From an uncultured virus (IMG/VR IMGVR_UViG_2523533505_000001) (lineage: Duplodnaviria; Heunggongvirae; Uroviricota; Caudoviricetes): a stretch of DNA of 64,000 nt. Within the stretch, counting starts at the first letter, position 1, and each line of letters starts with the position of its first letter. Below, piece after piece: positions 1-64,000 of this stretch. The notes under the pieces were generated by a model, which was not told the origin of the DNA, ran no database searches, and was given only the letters and a program-made list of their open reading frames with translations. The stretch lies in the IMG/VR virus record IMGVR_UViG_2523533505_000001, positions 1-64,000 of that record. One strand, written 5' to 3'. The position numbers and the translations under genes were made by a program.

Positions 1-22
1 ACCCACCACCAGGAGAACCGAC

Positions 23-244
23 ATGACCACGCCCGCCGAAGAGCTGGCCAGGCTTCAGGGCCTGATCGACCGATGTGACCCCGAAGCCCTGATCGACCTT
101 CTGGACGCGCGCCGAGAGCGGACCATCGCCCGCCTGCGTACCGCCCTCGGAGATCTGCGAGCGGACACCGAGGCCCGAGCGGCGGCGCACCAGAGGCTGG
201 CCGACCGGATCGCCCGAGCGCGCCCCGCCTCGCCTGCTGTGTGA
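23..244 (+). CDS. hypothetical protein
   Basis: AGGAG RBS upstream of ATG; GC3-rich ORF. Confidence 0.7.
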   Translation: MTTPAEELARLQGLIDRCDPEALIDLLDARRERTIARLRTALGDLRADTEARAAAHQRLADRIARARPASPAV

Positions 245-289
245 GCCCCGCCCCCGCACCCCACCCCAACCCACACCACGGAGACCCAC

Positions 290-1096
290 GTGACCCCGTA
301 CTGGGAAGACCCCGACACCGGACTGCAGCTGTACTGCGGCGACATGCGGGACGTGCTCCCCGCCCTCGGCGTACAGGCCGACTGCCTCATCGTCGATCCG
401 CCCTACGCCGAAACCCGCCTCGCCTGGGACCGCTGGCCCGACGGCTGGCTGAAGGTCGCCGCCGCCCACAGCAACTCGATGTGGTGCTTCGGCAGCCAGC
501 GCATGTTCTTCGACCACCTCGACGAGTTCCGCGCCGATTGGACCCTCTCCCAGGACGTCATCGCCCACGACGGCGACGGGCCCGTGTACGGCGACGTGAA
601 CGTCGTCTGGGAGAAGCACAACGGCAGCGGCTTCGCCACCGACCGCTTCAAGCGCGTCCACGAACACGCCCTGCACTGGTACCGCGGCCCGTGGGGCAGC
701 GCGCACCAGGCCGTCCCCGTCGAGAAGTCCGGGCGCCGCGGCGGCGGTGAAGGCGGCATGCGGGCCACGGCCACGGCGCGCGAACACACCGGGAAGATCG
801 CCGCCAGGACGTGGGACGGCTCCGACGGCATCCGCTTGATGCGGTCGGTCATCAAGGTCCGCTCGATGCACGGCCGCGGCATCAACAAGACCGAGAAGCC
901 TCTCGGCATCCTCGATCCGCTGATCAGTTATGGCTGCCCGCCCGGCGGTCTGGTCGTCGATCCGATGGCGGGCTCCTGTTCGGTGCTGGAGGCCGCTCGT
1001 CTGTCGGGGCGGCCCGCGATCGGCATCGAGGTCCGTGAGGACCAGTGCGAGGCCGCTGCGCGCCGCCTGTCCGCGCTGACCCTGCCCGTCTCGTGA
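290..1096 (+). CDS. DNA methyltransferase, N6-adenine/N4-cytosine (beta class)
   Basis: DPPY catalytic motif N-terminal; TEKP and VVDPMAGSCS SAM-binding motif C-terminal; IGIE. Confidence 0.92.
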   Translation: MTPYWEDPDTGLQLYCGDMRDVLPALGVQADCLIVDPPYAETRLAWDRWPDGWLKVAAAHSNSMWCFGSQRMFFDHLDEFRADWTLSQDVIAHDGDGPVYGDVNVVWEKHNGSGFATDRFKRVHEHALHWYRGPWGSAHQAVPVEKSGRRGGGEGGMRATATAREHTGKIAARTWDGSDGIRLMRSVIKVRSMHGRGINKTEKPLGILDPLISYGCPPGGLVVDPMAGSCSVLEAARLSGRPAIGIEVREDQCEAAARRLSALTLPVS

Positions 1097-1104
1097 ACGC
1101 AGGC

Positions 1105-1135
1105 GACCCCCGCCGGGCGGAAACCGGCGGGGGCC
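1105..1135 (+). terminator. GC-rich hairpin after the methyltransferase
   Basis: CCCCCGCCGG...CCGGCGGGGG inverted repeat. Confidence 0.5.
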
Positions 1136-1201
1136 TCGCCCCGGACCCTACCCACCGCCGTGCCGTCCTTGGGGCGGCCGGCACCCACCCCTGGAGCAGC
1201 A

Positions 1202-2521
1202 ATGACCGACACCACCACCCCGCCGCCGATGGACCGTGCCGCCAAGGCTGAGGCGCTGCTGTTGCGCTTCACTGCCGAGGCCCACCGCCGCAAGTGGGAC
1301 TACGACCGTGGTCTCGACGGCGACGGCGTGCCGTTGAAGTCCGAGGCGTTCGACGCGCTGCACCGGCTGGGCGAGGAGATGCGCGTCGAGCTGGAGAAGC
1401 TGCGCGCCCTGCCCGCTTCGGTTGTTGTGCCTGCCGCAGACCGGGCCGCGCTGAGGGACCGCATCGCCGACAAGCTGGCCACCGCCGACGGCTGGCAGTG
1501 GGCCCCGGGATTCAAGGCCGAGAGCCCCGCCTGGCGTGGCTACCAGGAGCGCGCCGACATGGTGCTGGCCGAACTGCCCGCGCCCGCAGACCGGGCCGCC
1601 GTGCTGGAGGAAGCCGCCGACACCGGGTTCCACATCCGGTACGGGGCGGCCATCGACTACGCCGAGCATTACGCGGCCCTGCTGCGCCGTATGGCCGTCG
1701 AGTCTGCCGCCGTGGATCGGGTGGCCGTCGACTGGTTCGCCGCCGCACGGTTCGTGGAGGCCATGAACGAAGCCTGCGACCAGAAGCCGTGCGAGGCGTG
1801 CACGACCCGGGAGGACGTGGCGAGCGAGTTGCGGCGGGTGGCCGCCGAGACACCACCAGCCGAGACGCACGCCGAGCTTCAGGTCTGGCCCCTCCAGCGG
1901 ATCCTCACCGAAGTGCGCTGCGGCTCGCAGGACTGGCCGTGGGAGGAAGAGTGGGCCGACCTCGCCCGACGCCACGCCAAAACCGGCTACCTCGACCGAT
2001 TGGAGGAGAAGATCCGCGAGAACGGCATCACGATGCCGGTGCTGATCGGCTCAGACGGCCGGCTGTGGGACGGGCACCACCGGGTGTGCATCGCGGTCCG
2101 GCTCGGTATCGGCTACGTGCCGGTGGAGGTCGTGCCGACCGACAACGAGCAGACCAACCCGGCACCCCCAGATCTGCGGTGCACCCACTGCGGCAAGCCC
2201 GTTCGCCTCATCACCGGGACCCTGAGCAAGTGGTGGGTGCACGAGCCGGGCGGCAACACGGTCTGCCACCCCGAGCACGCGGCCGCCAGCACCCGCGCCG
2301 AGCCCGGCGCGGGTGATCCGGCGCAGTCGGGCAACGACACCACGACGCCCGTCGGCTACAGCGGCAAGGGCCGCCTCTGGTGCCTCACCTGCCCCCATCC
2401 CGCCGACGAAGACCTCCCCGTCACCATCGCCGTCGTGCAAGTCGGGGAGCTGTGTGCGGGCTGCGGGCGGGACGTCGTCGAGATCGCGCGCGCCACCGAG
2501 CAGCAGCCCAAGGAGGTCTGA
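1202..2521 (+). CDS. mosaic phage protein with internal ParB/Srx-like domain
   Basis: IRENGITMPVLIGSDGRLWDGHHRVCIAVRLG motif; several CxxC; GGAG RBS. Confidence 0.75.
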   Translation: MTDTTTPPPMDRAAKAEALLLRFTAEAHRRKWDYDRGLDGDGVPLKSEAFDALHRLGEEMRVELEKLRALPASVVVPAADRAALRDRIADKLATADGWQWAPGFKAESPAWRGYQERADMVLAELPAPADRAAVLEEAADTGFHIRYGAAIDYAEHYAALLRRMAVESAAVDRVAVDWFAAARFVEAMNEACDQKPCEACTTREDVASELRRVAAETPPAETHAELQVWPLQRILTEVRCGSQDWPWEEEWADLARRHAKTGYLDRLEEKIRENGITMPVLIGSDGRLWDGHHRVCIAVRLGIGYVPVEVVPTDNEQTNPAPPDLRCTHCGKPVRLITGTLSKWWVHEPGGNTVCHPEHAAASTRAEPGAGDPAQSGNDTTTPVGYSGKGRLWCLTCPHPADEDLPVTIAVVQVGELCAGCGRDVVEIARATEQQPKEV

Positions 2522-2523
2522 CC

Positions 2524-2814
2524 GTGGCCTGGTTCCTGTACGCCGCGATCCTGGCCGCCGGGTACGCCCTCGGCCGCGCCCGGCTCGGGCACCGCGCTTC
2601 CGACTGGGCGAACTGGCGGCTCCACGACCGGTCCATCCGCCGTCACAGCGTCCGCTGGTGGGCTAGGTGGACTGTCCTGTCCGCCGAGAACATCGGCTGG
2701 CTGCTCGCCCACCCCGTCCAGGGCTGGCACGCGTGGAAGCACCGAAACGACCCGCCGCCGCCCCGGAGTCCGGCGCCGAAGATCCGGCGGATCGGCGAGG
2801 AGAAGCCGTCATGA
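2524..2814 (+). CDS. hypothetical membrane protein
   Basis: AAGGAGG RBS, GTG start, hydrophobic N-terminus. Confidence 0.7.
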   Translation: MAWFLYAAILAAGYALGRARLGHRASDWANWRLHDRSIRRHSVRWWARWTVLSAENIGWLLAHPVQGWHAWKHRNDPPPPRSPAPKIRRIGEEKPS

Positions 2815-2972
2815 AGGCCGCCGTACAGCCTGCCGATCACGACGTCGACGACTGGCTCGACGCCCTCGACAAGAACCCCGACCTACGCCTCCGCGACCTC
2901 AAAGGCCAGGGCGTCCCCACCATCGACCTCTACACCATGACCGACATCGAACCCGCAGGGGACTACCTGTGA
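2811..2972 (+). CDS. hypothetical protein
   Basis: ATGA overlap with upstream gene; GAGGAG RBS. Confidence 0.6.
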   Translation: MKAAVQPADHDVDDWLDALDKNPDLRLRDLKGQGVPTIDLYTMTDIEPAGDYL

Positions 2973-3006
2973 CTCAGCCCAGCGCCATGGCCGGGACAGA
3001 CGGCAC

Positions 3007-3153
3007 GTGAGCGGACCACCCGCCTGGATTGCGTGCGCGCTGGCCATCTCCCTGGCCGCCATCCCCATCTTCCTGACCGCGGCCGTGGTGTCCGCGCTCA
3101 TCGACCGCACAGCGACCAAAGCGACCGAACTCGGAAGGACCCCCAGCCAGTGA
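3007..3153 (+). CDS. small single-TM protein (48 aa)
   Basis: Own translation: VSGPPAWIACALAISLAAIPIFLTAAVVSALIDR...; stop overlaps next GTG. Confidence 0.55.
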   Translation: MSGPPAWIACALAISLAAIPIFLTAAVVSALIDRTATKATELGRTPSQ

Positions 3154-3821
3154 CCGATCAGACCCCGGAGGAGCAGCTGGAGCACTGGCGCCGTGAACTC
3201 GCCCGCGTCCTCAAAGCCGCCCCCGAACTGACCTGGGCCAACCTCATCGACTGGGCCGAGGAAGCCGAGCACTTCGCCCTCAAGGCATGCACCAAGTCCG
3301 GCCGGGCCCGCCTCGCCAGCCTGGAGAAGATCACCGACAAGGTCGAGGCGGAAGTCGCCCGCCTGACCCGCGAACTCGAGCAGGCCCGCCGGGTGAAGCT
3401 CGCCGAAGCGGAGCCACGCCTGGCCGCCATGGAGAAGCTCGCCGCGTCCTGGCAGAAGGAAGCCGAACGCGCCCGCAAGGAAACCGCGATGCCGGCCGAC
3501 ATGGCGGACGTCGCCGAGATGCGGATCTGGGACGCCCTCGAGCGCCCGCTGACCATGGCGGAAGTCACCGAGCACATCAAGATCCTGCGCGGCACCCGGC
3601 ATCTCGCCGTCGAAGCCATCGAGATTGCCTCCGACACGTACAAGCACGCCAGGAAGCGCGTCACGGCCCTTCACGCGCCCGTTCAGCACATGGGCCGCAC
3701 CTGGTGCGGCGAGTGCTCCGTACGACGCCGCACCGGCCCCAAGACCGACGAGTGGGTGGCATTCATCCCCCACCCCTGCCCGACCATCGAAGCGCTCGAG
3801 AACAAGGAGCCCACCACGTGA
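3150..3821 (+). CDS. hypothetical coiled-coil protein with C-terminal Cys/His motif
   Basis: GTGA coupling; LHAP...CGEC...HPCPT tail. Confidence 0.7.
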   Translation: MTDQTPEEQLEHWRRELARVLKAAPELTWANLIDWAEEAEHFALKACTKSGRARLASLEKITDKVEAEVARLTRELEQARRVKLAEAEPRLAAMEKLAASWQKEAERARKETAMPADMADVAEMRIWDALERPLTMAEVTEHIKILRGTRHLAVEAIEIASDTYKHARKRVTALHAPVQHMGRTWCGECSVRRRTGPKTDEWVAFIPHPCPTIEALENKEPTT

Positions 3822-4201
3822 CCGTGAAACACCACCCCGAGCCGATCCTCGACGAGCACTGGCAGGGCGAAGAACTGGCCGTCGACGACACGCACCGCTA
3901 CCTGTGGCTGTGGCACGGATTCAACATCCGCCTCATCGCCGTACCCCACGACGACAACATGGGATACGACCACGGCTGGTGCTACCCCCGGGACCCCGCC
4001 GCGGTGAAGGAGGCCGTGGCCGAATGGAACCCCGACACCGAAGACGAACCCTCCGGCTGGCACAAGCGCCCCACCGTTCCCGTACGCCAGGCCCCGCACC
4101 GCGACCAGCAGCCCAACTACAACCGGCCCCGCTGCGTCCACGGCTGCTACGTCCACGACGGCTGCCGCACCATCGGCTGCCCTGACCAGGAGGGCGCGTG
4201 A
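3818..4201 (+). CDS. hypothetical protein
   Basis: AAGGAG RBS; GTGA coupling. Confidence 0.7.
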   Translation: MTVKHHPEPILDEHWQGEELAVDDTHRYLWLWHGFNIRLIAVPHDDNMGYDHGWCYPRDPAAVKEAVAEWNPDTEDEPSGWHKRPTVPVRQAPHRDQQPNYNRPRCVHGCYVHDGCRTIGCPDQEGA

Positions 4202-4428
4202 GGCTCCGGGTGTCACGGCGGGAACTTGTGGCCCGCCTGGAGGCCGTGGAGGCGAAGCTGGCGCAGTGCCCGGCGCACCGTCTCGACGGGCAGGAGGCGA
4301 TCAGCGTGGCCACGATCGGCCACCACACCTACGAAGGCCCCGGCCCCTGCCGGGCGGACATGTTCGGCGAGGCGTGCGGAGCGCACCGCGACGAGCACCA
4401 ACTGATCGACGAGGACGACCTGCCGTGA
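4198..4428 (+). CDS. hypothetical protein
   Basis: GGAGG RBS; GTGA coupling at both ends. Confidence 0.65.
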   Translation: MRLRVSRRELVARLEAVEAKLAQCPAHRLDGQEAISVATIGHHTYEGPGPCRADMFGEACGAHRDEHQLIDEDDLP

Positions 4429-4964
4429 CCACCGACCCGCTGCCCGTCGACGACGGAGCCCTCGAGCCCAGCATGGAGCAGCGCCTGGCTGACTGGCTGG
4501 CACGCGAGTATGACTACCGAGGCATCGACGAACTGGAGAAGGAGGATCCTGAGCGGGCCCGCGAGCACCGGGACGCGGCCGCCTCCCTCCTCCCGTGGAC
4601 CGCCGAGTGCCCCCGCGAGGAGCGGCGGGCCGCGTTCGGGCGCGGCTTCGACCGCGGCTTCGACAAGGGCAAGGAACGCCAGAAGGCCCGGACCGCCGCC
4701 GACATGCGGCGGATCGAGGCGGAGCTCGCCGAACTGCGGCAGGACCGCGACCCGGAAGGTCTGCGGGCTCGGATTCGTGAGCTGGAGTACGCGCTGCAGG
4801 GCTGGGACCGTTTCATGACCGGCCGCATCCGCGCCGGTGCCGCTCCGGATTGGCAAGCGCAGGCCGCCGAGTACCTCGCGCAGCTGGTCCAGGTGCAGCG
4901 CGAACTGGCGGTCCTGAAGGGCGTGCAACCGTCCCACACGCCCGGTGCCGACGGCCCGTTGTGA
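4425..4964 (+). CDS. hypothetical coiled-coil protein
   Basis: GTGA coupling; GC3 bias. Confidence 0.65.
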   Translation: MTTDPLPVDDGALEPSMEQRLADWLAREYDYRGIDELEKEDPERAREHRDAAASLLPWTAECPREERRAAFGRGFDRGFDKGKERQKARTAADMRRIEAELAELRQDRDPEGLRARIRELEYALQGWDRFMTGRIRAGAAPDWQAQAAEYLAQLVQVQRELAVLKGVQPSHTPGADGPL

Positions 4965-4967
4965 CGG

Positions 4968-6059
4968 TCAGGCCGCCGTCTCCACGCCTAACGCACCGGC
5001 GATGCCCGCCCCTGCCACGTCCACCGTGGCAGGGGCGCTGTCGTCCACGAGTCGGTCCGGGGACAGTGCCCACTGGTACACCAGCTCCGGCAGCGTCCCC
5101 GCCCCCCACAAGCCCTTCAGCGCGGCCACCTCTTCCTCCAGCTTCCGCTTCGAGACGCCGATCCGGCGGGCGATCGCGGGCTGGCTGTGGCCGGCGGCCA
5201 GGTCGCGGAGGATCTCCCGCTGGCGGCGGGTCGTGCGCACCACCGCCCCTCCGCCTTCCCCGCCGGGCCCGGACACCGTGTCCACGGGCTCCTGACGGCT
5301 ACGGCGGGGCCGCAGTTCACCGCACCACACGTCCGCGCGCCGCCACTCCCCGTCGAAGACCCGGCCGATCCACGCCGCCATCGCCCGGTCGGTGACATGC
5401 CAAGCCGAATGCGCGGGCGCTCCCTCCACCACGTAGTTGGAGATGAACGCGTGCCGCCGGTCGACGACGATCGCGCGCTCGAAGTGGCCGACCATGGTGC
5501 GGTATTCGGCGCCCTTCCCCGTCATCACCCGCGCGCCCTCCGCGGTCACCGAGTTGTCGCGGACCGTGTCCCGGTACAGCGTCCGCAGCCGCACGCCGCG
5601 GTCGAGCGCGGCGGTGTCCCGGTCGATCGCGAGCGCGAGGAGTGCGGCCGTACGGGGGCCGCCCGGCTGCGCGGCGAGGATCTCCACCTGGGCGCCGGCC
5701 ACCACATCGTCGAGGCGGGCGTTCACCGTCGCCGGGTCGTCCAGGTATTCGGCGCCGCCACCTGCCCGCCACTGGGCGCCCGCGTAGTGGGTGCCGAGCT
5801 GGTCGGCGAGCGACGGCATCGCCGACATCGTCGCCAGCCGGTCCCGGGCCTCCTCCAACTCGCGGACGGCCTTGCGCTGCAGAGCGACCTGAGGGTCCAG
5901 CACGACCGGGGTGTCCGGACTGGCCGGGTCGAACCCGATCAGCCCCCACGCCGTCAGCTCCTCGAGGACTTCCCGCTTCACATCTGTGAGCGGCTCCTGA
6001 CGGGCGATACACCCGTACGTGCGCAGCGCATCAGCCGTCAGAAACTGCCGGTCACTCAC
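4968..6059 (-). CDS. TrmB-like (PLD-fold sensor) / LuxR-HTH transcriptional regulator
   Basis: Central AQPGGPR...RGVRLRTLY...RAIVVDRRHAFI domain; C-terminal TRRQREILRDLAAGHSQPAIARRIGVSKRKL HTH; start uncertain. Confidence 0.85.
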   Translation of the reverse strand: MSDRQFLTADALRTYGCIARQEPLTDVKREVLEELTAWGLIGFDPASPDTPVVLDPQVALQRKAVRELEEARDRLATMSAMPSLADQLGTHYAGAQWRAGGGAEYLDDPATVNARLDDVVAGAQVEILAAQPGGPRTAALLALAIDRDTAALDRGVRLRTLYRDTVRDNSVTAEGARVMTGKGAEYRTMVGHFERAIVVDRRHAFISNYVVEGAPAHSAWHVTDRAMAAWIGRVFDGEWRRADVWCGELRPRRSRQEPVDTVSGPGGEGGGAVVRTTRRQREILRDLAAGHSQPAIARRIGVSKRKLEEEVAALKGLWGAGTLPELVYQWALSPDRLVDDSAPATVDVAGAGIAGALGVETAA

Positions 6060-6359
6060 TGTTCTACCTGTGGCCAAGACTTGGGTCCCCCGAGACAAGC
6101 CAGAGATCAACTGCGGTTTCCCGCACCGCGTATACACGCACGTGCGAATCGCTTGAAAGCCCTTCCACCGTACGGCAGCGTAGCCGTGGGGCGTCCCCCG
6201 ACGCTCGTACTTCACATCCTCCCCAACGCGCCCTCCGCGTCTACTGCCAGAGCCACACGACACGGACGGCACACGGGGATCGCAGCAGGATGAGAACGAC
6301 GAGAGACGGGCCAGACGCCCCTTCACCTTTTCACCCACCAGCCGACCACCGAAGGACTC

Positions 6360-6563
6360 ATGATGAAGCGACTCCGCCGTATCGCCGTCGCACTCGCCCT
6401 CGCCACAGCCGCCGGCACCGGCGCCCTCCTCGCCGACACCCTCGCCACAGCCTCGGTCGCCGACACCGCCTGGGGCGCCCCCGCCACCACCGACGCCGAG
6501 GCCGAGCCGGGCGCCCCCGACAGCCCGGTCGTCGTCACGGCCCTCGACACCGCCTGGGGCTGA
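6360..6563 (+). CDS. secreted pro-peptide with duplicated DTAWG motif
   Basis: AAGGA RBS; basic n-region and hydrophobic h-region; DTAWG at 6462-6476 and 6546-6560. Confidence 0.85.
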   Translation: MMKRLRRIAVALALATAAGTGALLADTLATASVADTAWGAPATTDAEAEPGAPDSPVVVTALDTAWG

Positions 6564-6574
6564 CACCCGCCAAC

Positions 6575-6633
6575 GTGTAGCGCGCTTGACATTGACCGGT
6601 CGAGGCGAGAGTCTATGTGTAGCGCGCTACACA
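6575..6633 (+). promoter_or_regulatory. promoter with palindromic operator
   Basis: TTGACA 6586-6591; perfect 18-bp palindrome TGTGTAGCGCGCTACACA 6616-6633; partial copy GTGTAGCGCGCT at 6575. Confidence 0.7.
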
Positions 6634-6661
6634 CGGTGGCGCTGGGGAACGGGGAACCGCC

Positions 6662-7147
6662 ATGCAGGCCACCATCGCCGACATCCGTCGAGGCGACCGC
6701 TTCACCTGGAACAACCGCGAGTGGATCGCCGTCTACGACGCCTACCCCGCCACCGCGGCCTACATCAACGACGACCGCTTCTACGTTCTCCCCGCCGTCC
6801 CCGCCACCAAGGCCAAAGAAGTCGACGGCGTCCACGAGATCACCACCGCCATCGGCGCAGACCTCGTCCTCCACACCGCCGAAGTCACCATCCACGAACG
6901 CGAGCTGCCCGTCCACACCCGGCAGGACGACGTCCGCGAGACCGCCCCGCTGGAGCACGCCGAGTCCGCCCTGACGTTCATCGTGGGCGCCCGCGAGGCC
7001 GCTCACCGGGCCGTGGAACAGCGCGACGAAGAGTTCAACGCCCGCGTCCGGCAGTTCCTCGCATCGGGCGGATCGGTCGCCGCCGTCGTGGAGAAGACCG
7101 GCCTGTCCCGCGCCCGGATCTACCAGATCCGCGACGGCCGCCGCTGA
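6662..7147 (+). CDS. protein with C-terminal HTH
   Basis: GGSVAAVVEKTGLSRARIYQIRDG HTH-like tail. Confidence 0.75.
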   Translation: MQATIADIRRGDRFTWNNREWIAVYDAYPATAAYINDDRFYVLPAVPATKAKEVDGVHEITTAIGADLVLHTAEVTIHERELPVHTRQDDVRETAPLEHAESALTFIVGAREAAHRAVEQRDEEFNARVRQFLASGGSVAAVVEKTGLSRARIYQIRDGRR

Positions 7148-7535
7148 ACGGGCGCTACGCTACTCGCAGTCGAGTCGGCTTCTCCGCGCCAGCGGAGGTG
7201 AACCATGGGCTGCCCCTGGGGCTCGACGAACCGCCGCACCCTCTCCGCGCGAGCGGAGGTAGACGGGCCCTCGGAGACGGGGGCCTTCGTCATGTCTACG
7301 CAGTTTCGATGCCGTCGCCCCGCTCCGCCCGGACTCGCGCAGATATATGCGGCCGATATCTATCCCTCTGGCTGGATTGTGGTGCAGGGTGGTGATCGCG
7401 GGATCCACTCCACCCCCGGGTGGAATCCCCTTCTCGGGCCCTGCCGCCGGTCGCCTGGCGGTGGGGCCCGCCGCACCTCCCGGCTTCCTCCCCACGGGAG
7501 GCCCTGCGGCTGCCCACCCGTCTCGGAAACACGAG

Positions 7536-7574
7536 AAGGGCCCGCCACCTGCCGAAGCAGATGACGGGCCCCTT
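7536..7574. terminator. hairpin at the convergence of two transcription units
   Basis: AAGGGCCCG...CGGGCCCCTT inverted repeat. Confidence 0.5.
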
Positions 7575-7604
7575 GCCCCCCAGGCGGATCACCCACCGTA
7601 CGCC

Positions 7605-8255
7605 TCACCCCCCATACCGGGGAAGCACCCGCGCCACACGCTCATACAGCGCCCGCGCCCGCTGCGGATCCCGGACCGTCGGCGCGGCCGCCAACGTCGG
7701 CACCAGGAACTCGGGGCCCAGCACATGCACCACCCCGTCCCACTGCGGCGCCCGCGCCTCCAGCCGGCCACCCCGTATCTGCGACCCGTGGACCACCAGA
7801 AGCGGCCACACCGCCCCCGCTGGCATCCCCAACGCCCGGGCAACGTGAGCCGCGTACGAGGCAACCGAGTTCACCTGCCCCTGCCGGTCCTCCACCCCGC
7901 AGTGCACCCGGCCCCGAAGCAGCACCGTCTCCCGTCGGGCGTGCCAGCGCTTCGTGTCCAGCACCACCACCGCCGTCCCGCACGGCGAAACCAGTACGTG
8001 GTCGAGGTTCGTGCGGGAACCGGGTAACCGCCGATCGTGCAGCACCCGCCAGCCCGAAGCCTCCAGCGGCCGGAGCATCGCCTTGGTGACGTCCTCGGCC
8101 TCCGCGCCGACCTCCCAGCGGGCCGCCTGAGCGTCCGCGCGCCGCGTGTGGGCGGTAACCCCCAGCCAGGACAGGACACGCCGCCACACACCCCGCCGGG
8201 CCCGCGCACGAATCGCCTCCGCCCGACGGGCCGCGCTGTTGTCGAACGTGGTCAC
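7605..8255 (-). CDS. NERD domain nuclease-related protein
   Basis: GAEAE...WRVLHDRRLPGSRTNLDHVLVSP...VVVLDTKRW. Confidence 0.85.
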   Translation of the reverse strand: MTTFDNSAARRAEAIRARARRGVWRRVLSWLGVTAHTRRADAQAARWEVGAEAEDVTKAMLRPLEASGWRVLHDRRLPGSRTNLDHVLVSPCGTAVVVLDTKRWHARRETVLLRGRVHCGVEDRQGQVNSVASYAAHVARALGMPAGAVWPLLVVHGSQIRGGRLEARAPQWDGVVHVLGPEFLVPTLAAAPTVRDPQRARALYERVARVLPRYGG

Positions 8256-8548
8256 CGGCCGACCCCCGTCTGCCGCAGCCACGCGCCCAACACCGCATGC
8301 AAATCAGCGACTTGCCCGCGGTCGAGCACGATGTCCTCGGAGTGCATCGACAGCCGCAGCCACGGCCACGGCGCCCCGTCCTCCGGCTCGTCGTCCCGAC
8401 CGTCACGGGTGATGTGGGAAGGGACCTGCGCCAGCTGTACCGACCAACCCTCATCGCGTGCATCCTGCGCCGACGGCAGGACGTGGGATCCCTGGTAGGC
8501 GTACGGCGGGTTGTCCTCGAGATCGAAGATGGTCGCCCAGACGCTCAC
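8252..8548 (-). CDS. hypothetical protein
   Basis: Translationally coupled at both ends. Confidence 0.7.
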   Translation of the reverse strand: MSVWATIFDLEDNPPYAYQGSHVLPSAQDARDEGWSVQLAQVPSHITRDGRDDEPEDGAPWPWLRLSMHSEDIVLDRGQVADLHAVLGAWLRQTGVGR

Positions 8549-8973
8549 CGGTCCTCACCGCCCTCGTGCGGGCCGCTGACGGGGTCCAGGCCGAGCTCCG
8601 CCCGGATACGGCCCACCCGCTCCCGGTTGTGGGTACAGCAGTCGCACAGCGCCGCCACCTCGGCGCGGAGCCGGTCCAGCTTGGCCCGCAACGCCTCGGG
8701 GTCGTCGTCCTCCTTGCGATACCCGGGCGCCAGCATCCGCTCATACCGTGGGCGCCACGCCTCACACCGCGGGCACGTCACCGCCGTGCCCTCCGGCAGA
8801 GCCCCCTGCCTCATCGACTCCCCGCACAGCCCCGGACCGGTCGCCCACTCCTCAAACGCCGGCAGCCACGAGTACACGGCCAGGTGCACGCCGTCCGGAT
8901 CATCGGAGATGATCGTGGCGCGTACGGGGCGTAGGTAGCGGCGGTCCTTGTCCAGCTCGGCCGTGTCGCTCAC
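8545..8973 (-). CDS. hypothetical Cys-containing protein
   Basis: GGAGG RBS, GTGA coupling; VTCPRC. Confidence 0.7.
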   Translation of the reverse strand: MSDTAELDKDRRYLRPVRATIISDDPDGVHLAVYSWLPAFEEWATGPGLCGESMRQGALPEGTAVTCPRCEAWRPRYERMLAPGYRKEDDDPEALRAKLDRLRAEVAALCDCCTHNRERVGRIRAELGLDPVSGPHEGGEDR

Positions 8974-9425
8974 CGCTGGCCTCCTGCTGCGACGGCGGCC
9001 GCGATGGCGATCCAGCCGCGGTGCCAGGCCTGGTCGAGGAGCGGGCCGGCGCCCGGGTCCCGCTCGAGCCATCCGGAGTGCCCGGTCCGGCGGGCGAACC
9101 TGACGAGCCGCGTCGACGGGCCCTCCTCCCGCCACCGGCCACCCGACCGGTCGGCGACGTAGTGGGTGGCCGCGGACACCGCCAGCGCGCCGGCGATCCG
9201 CTTCCAGCCGAGTCCCAGCCCGAGCCCGCGGTCCGCGCAGGCGAGGGCGACCGCCTGGGTGGCCGTGTAGGAGGCGACGTGCCGCGCGCACGCGACCCTG
9301 CCCTCGTGTCCGTGGCCGCCCTTGGCGACCGCATCTCGGTCCTGCTGGACCCAGTAATCGGCGACCTCGTGGGAGGCCGTCAGAGCCGCGTACACGGCGG
9401 CGAACTGCGTTGCCTTGCTGGCCAT
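8970..9425 (-). CDS. DUF3307-like membrane protein
   Basis: HEVADYWVQ, THYVADR and LDQAWH motifs. Confidence 0.75.
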   Translation of the reverse strand: MASKATQFAAVYAALTASHEVADYWVQQDRDAVAKGGHGHEGRVACARHVASYTATQAVALACADRGLGLGLGWKRIAGALAVSAATHYVADRSGGRWREEGPSTRLVRFARRTGHSGWLERDPGAGPLLDQAWHRGWIAIAAAVAAGGQR

Positions 9426-9716
9426 TCAGTGCTCCTTGGTGGTGGTCTCGGTAGTCGTGTAGGCCGCCAGAAGTGCCTGCTCCTTGCGGTGCCGCGGCCG
9501 AGGCGTAGGAAGTCGGCGGCGTCGCCATGCGTGGGCGGTGTGCCGGGCGATTCGGTCCACCAGCTCGGCGGCCGCGCCGGCGACGAGGGCGAGCCCTATG
9601 ACGGCGGCCGGTGGTATGTCCCAGCGGGCGGTGCACGCGTGCCAGACGTATGCGGCGAGGAGCCCGATCGTGGCGGGCAGGAGTATCCAGGAGGCCAGGG
9701 GCCGGATCGTGCGCAT
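9426..9716 (-). CDS. two-TM membrane protein
   Basis: GGAGG RBS; two hydrophobic segments. Confidence 0.7.
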   Translation of the reverse strand: MRTIRPLASWILLPATIGLLAAYVWHACTARWDIPPAAVIGLALVAGAAAELVDRIARHTAHAWRRRRLPTPRPRHRKEQALLAAYTTTETTTKEH

Positions 9717-9855
9717 GAGCCCTCCACGGGTCGGGATGTGACTGTGGGTTACGCACCCCAGGGGTCTACTCACTGGTAGGCGTCTCGGGGGCGCGGATGC
9801 GGGATAGTTCGATCAAGAGAAACGGCGTTGGGTGGGCCACCAGCCCGCCGGACCG

Positions 9856-10209
9856 TCACGCAGAGTCGCGGTATCCCGAGTTCGCGCCCGCCGGAACCGT
9901 GATCTCGTCGAGGCTGAGCACACCCAGCCGCAGCGCGACCGCGACCGCCTGGGCTCGGTCGTTCACCCGAAGCTTCCGAAGGACCTTCTGCATCCGGGTC
10001 TTCACCGTCTCCTCACCGACGCCCAACGCCCGGCCGATCGCACGGTTGGTGTAGCCGTTCGCAGCGAGCAACAGCGCCTCGCGCTCCCGCCCGGTCAGGT
10101 ACGTACGCGGCTCGACGGTCAGCGCCGCCGGGTAATCCCGGACGGGGGGCGCGGACGAGCCGGGCCCGGCGCCCGAAGGCGCCGGGCCCACCTGCACCGG
10201 GGCGCTCAC
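9856..10209 (-). CDS. stand-alone LuxR/GerE-family HTH regulator
   Basis: LTGREREALLLAANGYTNRAIGRALGVGEETVKTRMQKVLRKLRVNDRAQAVAVA. Confidence 0.9.
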   Translation of the reverse strand: MSAPVQVGPAPSGAGPGSSAPPVRDYPAALTVEPRTYLTGREREALLLAANGYTNRAIGRALGVGEETVKTRMQKVLRKLRVNDRAQAVAVALRLGVLSLDEITVPAGANSGYRDSA

Positions 10210-11198
10210 GTGGCGGACTCCACCGGAGGGAAAATCTCGTTGGCGCGTCCGTCGGGGCAGGAAGGTTCGGTGTACGGCCAGCCGTGGGCCTGGCAGTGGC
10301 CGTGGTGGTCGAACCAGCATGGATCCGGGTCGGCCAGTTGCTTCACCAACTCCTCGAGTTTGGCGAAGCGCTCGTCCTGGTGTTCCTTCTCCCAGGCGTC
10401 CGTGTTGGTCTTGGATTCCACGGCCATCCGGCGCCCCTCGTCCACCCAGCGCTGGACGGTCTCCGGGCTGCCCGCGACGTGGCGCTCCAGCCAGTCCGTG
10501 TGCTCCTCCGGGTCCGGCCCGTCCTCGAACGGCCCCTGAAACCATGCGGCGATCTCGGCAGCCTTCTCCGGCGCGACTTCGTTCAGGGCGTGCAGGGCCC
10601 GGGCGAAGCCGGCGGCCATGGATCCGGCCGTGGCCTGCCAGCCCATCGCGGCCGGGTGCTTCGGCAACGGGGACACGCAGGTCCGGGTGTGGATCTCGCC
10701 CAGATCCACGAGCAGCGCCTCCGGGGTGGGCACGTCCGGACGGTCGTCGGTCCACTCGCCTCCCGGAGCCTCCCGGACCAGCAACACATCCGGTACACGC
10801 CAGCCCTTGTCCTTGTTCTCGAGCAGGTAGGCGCAGCCGCCGTCGCGGTCCTCGGCGGTGTCGTAGGTGATCACGTGGCCGTCGGTGCAGCGGATCCCGA
10901 ACAGGCGGGCGTCCTCCCGACGTTTCCGCTCCTCGTCGACGTGCGCGTTGTGGAGGCCGCAGGCCCGCTCCGAGCCGACCAGCAGCCACCAGGACTCGAC
11001 CTTGTCCTCGTTCTCCACGTACAGGGTCCGCAACGCGCCGAGATCGGCGGCGATGGCCTGAAGGTCGGGGGACTCGAAGTTCGGCCCGTAGTTCTCGGCG
11101 GCGTAGGTGAAGCCTTCGTTCTCGACCTTGGACACGAACGCTTCGAACTCCAGGAAGTCGAAGTCGGACCAGTCGGTCGGGTTCTGGATGCCGCTCAT
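10206..11198 (-). CDS. hypothetical acidic mosaic protein
   Basis: AAGGAG RBS; ATGA coupling; C-terminal DPDPCWFDHHGHCQAH. Confidence 0.75.
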   Translation of the reverse strand: MSGIQNPTDWSDFDFLEFEAFVSKVENEGFTYAAENYGPNFESPDLQAIAADLGALRTLYVENEDKVESWWLLVGSERACGLHNAHVDEERKRREDARLFGIRCTDGHVITYDTAEDRDGGCAYLLENKDKGWRVPDVLLVREAPGGEWTDDRPDVPTPEALLVDLGEIHTRTCVSPLPKHPAAMGWQATAGSMAAGFARALHALNEVAPEKAAEIAAWFQGPFEDGPDPEEHTDWLERHVAGSPETVQRWVDEGRRMAVESKTNTDAWEKEHQDERFAKLEELVKQLADPDPCWFDHHGHCQAHGWPYTEPSCPDGRANEIFPPVESAT

Positions 11199-11653
11199 GC
11201 TGCGGGGGTCTCCTTGCGTCGGTTGCGGGTGTACGGGAGTCGGGCGGAGGGTCGCTGCAGGAGCCGGCGGACACCGGACCGCGGCGGAACGGGGCGCGGG
11301 GCCGGGTCGGTGGTGTCGGTGTCGGGGTGCCAGATCTGCACCCACACGCCCTCCGACCGCCACACGCAGATCACCCGGCCCGGGACGCTGTAGTCGAAGC
11401 CCGGCCGCTGGTCGCCGGGGCATCCGAGGATCAGCGGGTGCTCAGACGTGAACAGGCGCAGGCACCGGTCTGCGTCGGGGCCGACGATCTGCGCGGTGAG
11501 GACGGGTGAACCGTCGGGGCTGCGGCTGGTGGTCCAGCCGTCCGGGCGGGCCTTGGTACCTCGTTCCTCGGTGAAAAGGAGCCAAGCCCGGACGGCTTGC
11601 GCCTTCACGGCGTTCACGGCCGCGCGCTCGTTCAGCTCGAAGGTGCTGGTCAC
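11195..11653 (-). CDS. hypothetical protein
   Basis: AAGGGA RBS; coupled to next gene. Confidence 0.7.
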   Translation of the reverse strand: MTSTFELNERAAVNAVKAQAVRAWLLFTEERGTKARPDGWTTSRSPDGSPVLTAQIVGPDADRCLRLFTSEHPLILGCPGDQRPGFDYSVPGRVICVWRSEGVWVQIWHPDTDTTDPAPRPVPPRSGVRRLLQRPSARLPYTRNRRKETPAA

Positions 11654-11673
11654 GTGCTTCCCTTCTCAGTGCT

Positions 11674-12189
11674 TCAGAATGGCCAGGAGGCGTCGCCGCC
11701 CCACCCGCCGGAGCCGGCGTCAGGTGTGCTGTCGGCCAGGGCCTGGCGCCACCGCTGTCGGTCCAGCCGTCGCTGCACGCGGAGCCAGCGCGGGCACTGG
11801 GTGCTGCGGCAGTCCGCGCACATCTCGTCGCCCGGGTCCTCCGGGTCGCCCACCGTGCCGGTCCAGTCGGTGTGCGCGTGATACCGGGCGGGCTCGGAGA
11901 CGAGGCGCGCGGCACGGCGGGCAAGCATCCGCGCCTTGATCTGCGCCTCGGTCGGACGGGCCCACGAGTGCATCCCACGGCCCGCCATCCACTGGCGGCC
12001 GTGGCTGCCCTGCGCGCCGCCGCACCAGCGGCAACCCAACGGTGTCGGGGCCGTGCCGTTCGGCCAGCGGATGTGGCCGTGCAGCATGCCCGTCACGGTG
12101 TCCCGGCGGCCGTAGCCGAGGAGGTGCTTCGTCGGGTCGAGGGTGTTCGCCAGGCGTTCCTGCGCGGTGGGCAGTGCGGGCGTGGTCAT
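11674..12189 (-). CDS. hypothetical Cys/His-rich protein
   Basis: GGAG RBS; CRWC, CADC...C. Confidence 0.7.
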   Translation of the reverse strand: MTTPALPTAQERLANTLDPTKHLLGYGRRDTVTGMLHGHIRWPNGTAPTPLGCRWCGGAQGSHGRQWMAGRGMHSWARPTEAQIKARMLARRAARLVSEPARYHAHTDWTGTVGDPEDPGDEMCADCRSTQCPRWLRVQRRLDRQRWRQALADSTPDAGSGGWGGDASWPF

Positions 12190-12366
12190 ACGGGTTCTCC
12201 GTGGTGGTCGGGTCGTGCGGGGGCCGCCGCCCCGCCCCCGCCAGATGAGGGGTGCAGGGGTCGGGACGGCGGCTCTTCGGCTGGCCGAGGGGGGCCAGCC
12301 GGGTTTGCCGCACCCGGGGAGGGGTGGGTGCGGCCGGAGGGCCCCCAAGGGGGCAGAGGCCCGGGT

Positions 12367-12483
12367 CTACAGGTCGTAGTGGTCGGACGCGTCGTCCGGA
12401 TCGCCGTCGGGGCGGGTGCAGTTGGGGGCGTGGATGCCTGCGGCGAGTTCTTCTTGGGTGGCGGAGCAGTCGCAGGTCGGCAC
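12367..12483 (-). CDS. 38-aa peptide (VPTCDCSATQEELAAGIHAPNCTRPDGDPDDASDHYDL)
   Basis: AAGGGG RBS; directly behind the promoter at 12523-12551. Confidence 0.55.
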   Translation of the reverse strand: MPTCDCSATQEELAAGIHAPNCTRPDGDPDDASDHYDL

Positions 12484-12522
12484 GGGCTTCCCCTTGGTGG
12501 GTAGTGGGGTGGATACCTGACC

Positions 12523-12551
12523 AACATATCCCATACTCCATTGCATCGCAA
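12523..12551 (-). promoter_or_regulatory. sigma70-type promoter with conserved spacer operator
   Basis: TTGCGA-17-TATGTT; spacer contains GCAATGGAGTATGG. Confidence 0.8.
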
Positions 12552-12626
12552 TGGGTACGTGTCGACGGGAGGCGCAAGAAGAAGGGACCCGGCCACCAGG
12601 CCAGACCCCTTCTCACTTTCGCCGTC

Positions 12627-13367
12627 TTACGCCGCGTCCTCCAGGTGCTGAACCCTCCGCGGCTGCCGGATCGGCCCGCCGTACTGGGGGTAGCTGTTTC
12701 CCCGACAGATCGCACCGACAGCCGTCGAGTTCATCCCGAAGGACATACCCAGCTCCAGGTCGGTCGCCCCGCCCGCAGAGCGCTCGCGGATCTCGATGAC
12801 CTCCTCCTCCGTGAGCATGCGGCCCTTCTGCAGGCCGAGGTCGGGAAACTCACGGCCGTGCCGGGTGTACCGCTTCCGCAGCCGGTTGATCCAGTTCTCG
12901 GTCGTCTTGTGCGGCCACCTACGCAGCACGTCGATGTCCGGGCACCTCATGCCGCGGGCCGCACACCGGCGGACCGCCTCGAGGAACTCCTCGTCGGACA
13001 AGCGGTCGACGCCGAAGCCATTCACGAAACGGCCCACGGCCACCCAGTCGAACGGATCGCCCTCCTCGACCGCGGTCTCGGGCACCAGGTCACGGACCGA
13101 CCCACGATCCGCCCACGGGGGCACGATGGGCGCGCCATGCTCGTTGAAGTCCAGCCAGCCCAGCGCCTTTCCCACCGGCTGATCCGGATCGACCAAGCCC
13201 GCCAGCACCACGATCAGCGCGTTCTTCTCCGCCTCCGACAGGCCGGCCAGCGCTTCCCGCACGTCCTCCGGGCCGCCGTCGCCGTGGACCAGGACAGCCA
13301 GGTGCGCGGCCTTCGGCAGCATGCGCTCCACCATGTCGCCGCGCTGCTCAGCGTTCAACCCGCTCAT
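12627..13367 (-). CDS. hypothetical protein with putative C-terminal HTH
   Basis: LTEEEVIEIRERSAGGATDLELGMSFGMNSTAVGAICRG. Confidence 0.75.
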   Translation of the reverse strand: MSGLNAEQRGDMVERMLPKAAHLAVLVHGDGGPEDVREALAGLSEAEKNALIVVLAGLVDPDQPVGKALGWLDFNEHGAPIVPPWADRGSVRDLVPETAVEEGDPFDWVAVGRFVNGFGVDRLSDEEFLEAVRRCAARGMRCPDIDVLRRWPHKTTENWINRLRKRYTRHGREFPDLGLQKGRMLTEEEVIEIRERSAGGATDLELGMSFGMNSTAVGAICRGNSYPQYGGPIRQPRRVQHLEDAA

Positions 13368-14059
13368 GCTGCTGCCCCCGTCTCCATCACGCCCTGCCCC
13401 AGCCCCCGCGGCTGCCACGCCTTCTCCGCCCGCTCCACCGTCATCCGCGATACGTCCAGATGAGCGGCGATGTCCGCCCGCGTGGCCCCCAGCTCCTGCA
13501 GCCGCTCCACCACGTCCCGGCACTCGTCCCGGATCAGCTCCCAATCCCAGCGCGAGTCGCCACCATGCCGGCGTGGTCTGACCGGCGCCTTTCCGCCCAG
13601 CCACCACACCGCCAGCCGAACCGTCGCCGGAGACGCCTTCAGCCCGAACTCGGAGTCCAGGAAGGCCGCCATCCTGGCCGGCGTCGCGCCCTGGTAGCGC
13701 AGCGGGTACAGCACGTGCCGCCACCGCAGCGACGTGAGCTCCAGCGCCACGTCCATGTCCGGGGTGTCGCCGAGGAGGACCTCGCACCGCAGTGCCCGCC
13801 TCTGCTGGGCGGTCAGCCCTCCGGCCACGCCCCACCGGTAGCCGGACGGGCCCTCGACGCTGATCGTCGCCTTCAGGCAGGAGTCCACCACCGGGCACCG
13901 GTGGCAGTAGCCGCGCGCCCGGCGGGTGGGCCTGATGCCTTCGTCGTAGAAGGTGTCCGGGTCGGCTCCCCGGCAGATCGCCAGGCGGAGCCAGTCGGTG
14001 GGGGCGGGCGCGGCGTCTGTCCTGGCGCGGCGGCCGATGTGGCGGACGGTGGTGGTCAT
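13364..14059 (-). CDS. WhiB-family regulator with C-terminal HTH extension
   Basis: W-x4-C...CHRCPVVDSC...WGVAGGLTAQQR; RADIAAHLDVSRMTVER. Confidence 0.9.
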   Translation of the reverse strand: MTTTVRHIGRRARTDAAPAPTDWLRLAICRGADPDTFYDEGIRPTRRARGYCHRCPVVDSCLKATISVEGPSGYRWGVAGGLTAQQRRALRCEVLLGDTPDMDVALELTSLRWRHVLYPLRYQGATPARMAAFLDSEFGLKASPATVRLAVWWLGGKAPVRPRRHGGDSRWDWELIRDECRDVVERLQELGATRADIAAHLDVSRMTVERAEKAWQPRGLGQGVMETGAAA

Positions 14060-14601
14060 GCGGCTGCTCCGGTGAGGATGTAGAGGCGGATGGTGGCGCC
14101 GGGCTTGTCCAGGGCTTCGGGGTCCTCCCCCGGGTAGACCTTGCGGATCGTGAGCTCGGTGATCTGGGAGTCGTCCTTGATGACCCCGGACTCGGACAGG
14201 GAGTCCAGGCAGGCGCGGGCGTGGTGGTCGATGTCGGTGCTCGAGCGGGTGATCGGCCAGGTGCGGCGCCGCTTCGGGGCGGTCTTCGGCTTCGACACCG
14301 TGATCGTGATGACCGCGCGGGTGGGCACGTCCGCATACAGGCCGTGCTTCTGCTTCGGGATCTGGCAGACGGCGCAGGTCCCGGCCCAGTTGGTGAACCC
14401 GTGCGCGCCGGTGGCCTCGCGGGCGGCGGTGATGATGTCCTTCCGCCACGGCTTGAGCACCTTGGCGTTGCTGTGGACAGCGGGCCGGCCCTTCCCCATG
14501 AAGGACACGCGGCCTTGCCCGGCCGGGTCGCCGTACACGGTGATGTCGGCGACCTGCTGCCAGGTCACGCCGGGAATCGGATCGGGGGCGGTCATGGTCA
14601 C
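14056..14601 (-). CDS. rusA: RusA-family Holliday junction resolvase
   Basis: DIDHHARACLDSLSESGVIKDDSQI motif; G.P..QG N-terminus. Confidence 0.88.
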   Translation of the reverse strand: MTMTAPDPIPGVTWQQVADITVYGDPAGQGRVSFMGKGRPAVHSNAKVLKPWRKDIITAAREATGAHGFTNWAGTCAVCQIPKQKHGLYADVPTRAVITITVSKPKTAPKRRRTWPITRSSTDIDHHARACLDSLSESGVIKDDSQITELTIRKVYPGEDPEALDKPGATIRLYILTGAAA

Positions 14602-14807
14602 GAGGTGAGGTCCTTCAGGGGTATGCCGCGGCGCAGGTGGGTCGCCTGGCCGGGCAGATGTCCGAGGTGGTGGAGGCCGCAGAAGCGGCATTCGTACGGG
14701 CGTAGCCGGTCCCCGCCCGTACGGCGTATCTGACGGGCCCGTCGTCGAGCGAGGGAGCGGCTGAAGTAGCGGACCTTCCCCAGGCACGAGGTCTCGTACT
14801 CGGTCAT
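14598..14807 (-). CDS. small basic Zn-finger-like protein
   Basis: CLGKVRY...RPYECRFCGLHHLGH. Confidence 0.7.
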   Translation of the reverse strand: MTEYETSCLGKVRYFSRSLARRRARQIRRTGGDRLRPYECRFCGLHHLGHLPGQATHLRRGIPLKDLTS

Positions 14808-15997
14808 CGCGGCGCCGGGAACTCGTCGTGGGTGCGGCCGTCCAGCTCCCGGCCGGCTTTTTTCTTCCCGAGGCGGTACATGGCGGTGAGGGAGGCCCTG
14901 CCGTGATCGGCGCGGACGGCCTCGCCGTAGCGGGGGCCGTCGGGGTAGGCCAGGTCGCCGGGCTGGTAGACGGTGCCGTCGTCGGCGACGGTGATGCCGA
15001 GTCCGCGCCCGGTGGTGATGACCTTCCCGTTCTTGTCGACGGGCCAGTCGACGCCCCACTCGCCCCACTGCTTGAACAGGAAGGGCACTCCGGAGTGGGC
15101 GCACTGGTTGCGGATGGTGCGGAACCAGTTGGGGTGCGCGGGCCGCGCTTTCGGGCCGGACTCGCCTCCGGCGATGACCCAGTCGACGCGCGGGCCGGTG
15201 ACGATGCTGTGCATGGTCATTCCGGTGCTGGTGGTGTGCTCCGGGCCGGGCCCGGGCCGTCCGTCGAGCCAGTAGGTGAGCTGGGGCCGGTGCCCCCTGT
15301 AGTCGCGCTTGCCCCACAGATCCACGGGCCCGATGAGCGGCTCGCACGACAGGAAGCGGACGGCGGCCGGGGTCTCGAGGAGGGCGGGGATGCGGATGTC
15401 GGCCCACTGCTGGTTCTCGACGCTGACGCCGAGCCAGACTCCGGGAAGCGGCCACGGCGCGACAGTGACGCGCTGCTCGGCGTCGGTGGGGAGGCCGGGG
15501 ATACGGTCCGGGTTGGCCTGAGATACCGCCCACGCCATCTTGGAGCGGAAGTGCGTACCGGGTGCGTGCCCGGCTCCGCACCTGCACTCGTCGCGGAGGA
15601 GGGACCGCATCCGTGCGTGGCGCTTGGTCAGCAGTTGGTAGGAGTGCTGCGGCGTGAGCGCCATGACGGCGAACACCTTGGCGATGTACTCGTCGGGGAC
15701 GTTCTTGTGGAACAGGTCGGACTGGCTGTTCACGAAGACCTTGACGGGCTTCTTCCAGGACAGGGGCTGGAGGAGTCGGTCCTCGAGGAGGTTGATTTGT
15801 CCGGTCCAGTCGACCCGTCCGTCGGCCTTGTGCGTGGTCCCGGTGAACGCGGCCGCGATGGCCGGCTGGGGGTTGCTTGTGCGGACGTGCGCGGTGGTGA
15901 TCGCGTAGCACGCGTCGCAGCCGGGACTCACGCGGTCGCAACCGATGATCGGGGACCAGGTCTTGTCGGCCCACTCGATGCTGGTGTTGGTCGCCAT
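14804..15997 (-). CDS. DUF5131 (phage Gp37/Gp68, radical-SAM-like) protein
   Basis: IEWADKTWSP, CDRVSPGCDACYA, FVNSQSDLFH, WVIAGGESG, FKQWG. Confidence 0.95.
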   Translation of the reverse strand: MATNTSIEWADKTWSPIIGCDRVSPGCDACYAITTAHVRTSNPQPAIAAAFTGTTHKADGRVDWTGQINLLEDRLLQPLSWKKPVKVFVNSQSDLFHKNVPDEYIAKVFAVMALTPQHSYQLLTKRHARMRSLLRDECRCGAGHAPGTHFRSKMAWAVSQANPDRIPGLPTDAEQRVTVAPWPLPGVWLGVSVENQQWADIRIPALLETPAAVRFLSCEPLIGPVDLWGKRDYRGHRPQLTYWLDGRPGPGPEHTTSTGMTMHSIVTGPRVDWVIAGGESGPKARPAHPNWFRTIRNQCAHSGVPFLFKQWGEWGVDWPVDKNGKVITTGRGLGITVADDGTVYQPGDLAYPDGPRYGEAVRADHGRASLTAMYRLGKKKAGRELDGRTHDEFPAPR

Positions 15998-16353
15998 CAG
16001 GCTGTCCTTTCCTGGTGCTCGGCGCGGAGTCGGTCGATGTGCTTGAGGAACGCGGCGGTCTCGAGCGGGGCGATGCGGGTGGCCTCGTCGAGGGCGGTCT
16101 GCCGGTCGTAGCGGTAGATCTGCTCGCGGGTGAGTTCTCCGCGCGGCACCCACCTGGTGCCGGTCCAGGCGTGCTCGTTGCCGGGGTTGTCGTTGAGGAC
16201 GGCCCAGCCGTTGCCGTAGCCGTCCGTACGCCGCTTCACCCGCAGGTCGGCGCGCCCGGCGTAGGGGTGACCGGGGCACGGCACGCGGAACTCGGAGGCC
16301 TGCTCGAGCGCGGCGGAGAGGGCGGCGACGTAGCCGGGGGTGTGCTCAGGCAT
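15997..16353 (-). CDS. hypothetical protein
   Basis: GGAG RBS; operonic overlap. Confidence 0.65.
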   Translation of the reverse strand: MPEHTPGYVAALSAALEQASEFRVPCPGHPYAGRADLRVKRRTDGYGNGWAVLNDNPGNEHAWTGTRWVPRGELTREQIYRYDRQTALDEATRIAPLETAAFLKHIDRLRAEHQERTA

Positions 16354-16636
16354 CGGACTGCTCCGGCAGGGCCGCGTCCTGGACCTTCTTGGTGCTGCCA
16401 GCGACGTGGTCGCACCGTCCGGAGATGCAGGGTTCCGCGCGGCGTACCCACTCCGCGTGGCCCACGAGTTCGTGCCTCCATCCCTCGCGCGCTTCGCGTC
16501 GACGGTCCGCAACCCGGGACGTGAACTCCTTGTGGGCGTCTTCTGCAAGTGGGCCGACGTACTCCTCCAGGACGCTGCCGGTGATGCAGCCGGCGGGGTT
16601 GATGCGGATCCAGAACTGGCGGGTCTTGGTGGTCAC
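16346..16636 (-). CDS. hypothetical protein
   Basis: AAGGAG RBS; GTGA coupling. Confidence 0.7.
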   Translation of the reverse strand: MTTKTRQFWIRINPAGCITGSVLEEYVGPLAEDAHKEFTSRVADRRREAREGWRHELVGHAEWVRRAEPCISGRCDHVAGSTKKVQDAALPEQSDA

Positions 16637-17250
16637 GGCTGGGGGTGCTCCTTCGGCTGGTCGGTGTCGGCTTCGGCGGTGCGGGTGGCGAGGCCGGTGT
16701 CGATGTCGTCGCGGGACAGGGGCTGGGTGTCGGCGGCGGAGGCGGTGGCCCGCTGGATGCCTTCGCGGAGCTGGAGGATGGCGGCCGGCTTCGGGGGCGT
16801 GGCGCCGTGGAGTCCGTCGCAGCGGTTGGTGGCGGCGCGGGCGGCGGCGAGGTCGCGGGCGGTGTGGATGAGGTGTTGGTGGGTGGCGCCGTGGCGGCAG
16901 GGGATGTGGGCGGTGAACTGGGGGGTTTGGTCGGTGGTGGCGTGGTGGGGGGTGTGGGTGAGGACGGTTCCGTTGTCGAGGTGGGCGGTGGGGCCGTTCC
17001 AGGCGCGGACGGGGATGGGGAGGCGGGCGGCGGCGGAGGCGAGGGCGGCGCGGATGGCGGCTTGTTCGTGGGCGCCCATGGGGCCGACGAAGACGCGCCT
17101 GCGTACGGGGAGCGGAGGCCGGAGGTCGACGTCCGCCGACTGGGCCTTGGCGGCCGGCCGGGTAGGCGTCTTCTTGGCCGTGGCCTTGCGGGCGGCGGGT
17201 GCCTTCTTCGCGGCGGTCTTGCGTGCGCTGCTGGTGGTGGTCCGGGCCAT
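16633..17250 (-). CDS. hypothetical protein with histone-like Lys/Ala N-terminus
   Basis: ARKTAAKKAPAARKATAKKTP. Confidence 0.7.
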   Translation of the reverse strand: MARTTTSSARKTAAKKAPAARKATAKKTPTRPAAKAQSADVDLRPPLPVRRRVFVGPMGAHEQAAIRAALASAAARLPIPVRAWNGPTAHLDNGTVLTHTPHHATTDQTPQFTAHIPCRHGATHQHLIHTARDLAAARAATNRCDGLHGATPPKPAAILQLREGIQRATASAADTQPLSRDDIDTGLATRTAEADTDQPKEHPQP

Positions 17251-17327
17251 GGCCGGTCTCCGTCCTGCGGTTCGGGTGGTGTGGTGCGGTGCTGCTCCGG
17301 TGCTGGTGCTGACGAGGTGGGGGTGTG

Positions 17328-17357
17328 CCGTACGGCCCCGGACGTGGGGCCGTACGG
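17328..17357 (-). terminator. intergenic hairpin
   Basis: CCGTACGGCCCC...GGGGCCGTACGG. Confidence 0.5.
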
Positions 17358-17362
17358 GCGGG

Positions 17363-17701
17363 CTACCGCTTGTTGGGGGTCTCGCGGTGGCGGGTGTGGA
17401 GGGTGGAGGTCTCGCGGCCCTGCTTGCGGGCGAGCCAGGTCTGGGCGACCTCGGTCTCGGCGCCGATGCCGGCGATGTGGCTGTTGAAGATGCCGATGAC
17501 GGTGTTGGCGTAGCCGATGAGGTACAGCTCGGCGGGGACGGAGCCGTGGGTGTCGGCGTCGAGCATGTCCTCGGCGCGCCGCTTGAGGGTGTGGACGTCC
17601 TCGCCGGCGCGGTGTTCGTCGTAGGCGTCGGCGACGCCGAGGGCGTAGAAGGGGTCGCGGGCGAAGGGGCTGACCGCGGTGGCGAGGGTCTGGATGGTCA
17701 T
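17363..17701 (-). CDS. hypothetical protein
   Basis: AAAGGG RBS; GC3 bias. Confidence 0.7.
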   Translation of the reverse strand: MTIQTLATAVSPFARDPFYALGVADAYDEHRAGEDVHTLKRRAEDMLDADTHGSVPAELYLIGYANTVIGIFNSHIAGIGAETEVAQTWLARKQGRETSTLHTRHRETPNKR

Positions 17702-17718
17702 GGCGGCGGGTGCCCCTT

Positions 17719-18150
17719 TCAGGCGGCGTTGGGGGTGTTGGTGGCCTGGTGGGCGGCGCGGAGGATGCAGCCGATGACCTCGGACATGCTGGGCGGTCGG
17801 GTGCAGCCGATGGGCGGGGTGCGGACCCAGTTGGAGACGTGCTCGATGACGTCGGGCTGGCCGTTGGTGTCGGGGACGGCGTAGTTGGTGATGGCGGCGG
17901 ACACGGCCCGGATGGCGGCCATGGCCTGGAGGTTGGTCTCGATCAGGTCGAGGGCGTGGCCTTCGTCGGTGAAGAACTGGTCGGGGACGTTGAGGCGGTC
18001 GGGCATGTCGTAGGGGCCGGTGGCGAGGTAGATGGCGGCGCAGATGTCGAGGCGGCCGGTGTTGTGGTCGGCGAACTGGTCGCCGGTGTGGAGGCCGCGG
18101 TGGGTGATGATGTGGGCGGTCAGGCGGAGGATGTGCGTGGTGCTGCGCAT
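17719..18150 (-). CDS. hypothetical protein (DUF6197-like)
   Basis: AGGAG RBS; LDICAAIY...EVIGCILRAA pattern. Confidence 0.65.
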   Translation of the reverse strand: MRSTTHILRLTAHIITHRGLHTGDQFADHNTGRLDICAAIYLATGPYDMPDRLNVPDQFFTDEGHALDLIETNLQAMAAIRAVSAAITNYAVPDTNGQPDVIEHVSNWVRTPPIGCTRPPSMSEVIGCILRAAHQATNTPNAA

Positions 18151-18227
18151 AGGGGCTCCTGTGCGGGGTTGTGTCACCCGGCCGCGCAGAGGCGGGGTCG
18201 TGCGCGGCCGGGGAGCCAGTGGGTGGG

Positions 18228-18569
18228 TCAGTCCTCGGTGGGGGCCGGGTGCTGGTCGGCGCACGGGGGGCACTGCCGGATGGGCAGGTTGAAGCCGTGG
18301 GACTCGCGGATCGTGCGGGCGTCCGGGTCGGCGTTGTTGAAGATGACGGAGCAGACGCAGTCGCAGGAGCACTTGAGGACTTCGCCGCCGTACTCGATGG
18401 GGATGCCGGTGATGTGGGCGGCGGCGAGCATGAGGGCGTTGTAGGTGCCGGAGTCGATGGTGTCGTCGGCGAGTTCGTAGTAGCGGTCGAGGCGGGTCTG
18501 CTCGTCGAGGGTGAGGGCGCGGTAGTTGGCGGTGGTGGGCTGGGTGTGGGCGTGCGTCATCACGGCCAT
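18228..18569 (-). CDS. hypothetical Cys-rich protein
   Basis: GGAG RBS; CSCDCVC...CPPC; first gene behind promoter at 18639-18667. Confidence 0.7.
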   Translation of the reverse strand: MAVMTHAHTQPTTANYRALTLDEQTRLDRYYELADDTIDSGTYNALMLAAAHITGIPIEYGGEVLKCSCDCVCSVIFNNADPDARTIRESHGFNLPIRQCPPCADQHPAPTED

Positions 18570-18638
18570 GGCGGCGCTCCAGGGGTGGGGTTGCTCCGTT
18601 AGGCCGCTGTGGGTGGGCCTGTCGGTGTCTGCACAACC

Positions 18639-18667
18639 ACATTAACCCATACTCCATTGCGGAGCAA
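18639..18667 (-). promoter_or_regulatory. sigma70-type promoter with conserved spacer operator
   Basis: TTGCTC-17-TAATGT; spacer contains GCAATGGAGTATGG. Confidence 0.8.
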
Positions 18668-18691
18668 TGGTTCTTAATGTGTGGGCATGAG

Positions 18692-18723
18692 AAAAGCCCC
18701 GACCCGCTCAGGGGTCAGGGCTT
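18692..18723 (-). terminator. intrinsic terminator
   Basis: Hairpin AAGCCC...GGGCTT with TTTT tail on the minus strand. Confidence 0.7.
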
Positions 18724-18745
18724 GTGTTCGGCTGGTGGCCGGCTC

Positions 18746-18982
18746 TCAGTGTCTGCCGCGCTCGCGGGCCTCGACCTCCCGGGCGTGGATCTCAAGGAGG
18801 TCGCTCCAGGAGGCGCAGTCGGCGCGCTGCACACGCTCCACCTGGATGCCGTGCTTCACGCACCAGCGTTTCAGGGTGCGGACGGTGGCCTCGTGGCCGG
18901 TCTCACGGAACAGCTCGGAGGCCTCGGTGAGGGTGACCAGGTCGGAGGCGGGCAGGTGGGGGCTGAGCGAGGTGACGGCCAC
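18746..18982 (-). CDS. small excisionase/MerR-like HTH protein
   Basis: GGGAGG RBS; LVTLTEASELFRETGHEATVRTLKRWC. Confidence 0.65.
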   Translation of the reverse strand: MAVTSLSPHLPASDLVTLTEASELFRETGHEATVRTLKRWCVKHGIQVERVQRADCASWSDLLEIHAREVEARERGRH

Positions 18983-19104
18983 GTGGCCTCCCATGTACGG
19001 CGGCCATCGTTCGCAGCTCCGGCGGCCGATACGGGTGGACCTTGGGGGAGGTCCCGGTGGTGGTGTGGTGCTGGTGGTGCTGAGTGAGACCCGCCTACCC
19101 CGGT

Positions 19105-19683
19105 TCAGGTTGCATGAACTCGAACAGAATTTTCGACCCGGTACTGGGCGGCGACGTGCACGTAGGCGAGGCGGGCGAGGCTGAAGGAGCTGGAGAGGCC
19201 GGCCTTGGTGGTGCAGCGGGTGTTGGTGCACACGGCGCGCTGTGCCTCGTGGACCCACATCAGGCCGAACGTGCGGCAGCCGGGGCACCGGTGAGGGCGG
19301 ATCACCTTGGTGTCGCCCATGGCGATCGCGTGCTCGAGGCGCTGGCGGTAGACGATGGTGTCGCGGCGCTGCTGCTGGGCTGTGGGGGCGTTGGCGGTGT
19401 GCTCGCGGTACCAGTCGTAGACGGCTTCGACGCGGGCGGGGAGCGGTCCGGCGTCCGGGTTGACGGCGCGGGCGTGGGCGGCGACCTCGGCGACGGAGCG
19501 GTCGATGTGCTCGATGATGCCGGCCGGGTAGGGCAGGCCGGGCGCGACAGGGGTGGGTCGGGAGCCGGGGCCGGTGACGCAGTGCCCTTCGGGCCCGGTG
19601 ACGGGGTGTTCGCGGAAGTGCCTGTCGAGGATGCGGAGGCGGTTCGATGCGGTGTCGTCGGTGTCTTCGCCAGCGGTGCTCAT
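19105..19683 (-). CDS. hypothetical protein with C-terminal Zn ribbon
   Basis: CPGCRTFGLMW...CTNTRC. Confidence 0.7.
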   Translation of the reverse strand: MSTAGEDTDDTASNRLRILDRHFREHPVTGPEGHCVTGPGSRPTPVAPGLPYPAGIIEHIDRSVAEVAAHARAVNPDAGPLPARVEAVYDWYREHTANAPTAQQQRRDTIVYRQRLEHAIAMGDTKVIRPHRCPGCRTFGLMWVHEAQRAVCTNTRCTTKAGLSSSFSLARLAYVHVAAQYRVENSVRVHAT

Positions 19684-19909
19684 GGGCGTCCCCCGTCCCC
19701 TTGTGGCGGCCTCGGGGGCGCGGGGTGCCGGTGCGTGATCGTGCAGGGGCGCGCGCCGGAGGCCGGAGGTGTGTGCTCCGGGTGTTCCGGACGCCCCATG
19801 GTGGCACGTAAGTGGCCGAAGTTGTACTGATTGTGTCTGATGATCAGCGCAATGTGATGTGCCTGAACGTTCAACGAATCCAGTTACTTCGGGTAAGACT
19901 CGGGCATAT

Positions 19910-20281
19910 TCACCCCACCGCACGGGGGACGTCCAGCAGACCGCGGAGCATCGCGTCCAACTCCCCCCGCTGACCTGCGTCCACGACCCCCTCCTCCACC
20001 GCGCCCTCGAGCATTCCCCGCACGATCGTCAGCGTCAGCGCGTACACCTCCGCCGTCTCATCCTCGGTCAGGGAATGGCCCAGCTCGTTGAACATCTCCT
20101 CGATGTGCTCGGCGAGGAGCTCCGGCGAACTACTGCCCCCCGGACCGGGCTCAGGGCCCTCGTTCATGTGCGGCCCCCGTCCTGCCTGCCTGCGGACTCG
20201 GTCATGGAGGGGGATTACGGCCGCGCCACCCGCCGTGTTCATCACGACGGCGGGGGTGGGGGCGGGCTCTGCTGCGGACAT
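19910..20281 (-). CDS. hypothetical protein
   Basis: GGAG RBS; acidic helical C-terminus. Confidence 0.55.
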   Translation of the reverse strand: MSAAEPAPTPAVVMNTAGGAAVIPLHDRVRRQAGRGPHMNEGPEPGPGGSSSPELLAEHIEEMFNELGHSLTEDETAEVYALTLTIVRGMLEGAVEEGVVDAGQRGELDAMLRGLLDVPRAVG

Positions 20282-20950
20282 CGGGGCGTCTCCGCTCCTC
20301 CGGCAGATCGGGAAGGTGGTCGTACGCCCAAGGGGAACCCTCGCTCAGGCCTGTGGTCTACGCCAGCGGCTGCCAGTCCGCGTGCGCAGACCGCCACTGT
20401 GACACCAGCAAGGGCATGTTGGTAAGGCAAGGGCAACTTTTGGCGCTACCTATAACCGCCCGGTGTACAGATCCGGCCGACCTCGTCACACCGGGCAACC
20501 ACCAGCGGTTTTCGTTGAACATGAGTCAGCCCCCAGCAAGGGACAACGCACGGGGAGCGGAGTTTGCCGACAACGCGACCGTGCCCTTGCGGGGGCTCTC
20601 GAGACCTCACGAGCGCATGCCCGTCAGATGACGGCAGTCTAGCCAGACAACTCGTCACGCGGGCAGAAGCCGGAGAACCTCCCGGTCCACACCGTCCGGA
20701 CGGTTCGCAGCGGCGCGGGCAGTGCAGGCGGCCGCGCTGGGCCGGAGGGCGGGCGGTGGAGGGCTGCGAACCACCGGCGCCCGGTCCCCCGGCCCGGCGG
20801 CCGCCCGCCCACGTGGGGGGTGGCACCTGTCACCCAACCCCGCATAAATGCACGAACGGAACCCACGCGCACAGAGATCACCCGGTTGAGTGATGAAAAA
20901 CCGCAGCCAACCGGGGCGAACACGACTGGAATTCGTTGGGCACGAAGAAC

Positions 20951-20988
20951 GGTCCGGCTCCCCCGCCGTCACGGATGGGAGCCGGACC
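20951..20988 (-). terminator. hairpin terminator of the par operon
   Basis: GGTCCGGCTCCC...GGGAGCCGGACC followed by TTCTT on minus. Confidence 0.7.
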
Positions 20989-21004
20989 GCCAGCCCCGCG
21001 CGCC

Positions 21005-21946
21005 CTATCGGCGCCTGCCTGCCGCCGGGAGCTGAGGCAGGAACTCGTCCAGGACCGCGTTCAGGAAGTCGCTGCGGCTGGGGAACCCGTACGCCTGGCT
21101 GAAGGCGTCGTAGTTGGCCAGCTCCTGCTCCGACGGACGGAACGACTGCTGCCCTGAGTCCTTCAGACGCCCGCGTACGGCGCGCCGGCCGACGACCTCG
21201 CCGAGCATGCCGTCCTCGTCGTAGTCCTCCTCGTCGACCGCGTTGTGCTGCTGGTACACGTCCCCGAGGAGCTTGCCGAACAGGCTGTTGCGCTTGCAGT
21301 ACAGGAACGCCCGCCGCACCACGAGCGCGTTGGACGGCTCCTTGTCCCCGGCCATCTTCTTGGACAGCTGGTAGTGGGCGAATCGCTCACGCACGCTGTG
21401 GCTGACCATGACGGTGCACTGGGTGGCTCGGGCGCCCGCGGGGCCGAGAGTGGGCACCTGCACCTGGTCGATCTGGACGTCACTGCGGTAGGCGAGCGGT
21501 ACGGGCCGATGCGTGGCCGGAGGCCCGGCGACGGCCCGTACCGCAACCTCCTGGGAGCTCCCCTCGTGTTCCTCCTGCTGCGCTGGCTCGGGCTGTTCTG
21601 GCCCGCGTTCGGCCCTCGGCGGCGGGGCGACCGTCTTCGGCGTCTCGACGACAGGCACGGGAGCCGGCGCGGGGACGACCGCCTCCTCCGTCTGTGCCGA
21701 CTCCACCCTTCGAGCCGGGCCGGGACCGGGAGGGGCCTCCACCACCGACGGGACGGGCACCGCTGAGGCGGCCTCCTCCGGCTGCGTCTCCGCAGGCGGC
21801 GTGGGGCTGGTTGTCGCGCCGGGGGCAGCGTCGTTGGACTGTCCGCGGCGGCGGCGCCGGTTACCGAGAGCGGAGTTGGCGAAGGAGGCCAGCGCGTCCT
21901 GGTCCGGCAGCTCGGCGTTCACGTCCGTCGCCTTGCTCGAGCTCAC
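21005..21946 (-). CDS. ParA partner (putative centromere-binding protein)
   Basis: GTGA-coupled to parA; disordered N-terminus; RHH-like C-terminus (FPSRSDFLNAVLDEFL). Confidence 0.7.
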   Translation of the reverse strand: MSSSKATDVNAELPDQDALASFANSALGNRRRRRGQSNDAAPGATTSPTPPAETQPEEAASAVPVPSVVEAPPGPGPARRVESAQTEEAVVPAPAPVPVVETPKTVAPPPRAERGPEQPEPAQQEEHEGSSQEVAVRAVAGPPATHRPVPLAYRSDVQIDQVQVPTLGPAGARATQCTVMVSHSVRERFAHYQLSKKMAGDKEPSNALVVRRAFLYCKRNSLFGKLLGDVYQQHNAVDEEDYDEDGMLGEVVGRRAVRGRLKDSGQQSFRPSEQELANYDAFSQAYGFPSRSDFLNAVLDEFLPQLPAAGRRR

Positions 21947-22923
21947 GCTTCCTCACCGGCCTCCGCCTGGGCGCGGCGCGCGGTCATCTCCTGCAGCACC
22001 TCGACCGTCAGCGACTGGTAGTCGCCGGCCAGCGCCTTCATCGACTTCACCAGCGGTGGCGGCAACTCCTTCGACGCGCGGAGTTCCTGCGGCACCTTGC
22101 CGCGGAGGCGGGCCTCGACGGCTGCGGCCTCGACGTGCCGGATGGTCTGCTCGAACAGAGGGGCCGCGCCCTGGAGGTCTTCCTCGAGGTGCTCGCGGAT
22201 CTTCTCCTGGACCTTGGTGGCAGAGCTGTTCGTCGCGAACAGGACGACGCCGAGGAGTTGGAGGACGTCGTTGATCTGGCTGGCGGTGCCGAAGCGCTTG
22301 GCGACGGCGCGCAGGCCCTTGCGGGAGGAGGGGTCGGACTTGGAGGGGATGAGGACGTAGTCGGAGGCCACGAGCGCGGCGAGCTGGAGGACGTCGGAGC
22401 CGGGGGCGACGTCGAGGATGATGACGTCGTAGTCGTCGCGTACCTGGTCGATGGCGGCCGCGTAGATGCCCATCCACGCGTCACGGTCGTCGGGGTCGGC
22501 GATCTGCTTGGAGGCACGACGCTGGCAGTACAGCTCTTCGATGATCTCTTCGAGCTGTTCGCCGCCCGGGACGACGTGCAGGCCTGGGCGCGCCTGCCCG
22601 GTCGGGGTGAGGGGCTTGCCCTCGAGGATGGCTGCCGTCTGGGCGGCGCCCTTGTCGTTCATCGCCGAGTTGGAGATGCCGAGGTCTTCGCAGTTGTTGC
22701 CCTGTTCGTCCAGCTCCATCAGCAGGACGTCTTTGCCGAGCTTGGACAGGGCAACACCGAAGGCGGACGAGAGGGAGGACTTGCCGACGCCTCCCTTGCC
22801 GTTGACGACGGCGATGACCTTGGGTTCGTGCTGGCCGGAGTCGATGAGGGTGTAGCGGCGATCGAGGCTGCGCTTCACCCCCTCCAGGTTCATCAGGCTG
22901 ATGGGGACTTGCAGTGTGCTCAC
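21943..22923 (-). CDS. parA: ParA-family partition ATPase
   Basis: VVNGKGGVGKSS deviant Walker A; ELDEQGN; YDVIILDVAP. Confidence 0.95.
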   Translation of the reverse strand: MSTLQVPISLMNLEGVKRSLDRRYTLIDSGQHEPKVIAVVNGKGGVGKSSLSSAFGVALSKLGKDVLLMELDEQGNNCEDLGISNSAMNDKGAAQTAAILEGKPLTPTGQARPGLHVVPGGEQLEEIIEELYCQRRASKQIADPDDRDAWMGIYAAAIDQVRDDYDVIILDVAPGSDVLQLAALVASDYVLIPSKSDPSSRKGLRAVAKRFGTASQINDVLQLLGVVLFATNSSATKVQEKIREHLEEDLQGAAPLFEQTIRHVEAAAVEARLRGKVPQELRASKELPPPLVKSMKALAGDYQSLTVEVLQEMTARRAQAEAGEEA

Positions 22924-23025
22924 GGATGCGCCTTCCTGCCGGGTCTGGGTGAGGTCTCGGCGCACGACCCTATATGGCGATCATGCTCGGCCTGTGGAGA
23001 CCCGGGCGGAAGAGCGGTAAGCGCT

Positions 23026-23095
23026 GCTATGGGGCGTGGTAGCTAGCGGGCCTTATGGCGTGACCACTAGCGCGCTATATAGGACGCCCCATAGC
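23026..23095. promoter_or_regulatory. putative par promoter/centromere region
   Basis: 12-bp inverted repeat GCTATGGGGCGT/ACGCCCCATAGC in a TA-rich patch upstream of parA. Confidence 0.45.
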
Positions 23096-23124
23096 CCCAT
23101 TGCTAGCCCTTTACCTAGCGTGGT

Positions 23125-23235
23125 TCACGGCTCGTCGATGTCCGCGTCCTCGTCGAGGAAGTCGTCCTCGGTGTCGTCGGGCCATTCGGGCTCGATGAAA
23201 AGTCCAGCGTAGGGCGGCTTCTCCAGCGTGGGCAT
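23125..23235 (-). CDS. 36-aa highly acidic peptide
   Basis: AAGGAG RBS; MPTLEKPPYAGLFIEPEWPDDTEDDFLDEDADIDEP. Confidence 0.6.
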   Translation of the reverse strand: MPTLEKPPYAGLFIEPEWPDDTEDDFLDEDADIDEP

Positions 23236-23256
23236 GAGCAGGCTCCTTGCGTACGG

Positions 23257-23469
23257 TCAGACGGTGGTCGGCTGCGGGGTCTTGAGGGCGAGGATGTGCT
23301 TGTCGAGCATCGCGCACTCCACCTCGATGGCGTACCTGTCGCGGCGCTCAGTGTCGGTCAGGTCTGGGTGGGCGAAGTACCAGTCCATGGTGTGCGCCCA
23401 GCAGTCCCCGCCCATGGGGTGGTAGTCGGCGTGGAGGAGGCACATGCCGAGGGTGGCGCTGTGGTCCAA
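23257..23469 (-). CDS. hypothetical protein
   Basis: GGAGG RBS before TTG. Confidence 0.6.
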   Translation of the reverse strand: MDHSATLGMCLLHADYHPMGGDCWAHTMDWYFAHPDLTDTERRDRYAIEVECAMLDKHILALKTPQPTTV

Positions 23470-23484
23470 GAGGGGTGCCTCCGT

Positions 23485-24483
23485 TCAGGCCGCGGTCGGC
23501 CGGTAGTTGTGGCGAGCGCGGTCACGCGCGCAGTCGGCTGCGATACGGGCGCAGGCGAGCTGCACCCACTGATCGTTCTCGACCGCCGTGTGGGGCACGT
23601 CGACGGAGGACCCGAACACCTCGTCGCCCTTCCACGAGTGGTTACGGAAGGAAATGCCCGCCTTGCTGGACCAGTCGACGACCCAGCGCTCGGTCTTCCG
23701 TCCGCGTTGGCGGCCGGTGGTCCACTTCTCCAGGCTGAGCCGGACGTCGTGGACGGTGCCGTCGGGCATGCACACCCGCCCGTCGACGGGCTCGCCCTGG
23801 GGCTCCCGTACGACGGTGCGCTTGCCGAGCAGGTAGTGGCGGGGGTCGACTCGAAGGGATCCGGACATCCACCACGGGTCGCTCGCGCGGGACTCGTCGC
23901 GGCGCGCCCACAGCTGCCAGTACAGGCAGCCGTGGTGGATGCTGACCTCGATGACGCGGGAGTCGTAGCCGGTCGGGTTGAGGCGGCGCTGCAGCCACCG
24001 GCCGTGGTTCTCGGTGTGGAGGTAGAGGGCGCCGAGCGGCCCGAGGCACAGGTTGCCGCTGAGGACGTGCTCGCTGCCCGGGTTGCCCACCTTGAAGCCG
24101 ATGCCCAGGTTGCTGGAGACGCGGCCGCCAATCACGAGCTGCCCGCCCACGGTGCCCGTCAAGCTGGCCGGCCACGGGCCGGGGTTCTGGAGGAGGTAGT
24201 GCGGGTTTTTGTGCCCGTCGTGCGGGCCGACGTATCGGTCACCGATGTCGGAGACGGCGGGGTCGAGACGGCCCTGCGGGTCGGTGCGGGTGCCGCAGCG
24301 GTCGCACGCCACCCACCGGCTGGGCTTCAGGTCGCCGATGCCCTTGGTGCCGTCCACGACCGGCTTGTGCCCGAGCAGGCGGCACAGGGCGACGATGCGG
24401 GGGATGTCGTGCACCCAGAACCCGCGGTTCAGGAGGCCGCGTTCGCCGCGGTCCTTGCTGTAGTCGATGCTGTAGAGGCGCAT
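23485..24483 (-). CDS. hypothetical protein
   Basis: GGGAG RBS; CRLLGHKP...CDRCG; Trp-rich. Confidence 0.75.
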   Translation of the reverse strand: MRLYSIDYSKDRGERGLLNRGFWVHDIPRIVALCRLLGHKPVVDGTKGIGDLKPSRWVACDRCGTRTDPQGRLDPAVSDIGDRYVGPHDGHKNPHYLLQNPGPWPASLTGTVGGQLVIGGRVSSNLGIGFKVGNPGSEHVLSGNLCLGPLGALYLHTENHGRWLQRRLNPTGYDSRVIEVSIHHGCLYWQLWARRDESRASDPWWMSGSLRVDPRHYLLGKRTVVREPQGEPVDGRVCMPDGTVHDVRLSLEKWTTGRQRGRKTERWVVDWSSKAGISFRNHSWKGDEVFGSSVDVPHTAVENDQWVQLACARIAADCARDRARHNYRPTAA

Positions 24484-24559
24484 ACGGGCTCCCAGGCGCA
24501 GCGATGGGGGTGGTTGCTGCGCTCAGGCTCCCTTGGATTCGCCGGAGTGTTCCCCTGGC

Positions 24560-25363
24560 TCATGCGACGTCGAAGGCGCGGCGGGGCTGGGTGAGTCCGG
24601 CGGCCTCACGGTGCTTGTAGGCGAGGGCTGCGGCACGCGATGCCTCGGAGCTGCCGTGGGTGGGCCCGGCGAGGCGCTCGAGGCGTTCGCGTTCGGCCAG
24701 GTACTCGGCGTGCTCGCTCTCGGGTAGCCGCTTGGCGCGCAGGGCCTGGTCCTGCCGCTGGATGGCCTCCACGGTGTACGGGTCGGCTGGCTCCCGGGAT
24801 GGCCGGTGGGCGAGGGTGAGCTCGAGGGCGGTCCGGTATCCGTCGGAGGCGGTCTCCCGCGTCCGCACCGGTGCCGGGGCGGACGGCTGACCGGGCGCTC
24901 GGGGGCCGGTCTCGTCGCGCGCGGCCGAGGTGTCGCCAGGGGCGAGGATCCGCAGGGCGCGAACTGCGCGGTTGCCGGTCTTCTCCCGGATGCGGCGCAG
25001 GATCTGGGGCTGGAAGAGTCTCAGCTGGGTGGCGTACGCGTCAGAGACGGGCTTGAGGTGGAGGACGCCGGTGTCGTGCTCCAGCCGTACGGCCGCGACC
25101 TTGCCGACGAGTTCGGGGGCGATGGCCGGCCACTGGTCGAGAACGCTGCCGCCCTCCTCCGGGGGTTCCCAACCGCGTTCGGTCATCATGCCGGTGATGG
25201 CGGAGCCCAGGGCGAGCGGGTCCCGGCCGCCGGTGCGCGCGACCCGGCGGGTGCGGCTGGTCTTCACCGGCTGGACAGGTCGAGTCTTGGCGGCCGCGCG
25301 GGCGGCAGCGAGAGCCGCTCGGGCGAGGTCGATGCCGGACTCGGCGGGTGGGGTGTCGGTCAT
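24560..25363 (-). CDS. dciA: DciA/DUF721 family protein (helicase-loader-like)
   Basis: GIDLARAALAAAR...RDP...RGW...QWPAI...AYATQLRL, as in actinobacterial DUF721. Confidence 0.85.
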   Translation of the reverse strand: MTDTPPAESGIDLARAALAAARAAAKTRPVQPVKTSRTRRVARTGGRDPLALGSAITGMMTERGWEPPEEGGSVLDQWPAIAPELVGKVAAVRLEHDTGVLHLKPVSDAYATQLRLFQPQILRRIREKTGNRAVRALRILAPGDTSAARDETGPRAPGQPSAPAPVRTRETASDGYRTALELTLAHRPSREPADPYTVEAIQRQDQALRAKRLPESEHAEYLAERERLERLAGPTHGSSEASRAAALAYKHREAAGLTQPRRAFDVA

Positions 25364-26703
25364 GAGGGGCTCCCGTTGAGGAAGGCGAGGATGTCGGCTT
25401 CGGCGTTCCAGGTGGTGGTGTCGGCGCCGGAGAGGTCGTCGTGTCCGCGAGCGCGCATCGTCTGCTGGTAGCGGGTGATGCCTTGCCGGAGGGCGGCCAT
25501 GACGTCGAGCTGCTGGCCGATGCGGGCGGTGAACGCACCGGGGGTGGGGTTCTCCAGCTCGTACTGGTCTCGGGCGGCCTCGTAGCGGTCGGCGCGCTGC
25601 TGGCGGTCGGCGAGGACAGTGCGGATGTAGTTCGCCGGGGCGTTCGGCCGCCAGCGGGTGCCGTCGCACAGGCCGTTCAGGAAGCCGGCGATGCCGTACG
25701 CGTCGAGGCCCCGGTCGATGAGCGGGCGCAGCGCGAACGCCAGCCGGCGAAGGCCTTCGCGCTGGGTCCAGTTGACGAGGGGGCGTACCTGGCGGGCGAT
25801 GCGGATGTCCTCGGCGACCTGGAGGGCGTGCCTGCCGGTCCCCTTGCCGCTGCTGCGGTTGTTGGTCGACTTCTGGGTGGGGATGGATGCGCTGTCTCGG
25901 CTCGCGCGCTCGCGCGAGGTGTAGTTCTCTTCCCCCCCATCTACCTTCAGCTTTCCCTCTTCCTTCTCCACAGTGAGGGAAGGGGGCTCAAGGCCCTCAG
26001 GGTCAGAGTTGTCCACAGCCCGGTTATCCACAGGGGCCGCTCCCGCCTGGGCGGAGTCCGAGGAGGCGGAAGGGGAGGGGGCTCGGCGGCCGCGCACGTC
26101 CACCACGATCCGCGCCGCATACCCGGAGCCGACGACTGTGTGGCCCATCGCCTCGTCGTACACGGGCGGGATGACGGCCGCGTACACCGTGGCGGTCGCC
26201 GCGTAGCCCTTGATGCCGAGGAGGCGGCGGATGTTCGCGCGGGTCCCGTGCTGCGCCCAGGCCAGCGCGCCCAGCTCCCGCAGATACGAGACGTGCCGCT
26301 TCACCGTGGCGCGCGACAGGCCGAGCCGGGCCGCCATCTCCTCGAGGCAGTACCGGACGTGTCCGGTCGTGTAGTCCATGCGGTCGGCGAGGTCCTCGGC
26401 GACGCGGAGCGTGGTGGCGGTCGCCCGCGGGTGGTGGCCGGCTGCGATCAGCCACTCCACGGCGCGACGCCACCGACGCGGCCCGCTCCGCCGTGACGCG
26501 GTGTGAGCCACCTCCTGGCAGGAGCCGTGCACGAGGGCGAACCGGACGCCACTGTAATCGCTCGCACGTTCGAATTCGAGGTCAGGGCCCTGTCCGGGGT
26601 GAGGAACCTGGGGGCACCCGGTGTCACCCGAGTAGGGGGAGATAAGCCGCGAATCGCCCTGTGCGGGGACGCGAAGCTGACAACTAGCCGTGCGCTGAGG
26701 CAC
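25360..26703 (-). CDS. putative plasmid replication initiator (winged-HTH)
   Basis: LEEMAARLGLSRATVKRHVSYLRELG; coupled to DciA; internal DnaA boxes; start uncertain (26511-26805). Confidence 0.7.
   Translation of the reverse strand: MPQRTASCQLRVPAQGDSRLISPYSGDTGCPQVPHPGQGPDLEFERASDYSGVRFALVHGSCQEVAHTASRRSGPRRWRRAVEWLIAAGHHPRATATTLRVAEDLADRMDYTTGHVRYCLEEMAARLGLSRATVKRHVSYLRELGALAWAQHGTRANIRRLLGIKGYAATATVYAAVIPPVYDEAMGHTVVGSGYAARIVVDVRGRRAPSPSASSDSAQAGAAPVDNRAVDNSDPEGLEPPSLTVEKEEGKLKVDGGEENYTSRERASRDSASIPTQKSTNNRSSGKGTGRHALQVAEDIRIARQVRPLVNWTQREGLRRLAFALRPLIDRGLDAYGIAGFLNGLCDGTRWRPNAPANYIRTVLADRQQRADRYEAARDQYELENPTPGAFTARIGQQLDVMAALRQGITRYQQTMRARGHDDLSGADTTTWNAEADILAFLNGSPS
26009..26032 (+). 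promoter_or_regulatory. two tandem DnaA boxes (putative origin)
   Basis: TTGTCCACA 26009-26017 and TTATCCACA 26024-26032. Confidence 0.75.
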
Positions 26704-26794
26704 TATGTACCTGCCGTCCTGCGGACACAACAAAGCCCGCCTGGTGGTGAGGGTGGTTCCGTCCAGAACCTGTAGGTCGCTCGAACACTCGGGC

Positions 26795-26940
26795 CCGGTC
26801 GCCAAACCGGATCTGAGATTCGGGCCTTAGCTCCGAGAGCCAACTCGGAGCCGTGGTACGAGGCCGCGCACGGTGCGCCAACACCAGCGGCCAGCGGTTG
26901 AGGGTGAAGCCCCCGCCAAGGGGCTCAGGAACCTCCCGCT
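26795..26940. ncRNA. putative structured rep leader / antisense RNA with four (C/A)GCCAA-loop hairpins
   Basis: Four different stems, each closing the same hexaloop. Confidence 0.6.
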
Positions 26941-26949
26941 AGGAAGTCG

Positions 26950-27444
26950 CTACGTCACTTGATCTCCCTTACTGGGTGAGGTCTGTTCTGCCTCGCGGTA
27001 CGAGGCAAGTTGGTGCTCCGCGATCCGGGCCATCTGCTGGCTCAGGCGGAGCGCGTCATCGGCCGGGACCTGAACTTCCACCTCACGGCCGACCGCCTGC
27101 TTCGTACCGTCGGTGATCTGAACGGTGAAGCACACGTGATGGTGACGGCGCGCGGCCTCCCGAAGAGTGGCCACATCGTCCGTGGCGGGCAGAGGGCCGG
27201 TGGAGAAGGTACGCGGGAACGTGAAACTGGTGACTTTGCCCAGCAACCGACGCCTCAGCGAGGGACGCATCTTCTGGTGCATGTTCAGCAGAGCAACGGC
27301 CGTGCTGACGACCTCGCGGACATCCTCCACTGAAGCGCCGGACGTCAGAAGTTCCTGAACCTGGCGTAGCACGGTCTCCGCAAGAACGGTGGGCGAGGCA
27401 GCAAGGACGTCCCCGTATGGGTTGCTCTCATTGTCGGGGCTCAT
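26950..27444 (-). CDS. hypothetical protein
   Basis: GGAGG RBS; ATGA coupling; lower GC3. Confidence 0.65.
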   Translation of the reverse strand: MSPDNESNPYGDVLAASPTVLAETVLRQVQELLTSGASVEDVREVVSTAVALLNMHQKMRPSLRRRLLGKVTSFTFPRTFSTGPLPATDDVATLREAARRHHHVCFTVQITDGTKQAVGREVEVQVPADDALRLSQQMARIAEHQLASYREAEQTSPSKGDQVT

Positions 27445-27833
27445 CGCTCGCCTCCCGTCCGGGATGCCTTGGCGCGGGCGTGTTCGTAGCGCTGGCGGGC
27501 GGCGATGAACTCAGCGTCGGTGCCGCCTCGGTCGGGGTGTGCGTCGGCCATCGCCTTCCGCAGCTCCGGCAGCGACGGCGGCTTGGGCTGGTGCGGGATG
27601 TCCGGCTCGGTCAGGTACAGGGTTCGTGCGGCGGGCCGGTAGAAGATCTCGCCGTTGGCCTCGATTCGTTGGCGGTCGACGAACGCGGTCCTGCCTCGGA
27701 AGGTGATGTAGATCCGCTTGGCGGTCTTCCGGGTGATCTTGTGGCGGTGGATCTCCCAGTGGCCGAGGGGTCCGTCGTCCCAGTTGGCGTCCCACAGCTC
27801 GTAGAGGTACTCGGTGGCGGTGATCTCGTTCAT
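27441..27833 (-). CDS. protein with minimal C-terminal J-domain
   Basis: LRKAMADAHPDRGGTDAEFIAARQRYE. Confidence 0.7.
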   Translation of the reverse strand: MNEITATEYLYELWDANWDDGPLGHWEIHRHKITRKTAKRIYITFRGRTAFVDRQRIEANGEIFYRPAARTLYLTEPDIPHQPKPPSLPELRKAMADAHPDRGGTDAEFIAARQRYEHARAKASRTGGER

Positions 27834-28255
27834 CGCTCGCCTTCCGTCCAGCCGTAGCCCTCGGCGAGAAGTTGAACCACCGGGCAGGTGTCGGCGTGGC
27901 CGAACTGAGTCCACTCGTCCAGGTAGTCCGTCTCATCTTTGGCAGGGCAGGAGTGCATGCGGCCCGCGTGCAGTTCCAGCAGATTCCGGTCGGCGGCGCA
28001 GCGGCGCAGGGCCGACGCCGGATCGTTCATCGTGATGTGGTTGGCCTCGTCGGACCACGTGAACTTGACCCGCAGCGTGCCTGTGTCGTCGCCGTCCCGG
28101 ATCTCACCGCCAGCCGTCAGAACCCAACGGGCCGGGGTCGCGCCCTTGCTGAGCGAGATGCGCGCCTTCACATCCAGGGTCTTGAGGGCCGCAGTCTCGC
28201 GCGCGGTGATGGCGTTGCTCAGCCAGGCGAGGACATCCTCGCCCTGGGCGGTCAC
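27830..28255 (-). CDS. DUF6221-like protein
   Basis: HITMNDPASALRRCAADRNLLELH...CPVVQLLAEGYG. Confidence 0.75.
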   Translation of the reverse strand: MTAQGEDVLAWLSNAITARETAALKTLDVKARISLSKGATPARWVLTAGGEIRDGDDTGTLRVKFTWSDEANHITMNDPASALRRCAADRNLLELHAGRMHSCPAKDETDYLDEWTQFGHADTCPVVQLLAEGYGWTEGER

Positions 28256-28577
28256 GCGACTGAGCGGGTAGTGGGGACAGTGGCCGAAACGCTCGACACC
28301 GGTGTGATCGTCACGGCGGAGATTCGGGTCTCACTGTCTGATCCGGGGAACCCCCGGGTACGCTTGGCCATGTCGGCACCTTCGTCGGAGTTGTGTGTCG
28401 GCCCGGCCCCGTACCCGGTGTTACCAGCACCAGGACCACTGCGGGGCCGTTCCATTGTCTTGTAGGCCAGCACCCCACCTGAGTGGTCGTCTGGCGCAGG
28501 CCCCAGCCTACCGTTTGAGCCGGTCATCTGTCCCGTGCCTCCCAACTCGTGTCGTTCGTACGACTGATCACACCGCT

Positions 28578-29006
28578 TCAGTGCTCCCGCTCGAGACGGC
28601 CGTCCGCCGGATGCACCGACGCCGCCCGCTCGACAACCCGCAGGGCCCGGCCCGTTGTCCCCGCCATCGCATGGAACCCGGCCCCCTCGAACTCGGCCCG
28701 CAGCTTCGCCAACGCCGCCGGATCCGCCCGGGAGGCGAAGTACAAGCCGGCCGCCCGCCACGTCACCGCGCACGCCCGCTCCCACACCGCCTGCACCAAC
28801 TCCGGATCCCCCTCCGGGAACAGATCCCGAGGCAGACGGTCCACACGCCCCGCAGTGTCGAGCTCGGCGCCGGCCATCAGACCCGCGATGTACTGCGCGG
28901 TCGACACATGCCGCCCCGCGAGCACCAGGTCCGCCTGCCCCACGTCGACCGCGGACTCCTGGGCGGAGAACGGGGCGGGGGTGGGGGTGGCCGTGGTGTC
29001 GGTCAT
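28578..29006 (-). CDS. hypothetical protein
   Basis: AAGGAG RBS; ATGA coupling. Confidence 0.65.
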   Translation of the reverse strand: MTDTTATPTPAPFSAQESAVDVGQADLVLAGRHVSTAQYIAGLMAGAELDTAGRVDRLPRDLFPEGDPELVQAVWERACAVTWRAAGLYFASRADPAALAKLRAEFEGAGFHAMAGTTGRALRVVERAASVHPADGRLEREH

Positions 29007-29161
29007 CTGGACTCCTTGGTGGGTGGGGCGTCGTGGCAGATACAGGGGCAGTCGGTCTCGCCGTCCTCGCAGCAGGCGATCCAGACCAGGGACACGGAGT
29101 GCCCGCAGGGCCTCACAGGTCGCGGCGGATCCGGGTCCAGGCCGGGCCCGTCCTGGTTCAC
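29003..29161 (-). CDS. small Cys-rich protein
   Basis: Coupled at both ends; CGH...CC...CPCICH. Confidence 0.5.
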   Translation of the reverse strand: MNQDGPGLDPDPPRPVRPCGHSVSLVWIACCEDGETDCPCICHDAPPTKESR

Positions 29162-29970
29162 GCGACGGCCCCCAGACGCACGGTGGACGGGTACAGAGCG
29201 ACAATCGACCGCGCGGGCGGCGCGGGCTCGAGGACGTCGTCCAGCGACAGCTGCCCGGTCCCCTCCCAGAACGCGGCCTCGGCGCGCGCCCGCGAACTCC
29301 CCCGAGCGGCACGCCCGCGGATACGGGGCGGCGGCGGGGGCACCGCGGGCACCGTGCCGTCGTCGTCGACCACCATGGTCGCGTCGAGCAGACCCCGCTC
29401 CACGGCCGCCCGCAGCAGATCCCGCCGGGTCGCGTGCGCCCGGTCCAGACTGAACTGGGTCACCATCCGCGAGCGCTGCCAAGACGCGGTCCGCAAGTCC
29501 ACCCCGGCCGCCCGCGCCACGTCCCACGGATCTGTGTGCACGGCGAGCGCCTGGAGGACATCCTGCTTCTGATCGGTCCGCAGGTGCTCGGTCGGGGCTG
29601 CGGCCGCCACCTCGTGCCGGTGGTCGATGAACGCCCGGTGCCGCTCCAACGCAGTACGGCCACCCCACACTCCCCGAGGCTCCGCCAACCGCGCCGTCTC
29701 ACCCTTCCCGACCACACTGGACGCGTACGCGTCGCACAACTCCCGCACCGGACAGACCCCGCACACCCTTTTCGCGGCCTCCTCCCGGGCCCGCCGCGCC
29801 TTCCCGCCCTCACCACCGTCCACGTCCGGCTCGTGCCACGCATCCAGCGACAGCTCCAAGTCCCCAGCCGCCCGGCGCGGGTTGTCCGGATCCGGGGCAC
29901 ACCCCCGGTACCGGTAGAACGGATGCTCAGTCCACGCCTGGTAGGCGGCCTGCGGATCGGTCCCGGTCAT
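29158..29970 (-). CDS. WhiB-family regulator with C-terminal extension
   Basis: YRGC...AKRVCGVCPVRELC...GVWGGRTALER. Confidence 0.9.
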   Translation of the reverse strand: MTGTDPQAAYQAWTEHPFYRYRGCAPDPDNPRRAAGDLELSLDAWHEPDVDGGEGGKARRAREEAAKRVCGVCPVRELCDAYASSVVGKGETARLAEPRGVWGGRTALERHRAFIDHRHEVAAAAPTEHLRTDQKQDVLQALAVHTDPWDVARAAGVDLRTASWQRSRMVTQFSLDRAHATRRDLLRAAVERGLLDATMVVDDDGTVPAVPPPPPRIRGRAARGSSRARAEAAFWEGTGQLSLDDVLEPAPPARSIVALYPSTVRLGAVA

Positions 29971-30278
29971 TCTGGACCCCCTTCACAATCATCAAAGTCC
30001 CCACCGAACGGGCGGGCTTGGTGGGTGGCGAGCGCCTCGTCGAGCACCAGATCGGCCTCGTCGAGAACTCCGTGCACGGCGCCCTGCCGGGCGACCAGCA
30101 CACTGACCCGGGTACGGAAGGCGTCCAGGTCACGGTGAAGACACCCGGCTGTTAGCCGGGCCGCGGCACGCTCACGAGCGAGCGTCCGCTGCAGCGCGCG
30201 CCGCCGGTGATACTCGGCAGCCGCACATGCAAGGCCGGCGGCGAGGGCCACGGCCAGAGGAACGTTCACGACCTTCAC
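29967..30278 (-). CDS. hypothetical protein with N-terminal TM
   Basis: GGAGG near start; ATGA coupling. Confidence 0.6.
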   Translation of the reverse strand: MKVVNVPLAVALAAGLACAAAEYHRRRALQRTLARERAAARLTAGCLHRDLDAFRTRVSVLVARQGAVHGVLDEADLVLDEALATHQARPFGGDFDDCEGGPE

Positions 30279-30352
30279 CTCCGGAAGGCAACACAGAGAG
30301 CAGGGAGACGGGGAGACAGCCCGGGACGCCCCAGGCGGCCAGCAGGGCTGGG

Positions 30353-30544
30353 TCAGGGGCGGGTCAGCGAGTTGATCTCACTCGCCCGCTCCACCGCCCG
30401 ACGCCCCACCTCATCCGAGGACTCCTCGACGGGCTGGAAGGAAGAGGGATGCCGCTTCTCCCACCACGCGAACACCGCGCACCCGAGACCGGACAGCACC
30501 AGCACGGCGGGGATCAGCAGCCGCAACACATCGGCCTGAGACAT
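30353..30544 (-). CDS. small membrane protein
   Basis: AAAGG RBS; LLIPAVLVLSGLGCAVFAWW. Confidence 0.6.
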   Translation of the reverse strand: MSQADVLRLLIPAVLVLSGLGCAVFAWWEKRHPSSFQPVEESSDEVGRRAVERASEINSLTRP

Positions 30545-30611
30545 GACGAAACCTTTCGACGAGAGACACAGAGACGAACCAGACGAGACGACGGACGACG
30601 ACAGGGGACGG

Positions 30612-30806
30612 TCACCAGGGACGGCGGGCCCGCCAGTAACGGCGCTCCGCCAGATCCCCCAGCAACTCCCGCCCCAGGAACACCGCGCAGGCGCCCCCGG
30701 CAGCCGCCCACCACCACTCGCCACGCACCGCACACCCCACCGCCGACACGGCACACAGCACGAGCAGAAACACACCGAACGCGATCGACGCACGACTGGG
30801 CGGCAT
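30612..30806 (-). CDS. small two-TM protein
   Basis: AAGGA RBS; two hydrophobic segments. Confidence 0.6.
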   Translation of the reverse strand: MPPSRASIAFGVFLLVLCAVSAVGCAVRGEWWWAAAGGACAVFLGRELLGDLAERRYWRARRPW

Positions 30807-30908
30807 GAACAGTCCTTCCAGGAGCAGGGGGAACAGGCACGCGCGCGAGGGCCGGACAAACCGGTCCCTGCGCGCGCGTCGGTGGGGCGACGTGACGTGG
30901 GGGTGAGA

Positions 30909-31979
30909 TCAGGCGGCGGAGCTGATGTCGTTCGCCGTGTGCATTGAGAGGCCGAAGGCGGTGGCGGCGACGTGCTGGGCCAGGAGGGGCGGTACGGCGT
31001 TGCCGATCTGTTCGAACTGCTTGGTCCGACTGCCCTGCCACGGGTGGTCGTGGGGGAAGGACTGGAGGACGGCCGCGTCCTGGACGGAGAGGCGGATGGT
31101 GTCGCGGCGTCCGCCGCGGTAGGCGGGCAGGTCTTCGGCGGGGACGATGCGGGTGCAGTTGATCCAGCGGCCCGCGTCCCGTTCTCCGTAGAGGGTGGCG
31201 CGGGCGCCGGATCCGCCGACGCAGGAGGGGTCGGGTCCACCGGCTGCGGTGCCGACTGCGATGGTGAGGGCGGGGCGGGCGGTCATTCCCCAGCCGATGG
31301 CTTGGGCCATCGTCACCCAGGGCAGGAGCCCCAACTCGCCTTGCCCTTGTGGGGTGTCCTTGCGGTAGCGCTGGTGCGTGGGCTCCGGCAGTCGTGCGTG
31401 GTCGTCCAGGGAGGCTACGAGGAACGCCCGTGTGCGGGTCTGCGGGACGCCGTATTGCTCGGCGGACAGGCGGCCGGTGGCGACGCTGTAGCCCTCCGCG
31501 CGTAGGATCTCGGCGAACGCCTCCCATACGGGCAGGACGGTCGGTACCTGCTCCAGCATCACCGTTCGGTACGGGCGGCCTTGATCCATCGCGTCTAGGG
31601 CCCAGCGCAGCGGTTCCAGTACGAGGCCAGTCCTTTCGTCGTCGAAGTCCTTCAGGGCCAGTGCGATGCTCTGCCGGGACGCCAGCATCTGAGCCAGGTC
31701 CAGGACGGTGTCCAGGGCGGCCCGGCCCCGGCCCTTCCCGCCGACCGAGTACGGCTGGCAGGGGGGAGATCCACCGATGTCGGTGGCCTCGGGGAAGTCG
31801 GAGGGTTGGAAGTCCCTCACGTCGCCCTCTACCGTCGGCAGGCCTACCGCGCGGCGGGTCTCGCAGGCCGCGCGGTCCCGCTCAATGCCGATCACGTCGA
31901 GCCCGAGGCGGGTGGCTCCGAGGTCCCAGCCGCCCGGGCCGGCGAACAGGTCGACGATGACGCGGTCGCCCGCCGTCAT
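30909..31979 (-). CDS. C5-cytosine DNA methyltransferase
   Basis: DLFAGPGG, SPPCQPYS, EQV, YGVPQTRTR, IGNAVPP. Confidence 0.95.
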   Translation of the reverse strand: MTAGDRVIVDLFAGPGGWDLGATRLGLDVIGIERDRAACETRRAVGLPTVEGDVRDFQPSDFPEATDIGGSPPCQPYSVGGKGRGRAALDTVLDLAQMLASRQSIALALKDFDDERTGLVLEPLRWALDAMDQGRPYRTVMLEQVPTVLPVWEAFAEILRAEGYSVATGRLSAEQYGVPQTRTRAFLVASLDDHARLPEPTHQRYRKDTPQGQGELGLLPWVTMAQAIGWGMTARPALTIAVGTAAGGPDPSCVGGSGARATLYGERDAGRWINCTRIVPAEDLPAYRGGRRDTIRLSVQDAAVLQSFPHDHPWQGSRTKQFEQIGNAVPPLLAQHVAATAFGLSMHTANDISSAA

Positions 31980-33511
31980 GCCGCCACCCGCCACTCCCGG
32001 ACGCGGACTCCGCTGGCCGTGGCCACGATGTGCGCGGCCAGCAGAGGCGGGACAGCGTTTCCGACCTGCTCGAACTGCTTGGTCCTCGTGCCCTGCCACG
32101 GGTATAGAGCGGGGAAGGACTGGAGAACGGACGCCTCCTGCACCGTGATTCGCACCGTGTCGGGGCCGGAGAACTGCGACTCGCCCTTCGGTGAGCGGTC
32201 GCGGTGGCCCGGGGCCGCGATCCGGTTCGTCGCGCACACCGTGGTGGCCGGACGCTCCTGCACCCATTCGACACGCGCGGAGTTATTCCCGAACGCCATG
32301 GTGGGCGCCGGTTCATCCGTTGTCCGTATCGCCGCGTTCGGCTGATTTCCGTTCCGGAGTACCCACGACACGTCGTTACAACGGGCACCGAAGAACAGCG
32401 TCCCGGCCGGCTCGTCCAGGTTCCGGACGGCGGCGTTCTGCTGGGTCCCGTTGCGCAGCACCCACTGGCCGCCTGATTTGCTGGTCAGTGCGGGTGCGGG
32501 TGCGGGTGCGGGTGCGGTGTGCGGGTCTGCCGTCTGCCTGCTTCCGTCTGGCCGCTGGTCCCGGTTGGTGTGCAGGATCCACGACCGGGCCTTCTCCGTC
32601 AGCGCCCACGAGGGCGAGTCGACGGGGAAGTTGTTCCCCCCGGGTGTCTTTCGGTCGCCGCGCGTGTTCACGACGTCCCGGCCGTCCAGGCCAAGCGCGT
32701 GGGCCATCGTCACCCACGGCTCGCGCGGGTCCTCGAACAGCCCCTCGCCTCCGCCCGCGTGCTTGGCGTGCGTTGCGGTCGGCGGTCCGACCTTACGGAC
32801 GGCGGACGCGATGAGGACCGCCCGTTCCCGGGTCTGGGGTACGCCGTAGTCGGCGGCGTTCAGCTTGCCCGTCCACACGTGCCAGCCGAAGCGGCGCAGC
32901 TCCAGCGCGTACACCTGCCACAGCGGCAGCACTGAGGGAACCTGCTCGAACGCCGCCCACTCCAACCGGGCCCCGGCCGACGTGTCGCCTGCGATCAGGG
33001 CGTGCAGGTATCGGGCGGGCTCCAGGACCAGCACGGTGAGGAACGTGTCCTGTCGCGCGGCTTGTTCCACCCGGGTCTCGGCCCACCGTTTGTCCTCGGC
33101 CCGCTTCTCGTTTTTCTCCTGCTGCTCGGCGAGCGCGATCGGATAGATCCGGTCCCGGAGTTCCTGGCGGCAGTCGTCGCCGCGCATCATCCGCTGGACG
33201 CCCTTCGCGAGGAGCTTCATGACCCGGTTGCCGAACCCGTCACCGGCGGCGGAGAACTTCGTGCACGGCGGGGACGCGATCAGCCCCCACACCCGGCCGA
33301 TGACCGGGCCCAGCACGAAGCACGACACGTCCACACGGATCGTCAGGTGCCCGGCGGCAGACCGGGTCCGGCACGCGGCCTCATCCCATTCCAAGCCCAC
33401 ATCGTGCAGGCCCAGGGCTCGGCGTATGCCCTCCGACCATCCGCCCGGCCCGGCGAACAGGTCGAGGACGATCCCTTTCTGCGGCGGCTGCCACGCCGTG
33501 ACGGCGGCCAT
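31976..33511 (-). CDS. C5-cytosine DNA methyltransferase with expanded variable region
   Basis: DLFAGPGG, SPPCTKFS, EQV, YGVPQTRER, VGNAVPP. Confidence 0.95.
   Translation of the reverse strand: MAAVTAWQPPQKGIVLDLFAGPGGWSEGIRRALGLHDVGLEWDEAACRTRSAAGHLTIRVDVSCFVLGPVIGRVWGLIASPPCTKFSAAGDGFGNRVMKLLAKGVQRMMRGDDCRQELRDRIYPIALAEQQEKNEKRAEDKRWAETRVEQAARQDTFLTVLVLEPARYLHALIAGDTSAGARLEWAAFEQVPSVLPLWQVYALELRRFGWHVWTGKLNAADYGVPQTRERAVLIASAVRKVGPPTATHAKHAGGGEGLFEDPREPWVTMAHALGLDGRDVVNTRGDRKTPGGNNFPVDSPSWALTEKARSWILHTNRDQRPDGSRQTADPHTAPAPAPAPALTSKSGGQWVLRNGTQQNAAVRNLDEPAGTLFFGARCNDVSWVLRNGNQPNAAIRTTDEPAPTMAFGNNSARVEWVQERPATTVCATNRIAAPGHRDRSPKGESQFSGPDTVRITVQEASVLQSFPALYPWQGTRTKQFEQVGNAVPPLLAAHIVATASGVRVREWRVAA
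32488..32517. repeat. (GTGCGG)5 in-frame tandem repeat
   Basis: Five exact copies; encodes APAPAPAP in the methyltransferase. Confidence 0.9.
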
Positions 33512-34512
33512 CAGGCGGCGTTCCCTTCGCTCGTGCCGCCCGGGGCGGCCTTACGCTCGCCACCGATCCGGGCGATGAGGCCGCCCAGAGTGGTCTGCTC
33601 TCCGGTGTCCGGGGCGAACAGAGCCGCGCCGAGCAGGCCCCGCTGGGACAGCTCTCCCCGGTACAGGGCGAGCAACTGCTCGTACGTCACCTCCGGGTTC
33701 ATGGCCAGGTTCACGTAGTCCTGCACGGTGGGCATCGGCGTGCCCTGACTCAGCCATGTGACGATCTTGTTTCCGGTCTCGGTGTTCGGGAGCTCGATGC
33801 GCTCACCCGACTCGAACAGTCCCGGGTACGAGCACTTCGACACGGTCATCGTGTGGTCCATGTCCAGGTCCCCGACGAAGTCGAACTCGTACTCCGCGTC
33901 GGCCCGCTGGTCCGGCTTCAGACCGATCTTCTTCGGCTCCGTCTGACCGTTCTTGTTCGTCACCAGCTCGTACGCGGTCTTCACCCTCAGCGTCATGATG
34001 ACGTGCCCGGGGTAGGCCATGACCGCGTCCCACATCTCGTGCTCCACCGGCTTGATGGACTTCCAGCCGGACGTGAACGCGTTCTTCGACCGGGAGTCGT
34101 TCGTCGTGCGGTCGACCTGCTCCAGGACGCCGCCCCGGCCGGACCAGTAGTGCGTCCCCGAGTCGATGACCATGACGTCGATACCGCGCCGCGCCCCCAC
34201 GGCCAGGGCGCGGACGAGGGTCTGCGGACGGAAGTCCGGCATCCGTAGATGCTTGAAAGGGAACAGGCCGGCGTAGTGGCTGGCCCGGCCGCGTTCGGTG
34301 TCGCAGACTCCAATGGTCGTGCCCATACCGGTGGCCATCGCCAGCGCGGTGTAGGTCTTTCCGGAATTGGCGGGCCCGGTGAGTGCGATGAAGGCGTTGG
34401 TCGCGGGGCGTGTCGCGTCCACGAAGTCCAGCCCCCCATCGGCCTGATTTTGGGTGTGCGAGGTCTGGCCCTCCGCGGTCGTGCTCGCGGGGGCCTCGGT
34501 GGCGTGCGCCAT
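33511..34512 (-). CDS. AAA_24 / Sak4-like phage ATPase
   Basis: LTGPANSGKTYTAL, DTERG, VIDSGTHYW, EYEFD. Confidence 0.85.
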   Translation of the reverse strand: MAHATEAPASTTAEGQTSHTQNQADGGLDFVDATRPATNAFIALTGPANSGKTYTALAMATGMGTTIGVCDTERGRASHYAGLFPFKHLRMPDFRPQTLVRALAVGARRGIDVMVIDSGTHYWSGRGGVLEQVDRTTNDSRSKNAFTSGWKSIKPVEHEMWDAVMAYPGHVIMTLRVKTAYELVTNKNGQTEPKKIGLKPDQRADAEYEFDFVGDLDMDHTMTVSKCSYPGLFESGERIELPNTETGNKIVTWLSQGTPMPTVQDYVNLAMNPEVTYEQLLALYRGELSQRGLLGAALFAPDTGEQTTLGGLIARIGGERKAAPGGTSEGNAA

Positions 34513-34595
34513 GAGGTCTCTTTCCCTATGGGGTTGTGCGGCGGGTGCGGGGCCGGCCGGTGTCGGCGTCCGGGGCGGTGCCCGCACCCGGCGTG

Positions 34596-35183
34596 CTACT
34601 GGAGCTGGAGGAGGTCCTCTTCGCCGTACTCGGAGAAGAGGTAGGCCATCGCGACGCGGGAGGCGCTGACCGGGTGGCCGAGTTCCTCCGACTTCGCGGC
34701 GGCGGCCTCTTCGACCTGCTCGCGGAGGGTGTTGTCGGGGCGGACGTTCAGGTTGGCCTTCTCCGGCGCGGAGCCGCGGGGGGCCCGGGCCAGGGGGGCG
34801 GGGACGAAGTCGCCGGCGAGGAACTTGCGGTAGCCCTCGTTGACGACGTCGGCGAGGGACTCGCCGCGGTCCCTGGCGGCCTGCTCGATGCGTTCCTTGG
34901 CTGCCTTGTCCATCCACAGGCCGAGGTTGCGGTTGCCGCTGCTGAACGTGGCCGGCTTCAGCAGCTCCCAGCCCCGCGGTTGCATGACGGCGCGGACGGC
35001 CTCGGCGAGGTCGGTGTCGCCGCGTTCGGCGAGCCGGTCGGCGGCGACGGTGAGGCGGGCGCGGATCACGTCGGGGGTCAGGCGGGGGCTGCGGGCCACG
35101 AGGGGTCCTCTCGGCGGGCGCCGGCCGCCGTCGGGACGTGCGGGCGGGCGCGTGGGGGCGTTGACCACGCCAGTGTCCTCCAT
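34596..35183 (-). CDS. putative tandem ribbon-helix-helix repressor
   Basis: NLGLWMDKAAKERIEQAARDRGESLADVVNEGY and NLNVRPDNTLREQVEEAA...ASRVAMAYL; divergent from operator cluster; start uncertain. Confidence 0.6.
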   Translation of the reverse strand: MEDTGVVNAPTRPPARPDGGRRPPRGPLVARSPRLTPDVIRARLTVAADRLAERGDTDLAEAVRAVMQPRGWELLKPATFSSGNRNLGLWMDKAAKERIEQAARDRGESLADVVNEGYRKFLAGDFVPAPLARAPRGSAPEKANLNVRPDNTLREQVEEAAAAKSEELGHPVSASRVAMAYLFSEYGEEDLLQLQ

Positions 35184-35272
35184 CTCTTCGTACGGCTGCC
35201 ATGGGGTATGGCGGATTGCCGTGCGGGACCGGTGTGATCCGGCCTCACAACCACCAAGTTACTCCATACTTC

Positions 35273-35301
35273 TTGCGTACGCAATGGAGTATGGCTATAG
35301 T
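35273..35301 (+). promoter_or_regulatory. sigma70-type promoter with conserved spacer operator
   Basis: TTGCGT-17-TATAGT; spacer contains GCAATGGAGTATGG. Confidence 0.85.
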
Positions 35302-35335
35302 GGTGGCAACACCACAGCACACAGCGGGGGACACC

Positions 35336-35770
35336 ATGAAGCGCACCGCCACCCAGACCCGGACCCGGACCCTCGCCGACCTCTACCGCGCCATCGACCG
35401 CCACCACGCCGTCACCATCACCTACACCGACCGCGACGGCACCACGAAGGTCCGCACCATCGAGCCGTTCGAGATCAGCACCACCAAGGACGGCGGCATC
35501 CGCGTCCACGCCATGTGCCGCCTCGCCCACCTCGAGGACCCCACCGACGCCGAGCGCGCCTTCAACCTCGACCGGATCAGCGAATACACCGTCCACCGCA
35601 TCGCGTTCGTCCTCACCCGCCCCGAGCCCACCGTCTACGAGCGCCCCGCGCCCGCCCCGGCCGACAACGCCGATGCCCTGTTCCTCTACGAGCTGGCCCG
35701 CGACCCCGACGACGCCGACTACCGCCCCCGCATCAAGCTCGCCCAGGCCGACGCCGGCCTGGCCGCCTGA
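35336..35770 (+). CDS. stand-alone WYL domain protein
   Basis: AIDRHHAVTITYTDRDGTTKVRTIEP...AMCRL...RAFNLDRI. Confidence 0.85.
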   Translation: MKRTATQTRTRTLADLYRAIDRHHAVTITYTDRDGTTKVRTIEPFEISTTKDGGIRVHAMCRLAHLEDPTDAERAFNLDRISEYTVHRIAFVLTRPEPTVYERPAPAPADNADALFLYELARDPDDADYRPRIKLAQADAGLAA

Positions 35771-35786
35771 CCGAACGGAGCCCCCG

Positions 35787-36128
35787 ATGCTCGGCATCAT
35801 CGCCGTCGCGAGCGTTCTCGACATGCTCACCCCCGACGACGACGAGACCCCCGACGCCCTCTATGTGCGCGACGTCCTCGACCACAAGCGGACTTCCGCG
35901 CACTACGCCGAGCTCCTCGACGAGATCCGCCAGGACGGCATCGCCCTCCCCGTGATGATCCGCACCTACCGGGGCCAGCCCTGGCTCGTCGACGGGCACC
36001 ACCGCATAGCCGCAGCCATCGACCTCGGCATCAGCCACGTCATCTGGTCCGACCTCCCCGTGGAGTTGGAGGACCGCCCGTACAACCCGATGATGCGAGG
36101 CTGGGGCCCCTACCGGCCCGCCGCCTGA
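35787..36128 (+). CDS. small ParB/Srx N-terminal domain protein
   Basis: IRQDGIALPV...LVDGHHRIAAAIDLG. Confidence 0.8.
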   Translation: MLGIIAVASVLDMLTPDDDETPDALYVRDVLDHKRTSAHYAELLDEIRQDGIALPVMIRTYRGQPWLVDGHHRIAAAIDLGISHVIWSDLPVELEDRPYNPMMRGWGPYRPAA

Positions 36129-36142
36129 CCACCGGCACGACG

Positions 36143-36176
36143 AAGGCCACCACCCGCAACAGGGTTGGTGGCCTTT
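36143..36176. terminator. intrinsic terminator
   Basis: AAGGCCACCA...TGGTGGCCTTT. Confidence 0.7.
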
Positions 36177-36257
36177 GCATACTGGTTGCGCACGCGCAGC
36201 GTAGCGAATCAACTCGTCACGTCGCTACCGGTCTTCACGATCTCGGAGAATTTACGT

Positions 36258-36458
36258 ATGGCCAGCCGTCAGGAACCGCTTCTCGACCCGCCGCCCGGCC
36301 TGCGCCGGCGCCGCTGGTGCCGGGGACCGGGCTGCGGACGTGAACTGACCGACCAGGTCTCGCGGATGCGCGGCTACGGCCCCGAGTGCGACCCCGAGCC
36401 CCGCACCGGCCTCGGCCGCGAACACGTTGTCGATCAAGACCCCATCCCCGGCCTGTAG
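36258..36458 (+). CDS. DUF6011 Zn-finger protein
   Basis: C...CGRELTDQVSRMRGYGPEC. Confidence 0.8.
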   Translation: MASRQEPLLDPPPGLRRRRWCRGPGCGRELTDQVSRMRGYGPECDPEPRTGLGREHVVDQDPIPGL

Positions 36459-36472
36459 GAGGGACCACGCTC

Positions 36473-36994
36473 ATGCAGGACACCAGTACCCGGCTGGCCA
36501 GCATCGGCCTCGGCGGGCACCGCCTGGCAGGAGATCGGGATGCCGCGCGGTGCATCGACTGCGGAGTCAGCCTCTGGCGGCGCGTGAGCGCGAGCCATCA
36601 GGCCGGTGCCCGGGAATGGCTGGAGTGGCACGCTCCCGATGGGCGCGGCTGGTCCTCGTTTCCTGAGGAGGACGGCTGGGTGAGCTATCCGGACGGTCAG
36701 GCGCCTTCCTGTCCTCCGCAGCCCGTTGAGGCCCGGTGCCCGTGGGACGAGGGTGCGCGCCGCTACGGCCACGTGTGGGGGGATGTCCAGCTCGACACCG
36801 CGATGCGGACCTGGTGCGAGCGTCATCAGACGGCGGTGTCGGACTGCCCGGAGCCGGGGCCGGTCTGCCAGGGCGCGGAGGGCAACTGCATGTGGGAGGG
36901 ACGGTGCACCGGCCGAGAGGACACGTGCCGGTGCATGTGCCCGGTCTGCTGCGGCGACACCCCGGACATGTACGGCTTCGACGGCGACTACTGA
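36473..36994 (+). CDS. Cys/Trp-rich hypothetical protein
   Basis: AGGAGG RBS; many Cys. Confidence 0.65.
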   Translation: MQDTSTRLASIGLGGHRLAGDRDAARCIDCGVSLWRRVSASHQAGAREWLEWHAPDGRGWSSFPEEDGWVSYPDGQAPSCPPQPVEARCPWDEGARRYGHVWGDVQLDTAMRTWCERHQTAVSDCPEPGPVCQGAEGNCMWEGRCTGREDTCRCMCPVCCGDTPDMYGFDGDY

Positions 36995-37272
36995 GCCGGG
37001 CGGCGCTCTGTGTGCCAGGGGAACGTCTGGCGCGTGCGGCCGTAGGTTGTGTGTCACGCGCTCCGCCGGGCGTCTGGTGGGAGGGCGGGTCCCCCGTTCT
37101 CGCTCTCCCACCAGTACTTTTACGGAACCCCGGCCCACCACCCACCAAGAGCGGCATCGCGCGCAAGACCCCGCACTTCCCCACGCGCAGAACCCACGGC
37201 GCACCTTGGAGGAGGGGAGCCCGAGGTTCCGTAAACACTTGCCTGATGGGAAGATCCGGGCACCATAGGGGC

Positions 37273-38127
37273 ATGGACCCCCGCGTACTGCTCGACGCCT
37301 GGCTCGAGGGCAGCACCCTGCGCCACACCACCCGCGACACCTACCGCCGCGAGGTCACCTCCTGGCTCACCTGGTGCGACACCGCCCGCGTCGACCCGTA
37401 CGACATCGACCCCCACCACGTCGCCCGCTGGTCCGAACAGCGCTACCTCCGCGACGTCCTCGACGGCCGGCCCTTCGACGGACCCCACGCCCTCGCCTAC
37501 CTCGCCCACCACCACCCCGACGTCGCCCGCTCCCACGACAAACGCATCACCGCCCTCACCCAGTTCTACGAGGCCGCCCGCGACCACGACGCCATCCGCT
37601 TCCCCCCCGACCTCACCCTCCTGCGCTCCGGAGTCGACCGCGACGCCGAACCCCCCAAACGCCTCACCGCAATGGAGCGGGCCGTGTTCCTCACCTGCAT
37701 CGGCATGTGGGGCGCCGACCGCGCCCGCCACTACCGGCGCGACCGCCTCATCGCCTACCTCCTCCTCGAAGGCCTGCGCCCCGGCGAAGTCGTCCGCCTC
37801 GACATCCGCCACCTCTACCCCCTGCCCGACGGCAGCTACGAAGTCCGGGCCCCCGACTACGAGTTCGAGGCCGTCGGCGCCAAGCACACCCTCGAGCCGC
37901 TCACCGTGGCCGCCCTCAAGGCTTACCTGCCCAAGCGGCTACGGCCGGCCGACGGCGTCCACGCCGTCATCATCGGCCAGGGCGGCAACCCCGTCGTCTC
38001 CCGCTACCCCAACATGCTCATCCGGCAGATGGCCGCCACCCACCCCCTCCTCGCCGAACGCCATCCACCCGTCACCGCCGACGTCGTCGCCCACACCGGC
38101 TTCTGGGACACCCCCGAGAACCGCTGA
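37273..38127 (+). CDS. tyrosine-recombinase-like protein lacking C-terminal catalytic residues
   Basis: SAM-like N-terminus; RDRLIAYLLLEGLRPGEV; ends at TADVVAHT without HxxR or Tyr. Confidence 0.75.
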   Translation: MDPRVLLDAWLEGSTLRHTTRDTYRREVTSWLTWCDTARVDPYDIDPHHVARWSEQRYLRDVLDGRPFDGPHALAYLAHHHPDVARSHDKRITALTQFYEAARDHDAIRFPPDLTLLRSGVDRDAEPPKRLTAMERAVFLTCIGMWGADRARHYRRDRLIAYLLLEGLRPGEVVRLDIRHLYPLPDGSYEVRAPDYEFEAVGAKHTLEPLTVAALKAYLPKRLRPADGVHAVIIGQGGNPVVSRYPNMLIRQMAATHPLLAERHPPVTADVVAHTGFWDTPENR

Positions 38128-38149
38128 CCGAAGAAATCCGGGCGCGGAC

Positions 38150-38171
38150 TGTCAGACCGCCCTGGCAGGAT
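38150..38171 (+). promoter_or_regulatory. RecA-NDp/PafBC-like leaderless promoter
   Basis: TGTCAG-N10-CAGGAT, 7 nt before ATG; no RBS. Confidence 0.45.
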
Positions 38172-38178
38172 CACCGGC

Positions 38179-39138
38179 ATGCTCATCACACCCCGCCCGG
38201 GCGCGGACCGGAAGAACATCCGCCAGGTACTCAGCGGCGTCCACACCGCGGCCACGAACCTGCAGAAGCCGTACGGCAGCGCCTTCCAGGGGCTGCTGGC
38301 GTATCTGGAGTGGGCCACGGAGTCCGCGCGGATGCTTCGCGCCCAGATCAGCGACCGGGACCTGAACCAGCTCGTGTTCACCGACCGCTACCGGGCGCTG
38401 CTCGGCAGCTGCGGCACCCTCGGCGGTTCCGATCAGCAGCGCCTCGTGAACGGCCTGGTGCAACTCGAGGTCGCCGAACGGATCGAGGCGCTCGCGGCCG
38501 CCCTGAACACGCTCGACACTCGGATCGGCCAGTGGAGCCAGCGGGAGGTGTTCGTCGTCGCCGATTCCAGCTTCTACATCCAGAACGAGGTGAAGCTGGC
38601 CGACGTCGACCTGCACGAGATCCTCGGCGTGGCGCGCCGGGAGTATGTGCGTCTGATGTTCCCGATCGTGGTGGTCGACGAGTTGGACGACCTCAAGGAC
38701 GCCAGCAAGGCGCGGCCCCGCTGGCGTGCCGCCCACACCCTCGGTCGCCTCGACGAAGTCCTCGACGGCCACCAGCACGGGGTCCTGCACGAGGGAGAGC
38801 GCGACGTTCACAAGGGCGAGACGTACGGCAGGGTCAACGTGGAGATCGTCCTCGACCCGCCCGGCCACGTACGCCTGGACCGCCCCGACGTGGAGATCAT
38901 CGACCGGACGGTCGCCATCCAGGGGCTGGCCGGCCGTGAGGTCCGGCTGCTGACGTGCGACACGAGCCAGCACACCCGGGGCCGGGCCGCTGGGCTGAAG
39001 GTGACCAAGGTGGCGACGAAGGACCCCGGCGAGGAGCCGGACTGGGAGACGCTGAACAAGCCGGGCAACGGGACGCGCGCGAAGCGGCGTGCCCGGCAGG
39101 CCGAAGCCGAGGCCCAGGAGGAGTCAGGCGACAGCTAG
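38179..39138 (+). CDS. PIN domain ribonuclease with helical N-terminal domain
   Basis: VVADSSFY, PIVVVDELDDLK, DVEII, LLTCD. Confidence 0.85.
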   Translation: MLITPRPGADRKNIRQVLSGVHTAATNLQKPYGSAFQGLLAYLEWATESARMLRAQISDRDLNQLVFTDRYRALLGSCGTLGGSDQQRLVNGLVQLEVAERIEALAAALNTLDTRIGQWSQREVFVVADSSFYIQNEVKLADVDLHEILGVARREYVRLMFPIVVVDELDDLKDASKARPRWRAAHTLGRLDEVLDGHQHGVLHEGERDVHKGETYGRVNVEIVLDPPGHVRLDRPDVEIIDRTVAIQGLAGREVRLLTCDTSQHTRGRAAGLKVTKVATKDPGEEPDWETLNKPGNGTRAKRRARQAEAEAQEESGDS

Positions 39139-40298
39139 TCGTCGTCCTGCACCGCTGCGCGGCCGATCTGGGCGAGTGGGTTCATGTCGCCGGCGGCGTC
39201 GTCCTCGTCGACGTAGCCGATCAGGGCCTTGGACTTGTCGCTCCAGCCACCGTGGCGGCCGATGCGGACCATGTCGACGCCGGCCTTGCGGGCGGACTTC
39301 ACGAAGCCGCGGCGGTTGGAGTGGGAGGTCCAGCGGCCGGGGAGTCCGGTGCGGCCGATGGAGCGGGCCACGATGTCGGAGGCGGCTTCGATGGTCATGC
39401 GGCCGTCGGGGTCGCCGATCGGTTTGCCTTTGCGGGTCATGGGCGGGGCGAGGTAGCCCCAGCGGTCCATGCGCAGGAAAAGGGCGCCCTGGGTGTGGCC
39501 GTTGTCGGCGAGCGCGGCCGCGAGTGCCCGTACGGCGCGCACTGTGCACAGGTCGGGCTCGGGGTCGAGGACGATGGTGACGTTCTGCCAGGTCTTTCGC
39601 TTCTTGCGGTAGACGCGGGCCTGGAGTCCGCCGTCCTCGAGTTCGGTGAAGCTGCCGGGCCAGTCCAGGGGGACGAGTTCGCTGCCGCGGGAGGCGAGGG
39701 CGTGCCCGAGGAGCATGAGGGCGGCGTCGCGTTTCCCGGCGAGGGTGGTGCGGTCCAGTTCGGCGAGGGCCAGGCGCAGGACGTCGCGGTCGGCGGGGCT
39801 GGCCTTGCGGGGCTGGGCGGCGGGGTCCTTGGCGTTGGAGAGGGCCTCGCGGTAGCCAGCCACGACCTTGCGGGCGCCCATGGTGTCGGGAGGCTGGTAT
39901 CCAGCGGCGCGGTGGGCGGAGCGGATGGCGGCGATGATGGCGTCCATCGTGTTCGGCCCGTAGGGCTTGCCGGTCGCGGCGCGGGGGGTGCGCTTGAGGT
40001 GGGACACGTAGGCGGTGACGGTCTGGGGTGCGGCGGGCATGACCCGGCGGCCTACGGTGGCGCACCATTCGGCGAAGCGCCGCATGTGGCCTTCATAGGC
40101 GTCGGATGTGGCCTTGGGGATGCCGGCCTGGACGTCTTCCTGTGCCTCGGGGGGAAGCCAGGCGTCGGGGTCCTCCTCGTGCAGGGGGACGGCGGGCGTT
40201 CGGTCTTCGGGGATGGCCGGGAGTCGGTCGTCGACCAGCTCGGCGTCGACTACCTGTTCTTCGGGCAGGTCAGTCACTGGTGGGCGTTTGTGTGTCAT
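39135..40298 (-). CDS. Cre-like tyrosine recombinase (probable dimer resolvase)
   Basis: RDAALMLLGHALASRGSEL, SHSNRRG, HGGW...LIGY; start may be GTG 40277. Confidence 0.92.
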   Translation of the reverse strand: MTHKRPPVTDLPEEQVVDAELVDDRLPAIPEDRTPAVPLHEEDPDAWLPPEAQEDVQAGIPKATSDAYEGHMRRFAEWCATVGRRVMPAAPQTVTAYVSHLKRTPRAATGKPYGPNTMDAIIAAIRSAHRAAGYQPPDTMGARKVVAGYREALSNAKDPAAQPRKASPADRDVLRLALAELDRTTLAGKRDAALMLLGHALASRGSELVPLDWPGSFTELEDGGLQARVYRKKRKTWQNVTIVLDPEPDLCTVRAVRALAAALADNGHTQGALFLRMDRWGYLAPPMTRKGKPIGDPDGRMTIEAASDIVARSIGRTGLPGRWTSHSNRRGFVKSARKAGVDMVRIGRHGGWSDKSKALIGYVDEDDAAGDMNPLAQIGRAAVQDDD

Positions 40299-40494
40299 CG
40301 GCGGGGATCAGTCCGGCACGGATAGCGGCCTTGAGGTAGTTGCGGGCATCAGGCAGCGCGCCCTCGCGCTCCTCGTCCGTCAGTTCTTCCCAGGTGGGGT
40401 TGTACACGCCCTCATGCGAGATCTGCTGGCGCCACTTGGCGAGAGCGAGCACGCGGGGGTCGTTCATCTCGATGTGCGGCAGCGGCATGGGCAC
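40270..40494 (-). CDS. hypothetical protein
   Basis: AAGGGA RBS; overlaps recombinase start. Confidence 0.6.
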   Translation of the reverse strand: MPMPLPHIEMNDPRVLALAKWRQQISHEGVYNPTWEELTDEEREGALPDARNYLKAAIRAGLIPADDTQTPTSD

Positions 40495-40567
40495 AGGGCG
40501 TTCCCTTCGTCAGCAAGGAGGACGTTCGCATAAATCCTACGCGGAAGATCACTCCGTAGAAGGAACA

Positions 40568-40783
40568 TTAACCGGAGCCAGAGGCGTCGTTGCCCTGCTT
40601 TCGTGCCGCCTTCGCCTCGTCGGGCAGCAGTCCGGCCTCGCGGAGCATGACAGCCTGGTGCCCGGGATGAGACTTCCCCAACTCGGACCAACCGCATAGG
40701 CAGCCGCCACGATGGCGTTGGTGGGCGATGAGGATCAGCTCAGCTTCCCGCAACTTCGTCGCAGCTTGGGGCAGAGAGTTCAT
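40568..40783 (-). CDS. hypothetical protein
   Basis: CAGACT -10 before a leaderless ATG; CLCGW...H..HQA. Confidence 0.55.
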   Translation of the reverse strand: MNSLPQAATKLREAELILIAHQRHRGGCLCGWSELGKSHPGHQAVMLREAGLLPDEAKAARKQGNDASGSG

Positions 40784-40851
40784 ACCGACAGTCTGACTTG
40801 GCTGTCTTCGTCCATTCCCCCGCTACCCAGGGAGGTAGGTCAGCCAGTCGG

Positions 40852-41160
40852 TCAGGATCGGGGTGTTCCGTACGGGTCCCAGCCGGGCTGGAAGTCGGGG
40901 TGGTCGTCCCACTCCCGGGCAACCCGAGCTAGGTAGTGGAACGGCATGGCCGGGTCTTCACCGCGCTCGAGTTCCGCCTGTGCGACTCCCTTGATGTAGA
41001 CGGTGAGGTCCAGCAAGGCGCCCAACGCCTTCGCCTCCTCGGAGTCGTACCGTGCTGCGTCGCGCAGCGGCTTGACCCGGGCCTGGATGAAGTCGACGAG
41101 TGCGTCGATGTCCTCCTGCGTGTGGGGTGGCGAAGGTGTGTACGTGTTCTGGTCGGTCAT
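40852..41160 (-). CDS. hypothetical protein (DUF6221-like termini)
   Basis: LVDFIQARV...WDDHPDFQPGW. Confidence 0.7.
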   Translation of the reverse strand: MTDQNTYTPSPPHTQEDIDALVDFIQARVKPLRDAARYDSEEAKALGALLDLTVYIKGVAQAELERGEDPAMPFHYLARVAREWDDHPDFQPGWDPYGTPRS

Positions 41161-41310
41161 GACGCCATCATGCCGAACCATCGCGGGCCCGAGCGCGTGA
41201 CACCGAAACGGGTACGGCCCCCTCCGTCCAAAAGGGGGCCGCCGCATAGTCCGATCGTCCTCAACCCCACCGGGGCCTGAACCATCAGCCACAAGTGAGC
41301 TTATCGCGCC

Positions 41311-41523
41311 TCACAGCCCGTCAGATTCTTCGCCAGGAGCAATCCTCTGCTCGGGCCGTCCGGGAAGTTCGGCACCGGGTAGACCGGCGTACCACGCCCA
41401 CAATGCGCGGGTGACTGCCGAACGGTCGCTGTTGGCGGCGCGTGCCGCTGCGTCGAACGTCTCTACCTCTTCGTCGGGGATGCCGCGTACGACTCGCTGT
41501 CGGTGCTTGTGCATGTTGGCCAT
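41311..41523 (-). CDS. small RHH-like regulator
   Basis: VVRGIPDEEVETFDAAARAANSDRSAVTRALWAWY. Confidence 0.7.
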   Translation of the reverse strand: MANMHKHRQRVVRGIPDEEVETFDAAARAANSDRSAVTRALWAWYAGLPGAELPGRPEQRIAPGEESDGL

Positions 41524-41539
41524 GAACCCCATGGTGACA

Positions 41540-41591
41540 GGTGGCTTGCCACCCGTCAAAGGGTGTGTCATAGTGGAGGTGGCAAGCCACC
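41540..41591. promoter_or_regulatory. divergent promoter flanked by paired operators
   Basis: GGTGGCTTGCCACC 41540-41553 and its reverse complement 41578-41591; TTGCCA-17-CATAGT. Confidence 0.7.
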
Positions 41592-41611
41592 CGTGAGCAG
41601 GGGAGACAGAA

Positions 41612-42361
41612 GTGAACGCCACGAAGACCTACCGGAAGTGCTGGAACTGCGACCAGCCCGCCACCCACACCCTGACCCGCGAGGGCTCCAACACCCTCCA
41701 CGCCTGCGACAACTGCACCCGCATCGACCGCACCGAGGCCGAGTCGCGCGGATGGACCATCACCAAGCTGCCCGGCGACCACGGGCCAGTCGCTTTCCAG
41801 GACGTGCGCGAGGGCGATACCCTCAGCTTCTCCCGGCGGGACAACGGCTTCGGCGGGACCGGGGACATCCTGCGACTCACCGGCACCGCCACCAAGGTCA
41901 CCGACAACACGGTCACCGTCGAGATCACGGGTCACAACCCGCTCGCCGAAGACGTCTTCGTAGGCGGCAAGTCCCGCAGGCTGGGCCGCACCGCCAGCCT
42001 GCGCCGGGCCAACTGGCACGAGCGCGACGTCCACCGGATCGCAAAGGCGACCCGCCGCCCGTTCAACGCCGCGAACGTGCAGTACGTCGACGAGGGCAAC
42101 TTCGTCACCGCCGTGTGGTGCTCCGACCCGGCCATCGACCCGAAGACCGCCCTGGACAACATCCTCCGCTCCTACGCGGAAGAGGTGCCCTACGAGGTGG
42201 TTCAGATCGCCGAGGCCACGCGGCACTACAAGCGCGAGGGCGCCAACTTCTCCGGCTGGATCATCAGCCGAGGCAAGGACTACAGCACCGAGCCCATCGC
42301 CCAGAAGCGGAACGCCATCAAGGAACTGCGCGGCTGGGTCGAGAGCTACTTCACCCGCTGA
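41612..42361 (+). CDS. hypothetical protein with N-terminal Zn ribbon
   Basis: GGGAG RBS; CWNC...CDNC. Confidence 0.75.
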   Translation: MNATKTYRKCWNCDQPATHTLTREGSNTLHACDNCTRIDRTEAESRGWTITKLPGDHGPVAFQDVREGDTLSFSRRDNGFGGTGDILRLTGTATKVTDNTVTVEITGHNPLAEDVFVGGKSRRLGRTASLRRANWHERDVHRIAKATRRPFNAANVQYVDEGNFVTAVWCSDPAIDPKTALDNILRSYAEEVPYEVVQIAEATRHYKREGANFSGWIISRGKDYSTEPIAQKRNAIKELRGWVESYFTR

Positions 42362-42378
42362 CCGACCTCGAACGTGAC

Positions 42379-42413
42379 GGTGCCCCGGCTGAGGAAAGCA
42401 GCCGGGGCACACC
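42379..42413 (+). terminator. hairpin terminator
   Basis: GGTGCCCCGGCTG...CAGCCGGGGCAC. Confidence 0.6.
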
Positions 42414-42605
42414 GCTACACTCTACGCAGGCGCTCGCGCCGCAGGACTCCCACCTAAATAGCAGGGGCGTCCAGGGATGGGAGCCGGACTGACCCTACGG
42501 GGCAGCATCCGGCGAGGCTGCCGCACTACGGCCTGAACGCGGACCCTGCCGCCCCGCCCGCAGGAAACCGAAGCCCCGCCACCGTGCGGGGCTTCGGCGC
42601 GTCCG

Positions 42606-42773
42606 CTACTTCCCGCCGCGCGCCGCCTCCACCCCAGCCAGGCACACCACGCACAGCGGGCAGCCGCCGAACCCGTACCGGTGCGTGGGATGCCCGCAGC
42701 TGGCGCATGGCCCGACCTGTGCGGGCGGGCACACGGGGGCGGGTGGCTTCGGTCTATCGAGGGTCGTGGTCAT
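42606..42773 (-). CDS. small Cys-rich protein
   Basis: CASC...RYG.GGCPLC..C; followed by hairpin at 42569-42597. Confidence 0.55.
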   Translation of the reverse strand: MTTTLDRPKPPAPVCPPAQVGPCASCGHPTHRYGFGGCPLCVVCLAGVEAARGGK

Positions 42774-42868
42774 GCCCGTCATCGTACGTACGCGCGGTCC
42801 GATGGGCCCGGCGGGCCGGGGTTCGTGCCAGGGCAACGGTGTGCCGGAATGTGCCCAGACTGAAGGGC

Positions 42869-43600
42869 ATGCCCACCACAAAACGGCGCATCCGCCGCAC
42901 ACTGCTCCCCGCCATATCGGCCATCGCGGCCTCGACCGCGCTGATCGCCGCGACCACCGCCACCCCGGTCTACAAGGGCACAGGCTGGAAGGCCCTCACC
43001 AGCTACAACATCTACTCCCTGCACCCCGGCCCGTACACCGTGGTTTTCGCCGACAGCACCGCCCGCACCAAGCTCACTCCGTACATGAAGATCCCCGCCG
43101 GGAACGTCACCACCAACGTCGGTGTCACCGTGACCGTCTCCAGCCTCATCGACACCACCCCCGTCGAGCTGTGCCCGGCCAGGCACCGCATCGTTGTGCA
43201 CTACCTGCACAGGCCCGCCGGCACCGCAGGCGTCAGCCGGGCTCTGCCCTGCCACGACACCACGGACGGCTCCGCCTGGGGCGGCCACATCCTCATGGAC
43301 TCCGAGTACTGGACCGTCCCGAACTGGTTCTCCACCAACGCGACGACGAACGAGATCTACCGCAGGAACGGGGTCGCCCACGAGTTCGGACACATCCTGG
43401 GCCTGGAGCACCCGAACTACGACCGGGACCGGGACGGCACGGTCGAGGCATTCGAGTGCGTGAGGACCAGCGCGGGCTGGCGTCCTTCGCTGTGTGCCCC
43501 GAACGGCGGGTACCGGACGTGGGCGGGGGCGGGGAAGTACACGCCGGAGTTCGACCTGCCGGGGCTGCGGCAGATGCTCCGCAACTACTATCTCCGGTAG
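42869..43600 (+). CDS. secreted metzincin (matrixin-like) zinc metallopeptidase
   Basis: Signal peptide; HEFGHILGLEH. Confidence 0.85.
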   Translation: MPTTKRRIRRTLLPAISAIAASTALIAATTATPVYKGTGWKALTSYNIYSLHPGPYTVVFADSTARTKLTPYMKIPAGNVTTNVGVTVTVSSLIDTTPVELCPARHRIVVHYLHRPAGTAGVSRALPCHDTTDGSAWGGHILMDSEYWTVPNWFSTNATTNEIYRRNGVAHEFGHILGLEHPNYDRDRDGTVEAFECVRTSAGWRPSLCAPNGGYRTWAGAGKYTPEFDLPGLRQMLRNYYLR

Positions 43601-43622
43601 GCCGCGCCCGGGGGCCGTGCGG

Positions 43623-45602
43623 TCAGCTGGCGGCGGCCCACACGTTGTTCGCATCCGGTGTGTACCCGGACAGGGTGATGCTCGTCGGGAGGGACGTCTG
43701 CCCGGCGGCGCTTCGGCAGAACCGGTACGTGCCCGCCGTCAGGTTGGCGTTGCCGGGGGTGAAGCTGGCGCCGAGCGTGCTGCCGCAGGCGAACGTCGGG
43801 CTGGTGGTGCCGTTGAAGAGGAACGCCGCGTACAGCTTGCCCGCCGGGGCCGCGTATGAGCCGGTCAGTGTCATCGCCTTGTTGCCTGCGCTGTTCCACG
43901 TCGTCGACATGTCGGTCGTGATGCCGACCCGGTTGCCGACGGTGTCGTAGTAGCCGGCCAGGCACTGGCCGGAGGTGAGTCCGGACCCGGCCGCGCCGAG
44001 TACGGCGTGCACCTTGGTGAGGGTGGCGGGCACCCTGAGGAGCAGCTGCACCAGGTAGATGAATCCGGCGGAAAGGGTGGTGCCCGCCGCGGTGCACGAG
44101 GCCGGGTCCATCGACCAGGCGGCCAGGCCCTGGTCGGTGGGCGTCCACTCGGAGCCTGGTGCCGCAGGGGTAACCCACGTGCCGGGCTCCCCCGCGCCCG
44201 TGCACAGCCACCACGCGCCGGCCGAGTCCTGCACTGTGTCGCCCGCCGCCCACACGCCCGTCGTCGGCGGCCCGGAGGTCGCCCGTCGGCCTACGAGGCG
44301 GATGTTGGTCTGGCTGTTCTTCGCGCCGAGCGCCGCGACGCCGGTGGTGGGGTCGATGGTGTGGACGGCTGTTCCGTAGAGGCTGTCGACGTACTCTCGC
44401 TTGCCCGCGTGCTGCACGTTGAGGGCGTCGGCCGAGTAGCGGTCGTAGCTGCGCTGGGTGCCGTTGAATCCGGTGCCGGACCAGGCAGAGACGATCAGGT
44501 CGGCGCCGGTGGCTTCCAGGTCGAGGGCGCCTCCGCCGCGCCGGAATCGGTAGCCCTTCTCCACGTCTGCGACGGTGAGGTCGCCATTGGAGACGTTGGC
44601 GTTTCCTGCCACGTTCAGGCCGGACAGCCAGGCGGTTCCGTTCTCGATCGCGGAGACGCGGGTGAGGCAGTCCTGTACGAATCCGTCGAGGTCGGTGACG
44701 GCTCCGCCGAGGCTGGTGACCGCGCTGTTCGTGGTGCCGAGGGCGGTGGCGGTGGCGAACTTGTTGTCGGCCCAGGCCCGGTCGCCGTGCGGGTCGGTGG
44801 CGGCGCTGTGGGCGCTGACGGTGGTGGTCGCGGTTCCGGCGGGTTCGGCGCCGATGTCGGCCGGGGCAATGGGATCGGCGCCGGCTGTCGCGTGGGAGGC
44901 GGCGTGCGCGGTGGGGGTGCGCGGGTTCGTTGTGGTCGGGTCGGTGGAGCGCAGTGCGATGTCGTCGCCTGCCCCGGCGGCGCCGAGGTCGGGTTGGGGC
45001 CCGGCAGGGCCTTCCGGGCCGGCAGGGCCTTCCGGGCCGGTCGGTCCTTCCGGGCCGGTCGGTCCTTCCGGGCCNNNNNNNNNNCCTTCCGGGCCGGTCG
45101 GTCCTTCCGGGCCGGTCGGTCCTTCCGGGCCCTGTGGCCCGGTGCCGCCTTGCGGCCCCTGGGGTCCTTCGGGCCCGGTGGCTCCCGTCGCGCCGGTGGC
45201 GCCGGCTGATCCTGCGGGGCCCTGGGGGCCGGGGAGGTAGACGACGGTGCCGCCGCCGGTGACCGTGTCGGACAGGTCAGCGCGGATGTTCCCGGCCCAG
45301 AACGGGCCGCCCGTCTCGGGCACGACGACGTAGGTGATGATCGGGTTGCCGTCATTCGCGCGGCCTTCCTGGATCGCCCACAGGGTGTCCCCCGCGTCCG
45401 AGGCGATCAGAGGGTTGGCGGTCAGATCGACCGTCCAGTGGCCTTCCCCGTCGGCGGTGATGGTGACGGGGCCGACCAGTTCGCCGGGAACGCTGGCGAC
45501 GTAGCCGACCGCAGGCTTCCCGGTGACGTCGACGAGGGTGGCCCTCATCTCCACGCGCTGAGGGTTGGCGGGCCCGATGAGCTTGCCGTTCACCGTGGTC
45601 AT
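43623..45602 (-). CDS. collagen-like tail fibre / minor structural protein
   Basis: Gly-X-Y repeats; spans a 10-N assembly gap. Confidence 0.85.
44990..45235. repeat. 9/18-bp collagen tandem repeat with assembly gap (N 45075-45084)
   Basis: CCTTCCGGGCCGGTCGGT units. Confidence 0.9.
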
Positions 45603-45615
45603 CGTCGTACTCCCG

Positions 45616-45960
45616 TCAAGGCGAAGGCGGTGGGCCGGGCGGATGGTCGATGTCGTGCAGGGCTCCCTGGTGCTGGGCGCGCAGCACCATACGGGTGCGC
45701 TGCACCACGAGGGCCGCTATGAGCACGAGCAGCACAGTGCGGGTGGCCCGGAAGACAGTGGCCGGGGCGCCGTCCGGCCACAGGGTGATCGCGACGGTGT
45801 AGGCGCCGAGGGCCCCTATCGCGACGGTGAAGGTCATCAGGTGGCGGCCCACCGCAGTGGAGCGCCATGGTGCGTGCCGGTGATAGACGACAGCGAACAC
45901 TAGGCAGGCAAGGGCGACCAAGCCCGATGCTGCTGTGTTGGCCAGCTGCGCGCAGTCCAT
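45616..45960 (-). CDS. three-TM putative holin
   Basis: [12 protein letters not shown]; three TM; in lysis cassette. Confidence 0.7.
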
Positions 45961-46193
45961 CAGTGACGGCCTCCCTCCAAGGCAGAGCGGAACAGTTCCG
46001 CGAAGTGGTTTCTCTCTCGCTCGCGTGCCAGGCGCGCGGCAAAATGGGCGACGGCCGGCCGGTGTGCTTCGACCTCTTGGCGCGCCTCACGGGCGCGGGA
46101 GAGCGCCGATCGGGCCTCCCGCTGCCCTGGGGTCTCTGAGCGGCTCGGGGCGGGCTCAGGACGGCGGCGCAGCAACCGTCGAATCCATCGCAT
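45960..46193 (-). CDS. small basic lysis-cassette protein
   Basis: RERNHFAE motif typical of actinophage lysis cassettes. Confidence 0.65.
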   Translation of the reverse strand: MRWIRRLLRRRPEPAPSRSETPGQREARSALSRAREARQEVEAHRPAVAHFAARLARERERNHFAELFRSALEGGRH

Positions 46194-46491
46194 TCCCCGG
46201 CACCTCCCCTCGTATGGCGCGCAGGACGTGGTCGGCTACGCGGGACAGTTCCAACAGTTCACCGACCTGGTTCTGGGCCTCGATGCGTGCGGCTTCGCTC
46301 TCGCGGTGGGCCTCCCGCCACGCGTTGCGTTCCGCCAGGAGTTCGGCGACACGCGCGTCGCGGTCCTTGCGGACGTCCTCCAGGACGGCCCGTGAGACGA
46401 GGTTCCCTCGGAGAATGAGCAGCACGATCAGGGTGACGAGGGCCCCGGCTCCGCCCGGCAGGAGGACGTCTATGGCCGACAGCTCGTTCAC
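46156..46491 (-). CDS. TM plus coiled-coil lysis-cassette protein
   Basis: AGGAG RBS; LVTLIVLLILRGNLV. Confidence 0.7.
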   Translation of the reverse strand: MNELSAIDVLLPGGAGALVTLIVLLILRGNLVSRAVLEDVRKDRDARVAELLAERNAWREAHRESEAARIEAQNQVGELLELSRVADHVLRAIRGEVPGNAMDSTVAAPPS

Positions 46492-46576
46492 CGGTGCCGC
46501 TCCTAGTAGTTGTGGTCTGGCCAGGCACGACAGGTCTGCTGCCAGGCATGTGCTGTCGTGCCGGACAGACATGGCG

Positions 46577-46960
46577 TCAGACCGCGGTCGGGCCGTGCTT
46601 GCCCAGCGGGCTGGACTGCTCCAGGCGCAGGGCCGGAACCGGGGCGGTGACCTCGCGATGGAGGAACAGGGCCACGGTGCCCTCGACGGCGAGCATCCAC
46701 AGCGCCTGCGTCTCGGCGGCCATCTCCAGGCCGAAGGCCAGGAACAGAGCGAGGACGCCCTGGGCGAGGTTCACGATGGCAGCCGCTGCGGCGCCGGTCT
46801 TCAGGACGACCGCGGTGACCACGGCCACGGCGAGTGAGAGGACCGCCATGATGGCGCCCTGCTCGGTGTCGGACACGTCCATGCCGTAGGCGGCGGACAG
46901 CTTCAGGACCGTTGCTATGAACGCCAGGATGTACACGGGCTCTCGGCCGAATACCTTCAC
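46577..46960 (-). CDS. holin-like membrane protein
   Basis: VFGREPV start, four TM, REVTAP; follows endolysin. Confidence 0.8.
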   Translation of the reverse strand: MKVFGREPVYILAFIATVLKLSAAYGMDVSDTEQGAIMAVLSLAVAVVTAVVLKTGAAAAAIVNLAQGVLALFLAFGLEMAAETQALWMLAVEGTVALFLHREVTAPVPALRLEQSSPLGKHGPTAV

Positions 46961-46990
46961 GGGTTTCTCCTTGCGGGTGTGGTGGGGTGA

Positions 46991-48334
46991 TCAGACCTTC
47001 GGAACGCGGAGCTTGTCCCAGGAGGCTTTGCCAGGGATGCCGTCGGCGCCGTCGCCGGAGTAGCCGAGCTTCTTCTGCCAGGCGGCGTAGGAGCGGCGGT
47101 CGGCGGTCGTCCAGTCCGGGCCCGGGCCTTCGGCGTACCGTCCGCAGCCCTCGGCGACGAGGCGCTGCCCCATGGCGGTGATGACCTTGGAGTTGCGGCC
47201 GCCGTGGAAGAACTCGGATCCGGGGAACGGCTCGTAGAGCACTGCTGCGGGCTTCTTCGCCGGGACCTTCAGGATCTGGCCGGCGACCAGCTTGTCGGGG
47301 TCCTTCAGGCTGTTGAGGGAGGTCAGCTTGGCGGCGGTGGTGCTGTGTGCCTTGGCGATGGAGGTCAGGGTGTCGCCCTTGCGGACCGTGTACGTGCCCG
47401 TGCCGCTCTGGGTGCCGGTTCCCTCGCCGGGGTCGGCCGGGGCTCCGGCGGGCTTGCCCGGGACGATGCTGGTGTCGATGGCGCCCGGGTCCCAGTGGTT
47501 GTTGCCGGGCACGTGGCAGTGCCCGTAGTGGCCGCCCTTGGTCTGCCAGGTCGTGCGGGAGCGGGAGCCCTTGGCGACGGCGGCTGCGGTGGCCTCGGGC
47601 TTCCCGGCTGGCCAGACGTCGGGGATGGAGTGGGCGCGCATGGCCGCGATCAGCTTGCGGTAGTTCGGCTTCTTCGCCGGGTCGAAGCCCTTGGTCCACG
47701 GCTGGCTGGCCCGGGCGAGGACCTCGACCTGGATGTTGACCTTGCCCTCGCGGTTCGTGCGGCGGGTGCCGTCGTTGCGCAGGGCGCGGCCCGACTTGGT
47801 GAGCGGCCCGAACTGGCCGAGGGCGTCGGTGAGCGGGTCGTAGATGACCTGGGGCTCGGCGCCGACACGCATCAGGTAGGCGGCGATGGAGGTGAAGTAG
47901 TTCCCCCCAGCCGGTGACTCGGTGGTGTGCCAGGTGGATCGCGGCGGGTTGCCGGGGGTGTCCATGGCCCCGCCGACGGCCTGGCTGCCGAAACGTACGG
48001 CGCCGTCGATGTAGGCCGGGCCGGAGGCGCCGCGCGGCAGGTCGTCCAGGCCGGGCGTCTTCGGGTCCGGGTCGGGCTCGTACACCCGGTACTCGGCGGC
48101 GTCGACGGGCACGTACACGTCGAGGTTGCCGTCGTCGCGGAGCACCATGAACGCGCCCTCGAGGCGGGGGTGTTCCTTCACCCAGCGGGGGCTGTCGTCG
48201 AGGGCGGCGATGGCGCGGACCTCGTCGACGTGGGCCTGGTCGACGGTTCCGAGGTAGGTCGTCTCGACCTGCTGGCCGTCGTTTGCCGGGTCGGGTGAGG
48301 CGAGGTGGTCGATGGCCACGTGGAAGTGCGTCAT
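46991..48334 (-). CDS. endolysin: amidase + LysM + peptidoglycan-binding domain
   Basis: WHTTE, NIQVEV, GHCHVPGNNHWDPG, YTVRKGDTLTSIA, ADGIPGKASW. Confidence 0.92.
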   Translation of the reverse strand: MTHFHVAIDHLASPDPANDGQQVETTYLGTVDQAHVDEVRAIAALDDSPRWVKEHPRLEGAFMVLRDDGNLDVYVPVDAAEYRVYEPDPDPKTPGLDDLPRGASGPAYIDGAVRFGSQAVGGAMDTPGNPPRSTWHTTESPAGGNYFTSIAAYLMRVGAEPQVIYDPLTDALGQFGPLTKSGRALRNDGTRRTNREGKVNIQVEVLARASQPWTKGFDPAKKPNYRKLIAAMRAHSIPDVWPAGKPEATAAAVAKGSRSRTTWQTKGGHYGHCHVPGNNHWDPGAIDTSIVPGKPAGAPADPGEGTGTQSGTGTYTVRKGDTLTSIAKAHSTTAAKLTSLNSLKDPDKLVAGQILKVPAKKPAAVLYEPFPGSEFFHGGRNSKVITAMGQRLVAEGCGRYAEGPGPDWTTADRRSYAAWQKKLGYSGDGADGIPGKASWDKLRVPKV

Positions 48335-49146
48335 GTGGCGTGGTCCCTTCGGGGCTGGACCAGGTCGATCTGGTCGCGGAGGGCGAGGTAGGTGGTGAGG
48401 CGCAGCCGGCCGTCGCCGCGGTCGCCCCAGGAGCGCCCCCAGGAATTCCGGAAGCGCAGGACGGTGTGTTCGGGGAGCAGTCGGTCGCCGTCGGGGGCGA
48501 CGGACTCGAGCGCGGTCAGGCACACCTCGTGGCCGCCTTCGAGGGGGGAGGCGAGCCAGCCGGGGACGGCGTCGATGAAGCCGTCACGGTCCGGGGTGCT
48601 GAACTGCGCGTGCCAGGGCATCCCCATGAGGACCGGGCCGGTCTGCAGGAGGGTGCACAGTTCCTCGGCGGTGGTGGCGTGGCCGTACTGGCTGATCAGG
48701 CCGCGGGCGCGCAGTGCCTTGGCGATGCCGAGGCCGGAGGAGCCGCAGTCGGTGGCCGGCCAGGTGTACTCATGCCACTGGTCGAGGGTGGTGGCCTGGG
48801 CGTAGAGGTCGATCGCGAAGCGCTGGGCGGATGCGGCGTCGCGGGTGTCGAGGCCGGCGGCGGCCGCGCGGTCCCTGTCGAGGAGGACGGACAGGAGCGC
48901 GGTGGCGGCGTTGCCAGTGCAGGAGCCGAGGGCGTCGACGTCGGCGATGTCGCCGTGGGCGCTGGTGTGTATGCCCTGGGCGGTGAGATTGCGCTGGTCG
49001 AGGACCGGGAGCCGGGGTTCCCAGGCGGTGGGGTGCAGGGGCTGCCCGTCGTAGGCCCGCCGGTAGGCGAGGCTGCGCGGATCGAGCACGAGGTGCCGTC
49101 CGAGGCCTGGCCGTACCGGGTACTGCTGGATGGTGAGTTCGGGCAC
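48331..49146 (-). CDS. papain-like (C1) cysteine peptidase
   Basis: LDQ...GSCTGNA, GGHEV, FRNSWGRSWGDRG. Confidence 0.9.
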   Translation of the reverse strand: MPELTIQQYPVRPGLGRHLVLDPRSLAYRRAYDGQPLHPTAWEPRLPVLDQRNLTAQGIHTSAHGDIADVDALGSCTGNAATALLSVLLDRDRAAAAGLDTRDAASAQRFAIDLYAQATTLDQWHEYTWPATDCGSSGLGIAKALRARGLISQYGHATTAEELCTLLQTGPVLMGMPWHAQFSTPDRDGFIDAVPGWLASPLEGGHEVCLTALESVAPDGDRLLPEHTVLRFRNSWGRSWGDRGDGRLRLTTYLALRDQIDLVQPRRDHAT

Positions 49147-49305
49147 GTGACCCTGGCTCCTGCGTCTCCCCGCGCGCGAGCTGAAAGGTGGTGGACCGCG
49201 GTGTGCGGTCGTCCCTCGGGGGTGGCGCGAGGGGCGGAGGGTCGCCCTGTTGATCAGGCTACGGGCTGGGGGCTCGTGTGTTCCCCTGGCCGCCGGGACT
49301 GCGGG

Positions 49306-49605
49306 CTACTCCTCGGTCTCGGGCTCCTGCTCGGGGGCTTGTTCCTGGAGGACGGCGCTTCCGCCGGGGAGGCCTCCGAAGGTCCAGGCGCGGTGGGCTT
49401 CGATGCGCCAGTCGGGGTGGGCCGCCTGGTAGGGGGCGATGCGGGCGGCTATCAGGGCGTCCAAGTCCTGGTCGGTGTAGGTCTGGATGTCCCGCTTGTC
49501 GAGGCGGAGGATCGGGCCGTCCTCGACGTACTCGCCGGGGCCCATGGGGAAGAACACCTCGAGGCCGGTGGGGATCATGCCGGACCGGTCGGGCAGGGAC
49601 AGCAT
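49306..49605 (-). CDS. hypothetical protein
   Basis: GAGGA RBS; acidic. Confidence 0.6.
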   Translation of the reverse strand: MLSLPDRSGMIPTGLEVFFPMGPGEYVEDGPILRLDKRDIQTYTDQDLDALIAARIAPYQAAHPDWRIEAHRAWTFGGLPGGSAVLQEQAPEQEPETEE

Positions 49606-49625
49606 CAGGAGGGGTCCTCTCGGGG

Positions 49626-51227
49626 TTAGGCGGGGTCGCTGATGGCGACCCAGCCGACGTTCGTGCTGGAGTTGGTGGATCGGTAGCAGCGGATGGTGAA
49701 GCCGGTGGTGGAGATGCCGTCGGCGTAGGCGCGGATGGTGACGGTGGCCGGGTCGACGGTGGTGTCGGGGGTGAGGACGACGCGGGGGGTGTTGGTCATG
49801 GGGGTGGAGAAGGTGACGGTGGCGGTGGTGGTGCCTCCGCCGGCCCCGGGAGCTGGGCAGGAGGTGCGGGAGGCGCGGATGTTGCCCGCCATGACGGCGC
49901 CGATGGCGGTGGCATTGCCGTCCTTGTCGACGCGGAATCGGTCGGATCCGCCTCGGACCAGCTGGAGCAGGTTGCCGGTGTGCCCGGTGAGAGCGTCGAC
50001 GGCGATGGCGCTGTTCGCTGAGGCTGGCGGGAGGACGTAGAAGCGGCCTCCGTCCACGGTGGCGATGTTGGCCTCTACGGTCAGGCCGGTGTTCTCGGCC
50101 GGGGTGGCGGTGTTGGAGAAGCCCAGGTTGGCCAGGGTCGCGTTGAGGACCAGACGGCCTCCGATGACGGTAGTGGGGTCTGATGAGCGCAGTCGTTCGA
50201 TGACGGCGACGTCGCGGGCGAGGAGGGAGCGCCAGAGCATGTCGGTGTAGCCGCTGCCGGAGAACGTTCCGCAGAACGTCTCCAGGTTGGCGTCACCTGC
50301 GGTGGGTTCGGTGACCTGGGCGACGGCCCATTTCGATCCGGCGGCGTTGGACCAGCGGACGTGCGGGTAGGTGGCGTCGGGGTCGAGGAAGAGGCGGGCG
50401 CCGGAGTCGCCGAGGAGGCGGACTCCGCGGGCTGAGAATTCGCCGACCGCGGTGCCGCTGGAGTCGTAGACGATGACCATGTTGGCGTCGGCTTCGTTGA
50501 TGGTGATCCGCTCGCCGGTGGTGTCGGTCTGGATCAGCGAGCCGGTGATGGTGCCGCCGGTGATGGTCTTGCCGGTGATCGCGTCCGCTTTCAGGGCGGT
50601 CGCGTCGACGGATCCGGCGGCGAGTTTCGCCGTGGTCACCGCGTTCGCGAAGATCTTGGGGCTGGTGACGGCACCGTCGGAGATCATCGTTTCGACGATC
50701 TCGCCGATGCCGATGTCCCCTGCGACCGGGCGGGGTGAGTACGGTCCGACCTCTGTGGTCGGGGTGGAGGCGGTGCCGGAGGTGTTGCGGGACAGGATCC
50801 GCACGTAGGTCGGGTCGGTCGCGGGCAGGTAGCTGATCGCGCCCTGCGGGGTCTCCATCGTCGCCTGCAGCGTGTCCGAGGTTGGGGTGAACCCGGCGGT
50901 GGTGGAGGCGTGGACCTCGATGCGGGCCCAGTCCAGCGGCATCACCTGCCCGTCTGCGAAGGTGCCGTCCCAGCCGACCGCGATCCCGCCGAGCGCGGGG
51001 GCGACGGTGGGCGTGGACGGGGCGGGCGGTGCGGCGCCGTTGACGACGTTCACGGCGGTGGTGCCGTCCGCCTGCTGGCCGACGATGCCCCGCAGGGAAC
51101 CGGTGGCGTCGCGGACCAGGAGGGAGCTGTTCTCCAGGCTCCCTCCGTGCGCGTACCGCTGGCCCTTCTCGACCCGGGCGAGGCGCTGCTTGAGGTCGTG
51201 GAGTTCCCGCGCGATGGATCCGGTCAT
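49626..51227 (-). CDS. minor tail protein / fibre
   Basis: Coiled-coil start, FN3-like part, ITGKTITGGTITG repeats, H-lectin-like C-terminus. Confidence 0.8.
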   Translation of the reverse strand: MTGSIARELHDLKQRLARVEKGQRYAHGGSLENSSLLVRDATGSLRGIVGQQADGTTAVNVVNGAAPPAPSTPTVAPALGGIAVGWDGTFADGQVMPLDWARIEVHASTTAGFTPTSDTLQATMETPQGAISYLPATDPTYVRILSRNTSGTASTPTTEVGPYSPRPVAGDIGIGEIVETMISDGAVTSPKIFANAVTTAKLAAGSVDATALKADAITGKTITGGTITGSLIQTDTTGERITINEADANMVIVYDSSGTAVGEFSARGVRLLGDSGARLFLDPDATYPHVRWSNAAGSKWAVAQVTEPTAGDANLETFCGTFSGSGYTDMLWRSLLARDVAVIERLRSSDPTTVIGGRLVLNATLANLGFSNTATPAENTGLTVEANIATVDGGRFYVLPPASANSAIAVDALTGHTGNLLQLVRGGSDRFRVDKDGNATAIGAVMAGNIRASRTSCPAPGAGGGTTTATVTFSTPMTNTPRVVLTPDTTVDPATVTIRAYADGISTTGFTIRCYRSTNSSTNVGWVAISDPA

Positions 51228-52318
51228 GAGGAATCCGATCCGTAGTGGAAGGCATCGGCCCTTTGCAGGGTGAGGACGGCCCGGTCGGGGTGTTCTCCGG
51301 GCTCGTAGGAGTCGGCGAGGATGCGGGCCCAGCCGGTGTAGGACACCCACTGGTTGTGCACGGCGATGCGGACGTCGTCGCCGATCTGCCACGAGCCGAG
51401 CGGGGCCGCGGGGTGGTCGCGAACGGTGATCTGCGTGACCTGCCCCATCACCTGCAGCTGCCGTCGGCGGGCCCGCGCGCGGCGGCCGAGGACGTCGTTG
51501 CCGTTGACATTCGGCAGCGCGAGGACGCTCTCCATGCGCAGGCGGCCGTCGCGGGCGGGGTCGACGGCGTAGCGGGTGGCGGTCCCCTCGCCGGAGCCGG
51601 TGGCAATGACGACGTTGGCGAAGGTGTCGCCGGAGTAGCGGACGGGCACGGCGTCGACGATGTTGATGCCGGTGGTGAAGGAGATGTCGGTGCGGCGGGC
51701 CCCGAGGCGTGGGAAGCCCAGGCGAAGACGGCGTTCGATGCTGCCGTTGGCCTGGAAGGAGCAGGTGTTGGTGTACTGCGGGGCGCCGTCCTCGGAGACG
51801 AGGTCGTCGAGGTGGTCTCCGAGGTTGGGCGTCTCGTACCAGAACGAGTTCCACGGTTCGGCGGGGGTTCCGGCCTTGGCGCTGGAGGTGGTGGCGTCGA
51901 CGATGACGCCCAGGTCGCCGTCGGGTTGTTCCTGGGCGTAGTCCCAGATGTCGCGGATGATGACGCACGGGTCCTGGAAGACGTAGGGGCCGCGGCCGCC
52001 AAGCTGTCCGTGTTCGTCGTGCCGTCTGGTGAGGTAGCTGGACCAGGAGGCGGCCTCCATCCGGTACTCGGCGTCTTCGGCCTCGATGTCCCAGATGAGG
52101 CCGCCCCAGCGCAGGAAGCCGTCGGCTTCGGCGTAGATGAGGGTGGTGCCGGGGGTGATGAGGGCGGCGTTGGCGGCCACCCACTTCGGGGCGAGGGTGG
52201 CGGAGAAGTTGCCGGGCCCGTTGAGCTCGTTGCCGAACTGGACGGCGGACAGCGGCAGCGCGGGGTGGAGGATGTCGCCGGTGAGGGCGTGCTGCGCGAA
52301 GTACCGCCACCGGCCCAT
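51224..52318 (-). CDS. minor tail (hub/Tal-like) protein
   Basis: ELNGPGNFSATL, WGGLIW, IGDDVRI; position after distal tail protein. Confidence 0.8.
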   Translation of the reverse strand: MGRWRYFAQHALTGDILHPALPLSAVQFGNELNGPGNFSATLAPKWVAANAALITPGTTLIYAEADGFLRWGGLIWDIEAEDAEYRMEAASWSSYLTRRHDEHGQLGGRGPYVFQDPCVIIRDIWDYAQEQPDGDLGVIVDATTSSAKAGTPAEPWNSFWYETPNLGDHLDDLVSEDGAPQYTNTCSFQANGSIERRLRLGFPRLGARRTDISFTTGINIVDAVPVRYSGDTFANVVIATGSGEGTATRYAVDPARDGRLRMESVLALPNVNGNDVLGRRARARRRQLQVMGQVTQITVRDHPAAPLGSWQIGDDVRIAVHNQWVSYTGWARILADSYEPGEHPDRAVLTLQRADAFHYGSDSS

Positions 52319-53283
52319 TACAGGGGGCCCTCGGTGAACTCGATGTCGGCGATGAAGGTGGTGGTGCCGTCCACGCCGATCTTCCCGGCGTTGGTGGAGC
52401 GGGTCCGCATGCGGGAGTAGAACGACTGGGTGGTGCCGCGCATCGCCGCGCCCGCAGTGTCGGTCAGGGAGATCGTCTCGGCCATGCGGACGGGGATCCG
52501 GCGGGGCGGGCTGCCCTGGTTGTCGTCGATGCCGACGTACTGGCCGGCCTCCTTGGTGCCGAGCATGAAGCGGAAGCCGCCGAAGACGTTGCCGTCGACG
52601 AGCCGGAGACCGTCCACGCTGAAGACGACTTTGGCTTGGGCTGCCCAGGCGGGGATGGGCACTTCGAACATCTCTCCGGCCGGGGACGCGGACGGCAGCG
52701 CGGGGTGGGTCTTCCACGTCTCGGAGGTCCCGGAGATCTCCACCAGCGGGTCGGCGGCGTAGTACGGCAGCAGGAGGCGTTCGCGGCGCGGGTTGGCGAC
52801 TTGCCTGAGGTCCACGATCATCGCGTTGGTGATGGTCGCGGTGGAGGCGGGGATGTCGATGCGGGCCAGGGGGATCGCCGAGTAGCCGGAGGGCACGGTG
52901 GTGGCGGAGCTGGAGACGTTGGTGACGACGTCGAAGAACGCGGACTCCGACGGGTCCAGGGTGCCTTCGTAGTCGGGGTCCTGGACGCGCAGGATCAGCA
53001 TGTCGGAGCGGGGGGTGCCGCCGGTCGCGCCGATCGCGACGGTGTCGGAGCCGATGTTGTAGACGCTGTAGTGGCCCTGGACGGGGCTGAAGACGCCCTT
53101 GATGACGGCGGATCCGTCGGCGATCTGTACGCCCGCGCCGGGCGTGGACAGGGCGGTCACCTTGAGGTGGGCGCCTTCGGTGATGCCCTGGTTGCCGCGC
53201 GCCAGGTCGCGGACCATCATTCGGAACATCTGCGCCGAGTGCTCGCCGCCGGTGACGGCCATCGGGGTCGATTCGAGTGCCAT
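52318..53283 (-). CDS. minor tail protein
   Basis: PRSDMLILRVQDPDY, IPLARIDIPASTATITNAMIVDLR. Confidence 0.8.
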   Translation of the reverse strand: MALESTPMAVTGGEHSAQMFRMMVRDLARGNQGITEGAHLKVTALSTPGAGVQIADGSAVIKGVFSPVQGHYSVYNIGSDTVAIGATGGTPRSDMLILRVQDPDYEGTLDPSESAFFDVVTNVSSSATTVPSGYSAIPLARIDIPASTATITNAMIVDLRQVANPRRERLLLPYYAADPLVEISGTSETWKTHPALPSASPAGEMFEVPIPAWAAQAKVVFSVDGLRLVDGNVFGGFRFMLGTKEAGQYVGIDDNQGSPPRRIPVRMAETISLTDTAGAAMRGTTQSFYSRMRTRSTNAGKIGVDGTTTFIADIEFTEGPL

Positions 53284-53296
53284 TTTCGGGCTCCTC

Positions 53297-54193
53297 CTAC
53301 AGGGCCTTGTAGGCGGGCCACCAGGTGACGGCCAGCGTGGATGTGAGCGTCAGGTCGGTTGCCGACCAGCGGATCTCGTTCAGGCCGGGGGTGAGGACGA
53401 ACTGGTCGATGCGGGAGGTGGCGGTCAGGGGGGCGCTGCCGCCGTTCTCCCGCAGGACGGTCCGCCAGCCGGGCCGGGTGTCGAGCTCCACCCACTCCCC
53501 CGCCGCGAGGCTGGTCTGCACGGTCAGGGTGCGGCCGCTGCCCATGTGGGTGATCGTCGGGTTGGCGCACGGCCCGTTCACCCGCAGCACCGGCCACGTC
53601 GGCGCGGTTCCCTCGACCTGGAGGTAGCCGGGCCGGGCGATCGCGGAGGCTTCCCCGGCGATCGTGAAGGGGAACACCAGCGGGAAGGTGATGCCGCCCT
53701 CGGTCAGGGAGCCGAGCGGCATGGACGTCGACTCGGGGGTGTCGGCGTAGTACAGGTGGTCCTGGGCCTGGAACTCGATGTCCAGGGGGATCCAGCCGGT
53801 GATGGACTTGGACAGGTCCGGGGAGAGCTTGCGCAGCCGTCCGCGGGCGACGCGGGCGGCCCGGCCGGGGAACTTCAGCCGCAGGTCCATGGTGGTGCCG
53901 CCGAATCCGCGTACGGCCGGGGTGTCGGCGTCGTCCTGGAGCGCGGCGAGGACGGTCAGCGCGGTGTCCTGGCTGCCGGGGGTCTTGATGCCAGCGTCGA
54001 TACGGATGGTGCGGCCGCTGTAGTAGTCGGTGCCGAGCCACAGCCCGTCCTCGCCGGGCGGTTCGATGTCCTGGCTGCGGACCTCGGGCTGGCCGAGGCC
54101 TTCGATCGCGGCGACGGGAACTTGCGTTCCGGTGCCGATGAGGACGGCGCCGAGCTGGTGCTGGTTGTCCTCGAGCGGGGTGGGGGTGCTCAT
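53297..54193 (-). CDS. distal tail protein (Dit)
   Basis: FPLVFPF, GTAPTWPV...GPCANP, LTPGLNEI; follows tape measure. Confidence 0.85.
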   Translation of the reverse strand: MSTPTPLEDNQHQLGAVLIGTGTQVPVAAIEGLGQPEVRSQDIEPPGEDGLWLGTDYYSGRTIRIDAGIKTPGSQDTALTVLAALQDDADTPAVRGFGGTTMDLRLKFPGRAARVARGRLRKLSPDLSKSITGWIPLDIEFQAQDHLYYADTPESTSMPLGSLTEGGITFPLVFPFTIAGEASAIARPGYLQVEGTAPTWPVLRVNGPCANPTITHMGSGRTLTVQTSLAAGEWVELDTRPGWRTVLRENGGSAPLTATSRIDQFVLTPGLNEIRWSATDLTLTSTLAVTWWPAYKAL

Positions 54194-57100
54194 GAGCGTG
54201 CTCCTACTCCGCCGCGCGCCAGGCGGCGCAGTTGGTAGCCGCTGCGGTCTTCGACCTTGCGGGCGGTCTCCTCGGCGCTGCCGCCGGAGGTGACGTTGTA
54301 GACCTGGGATCCCACCAGCGGGCCCTGCTCGCGGATGACGACGACCCGGCCCGCACCGGCGTCGGTCAGGCCGAGGCCGAACCGGGAGGCCACGTTGGAC
54401 AGGACCGCGGTGGCGGCGCCGCGCTTGGAGGGGGCGAAGGGCACGTAGGCCTCGCCGTGGGTGGAGGGCTCGGCGAACCGGATGATGCCGGCCTGCGTGG
54501 CGTACATCCCGGCACGGATGCCGCCGTTCTCGTAGGCCATGCCCTTCTGTGCCTTGGCCAGGTCGGCCAAGAAGCGGCCGGCGCGGGATCCGAGCGCGGT
54601 CTTGATCTGTCCGGTGGCCTTGGTGGCGACGTCGATGATGTCGTCTTCGCCCAGGCCGGTCTTCGCGGCGACGTCGTGGATGCCGGTCTTGGAGGTGGTG
54701 ATCGCGGCGATCACGGCGACGAGTTGGGAGACCTGGTCGGCGGTGAGCGCGTTGTTCGCGGTCTTCGCGGCCTTGTTCGCCTTGGACGCCTTGCCCTTGT
54801 CCTTCACCGCAGCCGCGGCCAGGTCCATGGCCGCCTGGTCGTTCTGCTCGGCCAGCTGGGAGGCGAGATCGCCGTAGCCCTGTCCGGCCAGCTTGGCCAG
54901 GTTCGCGGCGAAGTCCTTGTCGAGCTTGTTGGCCTTGTCCAGCTGCCGTGTGTAGTCGGTCAGCGAGGCCTTCGCGGTTTTCTGCAGGTCACGGAGCGCC
55001 TTGGCCATCTGGTTGATGTACTTGGTGGAGCCCTTGGCCATCTTGTCGGCGAGCTTCACCCCGTCCTCGCCCATCGCGGCGAGCGCTTCGGCGACGTCCC
55101 CGCCGACCCGGTCCGCGACTCGCTCGAGGTCCTTGTTCCACGCCTGGGTGGCCTTGGAGGCGGACTTCAGTTTCTTCTCGACGGCGCCGACGTCGAAGTA
55201 CTCGATCTCCTTGACCTTGCCCTTGATCTTCACCTTCTTCGTCTTCCGGCCGGCTGATCCGGCGTCGGAGGAGGAGTACAGGGAGCCGGTCTGCGGGTCG
55301 TAGCGCCAGTCGGTGACACCGCCGTCGGCGTTCCAGTCGATGGCGGCCGGGTCTCCGCCGAGGCGGCGCACGATCTCCTCGGTGATGGCGCGGGAGCGTA
55401 CGCGCTTGGAGCGGGCGAAGGGGACGTAGCCCTCGCCCTGGGTCTCGTCCTCCGCCCAGACCCGCCAGGAGCCGCCGCGGGCGATCTGGGCGACGTGGTT
55501 CTCGGAGCCGGAGGCGAAGTGGCGTACGCCGCCGCGCTGGATGCCGCCGTCGGCGTAGTAGTCGAACACGCCGCCGTCAACGTTGTTCCTGGCGTTCTTG
55601 GCCTGCTTGCGCAGAGCGTCGGCGAGGCTAGAGGAGGTCTGGTTGACCGTCTCGTTGATGGTGACGTGCCGGGTGGTGATGGTGATCGACTTGTCGGACA
55701 GGGCATCGCGGGCACCCTGGACGGCGCCGATGTTCGACAGGGCCGTGCCGGTCAGCGCAGTGACCGTGACCGACCCGTCCTTCAGGTGAGTGACCTTATA
55801 GCCGACGTCCTCGAGCGCCTGAATGGCCGCTGCCGAAAGAGTCTTCACGGTGACGGACTTCGCGCCCGGCGTCTCCTTGATCTTCTGGATGACGCTGTTC
55901 AGGCCTTCGATCGCGTCCAGGGTGACCGCGTCGAGGACGATGGTCTTGTCGTCGATGCCGTCCCGGGTCTCCTTGAGGCTGTCCAGCTTGCCCTTGGCGC
56001 TGCCGGTGTCGGCCGTCACCTCGAACTGGCCGTCGGGCAGTTCGGTGACGGTGAACCCGAGGGACTCCAGCAGGGCGACGGCGTCGCTGGTGAGGGCGTC
56101 GACCTTGACGCTCTTGGCGTTCGGGGTGTCTTCGATCTTCCGGATGACCGCGTCGAGACCGGCGACGGCGTCCTCGGTGCGCATCTCCAGCAGGGTGGAC
56201 TTCTTGTCGGGGATCTTCAGGTAGGAGTCGGCGAGGAGTTCGGCCTGTTCGCGGGTCAGTCCCATGTCGTCGGCTGCCTTGATGAAGGTGTCGCGGCCCT
56301 CGTCGTAGATGCCGTTGACGTACTTCCAGGACTTGCCCTGCTCGCGGGCGGCGGTCGCGGCGGCGTCGGTGTTCGCGGCCAGGGCGGAGAGGACCTTCTC
56401 CGCGTCGCGGGCCTTGTCGGAGCCGAGGTCGAGTTCACCGTCGCGCATCTTCAGGACGCTGGCGTGGTCCTTGGCGGCCTTGGTGGCGTCGTCGATGGAC
56501 TGCTCGAACGCCGACATGGCCGACCCGGCGGCCCGGTTGACGTCGTTGAGGGCGACGATGGACTGACGCAGAGCGTCGGCTGAGGCTTTCTGCGCATCAA
56601 GTTTGCCCTTGGTGGCGATCGCCTGCTGCCCGAACACCCCCATCCCCTGCACGGCCAGGTCCTGCTCGGCCTTCATAGCGGCCACGACGTCCGTGTAGCC
56701 GCTGAAGACGTCGTTGATCTCCTTGGTGGAGTAGCCGGCCTCCTGGAGCGCCTCCTTGATCCTCTTGAAGTCGGCGGCCGCCTGGTCGGCGTACCCGGAA
56801 GACGCCATTGTCGCCAAGGCCTCGTCCAGGCTCTTGAAGTCGTCCTCCATAGCGCCCAAGGAGTCCTCGCCCGAGCGGAAGTCGTCGAAGAGTTCGTAGG
56901 CGGAGCGGCGCAGGTCGTCGAGGGCGCCGACGCCGTGCTTGCCGAAGGAATCGACGTACTCTTCCTGGTCCTTGGTCGACTGCTCGAGCTGCTTGAACTT
57001 CTTCACCAGGCCGTCGACGCTGCCGAACGTCTTCTTCAGCTCGCCGGTGAACTCCCCCGTGCGGGAGAGGTTCTTCAGGCTGGTGGTGAGGCGGTCCACG

Positions 57101-58881
57101 TCCGGCGGGGCGCCGCGGGCGCTGTCGGCGAGCCGGTCGATGCCGATCGCGGCGATCGCGAGGACGCCCAGGCCGACGGCGGCCTTCTGCGTGCGGGTCA
57201 TGCTGGCGGCGGTGGCGCGCAGGGTGGTGCCGACGCCGGCGGCGCGCATGACGGCGAAGTAGGCGGCCAGCCGGGCAACCGCGCCTGCTGATGCGGCCGA
57301 GCCGACCAGGCCGATGCCGAGGGAGAGCAGTTTCAGGGCGGCATAGGCCTGGATGAAGGTGGACAGGGCTTCGTCGGGGATGGCGTTGATCAGGTCGGCG
57401 ACGTTGTCGACGGCGCCGAGGACGGACACGCCCATGTCGGAGGCGGCGACCAGCAGGTGCAGGCAGGCGCGGGCGATGCTGCTGAGGGTGTCGGCGACTT
57501 CGGGTCCGACCTCGTGCGCGAAGTCGAAGAACTCCTCCACGTCGCTGTTGATGGCGCCGGTGTCCATCGCCTGGGTGAAGCTGACCAGGCCACTGGTCAT
57601 GCGGGCGAGCGCCCCGGAGGCGGTGTCGTCCAGCTTGTCGACGAACCGGTCGAAGCCGGGGGTCTGCATGCCGCCGGCGGCGACGTCGAGGAGGTGTTCG
57701 AGTTCGTCCGACATGCCGCGGACCATCGGGCTGGCCTTGGGCAGCGCGGCGGTGAACAGCTGCAGGCTCTTGGTGACGACGGGCATGGTGTCGCCGGACA
57801 GTTCGTCGGACCAGTCCCGGTACTCCTCCTTCAGAACCCCGAGTGCCGCGGCGGCCTCCCGGGTTGCGGGAGTCATCTGATCCAGGATCTGCTGCTGGGC
57901 GAGTTGGGCCTTGGCCGCTTCCTGCGATCCGCGGCCGTGCTCGCGGACTGCTTCGTCGTACTTCTTCTGCGCGTCGGCCGCCTCGGCGAGCTGTGCGACC
58001 TGGGAAGCGATCGCCAGGCCGTAGGCGATCGTCCCGGCGCCGGCGGCGCCCAGTCCGGCGGCGATGGGGGCGAGGGACGCGCCGATCGGGATGAGCGCGG
58101 TGGCCAGGCCGACGGCGGCCATCATCAGCCTGCGGGTGCCGCCGGAGGACCGGTTGGCTGCCTGGTTCAGGGTGCCGATGTTGCCGCGCAATCCTCCCAG
58201 GCGGCCGGAGACGCGGGTGACGGACCCGTCGAGGTCGTCCATGTCGCTGCGCAGGGTCCGGGTGCGGGTGGACAGGCTGCTCAGGCGGCCGTCCAGGCTT
58301 TGCGAGCGGCGGTCCAGGCCGCGTAGGGCGGTGTTGCTGCGGCGGGCGCTGTCGGTGAGGTCGTCGAGTTGCCGGGCGGTGATGCGGGCGCGGGCGGCCA
58401 GGGAGAGCAGGGCCCGCGCGGTGTCCTGTGCGGCGTCGCGTACAGCGTTCAGCGCGGCCGCGGTGGCGGCGGAGCGGCGGGCGATGTTGCCGTCGTCCAG
58501 GTTGATGCGGACCCGGATGTTGCGGTCGACGCGCTGCAGCTGACGGGCAACACGCTCGGCCTGGTCGGCGAGGCGGCGCAGGTCCCGGGCGGTGGTGCGG
58601 GACTGGCCGGACATACGGCCCAGTTGGGCCCGTGTGGTGGTGGCGGTGCGGCCGAGCTGGCTGATGGAGCGCTGTGTGGTCTGCGCCCCGGCGTTGTTGG
58701 CGTTGATCCGTACGTTCAGGTCGATACGGCGGGCGGCTTCCGCGCGCAGGGAGCGGATCTCGCGGCGTACGGCGGCGATGTCGCGGGTCAGGGCGCGCGC
58801 GGACTGGGCGTCCTGGCGCAGGGTGCGGCCGAGTGAGGAGCCGCGCGCGTCGAGCCGTACGGACAGATTCCACTGCGACAC
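54190..58881 (-). CDS. tape measure protein (1563 aa)
   Basis: Longest Ala-rich helical ORF with TM segments, after the chaperones. Confidence 0.93.
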   Translation of the reverse strand: MSQWNLSVRLDARGSSLGRTLRQDAQSARALTRDIAAVRREIRSLRAEAARRIDLNVRINANNAGAQTTQRSISQLGRTATTTRAQLGRMSGQSRTTARDLRRLADQAERVARQLQRVDRNIRVRINLDDGNIARRSAATAAALNAVRDAAQDTARALLSLAARARITARQLDDLTDSARRSNTALRGLDRRSQSLDGRLSSLSTRTRTLRSDMDDLDGSVTRVSGRLGGLRGNIGTLNQAANRSSGGTRRLMMAAVGLATALIPIGASLAPIAAGLGAAGAGTIAYGLAIASQVAQLAEAADAQKKYDEAVREHGRGSQEAAKAQLAQQQILDQMTPATREAAAALGVLKEEYRDWSDELSGDTMPVVTKSLQLFTAALPKASPMVRGMSDELEHLLDVAAGGMQTPGFDRFVDKLDDTASGALARMTSGLVSFTQAMDTGAINSDVEEFFDFAHEVGPEVADTLSSIARACLHLLVAASDMGVSVLGAVDNVADLINAIPDEALSTFIQAYAALKLLSLGIGLVGSAASAGAVARLAAYFAVMRAAGVGTTLRATAASMTRTQKAAVGLGVLAIAAIGIDRLADSARGAPPDVDRLTTSLKNLSRTGEFTGELKKTFGSVDGLVKKFKQLEQSTKDQEEYVDSFGKHGVGALDDLRRSAYELFDDFRSGEDSLGAMEDDFKSLDEALATMASSGYADQAAADFKRIKEALQEAGYSTKEINDVFSGYTDVVAAMKAEQDLAVQGMGVFGQQAIATKGKLDAQKASADALRQSIVALNDVNRAAGSAMSAFEQSIDDATKAAKDHASVLKMRDGELDLGSDKARDAEKVLSALAANTDAAATAAREQGKSWKYVNGIYDEGRDTFIKAADDMGLTREQAELLADSYLKIPDKKSTLLEMRTEDAVAGLDAVIRKIEDTPNAKSVKVDALTSDAVALLESLGFTVTELPDGQFEVTADTGSAKGKLDSLKETRDGIDDKTIVLDAVTLDAIEGLNSVIQKIKETPGAKSVTVKTLSAAAIQALEDVGYKVTHLKDGSVTVTALTGTALSNIGAVQGARDALSDKSITITTRHVTINETVNQTSSSLADALRKQAKNARNNVDGGVFDYYADGGIQRGGVRHFASGSENHVAQIARGGSWRVWAEDETQGEGYVPFARSKRVRSRAITEEIVRRLGGDPAAIDWNADGGVTDWRYDPQTGSLYSSSDAGSAGRKTKKVKIKGKVKEIEYFDVGAVEKKLKSASKATQAWNKDLERVADRVGGDVAEALAAMGEDGVKLADKMAKGSTKYINQMAKALRDLQKTAKASLTDYTRQLDKANKLDKDFAANLAKLAGQGYGDLASQLAEQNDQAAMDLAAAAVKDKGKASKANKAAKTANNALTADQVSQLVAVIAAITTSKTGIHDVAAKTGLGEDDIIDVATKATGQIKTALGSRAGRFLADLAKAQKGMAYENGGIRAGMYATQAGIIRFAEPSTHGEAYVPFAPSKRGAATAVLSNVASRFGLGLTDAGAGRVVVIREQGPLVGSQVYNVTSGGSAEETARKVEDRSGYQLRRLARGGVGARS

Positions 58882-58902
58882 GGTCTCCTCCTTCCGGGGT
58901 GG

Positions 58903-59286
58903 CTAGTGGTGCTCGTGCTGGGTTCGGGCGACGGCGAGGGCGGCGTGGACGCTGGTGGGGATGAGCAGGACTTTCACGCCGTGCCCTTCGTCGGTGGTGG
59001 GTACGGTCTTTTGCCGGTCGGTGAGGATCTGGCAGCCGATGCAGCGGTGCGTGATCGCGGTGTAGGCGTCCTCGTCTCCTCCGGCAGAGGGGTCCCACTC
59101 GTCCGGGCGGGTTCCGCAGCCGGGGCAGACGGTGCGCTGGTGCGCGGCGTAGGCGAGGGCCTTGCGCCGGTCGAGACTGGTCCAGGTGCCGTCGCCGTGG
59201 CCGCGGAACAGGCTGTGGGGGATGCCCCAGCGGTCGCACAGTTCCATCTCGGCACGAAAGGAGGCATCCTCGATCAGCCTTTTCCC
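58903..59286 (-). CDS. tail assembly chaperone, -1 frameshift extension
   Basis: Open -1 frame continuing from the G GGA AAA slippery site. Confidence 0.75.
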   Translation of the reverse strand, partial: GKRLIEDASFRAEMELCDRWGIPHSLFRGHGDGTWTSLDRRKALAYAAHQRTVCPGCGTRPDEWDPSAGGDEDAYTAITHRCIGCQILTDRQKTVPTTDEGHGVKVLLIPTSVHAALAVARTQHEHH

Positions 59287-59807
59287 AGGTCCGACCGGCC
59301 TCGGTGCTGGATTCCGTAGGCGGCCTTCCACAGGTCGCGGAAGTCGCCTGCGGACCAATCGGTCATGCAGGAGGTGGCGTACTCCAGCGGCATGCCGTCC
59401 AGGGAGGCGGCGGCGATCACGGCGGGCGCGAAGTCGTCCATGTGGAACTCCTCGCCGTTGGCCTCTTCCTCCTCGGTGGCGGGGTGCTCGCGCTCCAGGG
59501 CGACCAGCTGCTTACGCGGGATGGCCCTGAACCGCAGGGTGACCGCGCGCTCGTCGTGCGCCGCCTGCGCGGCCGCGAGTTCGGTGCGGGCGCGCTCCAC
59601 TCGGTGCTCCTCGGCCGTGGTGTCGGCGGCCTCGTCGCCGGCCGCCTTCAGACGTGCCTCGGCGTTGGCGAGTTCGGCCTTGGCCTGCCCGAGCCGGATG
59701 CGGAGCTTCTCGTCGTCGCAGATGGTGAAGGTGGAGGTGGCGGGCTTGAGGCTGTCCAGCCTGCGCTGGAGTTCGTCCCAGGCCGGGGCGGGGCTGGTGC
59801 TGGTCAT
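59274..59807 (-). CDS. tail assembly chaperone
   Basis: Between major tail and tape measure genes; ends DLGKG. Confidence 0.85.
   Translation of the reverse strand: MTSTSPAPAWDELQRRLDSLKPATSTFTICDDEKLRIRLGQAKAELANAEARLKAAGDEAADTTAEEHRVERARTELAAAQAAHDERAVTLRFRAIPRKQLVALEREHPATEEEEANGEEFHMDDFAPAVIAAASLDGMPLEYATSCMTDWSAGDFRDLWKAAYGIQHRGRSDLGKG
59280..59286 (-). other. programmed -1 frameshift slippery site GGGAAAA
   Basis: CTG GGA AAA GGC TGA at the end of the chaperone gene. Confidence 0.85.
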
Positions 59808-59910
59808 GTGCGGTCCTTGGGGTGGGAAGGCCCGGCCGGGCGCCAGAGCGCCCTTCCCGAAGCGGTGGGCCCGGCCGGGGGCATGGGGGAGACGGACAGG
59901 GGGCGGTCCG

Positions 59911-60384
59911 TCAGGTCATCGCGGGCACGGTCTGGTTGAACACCGGCCGGTCCGTGATGACGAACTGCACGGTGATCTTCGCGGCCTCGTTGTCTGCCGT
60001 GTAGGCCTTGGAGTTGGAGGCGACCTTGACCGGGAACACGTCGAGGCCCTTCCCGGCGGCGATGTCGCCCTTGGAGAAGATCGCGATGAAGCCGGAGGTT
60101 CCCTTGGCGAGGTCCGTCTCGATGTCGTCGGCGAGCGAGTCCTCGTAGAAGGTCAGGGAGCTGTCCGCGGCACTGTCGTCGCCGTCGATCTTCGAGACGA
60201 ACGTGGAGCCCATGTCGGGGGTCTCGATGGGCTGATTCTCCAGCGACCAGCCGTCGATCGCGCTGATGCTGTCGGTCAGGTCCGTGCCACCGGTGATCTC
60301 CGCGCGGGTCGGCAGCAGCGCGGTGGAGGCGACGGTCGGCAGGAACATGATGCGGGTGAGGGTTTTCCGGTTGAACCTCGGCAT
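59911..60384 (-). CDS. major tail protein
   Basis: PTRAEITGGTDLT...IETPDMGSTFVSKIDG; AAAAGGGG RBS. Confidence 0.85.
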   Translation of the reverse strand: MPRFNRKTLTRIMFLPTVASTALLPTRAEITGGTDLTDSISAIDGWSLENQPIETPDMGSTFVSKIDGDDSAADSSLTFYEDSLADDIETDLAKGTSGFIAIFSKGDIAAGKGLDVFPVKVASNSKAYTADNEAAKITVQFVITDRPVFNQTVPAMT

Positions 60385-60526
60385 GGTGGCCCCTTTTGGC
60401 GGATAGGGGCCGATCGTGGGGGCCCCTGCTACACGTGGTGGTGTGGCGGACACCTGATGGGGGTGTCGTCCGCGTGGGGTCCCGCCGCGGTGCGGTACAT
60501 CTGCCGCCCAGTTTCGGGCGGTTGGC

Positions 60527-60997
60527 CTACGCCTGGGCTTCCTCCAGGTGCAGCCGGTAACGGATCACACTGGTGATGATTGCATCGTTCGCGTCGGGTG
60601 TTCCCCCGGCCTCCCTCGCCTCCCGGTACCAGCAGTGCACTCCGGGGATGGTCAGCGGGTGCAGATAGCCGGGGCCCCCGTTGGGTGTCCGTTCGACGAC
60701 CTTGCGTCCCTTGTCGGCCAGCCACTGTGCCTGTTCGTCCGTGCCGCGGCTGTCTGGCTTGCCTGGGGTGGGCCCGGACACGAACGTGGCCTGGTAGGTG
60801 GCGATGGCGGCCGTGTTGTTGTCGGCGAGGGTGCCGTCATCGTCGTCCTGGTCGAGCGGGTACAGCAGCGTGTACGGCGGCGGGTAGGGCTGGCCGGTGT
60901 CCGGGTTGATGGGCACGGTGCGCAGGCCCACCGGTTTCCCGGTGAGGGTGGCGAGCAGGCTCTGCAGGGCGGCGGTGACGGGCCTTCGGTCGATCAT
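60527..60997 (-). CDS. tail terminator
   Basis: PPPYTLLYPL; position. Confidence 0.7.
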   Translation of the reverse strand: MIDRRPVTAALQSLLATLTGKPVGLRTVPINPDTGQPYPPPYTLLYPLDQDDDDGTLADNNTAAIATYQATFVSGPTPGKPDSRGTDEQAQWLADKGRKVVERTPNGGPGYLHPLTIPGVHCWYREAREAGGTPDANDAIITSVIRYRLHLEEAQA

Positions 60998-61392
60998 CAC
61001 GGGCCCCCGAAGATGCGTTCCACGGCATCGCCGAATGCGCGCTTGTACTCGGGTGACATCTCGTTGACGGCGGGCTCCACGTGCGGCCGAGGCTTCTGGA
61101 AGAAGTGCCGGCCGAGGCTGTCGGTCATGTCGTAGAAGCCGTACTCCAGGCGGCGGCCCTGGGGCCGGTCGGTGCCGACTTCCGCGCCCCCGCCGTCCGG
61201 GACGGGAAACGGTTCGGCCTTCCAGGACCCGCGGTAGTCGCCGGTGATGACGTTCGGGCCCGGCCGGCCGGAGGCGTTCTCCATGATGAGCGCGCGCAGG
61301 AGCCGAGCCTGCTGCTGCACCGTCCGGTCCAGCTCCGGGCCGACACGGGCCGCGCACCGTTCCAGGCGGGGTGCGAGGTCCTCCAGGTCCAT
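60997..61392 (-). CDS. HK97 gp10-like neck protein
   Basis: TGDYRGSW, LEYG, PRPHVEPA. Confidence 0.8.
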   Translation of the reverse strand: MDLEDLAPRLERCAARVGPELDRTVQQQARLLRALIMENASGRPGPNVITGDYRGSWKAEPFPVPDGGGAEVGTDRPQGRRLEYGFYDMTDSLGRHFFQKPRPHVEPAVNEMSPEYKRAFGDAVERIFGGP

Positions 61393-61832
61393 CACGGCAC
61401 CTCCCGGGTCTGCTGGACCTGGTCCAGGGCGGTGATACGGACGACGGACAGGGTGCCGGCGCCTCCGGGGTCCTGGGACCGCCACTGCCGCCCGAGTAGC
61501 GCCATGTCGCCGCCGCCGTGGATCGCGACGACGGAGACCAGCTGGTCCTTCTCCATGACCGGCGCTTCGAGGGGGGTGAGGAGCCGGTACTTGGAGCGGG
61601 TCTCGGCCGCCCACGGCAGGTTCGCTCCCGGGATGGCGACGACCTCGGCGGCCGTTCCGGCGGTCTGGACGGCCCCGCGGCCCTCGTAGAGGGTCTCGGC
61701 CTCCGGCCACACGTACTCCCCTGTGGTGTCGTTGAAAACCGGGGGTCCGGGCGCCGGGGCCGTGATGCGGACGGTGTCCCACGGGATGAGGTCCTCGACG
61801 ACCTTCGTGATCCCGGACAGGTCGAGCGCCAT
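61392..61832 (-). CDS. head-tail adaptor (DUF6093-like)
   Basis: DTVRIT...FNDTTGEY...LYEGRGAVQ. Confidence 0.75.
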   Translation of the reverse strand: MALDLSGITKVVEDLIPWDTVRITAPAPGPPVFNDTTGEYVWPEAETLYEGRGAVQTAGTAAEVVAIPGANLPWAAETRSKYRLLTPLEAPVMEKDQLVSVVAIHGGGDMALLGRQWRSQDPGGAGTLSVVRITALDQVQQTREVP

Positions 61833-62224
61833 CAGGGGCCGCCCTTCCCGCCGCGCGCCCACTCGGCGAGCACGGCGAGCATGGCGCGCGCGGTCGCGCC
61901 GGGGCCGCCGCCGTAGTCGGACCGGTTCAGAGACTCCTGGTCGAGGAGGACGGGATCGACCTCGGCGAGGAACGCGGCGATGAGATCGCCGGGGCTTTTC
62001 GGGATGCCGACAGCGACCTGGGCGAGGCCTTCGAAGACGGCGCCGTCGGGCTGCCGGGTGTGAAGGATCAGCAGGGGCAGCGAGTCGGCAATGGAGTGCT
62101 CGAGGACGTACCCGGTGACGGCGCCGGGCGGCAGGGCGTTGCCGTCGAGGGTGATGGCGGCGTGGCCGGGCTGCGCGTCGATTCGCACGCCGCGCGCCTG
62201 CGGCTGTTCGGGGCGGTCACTCAT
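61832..62224 (-). CDS. hypothetical protein
   Basis: Operonic overlap; GC3 bias. Confidence 0.7.
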   Translation of the reverse strand: MSDRPEQPQARGVRIDAQPGHAAITLDGNALPPGAVTGYVLEHSIADSLPLLILHTRQPDGAVFEGLAQVAVGIPKSPGDLIAAFLAEVDPVLLDQESLNRSDYGGGPGATARAMLAVLAEWARGGKGGP

Positions 62225-62576
62225 CGTCTTCGTCCTCTGCTGGGGCGGCCTCGAGGGCTGGCCCGGTATCGGTCGGGAAGGGAACTTGCAGGGGAACGGT
62301 GCGCTGGAACATGACGGCGTCGCCGGTGATGAAGTTGCGCTCCTTGGCTCCGTCGGGTCGCACGTAGAACTCGTGGAAGACGATCAGGTCGATGAGCCAG
62401 GGCAGGCCACCGTTGATGACGCCGTTGGGCAGGGCGAGGACGTAGATGGGGCGGTTGGCGACGACCTTGTTCGGGTCGATGCCGTTGGCCTCCAGCCAGG
62501 CGTTGATGCGTAGGCGCTGCTCGCCGGTTTGGACGCCGTGGCCGGGGTGCACGGTCTGTGCGTCGGGGGTGGTCAC
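62217..62576 (-). CDS. hypothetical protein
   Basis: GGAG RBS; GTGA coupling. Confidence 0.65.
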   Translation of the reverse strand: MTTPDAQTVHPGHGVQTGEQRLRINAWLEANGIDPNKVVANRPIYVLALPNGVINGGLPWLIDLIVFHEFYVRPDGAKERNFITGDAVMFQRTVPLQVPFPTDTGPALEAAPAEDEDDE

Positions 62577-63406
62577 AGGGCGGCTCCGGAGAGGATGTTG
62601 GTCCGCCCGGCGAGGTCGAGGCGGGGCAGGAACTCGCGGATGCAGTGCGGGTGCGCGGTGGGGTGGGCGAGGGCGTCCTGCACGGTGCGCAGGGTCCGGT
62701 TGGCGCGGTCGGTGTCGTCGTGGGAGGCCCATCCGCAGTCGGCGCCGTCGCGGACCTCGACGTAGCTGACGTCGAGGTCGTCGAGGGCGGTTCGGCAGGC
62801 TGCGGTGTTCGCGGTGGTGACGGCCTGCCAGGTGATCGCGGCGCGGGCCCAGGCGTCGACGGGGTGGTGGGCGTTGTTGGCGTAGACGACGGTGTCGAGG
62901 GGGTGTTGGCGCAGGAGGCGGGCGGTGTCGAAGCGGGCTGCGGTGGTGCGGGCGGCGTCCTGGGCGGCGCGCAGGAAGACGCGGGCGCGGCGGATGGCTT
63001 CCTGGATGCGGGCGGTCAGGTCGGCGTAGTACTGCGCGGACGTCCCGGTGATCGCTGCTTGGTGGCGGGGGGTCCAGGTGAACAGGTCGATGCTGCGGCC
63101 TGCGTTGTCGATCATCGTCCAGGCGCCCTCGCGGTAGATGAGGGGCAGGTCGGTTGCGGCCCAGCGTTCGGCGAACGCCATCGCGGCGCGGGTGAAGGCG
63201 GCCAGGGAGGTGTTGAACGCGGCCACGGCGGCGCGTACGCGGGCGGTGGAGCCGCGGCCGGGCCGGATCAGGGCGAGCGCGTTCAGGAGCCGGGTCTGGG
63301 CGTTGGTGAGGATGAACCAGGCGCGGGAGAGGCGGGCGACGGCGTCGGTGATGTAGGCGAGGAGGCGTGCGCGCAGGGTCCGGCCGCGCCGTACGGGGGT
63401 GGTCAT
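62573..63406 (-). CDS. phage minor capsid / MuF-like protein
   Basis: VEVRDGADCG...HPTAHPHCIREF C-terminus. Confidence 0.7.
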   Translation of the reverse strand: MTTPVRRGRTLRARLLAYITDAVARLSRAWFILTNAQTRLLNALALIRPGRGSTARVRAAVAAFNTSLAAFTRAAMAFAERWAATDLPLIYREGAWTMIDNAGRSIDLFTWTPRHQAAITGTSAQYYADLTARIQEAIRRARVFLRAAQDAARTTAARFDTARLLRQHPLDTVVYANNAHHPVDAWARAAITWQAVTTANTAACRTALDDLDVSYVEVRDGADCGWASHDDTDRANRTLRTVQDALAHPTAHPHCIREFLPRLDLAGRTNILSGAAL

Positions 63407-63735
63407 CGGCGCCTGCGTTCGACGAGCTGGAACGTTCCGAGGACGGTGACGTCGTCTCCGGTGGTGGGGGTTTCGTCGGGGGCCGGGGAGCCGCCGGCTT
63501 CGAGGGCGGCGATCTGCCGCTCGTAGGCCTTGATGTTCTCGGTGAAGGAGACGGAGACGACGCTGGAGACGTTGACGGTGGCGGCCTGGGCGCGGAGGTT
63601 GGCGAGGCGCTCGTTGAGGACCTCGAGGGCGACCTTGCGGGCGGTGCCGAGCCGCGCGTAGCGGGCGGTCAGGTCGGCGAGGGGCGTGGCGGTGCCGAGT
63701 TGGGAGAGCAGCCAGGCCTGTACGGCGGTGTCCAC
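63403..63735 (-). CDS. head-tail connector-like protein
   Basis: GGAGG RBS; size and position. Confidence 0.6.
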   Translation of the reverse strand: MDTAVQAWLLSQLGTATPLADLTARYARLGTARKVALEVLNERLANLRAQAATVNVSSVVSVSFTENIKAYERQIAALEAGGSPAPDETPTTGDDVTVLGTFQLVERRRR

Positions 63736-63822
63736 GGGTGTCCTCCAGGGGGCGGTAGAGGGGGTGTGCGGGTGCGGGCCCGCCGGTTGGCGCCCCCACC
63801 ACAGGGGCGGGCCCGCACCCGC

Positions 63823-64000
63823 TTATTCGCCGCCGGTGTCGGCGGCGTTCCGGCCCCGGGACCGGCTGGTGGCCGCCGTCTTCTTGGCGGCGGTCTTCTT
63901 GGCCGCGGGCGCGGCCTGGTCGTCCAGGGCGGGCTGTTCAGGCCCGTCGGGGGTGGAGGCGGCGCCAGAGTCGCCGTCCGGGCCGCCGCCGGGCCCCTGA
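63823..64000 (-). CDS. 3' end of a low-complexity protein (partial)
   Basis: Own translation ...AAPAAKKTAAKKTAATSRSRGRNAADTGGE*. Confidence 0.55.
   Translation of the reverse strand, partial: QGPGGGPDGDSGAASTPDGPEQPALDDQAAPAAKKTAAKKTAATSRSRGRNAADTGGE

Follow-up and report, generated by a model that had tools for sequence, protein, structure and literature searches.

What purpose is served by four closely spaced hairpins that expose almost the same six-letter loop, (C/A)GCCAA, upstream of a replication initiator gene? The question arises in a window of 64,000 nt (the whole stretch of viral DNA analysed here), whose host replicon is a 91-kb pZL12-like Streptomyces phage-plasmid (full genome 91,026 b). 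Streptomyces commonly harbours phage-plasmids related to pZL12, and we know of no account of how their copy number is set or of why some strains carry two of them.

The hairpin array and its cassette

All four hairpins that the sequence-only reading had located upstream of rep were found, by inspection of the sequence, exactly where it had placed them (Table 1). With first letters at 26800, 26838, 26876 and 26914, their loop words recur every 38 nt exactly, which had gone unremarked there; the homologs do not all share this period, class A having spacings of 35-38 nt and class B spacings of 28, 45 and 46 nt (both classes are introduced below). A script-based search of the whole 91,026-b genome for the loop words on perfect stems of at least 4 bp returned 13 matches, among which the four of the array are the sole clustered ones and the sole exact six-letter loops; the remaining nine are scattered, with stems of 4-6 bp and loops of 7-10 letters. 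The (C/A)GCCAA word as such occurs 24 times on the + strand of the 91 kb, four times within the 120 nt of the array. When region 26770-26960 is folded as + strand RNA, all four hairpins form; the energy is -86.6 kcal/mol and z = -2.56, a stability reached by 2 of 200 shuffles.

The hairpins lie within a non-coding cassette of ~310 bp (26677-26986) that is common to 57 PLSDB plasmids at 75-90% nucleotide identity and is found also on larger plasmids of 150-890 kb. Among 401 sampled Streptomyces genomes, strong matches (E 7.6e-24 or better) were obtained in 7 and any match (E <= 0.001) in 15; a related-locus search with Rep as query returned 5 loci, and an exact-pattern scan of viral contigs a single match. 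The comparative set comprises 38 distinct homologs; plasmids H80-H86, in which the match is confined to the left part of the cassette, lie outside it. The structural comparisons cover 27 class A and 7 class B sequences. Of 37 sequences scored for loops, 7 are class B; one further homolog, L017, is counted besides class B as flipped in its loops, which brings the flipped total to 8 of 38. On one side the cassette is constantly joined to rep, the genes on the other flank vary (DUF6221, methyltransferase, deaminase, hypotheticals), and conservation among homologs stops at 26986. The window contains no tRNA or tmRNA. No published description of an RNA from this cassette was found, searches for pZL12 and for pCQ3/pCQ4 included, and the pSLE1 paper (PMC4487206) offers no transcription-start or antisense data.

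Table 1. Features of the rep-proximal locus, with positions in the window
Feature	Position	Strand	Elements	Basis
DciA-family gene, directly 3' of rep	24560..25363	-		Pfam PF05258 DciA, E 6e-11, 42.8 bits (cut-off 24)
rep-like initiator gene with helix-turn-helix	25360..26532, start approximate	-		weak Pfam HTH matches, PHROG 391
Near-palindrome between P+ and rep, outside the RNA	26613..26625	.	GGCAC-CCG-GTGTC	
Predicted promoter P+	26677..26706	+	-35 CTGACA 26677-82; 18-nt spacer; -10 CACTAT 26701-06	sequence, conservation
5' part of the predicted RNA	26711..26770	+	5' hairpin; A-rich linker ACAACAAAG; short GC hairpin	alignment, local folds
Third hairpin of the 5' part	26755-26770	+	GGTTC-CGTCCA-GAACC	alignment, local folds
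Hairpin 1, outer helix (whole domain)	26779..26825	+	GCTCG 26779-83 / CGGGC 26821-25	fold, homologs
Hairpin 1	26795-26810	+	CCGGT 26795-99; loop CGCCAA 26800-05; ACCGG 26806-10	sequence, fold, homologs
Hairpin 2	26830..26851	+	GCTCCGAG; loop AGCCAA 26838-43; CTCGGAGC	sequence, homologs
Hairpin 3	26862-26892	+	outer GGCCGC 26862-67 / GCGGCC 26887-92; inner GGTG-CGCCAA-CACC 26872-26885, loop 26876-81	sequence, homologs
Hairpin 4, outer helix (whole domain)	26894..26939	+	GCGG..GAGG 26894-26903 / CCTCCCGC 26932-39	fold, homologs
Hairpin 4	26908-26925	+	AGCCCC 26908-13; loop CGCCAA 26914-19; GGGGCT 26920-25	sequence, fold, homologs
Conserved 3' block	26949..26986	+	hairpin GATCTCCC-TTAC-TGGGTGAGGTC 26961-83	alignment, fold, homologs
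Candidate terminator	26990..27006	+	GCCTCG-CGGTA-CGAGGC	position fixed, sequence variable
Upstream ORF, 164 aa, no known family	26950..27444	-	stop TAG 10 nt before the array	
SD-like sequence and start-stop	26950..26970	-	AAGGGAG 26970..26964; GTG 26958..56; ACG; TAG 26952..50	38/38 homologs

A predicted RNA read away from rep

The sequence-only reading had also proposed a + strand promoter to the left of the array, and a CTGACA-18-CACTAT site is indeed present there. Among the 38 homologs its -35 element reads CTGACA in 37 and ATGACA in one, its -10 element CACTAT in 32 and CAAGAT in 6, and the spacer, variable in sequence, is 18 nt long in every case. The call rests on this conservation and not on promoter scanning: a generic sigma-70 scan of 26300-27300 listed no site, P+ escaping it because CACTAT matches TATAAT at only 3 of 6 letters. 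Transcription would begin at about 26713-26716, and in all 38 homologs the predicted promoter, lying upstream of rep, is directed away from it, opposite the - strand of rep.

Region 26677-27006 is best read as the gene for a structured non-coding RNA of ~300 nt, transcribed rightwards from P+. With about 9-10 predicted hairpins, this RNA would be far larger than the four-hairpin array. Within its 5' part, the short GC hairpin has a C(TTCG)G loop in about ten homologs (alignment read by eye), and the longest + strand A run reaches at least 4 in 20 of the 38. The hairpin of the conserved 3' block was listed as terminator-like by a generic scan. Directly after this block most homologs carry a differing GC-rich hairpin, again as read by eye; the one at 26990..27006 can be proposed as a terminator only tentatively, because it has no U tail.

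That selection acts on structure and not on stem sequence, as had been claimed from the single sequence, is borne out by the homologs, whose stems covary around invariant loops. Over 47 pairs in 9 helices of the 27 class A sequences, 96.8% are paired, against 32-55% in slid controls; 9 pairs change on both sides, whereas shuffles give 4.3 +/- 1.4 and attain 9 once in 500, and the covariation score is 0.120 against 0.080 (0 of 500 reach 0.120). In hairpin 1 the stem pair 149/160 is GC in 17 sequences and CG in 5, and in hairpin 2 both sides change at 3 of 6 pairs (e.g., GC:12, AU:9); within class A no other loop of the array varies as much as that of hairpin 2. Class A keeps hairpin 3 nearly unchanged (GGTG/CACC, except for GATG/CATC in 2). 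In class B, whose stems differ again from those of class A at the same positions, a rebuilt, longer hairpin takes its place; hairpin 4 is absent from L001, L038 and L050.

Such data bear directly on the view that these are hairpins without a dedicated function, i.e., terminators or GC-rich palindromes between convergent transcripts. GC-rich DNA folds readily, overlapping convergent transcripts are common in Streptomyces, and the - strand of the same 26770-26960 region reaches a z-score of merely -1.20, with 25 of 200 shuffles as stable. The 75-90% conservation over 57 plasmids, the covarying stems with their invariant loops, the conserved promoter and the switching of loops in concert all speak against this view, which the comparative data already disfavour and which we consider scarcely credible.

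Particular helices indicate that folding takes place on the + strand. The outer helix of hairpin 1 pairs on this strand only, because 23 of the 27 class A sequences have U.G as its middle pair, and the hairpin of the 3' block has two pairs that are mainly U.G (23 and 16 of 27); on the other strand all of these become C.A. Local folds prefer the + strand for the 5' part (17/27 class A, 6/7 class B) and for the 3' block (23/27 and 7/7), and those of the hairpin 1 domain likewise favour it in both classes. The whole-region fold of class A shows no strand preference (+ better in 14 of 27), and the strand argument has to rest on individual helices because RNAalifold applied to the - strand yields 119 G.U pairs of its own. 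A raw count of G.U against A.C pairs (94 vs 10) was rejected as strand evidence, being biased by one-strand structure prediction. Summed from the covariation table, G.U pairs occupy 10 of ~566 cells in the loop-bearing stems and 85 of ~671 in the flanking helices; near-pure Watson-Crick pairing of the former would be expected if the four hairpins must fold on both strands.

Public data contribute traces of relatives. This plasmid itself was not recovered as RNA from any public run (shares of sampled words 0.05). Four runs, two of them soil metatranscriptomes, each contain one short contig of 176-233 nt from a relative, three of the four falling within 26726-27021; these contigs carry no strand and could be DNA carry-over, one run being flagged 'probably DNA'. 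Rfam assigned no family to the whole window at gathering score and, at E up to 10, gave only the irrelevant P36 and sR10 for 26500-27100. Neither CopA nor C4, the families proposed for such a search, was matched even at that permissive level.

Loop words, flips and co-resident plasmids

Each plasmid uses one loop word throughout, and the word changes from plasmid to plasmid, reading CGCCAA, CGTCAA or the flipped TTGGCG/YTGGCA. CGTCAA fills all four loops in L037, L042, L049 and L054 and three of four in L053. Every hairpin of the 7 class B sequences (7 of 37) has its loop flipped, as have three of the four in L017, whose hairpin 2 loop deviates; mixed loop orientation within one plasmid was not seen among the homologs. 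After a flip, sense and antisense loops are still complementary, whereas loops of both orientations on one RNA would lead it to pair with itself. The earlier statement that UUGGCG stands on the rep strand holds for the window and 30 of 38 homologs, but the polarity is reversed in the other 8, pZL12 included.

Four strains carry two such plasmids, and within each pair the loop word differs. NBC_01240 combines L044 (CGCCAA) with L049 (CGTCAA), and different words also meet in NBC_00842 (L051, L037), NBC_00873 (L052, L053) and NBC_01369 (L055, L054). At most three of these cases are independent, since L051 and L052 are identical large-plasmid cassettes in two strains. Two families can be distinguished among the neighbouring Rep proteins, one sharing 59-95% and the other 28-33% identity with the Rep of the window, and CGCCAA, CGTCAA and the flipped YTGGCA/CGGCAA loops each occur with both; TTGGCG was seen with the first family only (L001, L038). 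Across these loci, loop type was shown to be independent of Rep family. The pattern supports the notion that the loops behave as specificity words, like those of loop-kissing antisense systems.

The same pattern must be weighed against an array that acts as DNA, whether as hairpins of an unwound origin, as a cruciform or as hexamer 'iterons' for Rep, DciA/DnaB loading or primase. The array directly adjoins rep-dciA, its loop-bearing stems are Watson-Crick on both strands, a flip would be harmless to a double-stranded site or a cruciform, and a word uniform in each plasmid and different in co-residents is also an iteron signature; moreover, the repA replication locus was reportedly defined in the pZL12 paper. 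However, iterons repeat a whole binding site, typically of 17-22 bp, in direct orientation and change together with their Rep, and here six letters only repeat, between unrelated covarying inverted repeats that a double-stranded site would not need, loop type is not tied to Rep family, and the 38-bp spacing is lost in class B (28 and 45). RNA is indicated by the fixed-geometry promoter into the array, by the helices whose U.G pairs exist on the + strand only and by the C(UUCG)G loops (alignment by eye), and we regard a DNA function as distinctly unlikely.

An RNA could be real and still act without pairing to rep-sense RNA, as a primer, an R-loop or origin-activating transcript, or a protein-binding scaffold. 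It is long and elaborate, and the cassette (75-90% at the nucleotide level) is far better conserved than Rep (~30% amino acid identity between families), as if it served conserved host machinery; identical loops would be the natural design of a repeated protein site. Precedent exists in actinobacterial prophage-plasmids that need non-coding RNA for replication: according to PMC7157519, cluster A mycobacteriophage prophages are extrachromosomal and have a non-coding RNA at their parABS-proximal replication region. Those prophages are without Rep and require the RNA for replication, whereas the present locus has both Rep and DciA and its RNA is taken to inhibit. A loop-binding protein would not tolerate the replacement of CGCCAA by UUGGCG, its precise reverse complement, on one and the same transcribed strand, and no protein that might bind varies along with the loop types, nor does Rep; a primer or R-loop would have no need of conserved hairpins with covarying stems. 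An RNA acting without such pairing therefore appears rather unlikely.

It is tempting to go further and to hypothesize that the six-letter word is a rewritable compatibility code, that the cassette moves as a module between unrelated Rep genes and that flipped and unflipped regulators neutralise each other; we hold this extended proposal to be doubtful. A plasmid could escape a resident inhibitor through the same letter change in all four loops (CGCCAA to CGUCAA) or, alternatively, by flipping every loop to the other strand. In the latter case the RNA loops of the flipped plasmid would be complementary to the unflipped regulator RNA, and the two could kiss and neutralise each other, which, if true, would amount to RNA-level warfare between phage-plasmids.

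Possible control of rep and known counterparts

The reading we prefer, and to which we give about an even chance, is that the ~300-nt + strand RNA is antisense to the rep leader, kisses complementary loops on it and controls copy number and compatibility. Made from P+ on the strand opposite rep-dciA, it would be antisense to - strand RNA leaving the upstream ORF towards these genes. It would present four, sometimes five, hairpins with one six-letter loop (CGCCAA here), and the complementary UUGGCG, a YUNR U-turn word, would stand on the rep-sense RNA. Kissing between loops would then start the pairing of both RNAs, and rep expression would fall, possibly through occlusion of the conserved SD/start-stop at 26950-26970, other candidates being duplex cleavage and premature termination. 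The RNA would thus be a dosage-dependent inhibitor setting copy number, with the loop word as compatibility code; a precedent is the switch of IncK1/IncK2 compatibility by a single loop nucleotide (PMC10724649). We infer that in this plasmid both RNAs are made and kiss and that their pairing lowers rep. The multi-loop kissing antisense system envisaged by the sequence-only reading accordingly survives in part: the conserved promoter pointing antisense to rep, the selection on structure and the specificity-like loops favour it, whereas kinship to CopA or C4 finds no support in Rfam and the predicted RNA is much larger than the array.

Simple occlusion of the rep ribosome site is unlikely because the array, ~270 nt from the rep start, is too far away. 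Nor can cis-antisense alone explain one word in four loops, because such pairs are complementary by construction; avidity, or escape from a co-resident inhibitor, would have to be added.

All Pfam HTH matches of Rep fall below gathering cut-offs, and its PHROG 391 match ('replication initiation O-like') has E 4.7e-5; protein conservation starts with the codon at 26532, where several homologs have no start codon, and GC3 climbs to 0.97 from about 26460. The dciA ATG overlaps the rep stop, as read from the ORF translation. On the far side of the array, the upstream ORF has a coding-like GC content by codon position (0.69/0.46/0.75), and in many homologs an annotated CDS ends at its TAG. This TAG also closes the start-stop, which is kept as (A/G)TG-NNN-TAG after a purine-rich run in 38/38 homologs, with GTG as start in 30 and ATG in 8 and with Thr as second codon (ACG, ACT, ACA, ACC) in 36, TCT in 1 and ATG in 1. 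The rep-sense strand would appear to be translated up to 10 nt before the array, which is counted in favour of the preferred reading.

A search by eye of the conserved right block gave no convincing - strand promoter for a rep-sense RNA. Most loci of Rep family 1 have a conserved TACAGT ~20 nt before the conserved N-terminus of Rep, and rep may have its own promoter there, downstream of the array; the + strand RNA would in that case be antisense to a 3' UTR and not to the rep leader. A - strand attenuator was also considered, as that strand has, at ~26730-26750, a short GC hairpin with a U run behind it; it is weakened as a candidate, since the hairpin folds better on the + strand, with G.U pairs or a UUCG loop where the - strand has A.C mismatches.

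Comparison with known systems places the predicted RNA near several of them. In plasmid R1 (IncFII) the antisense loop is CGCCAA and the rep-leader loop UUGGCG, and its CopA/CopT pair is a countertranscript from the rep leader that kisses through a hexaloop of the same type. CopA has two stem-loops in about 90 nt and covers the ribosome site of a short leader frame, tap, whose 24 codons are coupled directly to repA; the SD and start-stop would be the counterpart here, but as a frame of two codons lying ~420 nt from rep. RNA I of ColE1 has three kissing loops and RNAIII of pIP501 four stem-loops, and in both several loops kiss at once; these loops differ from one another, whereas those of the cassette are identical. 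ColE1 is without Rep and its target is a primer, while Rep is present here. In pIP501 the attenuator stands just before repR, whereas the sole U-run hairpin on the rep-sense strand of the cassette is weak there and is better formed on the opposite one.

Multi-loop RNAs of phage-plasmids with a shared specificity word that differs between heteroimmune relatives are known as C4 of P1/P7 and CI of P4, which raises the possibility of an immunity or lifestyle RNA whose loops pair with recurring target words in other transcripts, e.g., those of lytic or antirepressor genes, instead of rep. The element is itself a phage-plasmid, and in heteroimmune C4 variants the loop words change together. C4 and CI, though, are directed at words repeated within their own operon, ahead of antirepressor genes, the candidate target here being the rep leader, and the cassette travels with rep and not with phage genes: it is always joined to rep while the genes on its other side vary, it occurs on the 150-890-kb plasmids too, and it gives no Rfam C4 match. 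No other exact six-letter-loop hairpin of this word exists in the 91-kb genome, and the window has 17 (C/A)GCCAA words on its + strand, 4 of them in the array; among the other 13, three were checked against the ORF list and none stands at a convincing gene start. Such an immunity role seems highly improbable.

A further likeness is to Inc RNA/RNAI of the I-complex (ColIb-P9, IncB, IncK), which is antisense to stem-loop I of the repZ (repA) leader, as is predicted for the + strand RNA relative to the rep leader. A UUGGCG loop had been ascribed to the ColIb-P9 rep leader, and the title of Asano et al. 1998, as cited in PMC10724649, confirms the target loop as 5'-rUUGGCG-3'. The hexaloop arrangement reported there, CGCCAA on the antisense and UUGGCG on the target, is that of the window and 30 of 38 homologs, the words sitting on the opposite RNAs in 8 of 38, and loop nucleotides decide compatibility there (PMC10724649), as is proposed for the loop words here. 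The differences are considerable. I-complex RNAs consist of one hairpin in ~60-70 nt, against four loop-bearing hairpins and about five more in ~300 nt; their activating pseudoknot needs a distal CGCCAA by the rep ribosome site, whereas the - strand has no (C/A)GCCAA between 25292 and 27469, so there is no loop-word partner near the rep start; and they have no sequence or Rfam relationship to the cassette, whose host is an actinobacterium. A length of ~300 nt with 9-10 hairpins is, in general, long for a copy-control antisense RNA, which counts against such a role.

The predicted RNA probably sets copy number and decides which related plasmids share a cell. If antisense control is true, it would be the first loop-kissing system known to us in an actinobacterial theta replicon or phage-plasmid, and reuse of the enterobacterial IncI/IncF hexaloop would represent convergence on a U-turn loop. 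Compatibility would become predictable from six letters, Streptomyces vectors would gain a source of orthogonal copy-control cassettes, and the concerted switches and flips of loops would constitute a natural experiment on the origin of incompatibility groups.

One further element accompanies the cassette on its rep side. The near-palindrome at 26613..26625 is kept as GGCAC-N3-GTGCC or GACAC-N3-GTGCC before both Rep families and is a possible operator.

Distribution and genomic setting of the cassette

The window is the opening 64 kb of a virus record of 91,026 b, which has direct terminal repeats, and matches to the region around the hairpins were confined to Streptomyces replicons. A 2.2-kb query matched 96 PLSDB plasmids and phage ZL12 (pZL12), and the 451-b non-coding query 26560-27010 matched 57 PLSDB plasmids, mostly pZL12-like replicons of 85-100 kb with some of 150-890 kb. 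In a sample of the genus, 15 of 401 genomes had a match at E <= 0.001, seven of them strong (E 7.6e-24 or better). For the PLSDB plasmids H80-H86 (e.g., the 89.7-kb plasmid of S. ambofaciens ATCC 23877) the match is limited to the left part of the cassette (query 52-224), which includes the promoter region and first hairpins; their arrays may carry yet other hairpins or loop words.

All genes flanking the array lie on the - strand (see table). The ATG of the DciA-family gene, read by eye from the ORF translation, overlaps the rep stop, and with this gene adjoining rep the phage-plasmid seems to carry a helicase-loading factor of its own beside its initiator. Genes for a DUF6221 protein and a WhiB-like protein lie further upstream in the same orientation.

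Features of the cassette and its surroundings in the window
Feature	Position	Strand	Remarks
P+ -35 element	26677-26682	+	CTGACA
P+ -10 element	26701-26706	+	CACTAT
5' hairpin		+	first fold after P+
A-rich linker		+	second
Short GC hairpin		+	third
GGTTC/GAACC hairpin		+	fourth, before hairpins 1-4
Hairpin 1	26795-26810	+	loop word from 26800
Hairpin 2	26830-26851	+	loop word from 26838
Hairpin 3	26872-26885	+	loop word from 26876
Hairpin 4	26908-26925	+	loop word from 26914
Conserved 3' hairpin	26961-26983	+
Terminal GC hairpin		+	position fixed, sequence variable
SD-like run and start-stop element	26950-26970	-	kept in 38/38, with or without upstream ORF running in
Upstream ORF, 164 aa	26950-27444	-	no known family; GC by codon position 0.69/0.46/0.75, coding-like
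Non-coding gap, 420 b			between upstream ORF and rep-like gene
rep-like gene	~26532 to 25360	-	weak helix-turn-helix hits; matches PHROG 391 'replication initiation O-like'
DciA-family gene	within 24560-26532	-	directly after rep; Pfam PF05258, E 6e-11
DUF6221 gene	27830-28255	-
WhiB-like gene	29158-29970	-
24-nt direct repeats	26587-26610, 26656-26679		between rep and P+
Near-palindrome GGCAC-N3-GTGYC	26613-26625		between P+ and rep

Promoter, hairpins and strand of the predicted RNA

Homologous regions were drawn from plasmid records, genomes, one IMG/VR contig and pZL12. An initial alignment comprised 34 distinct sequences; later counts use 37 or 38, without L032 (equal to L042), L052 (equal to L051) and two duplicate loci, L009 and L010. 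The conserved stretch begins at about 26613-26646 and ends exactly at 26986, and its best-kept block is P+. The possible + strand promoter proposed from sequence alone, CTGACA-18-CACTAT, keeps its geometry in all 38 homologs: the -35 is CTGACA in 37/38 and ATGACA in 1/38, the spacer is always 18 nt while variable in sequence, and the -10 is CACTAT in 32/38 and CAAGAT in 6/38. A generic sigma-70 scan did not call P+.

The four same-loop hairpins described in the sequence-only reading are present exactly as written, their loop words recurring with a period of exactly 38 nt. A scripted scan of the 91-kb genome for the same words in loops on perfect stems returned 13 matches, among which only the four of the array are clustered and only these have the exact six-letter loop. 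Folding of the + strand yields the four hairpins with z = -2.56, against -1.20 for the - strand. Hairpins 1 and 4 stand on outer helices, and in about ten homologs (alignment read by eye) the short GC hairpin has a C(UUCG)G loop. Plasmids carry three to four loop-bearing hairpins, hairpin 1 being absent in L029, L015, L033 and L008 and hairpin 4 in L001, L038 and L050; in some, the GGTTC/GAACC hairpin is a fifth copy of the loop word (CGCCAG in L035 and L036, CTGGCG in L001). Over the whole window, the two strands together hold 76 (C/A)GCCAA words (50 +/- 7 expected; reached in 0/100 shuffles), most of them on the - strand, taken as the main coding strand; this excess is assumed to be due to codon usage.

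The covariation across homologs that had been suggested as a check bears the stems out. In 27 sequences of class A (cassettes with unflipped loops), 96.8% pairing was found over 47 pairs in 9 helices, while slid controls were only 32-55% paired. Two-sided changes affect nine pairs versus 4.3 +/- 1.4 in shuffles (1/500), and the covariation score is 0.120 versus 0.080 (0/500 shuffles reach it). Class B, whose loops are flipped to the reverse complement, adds other stem variants at these positions. That the array has no function is barely credible.

Several observations point to the + strand. At three helix positions most sequences have a U.G pair there (23/27, 23/27 and 16/27), which becomes a C.A mismatch on the - strand. 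Local folds are better on the + strand for the 5' part in 17/27 class A and 6/7 class B sequences, for the hairpin 1 domain in 21/27 and 7/7, and for the 3' block in 23/27 and 7/7; whole-region fold energy has no strand bias in class A (14/27). The raw count of 94 G.U versus 10 A.C overstates the bias, the structure having been predicted on the + strand; prediction on the - strand gives 119 G.U pairs of its own, taken to be mainly the U.G pairs closing UUGGCG loops. Loop-word stems have almost only Watson-Crick pairs (10 G.U among about 566 cells; 85 among about 671 in flanking helices), a distribution that fits a + strand RNA with four central hairpins that also have to form on the opposite strand. 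Beside these data, an origin element acting at the DNA level appears quite improbable.

Loop words, Rep families and a putative countertranscript

Each plasmid has one loop word, and words differ between plasmids. The polarity first proposed, CGCCAA-type loops on the + strand and UUGGCG on the rep strand, holds in 30/38 sequences, hairpin 2 being least strict; these include CGTCAA in 4/4 loops of L037, L042, L049 and L054 and in 3/4 of L053. In the other 8/38 the loops are flipped, with stems in place and the promoter still on the + strand: TTGGCG in pZL12, L038 and L050, and YTGGCA/CGGCAA in L040, L041, L043, L046 and L017 (hairpin 2 loop deviating in L017). No plasmid among the homologs mixes orientations. 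Four strains carry two cassette plasmids each, with CGCCAA versus CGTCAA in every pair on nearly identical stems; two of them share an identical large-plasmid cassette, so at most three cases are independent.

Two Rep families adjoin the cassette, 59-95% or 28-33% identical to the N-terminal 150 residues of the window Rep; at nine loci no Rep was hit, probably owing to short flanks. Both families are found beside CGCCAA, CGTCAA and flipped YTGGCA/CGGCAA loops, and only the first beside TTGGCG. The cassette is thus a module recombining independently of rep, and its loops do not co-evolve with Rep. Cassettes ~75-80% identical in nucleotides are joined to Reps only about 30% identical (L012-L015, L027, L029, L030, L034, L039-L041, L045, L048, L049 and L054 compared with the window), which indicates recombination in the interval from P+ to the rep start.

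We give a roughly even chance to the ~300-nt + strand RNA being a countertranscript that lowers rep expression, with the loop word deciding mutual inhibition. Its identical loops would kiss complementary loops on a rep-sense RNA, pairing would spread from there and rep expression would fall, possibly through an occluded SD/start-stop, duplex cleavage or premature termination; the loop word would thereby set which plasmids inhibit one another. The exact reverse-complement flip preserves a sense/antisense pair and would destroy a protein site, which favours antisense pairing and weighs against protein-binding loops; an RNA that binds a protein, or that primes or activates replication, is unlikely. 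The absence of mixed orientations likewise favours antisense pairing, since an RNA with both words would pair with itself. A CGCCAA loop facing a UUGACG target has a central C.A mismatch, and according to PMC10724649 a single central loop change switches compatibility of IncK plasmids; both favour the antisense reading. Uniformity of the four loops, unforced by cis-complementarity, might reflect avidity or the need to change all loops to escape a resident inhibitor. The hairpins are confirmed as described, and putative kissing antisense control, one of the options offered by the sequence-only reading, is the best supported interpretation.

In loop word and logic, the cassette comes nearest to Inc RNA/RNAI of the I-complex plasmids, with their stem-loop I, and to CopA/CopT of R1; in multi-loop design, ColE1 RNA I and pIP501 RNAIII come nearest. 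The cassette has four hairpins, the I-complex and R1 RNAs one or two. The search of Rfam, CopA and C4 models included, returned no match, no pseudoknot partner of the loop word was found near rep, and the cassette region holds no clear attenuator; for these reasons the cassette RNA is not a member of the I-complex, CopA, ColE1 RNA I or pIP501 RNAIII families. A C4/CI-like immunity RNA is highly improbable. No published description was found in the literature covered, from which the original pZL12 paper was absent, and we consider the cassette RNA a new RNA family.

Expression and the rep-sense strand

The window plasmid was found as RNA in no public run. Four runs (two soil metatranscriptomes, one guessed RNA, one flagged 'probably DNA') each hold one short contig of a 90-97% similar relative, of 216, 176, 233 and 218 nt, spanning about 26805-27021, 26763-26938, 26726-26957 and 26862-27079; three lie inside the predicted RNA. 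Since these contigs are unstranded and may derive from DNA, they are only a hint of expression.

On the - strand, the right block holds in 38/38 an AAGGGAG-like purine run, 5-6 nt, (A/G)TG, one codon and TAG, which resembles a start-stop element. GTG is the start codon in 30/38 and ATG in 8/38; between start and TAG stands a Thr codon, any of the four, in 36/38. In most plasmids the upstream ORF ends at this TAG; in pZL12 and L031 the gene upstream, for a methyltransferase, stops earlier and the block is still kept. Ribosomes thus appear to reach within 10 nt of the array, so a rep-sense RNA likely crosses it. No - strand promoter for this RNA was found, and TACAGT, a conserved motif ~20 nt ahead of the conserved N-terminus of Rep in most loci of the first family, could be rep's own promoter; the + strand RNA may therefore lie opposite the rep leader or just a 3' UTR.

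The 24-nt repeats, 75% alike and 69 nt apart, are the sole direct repeat found in 26400-27100. The near-palindrome is kept before both Rep families and may be an operator or Rep site.
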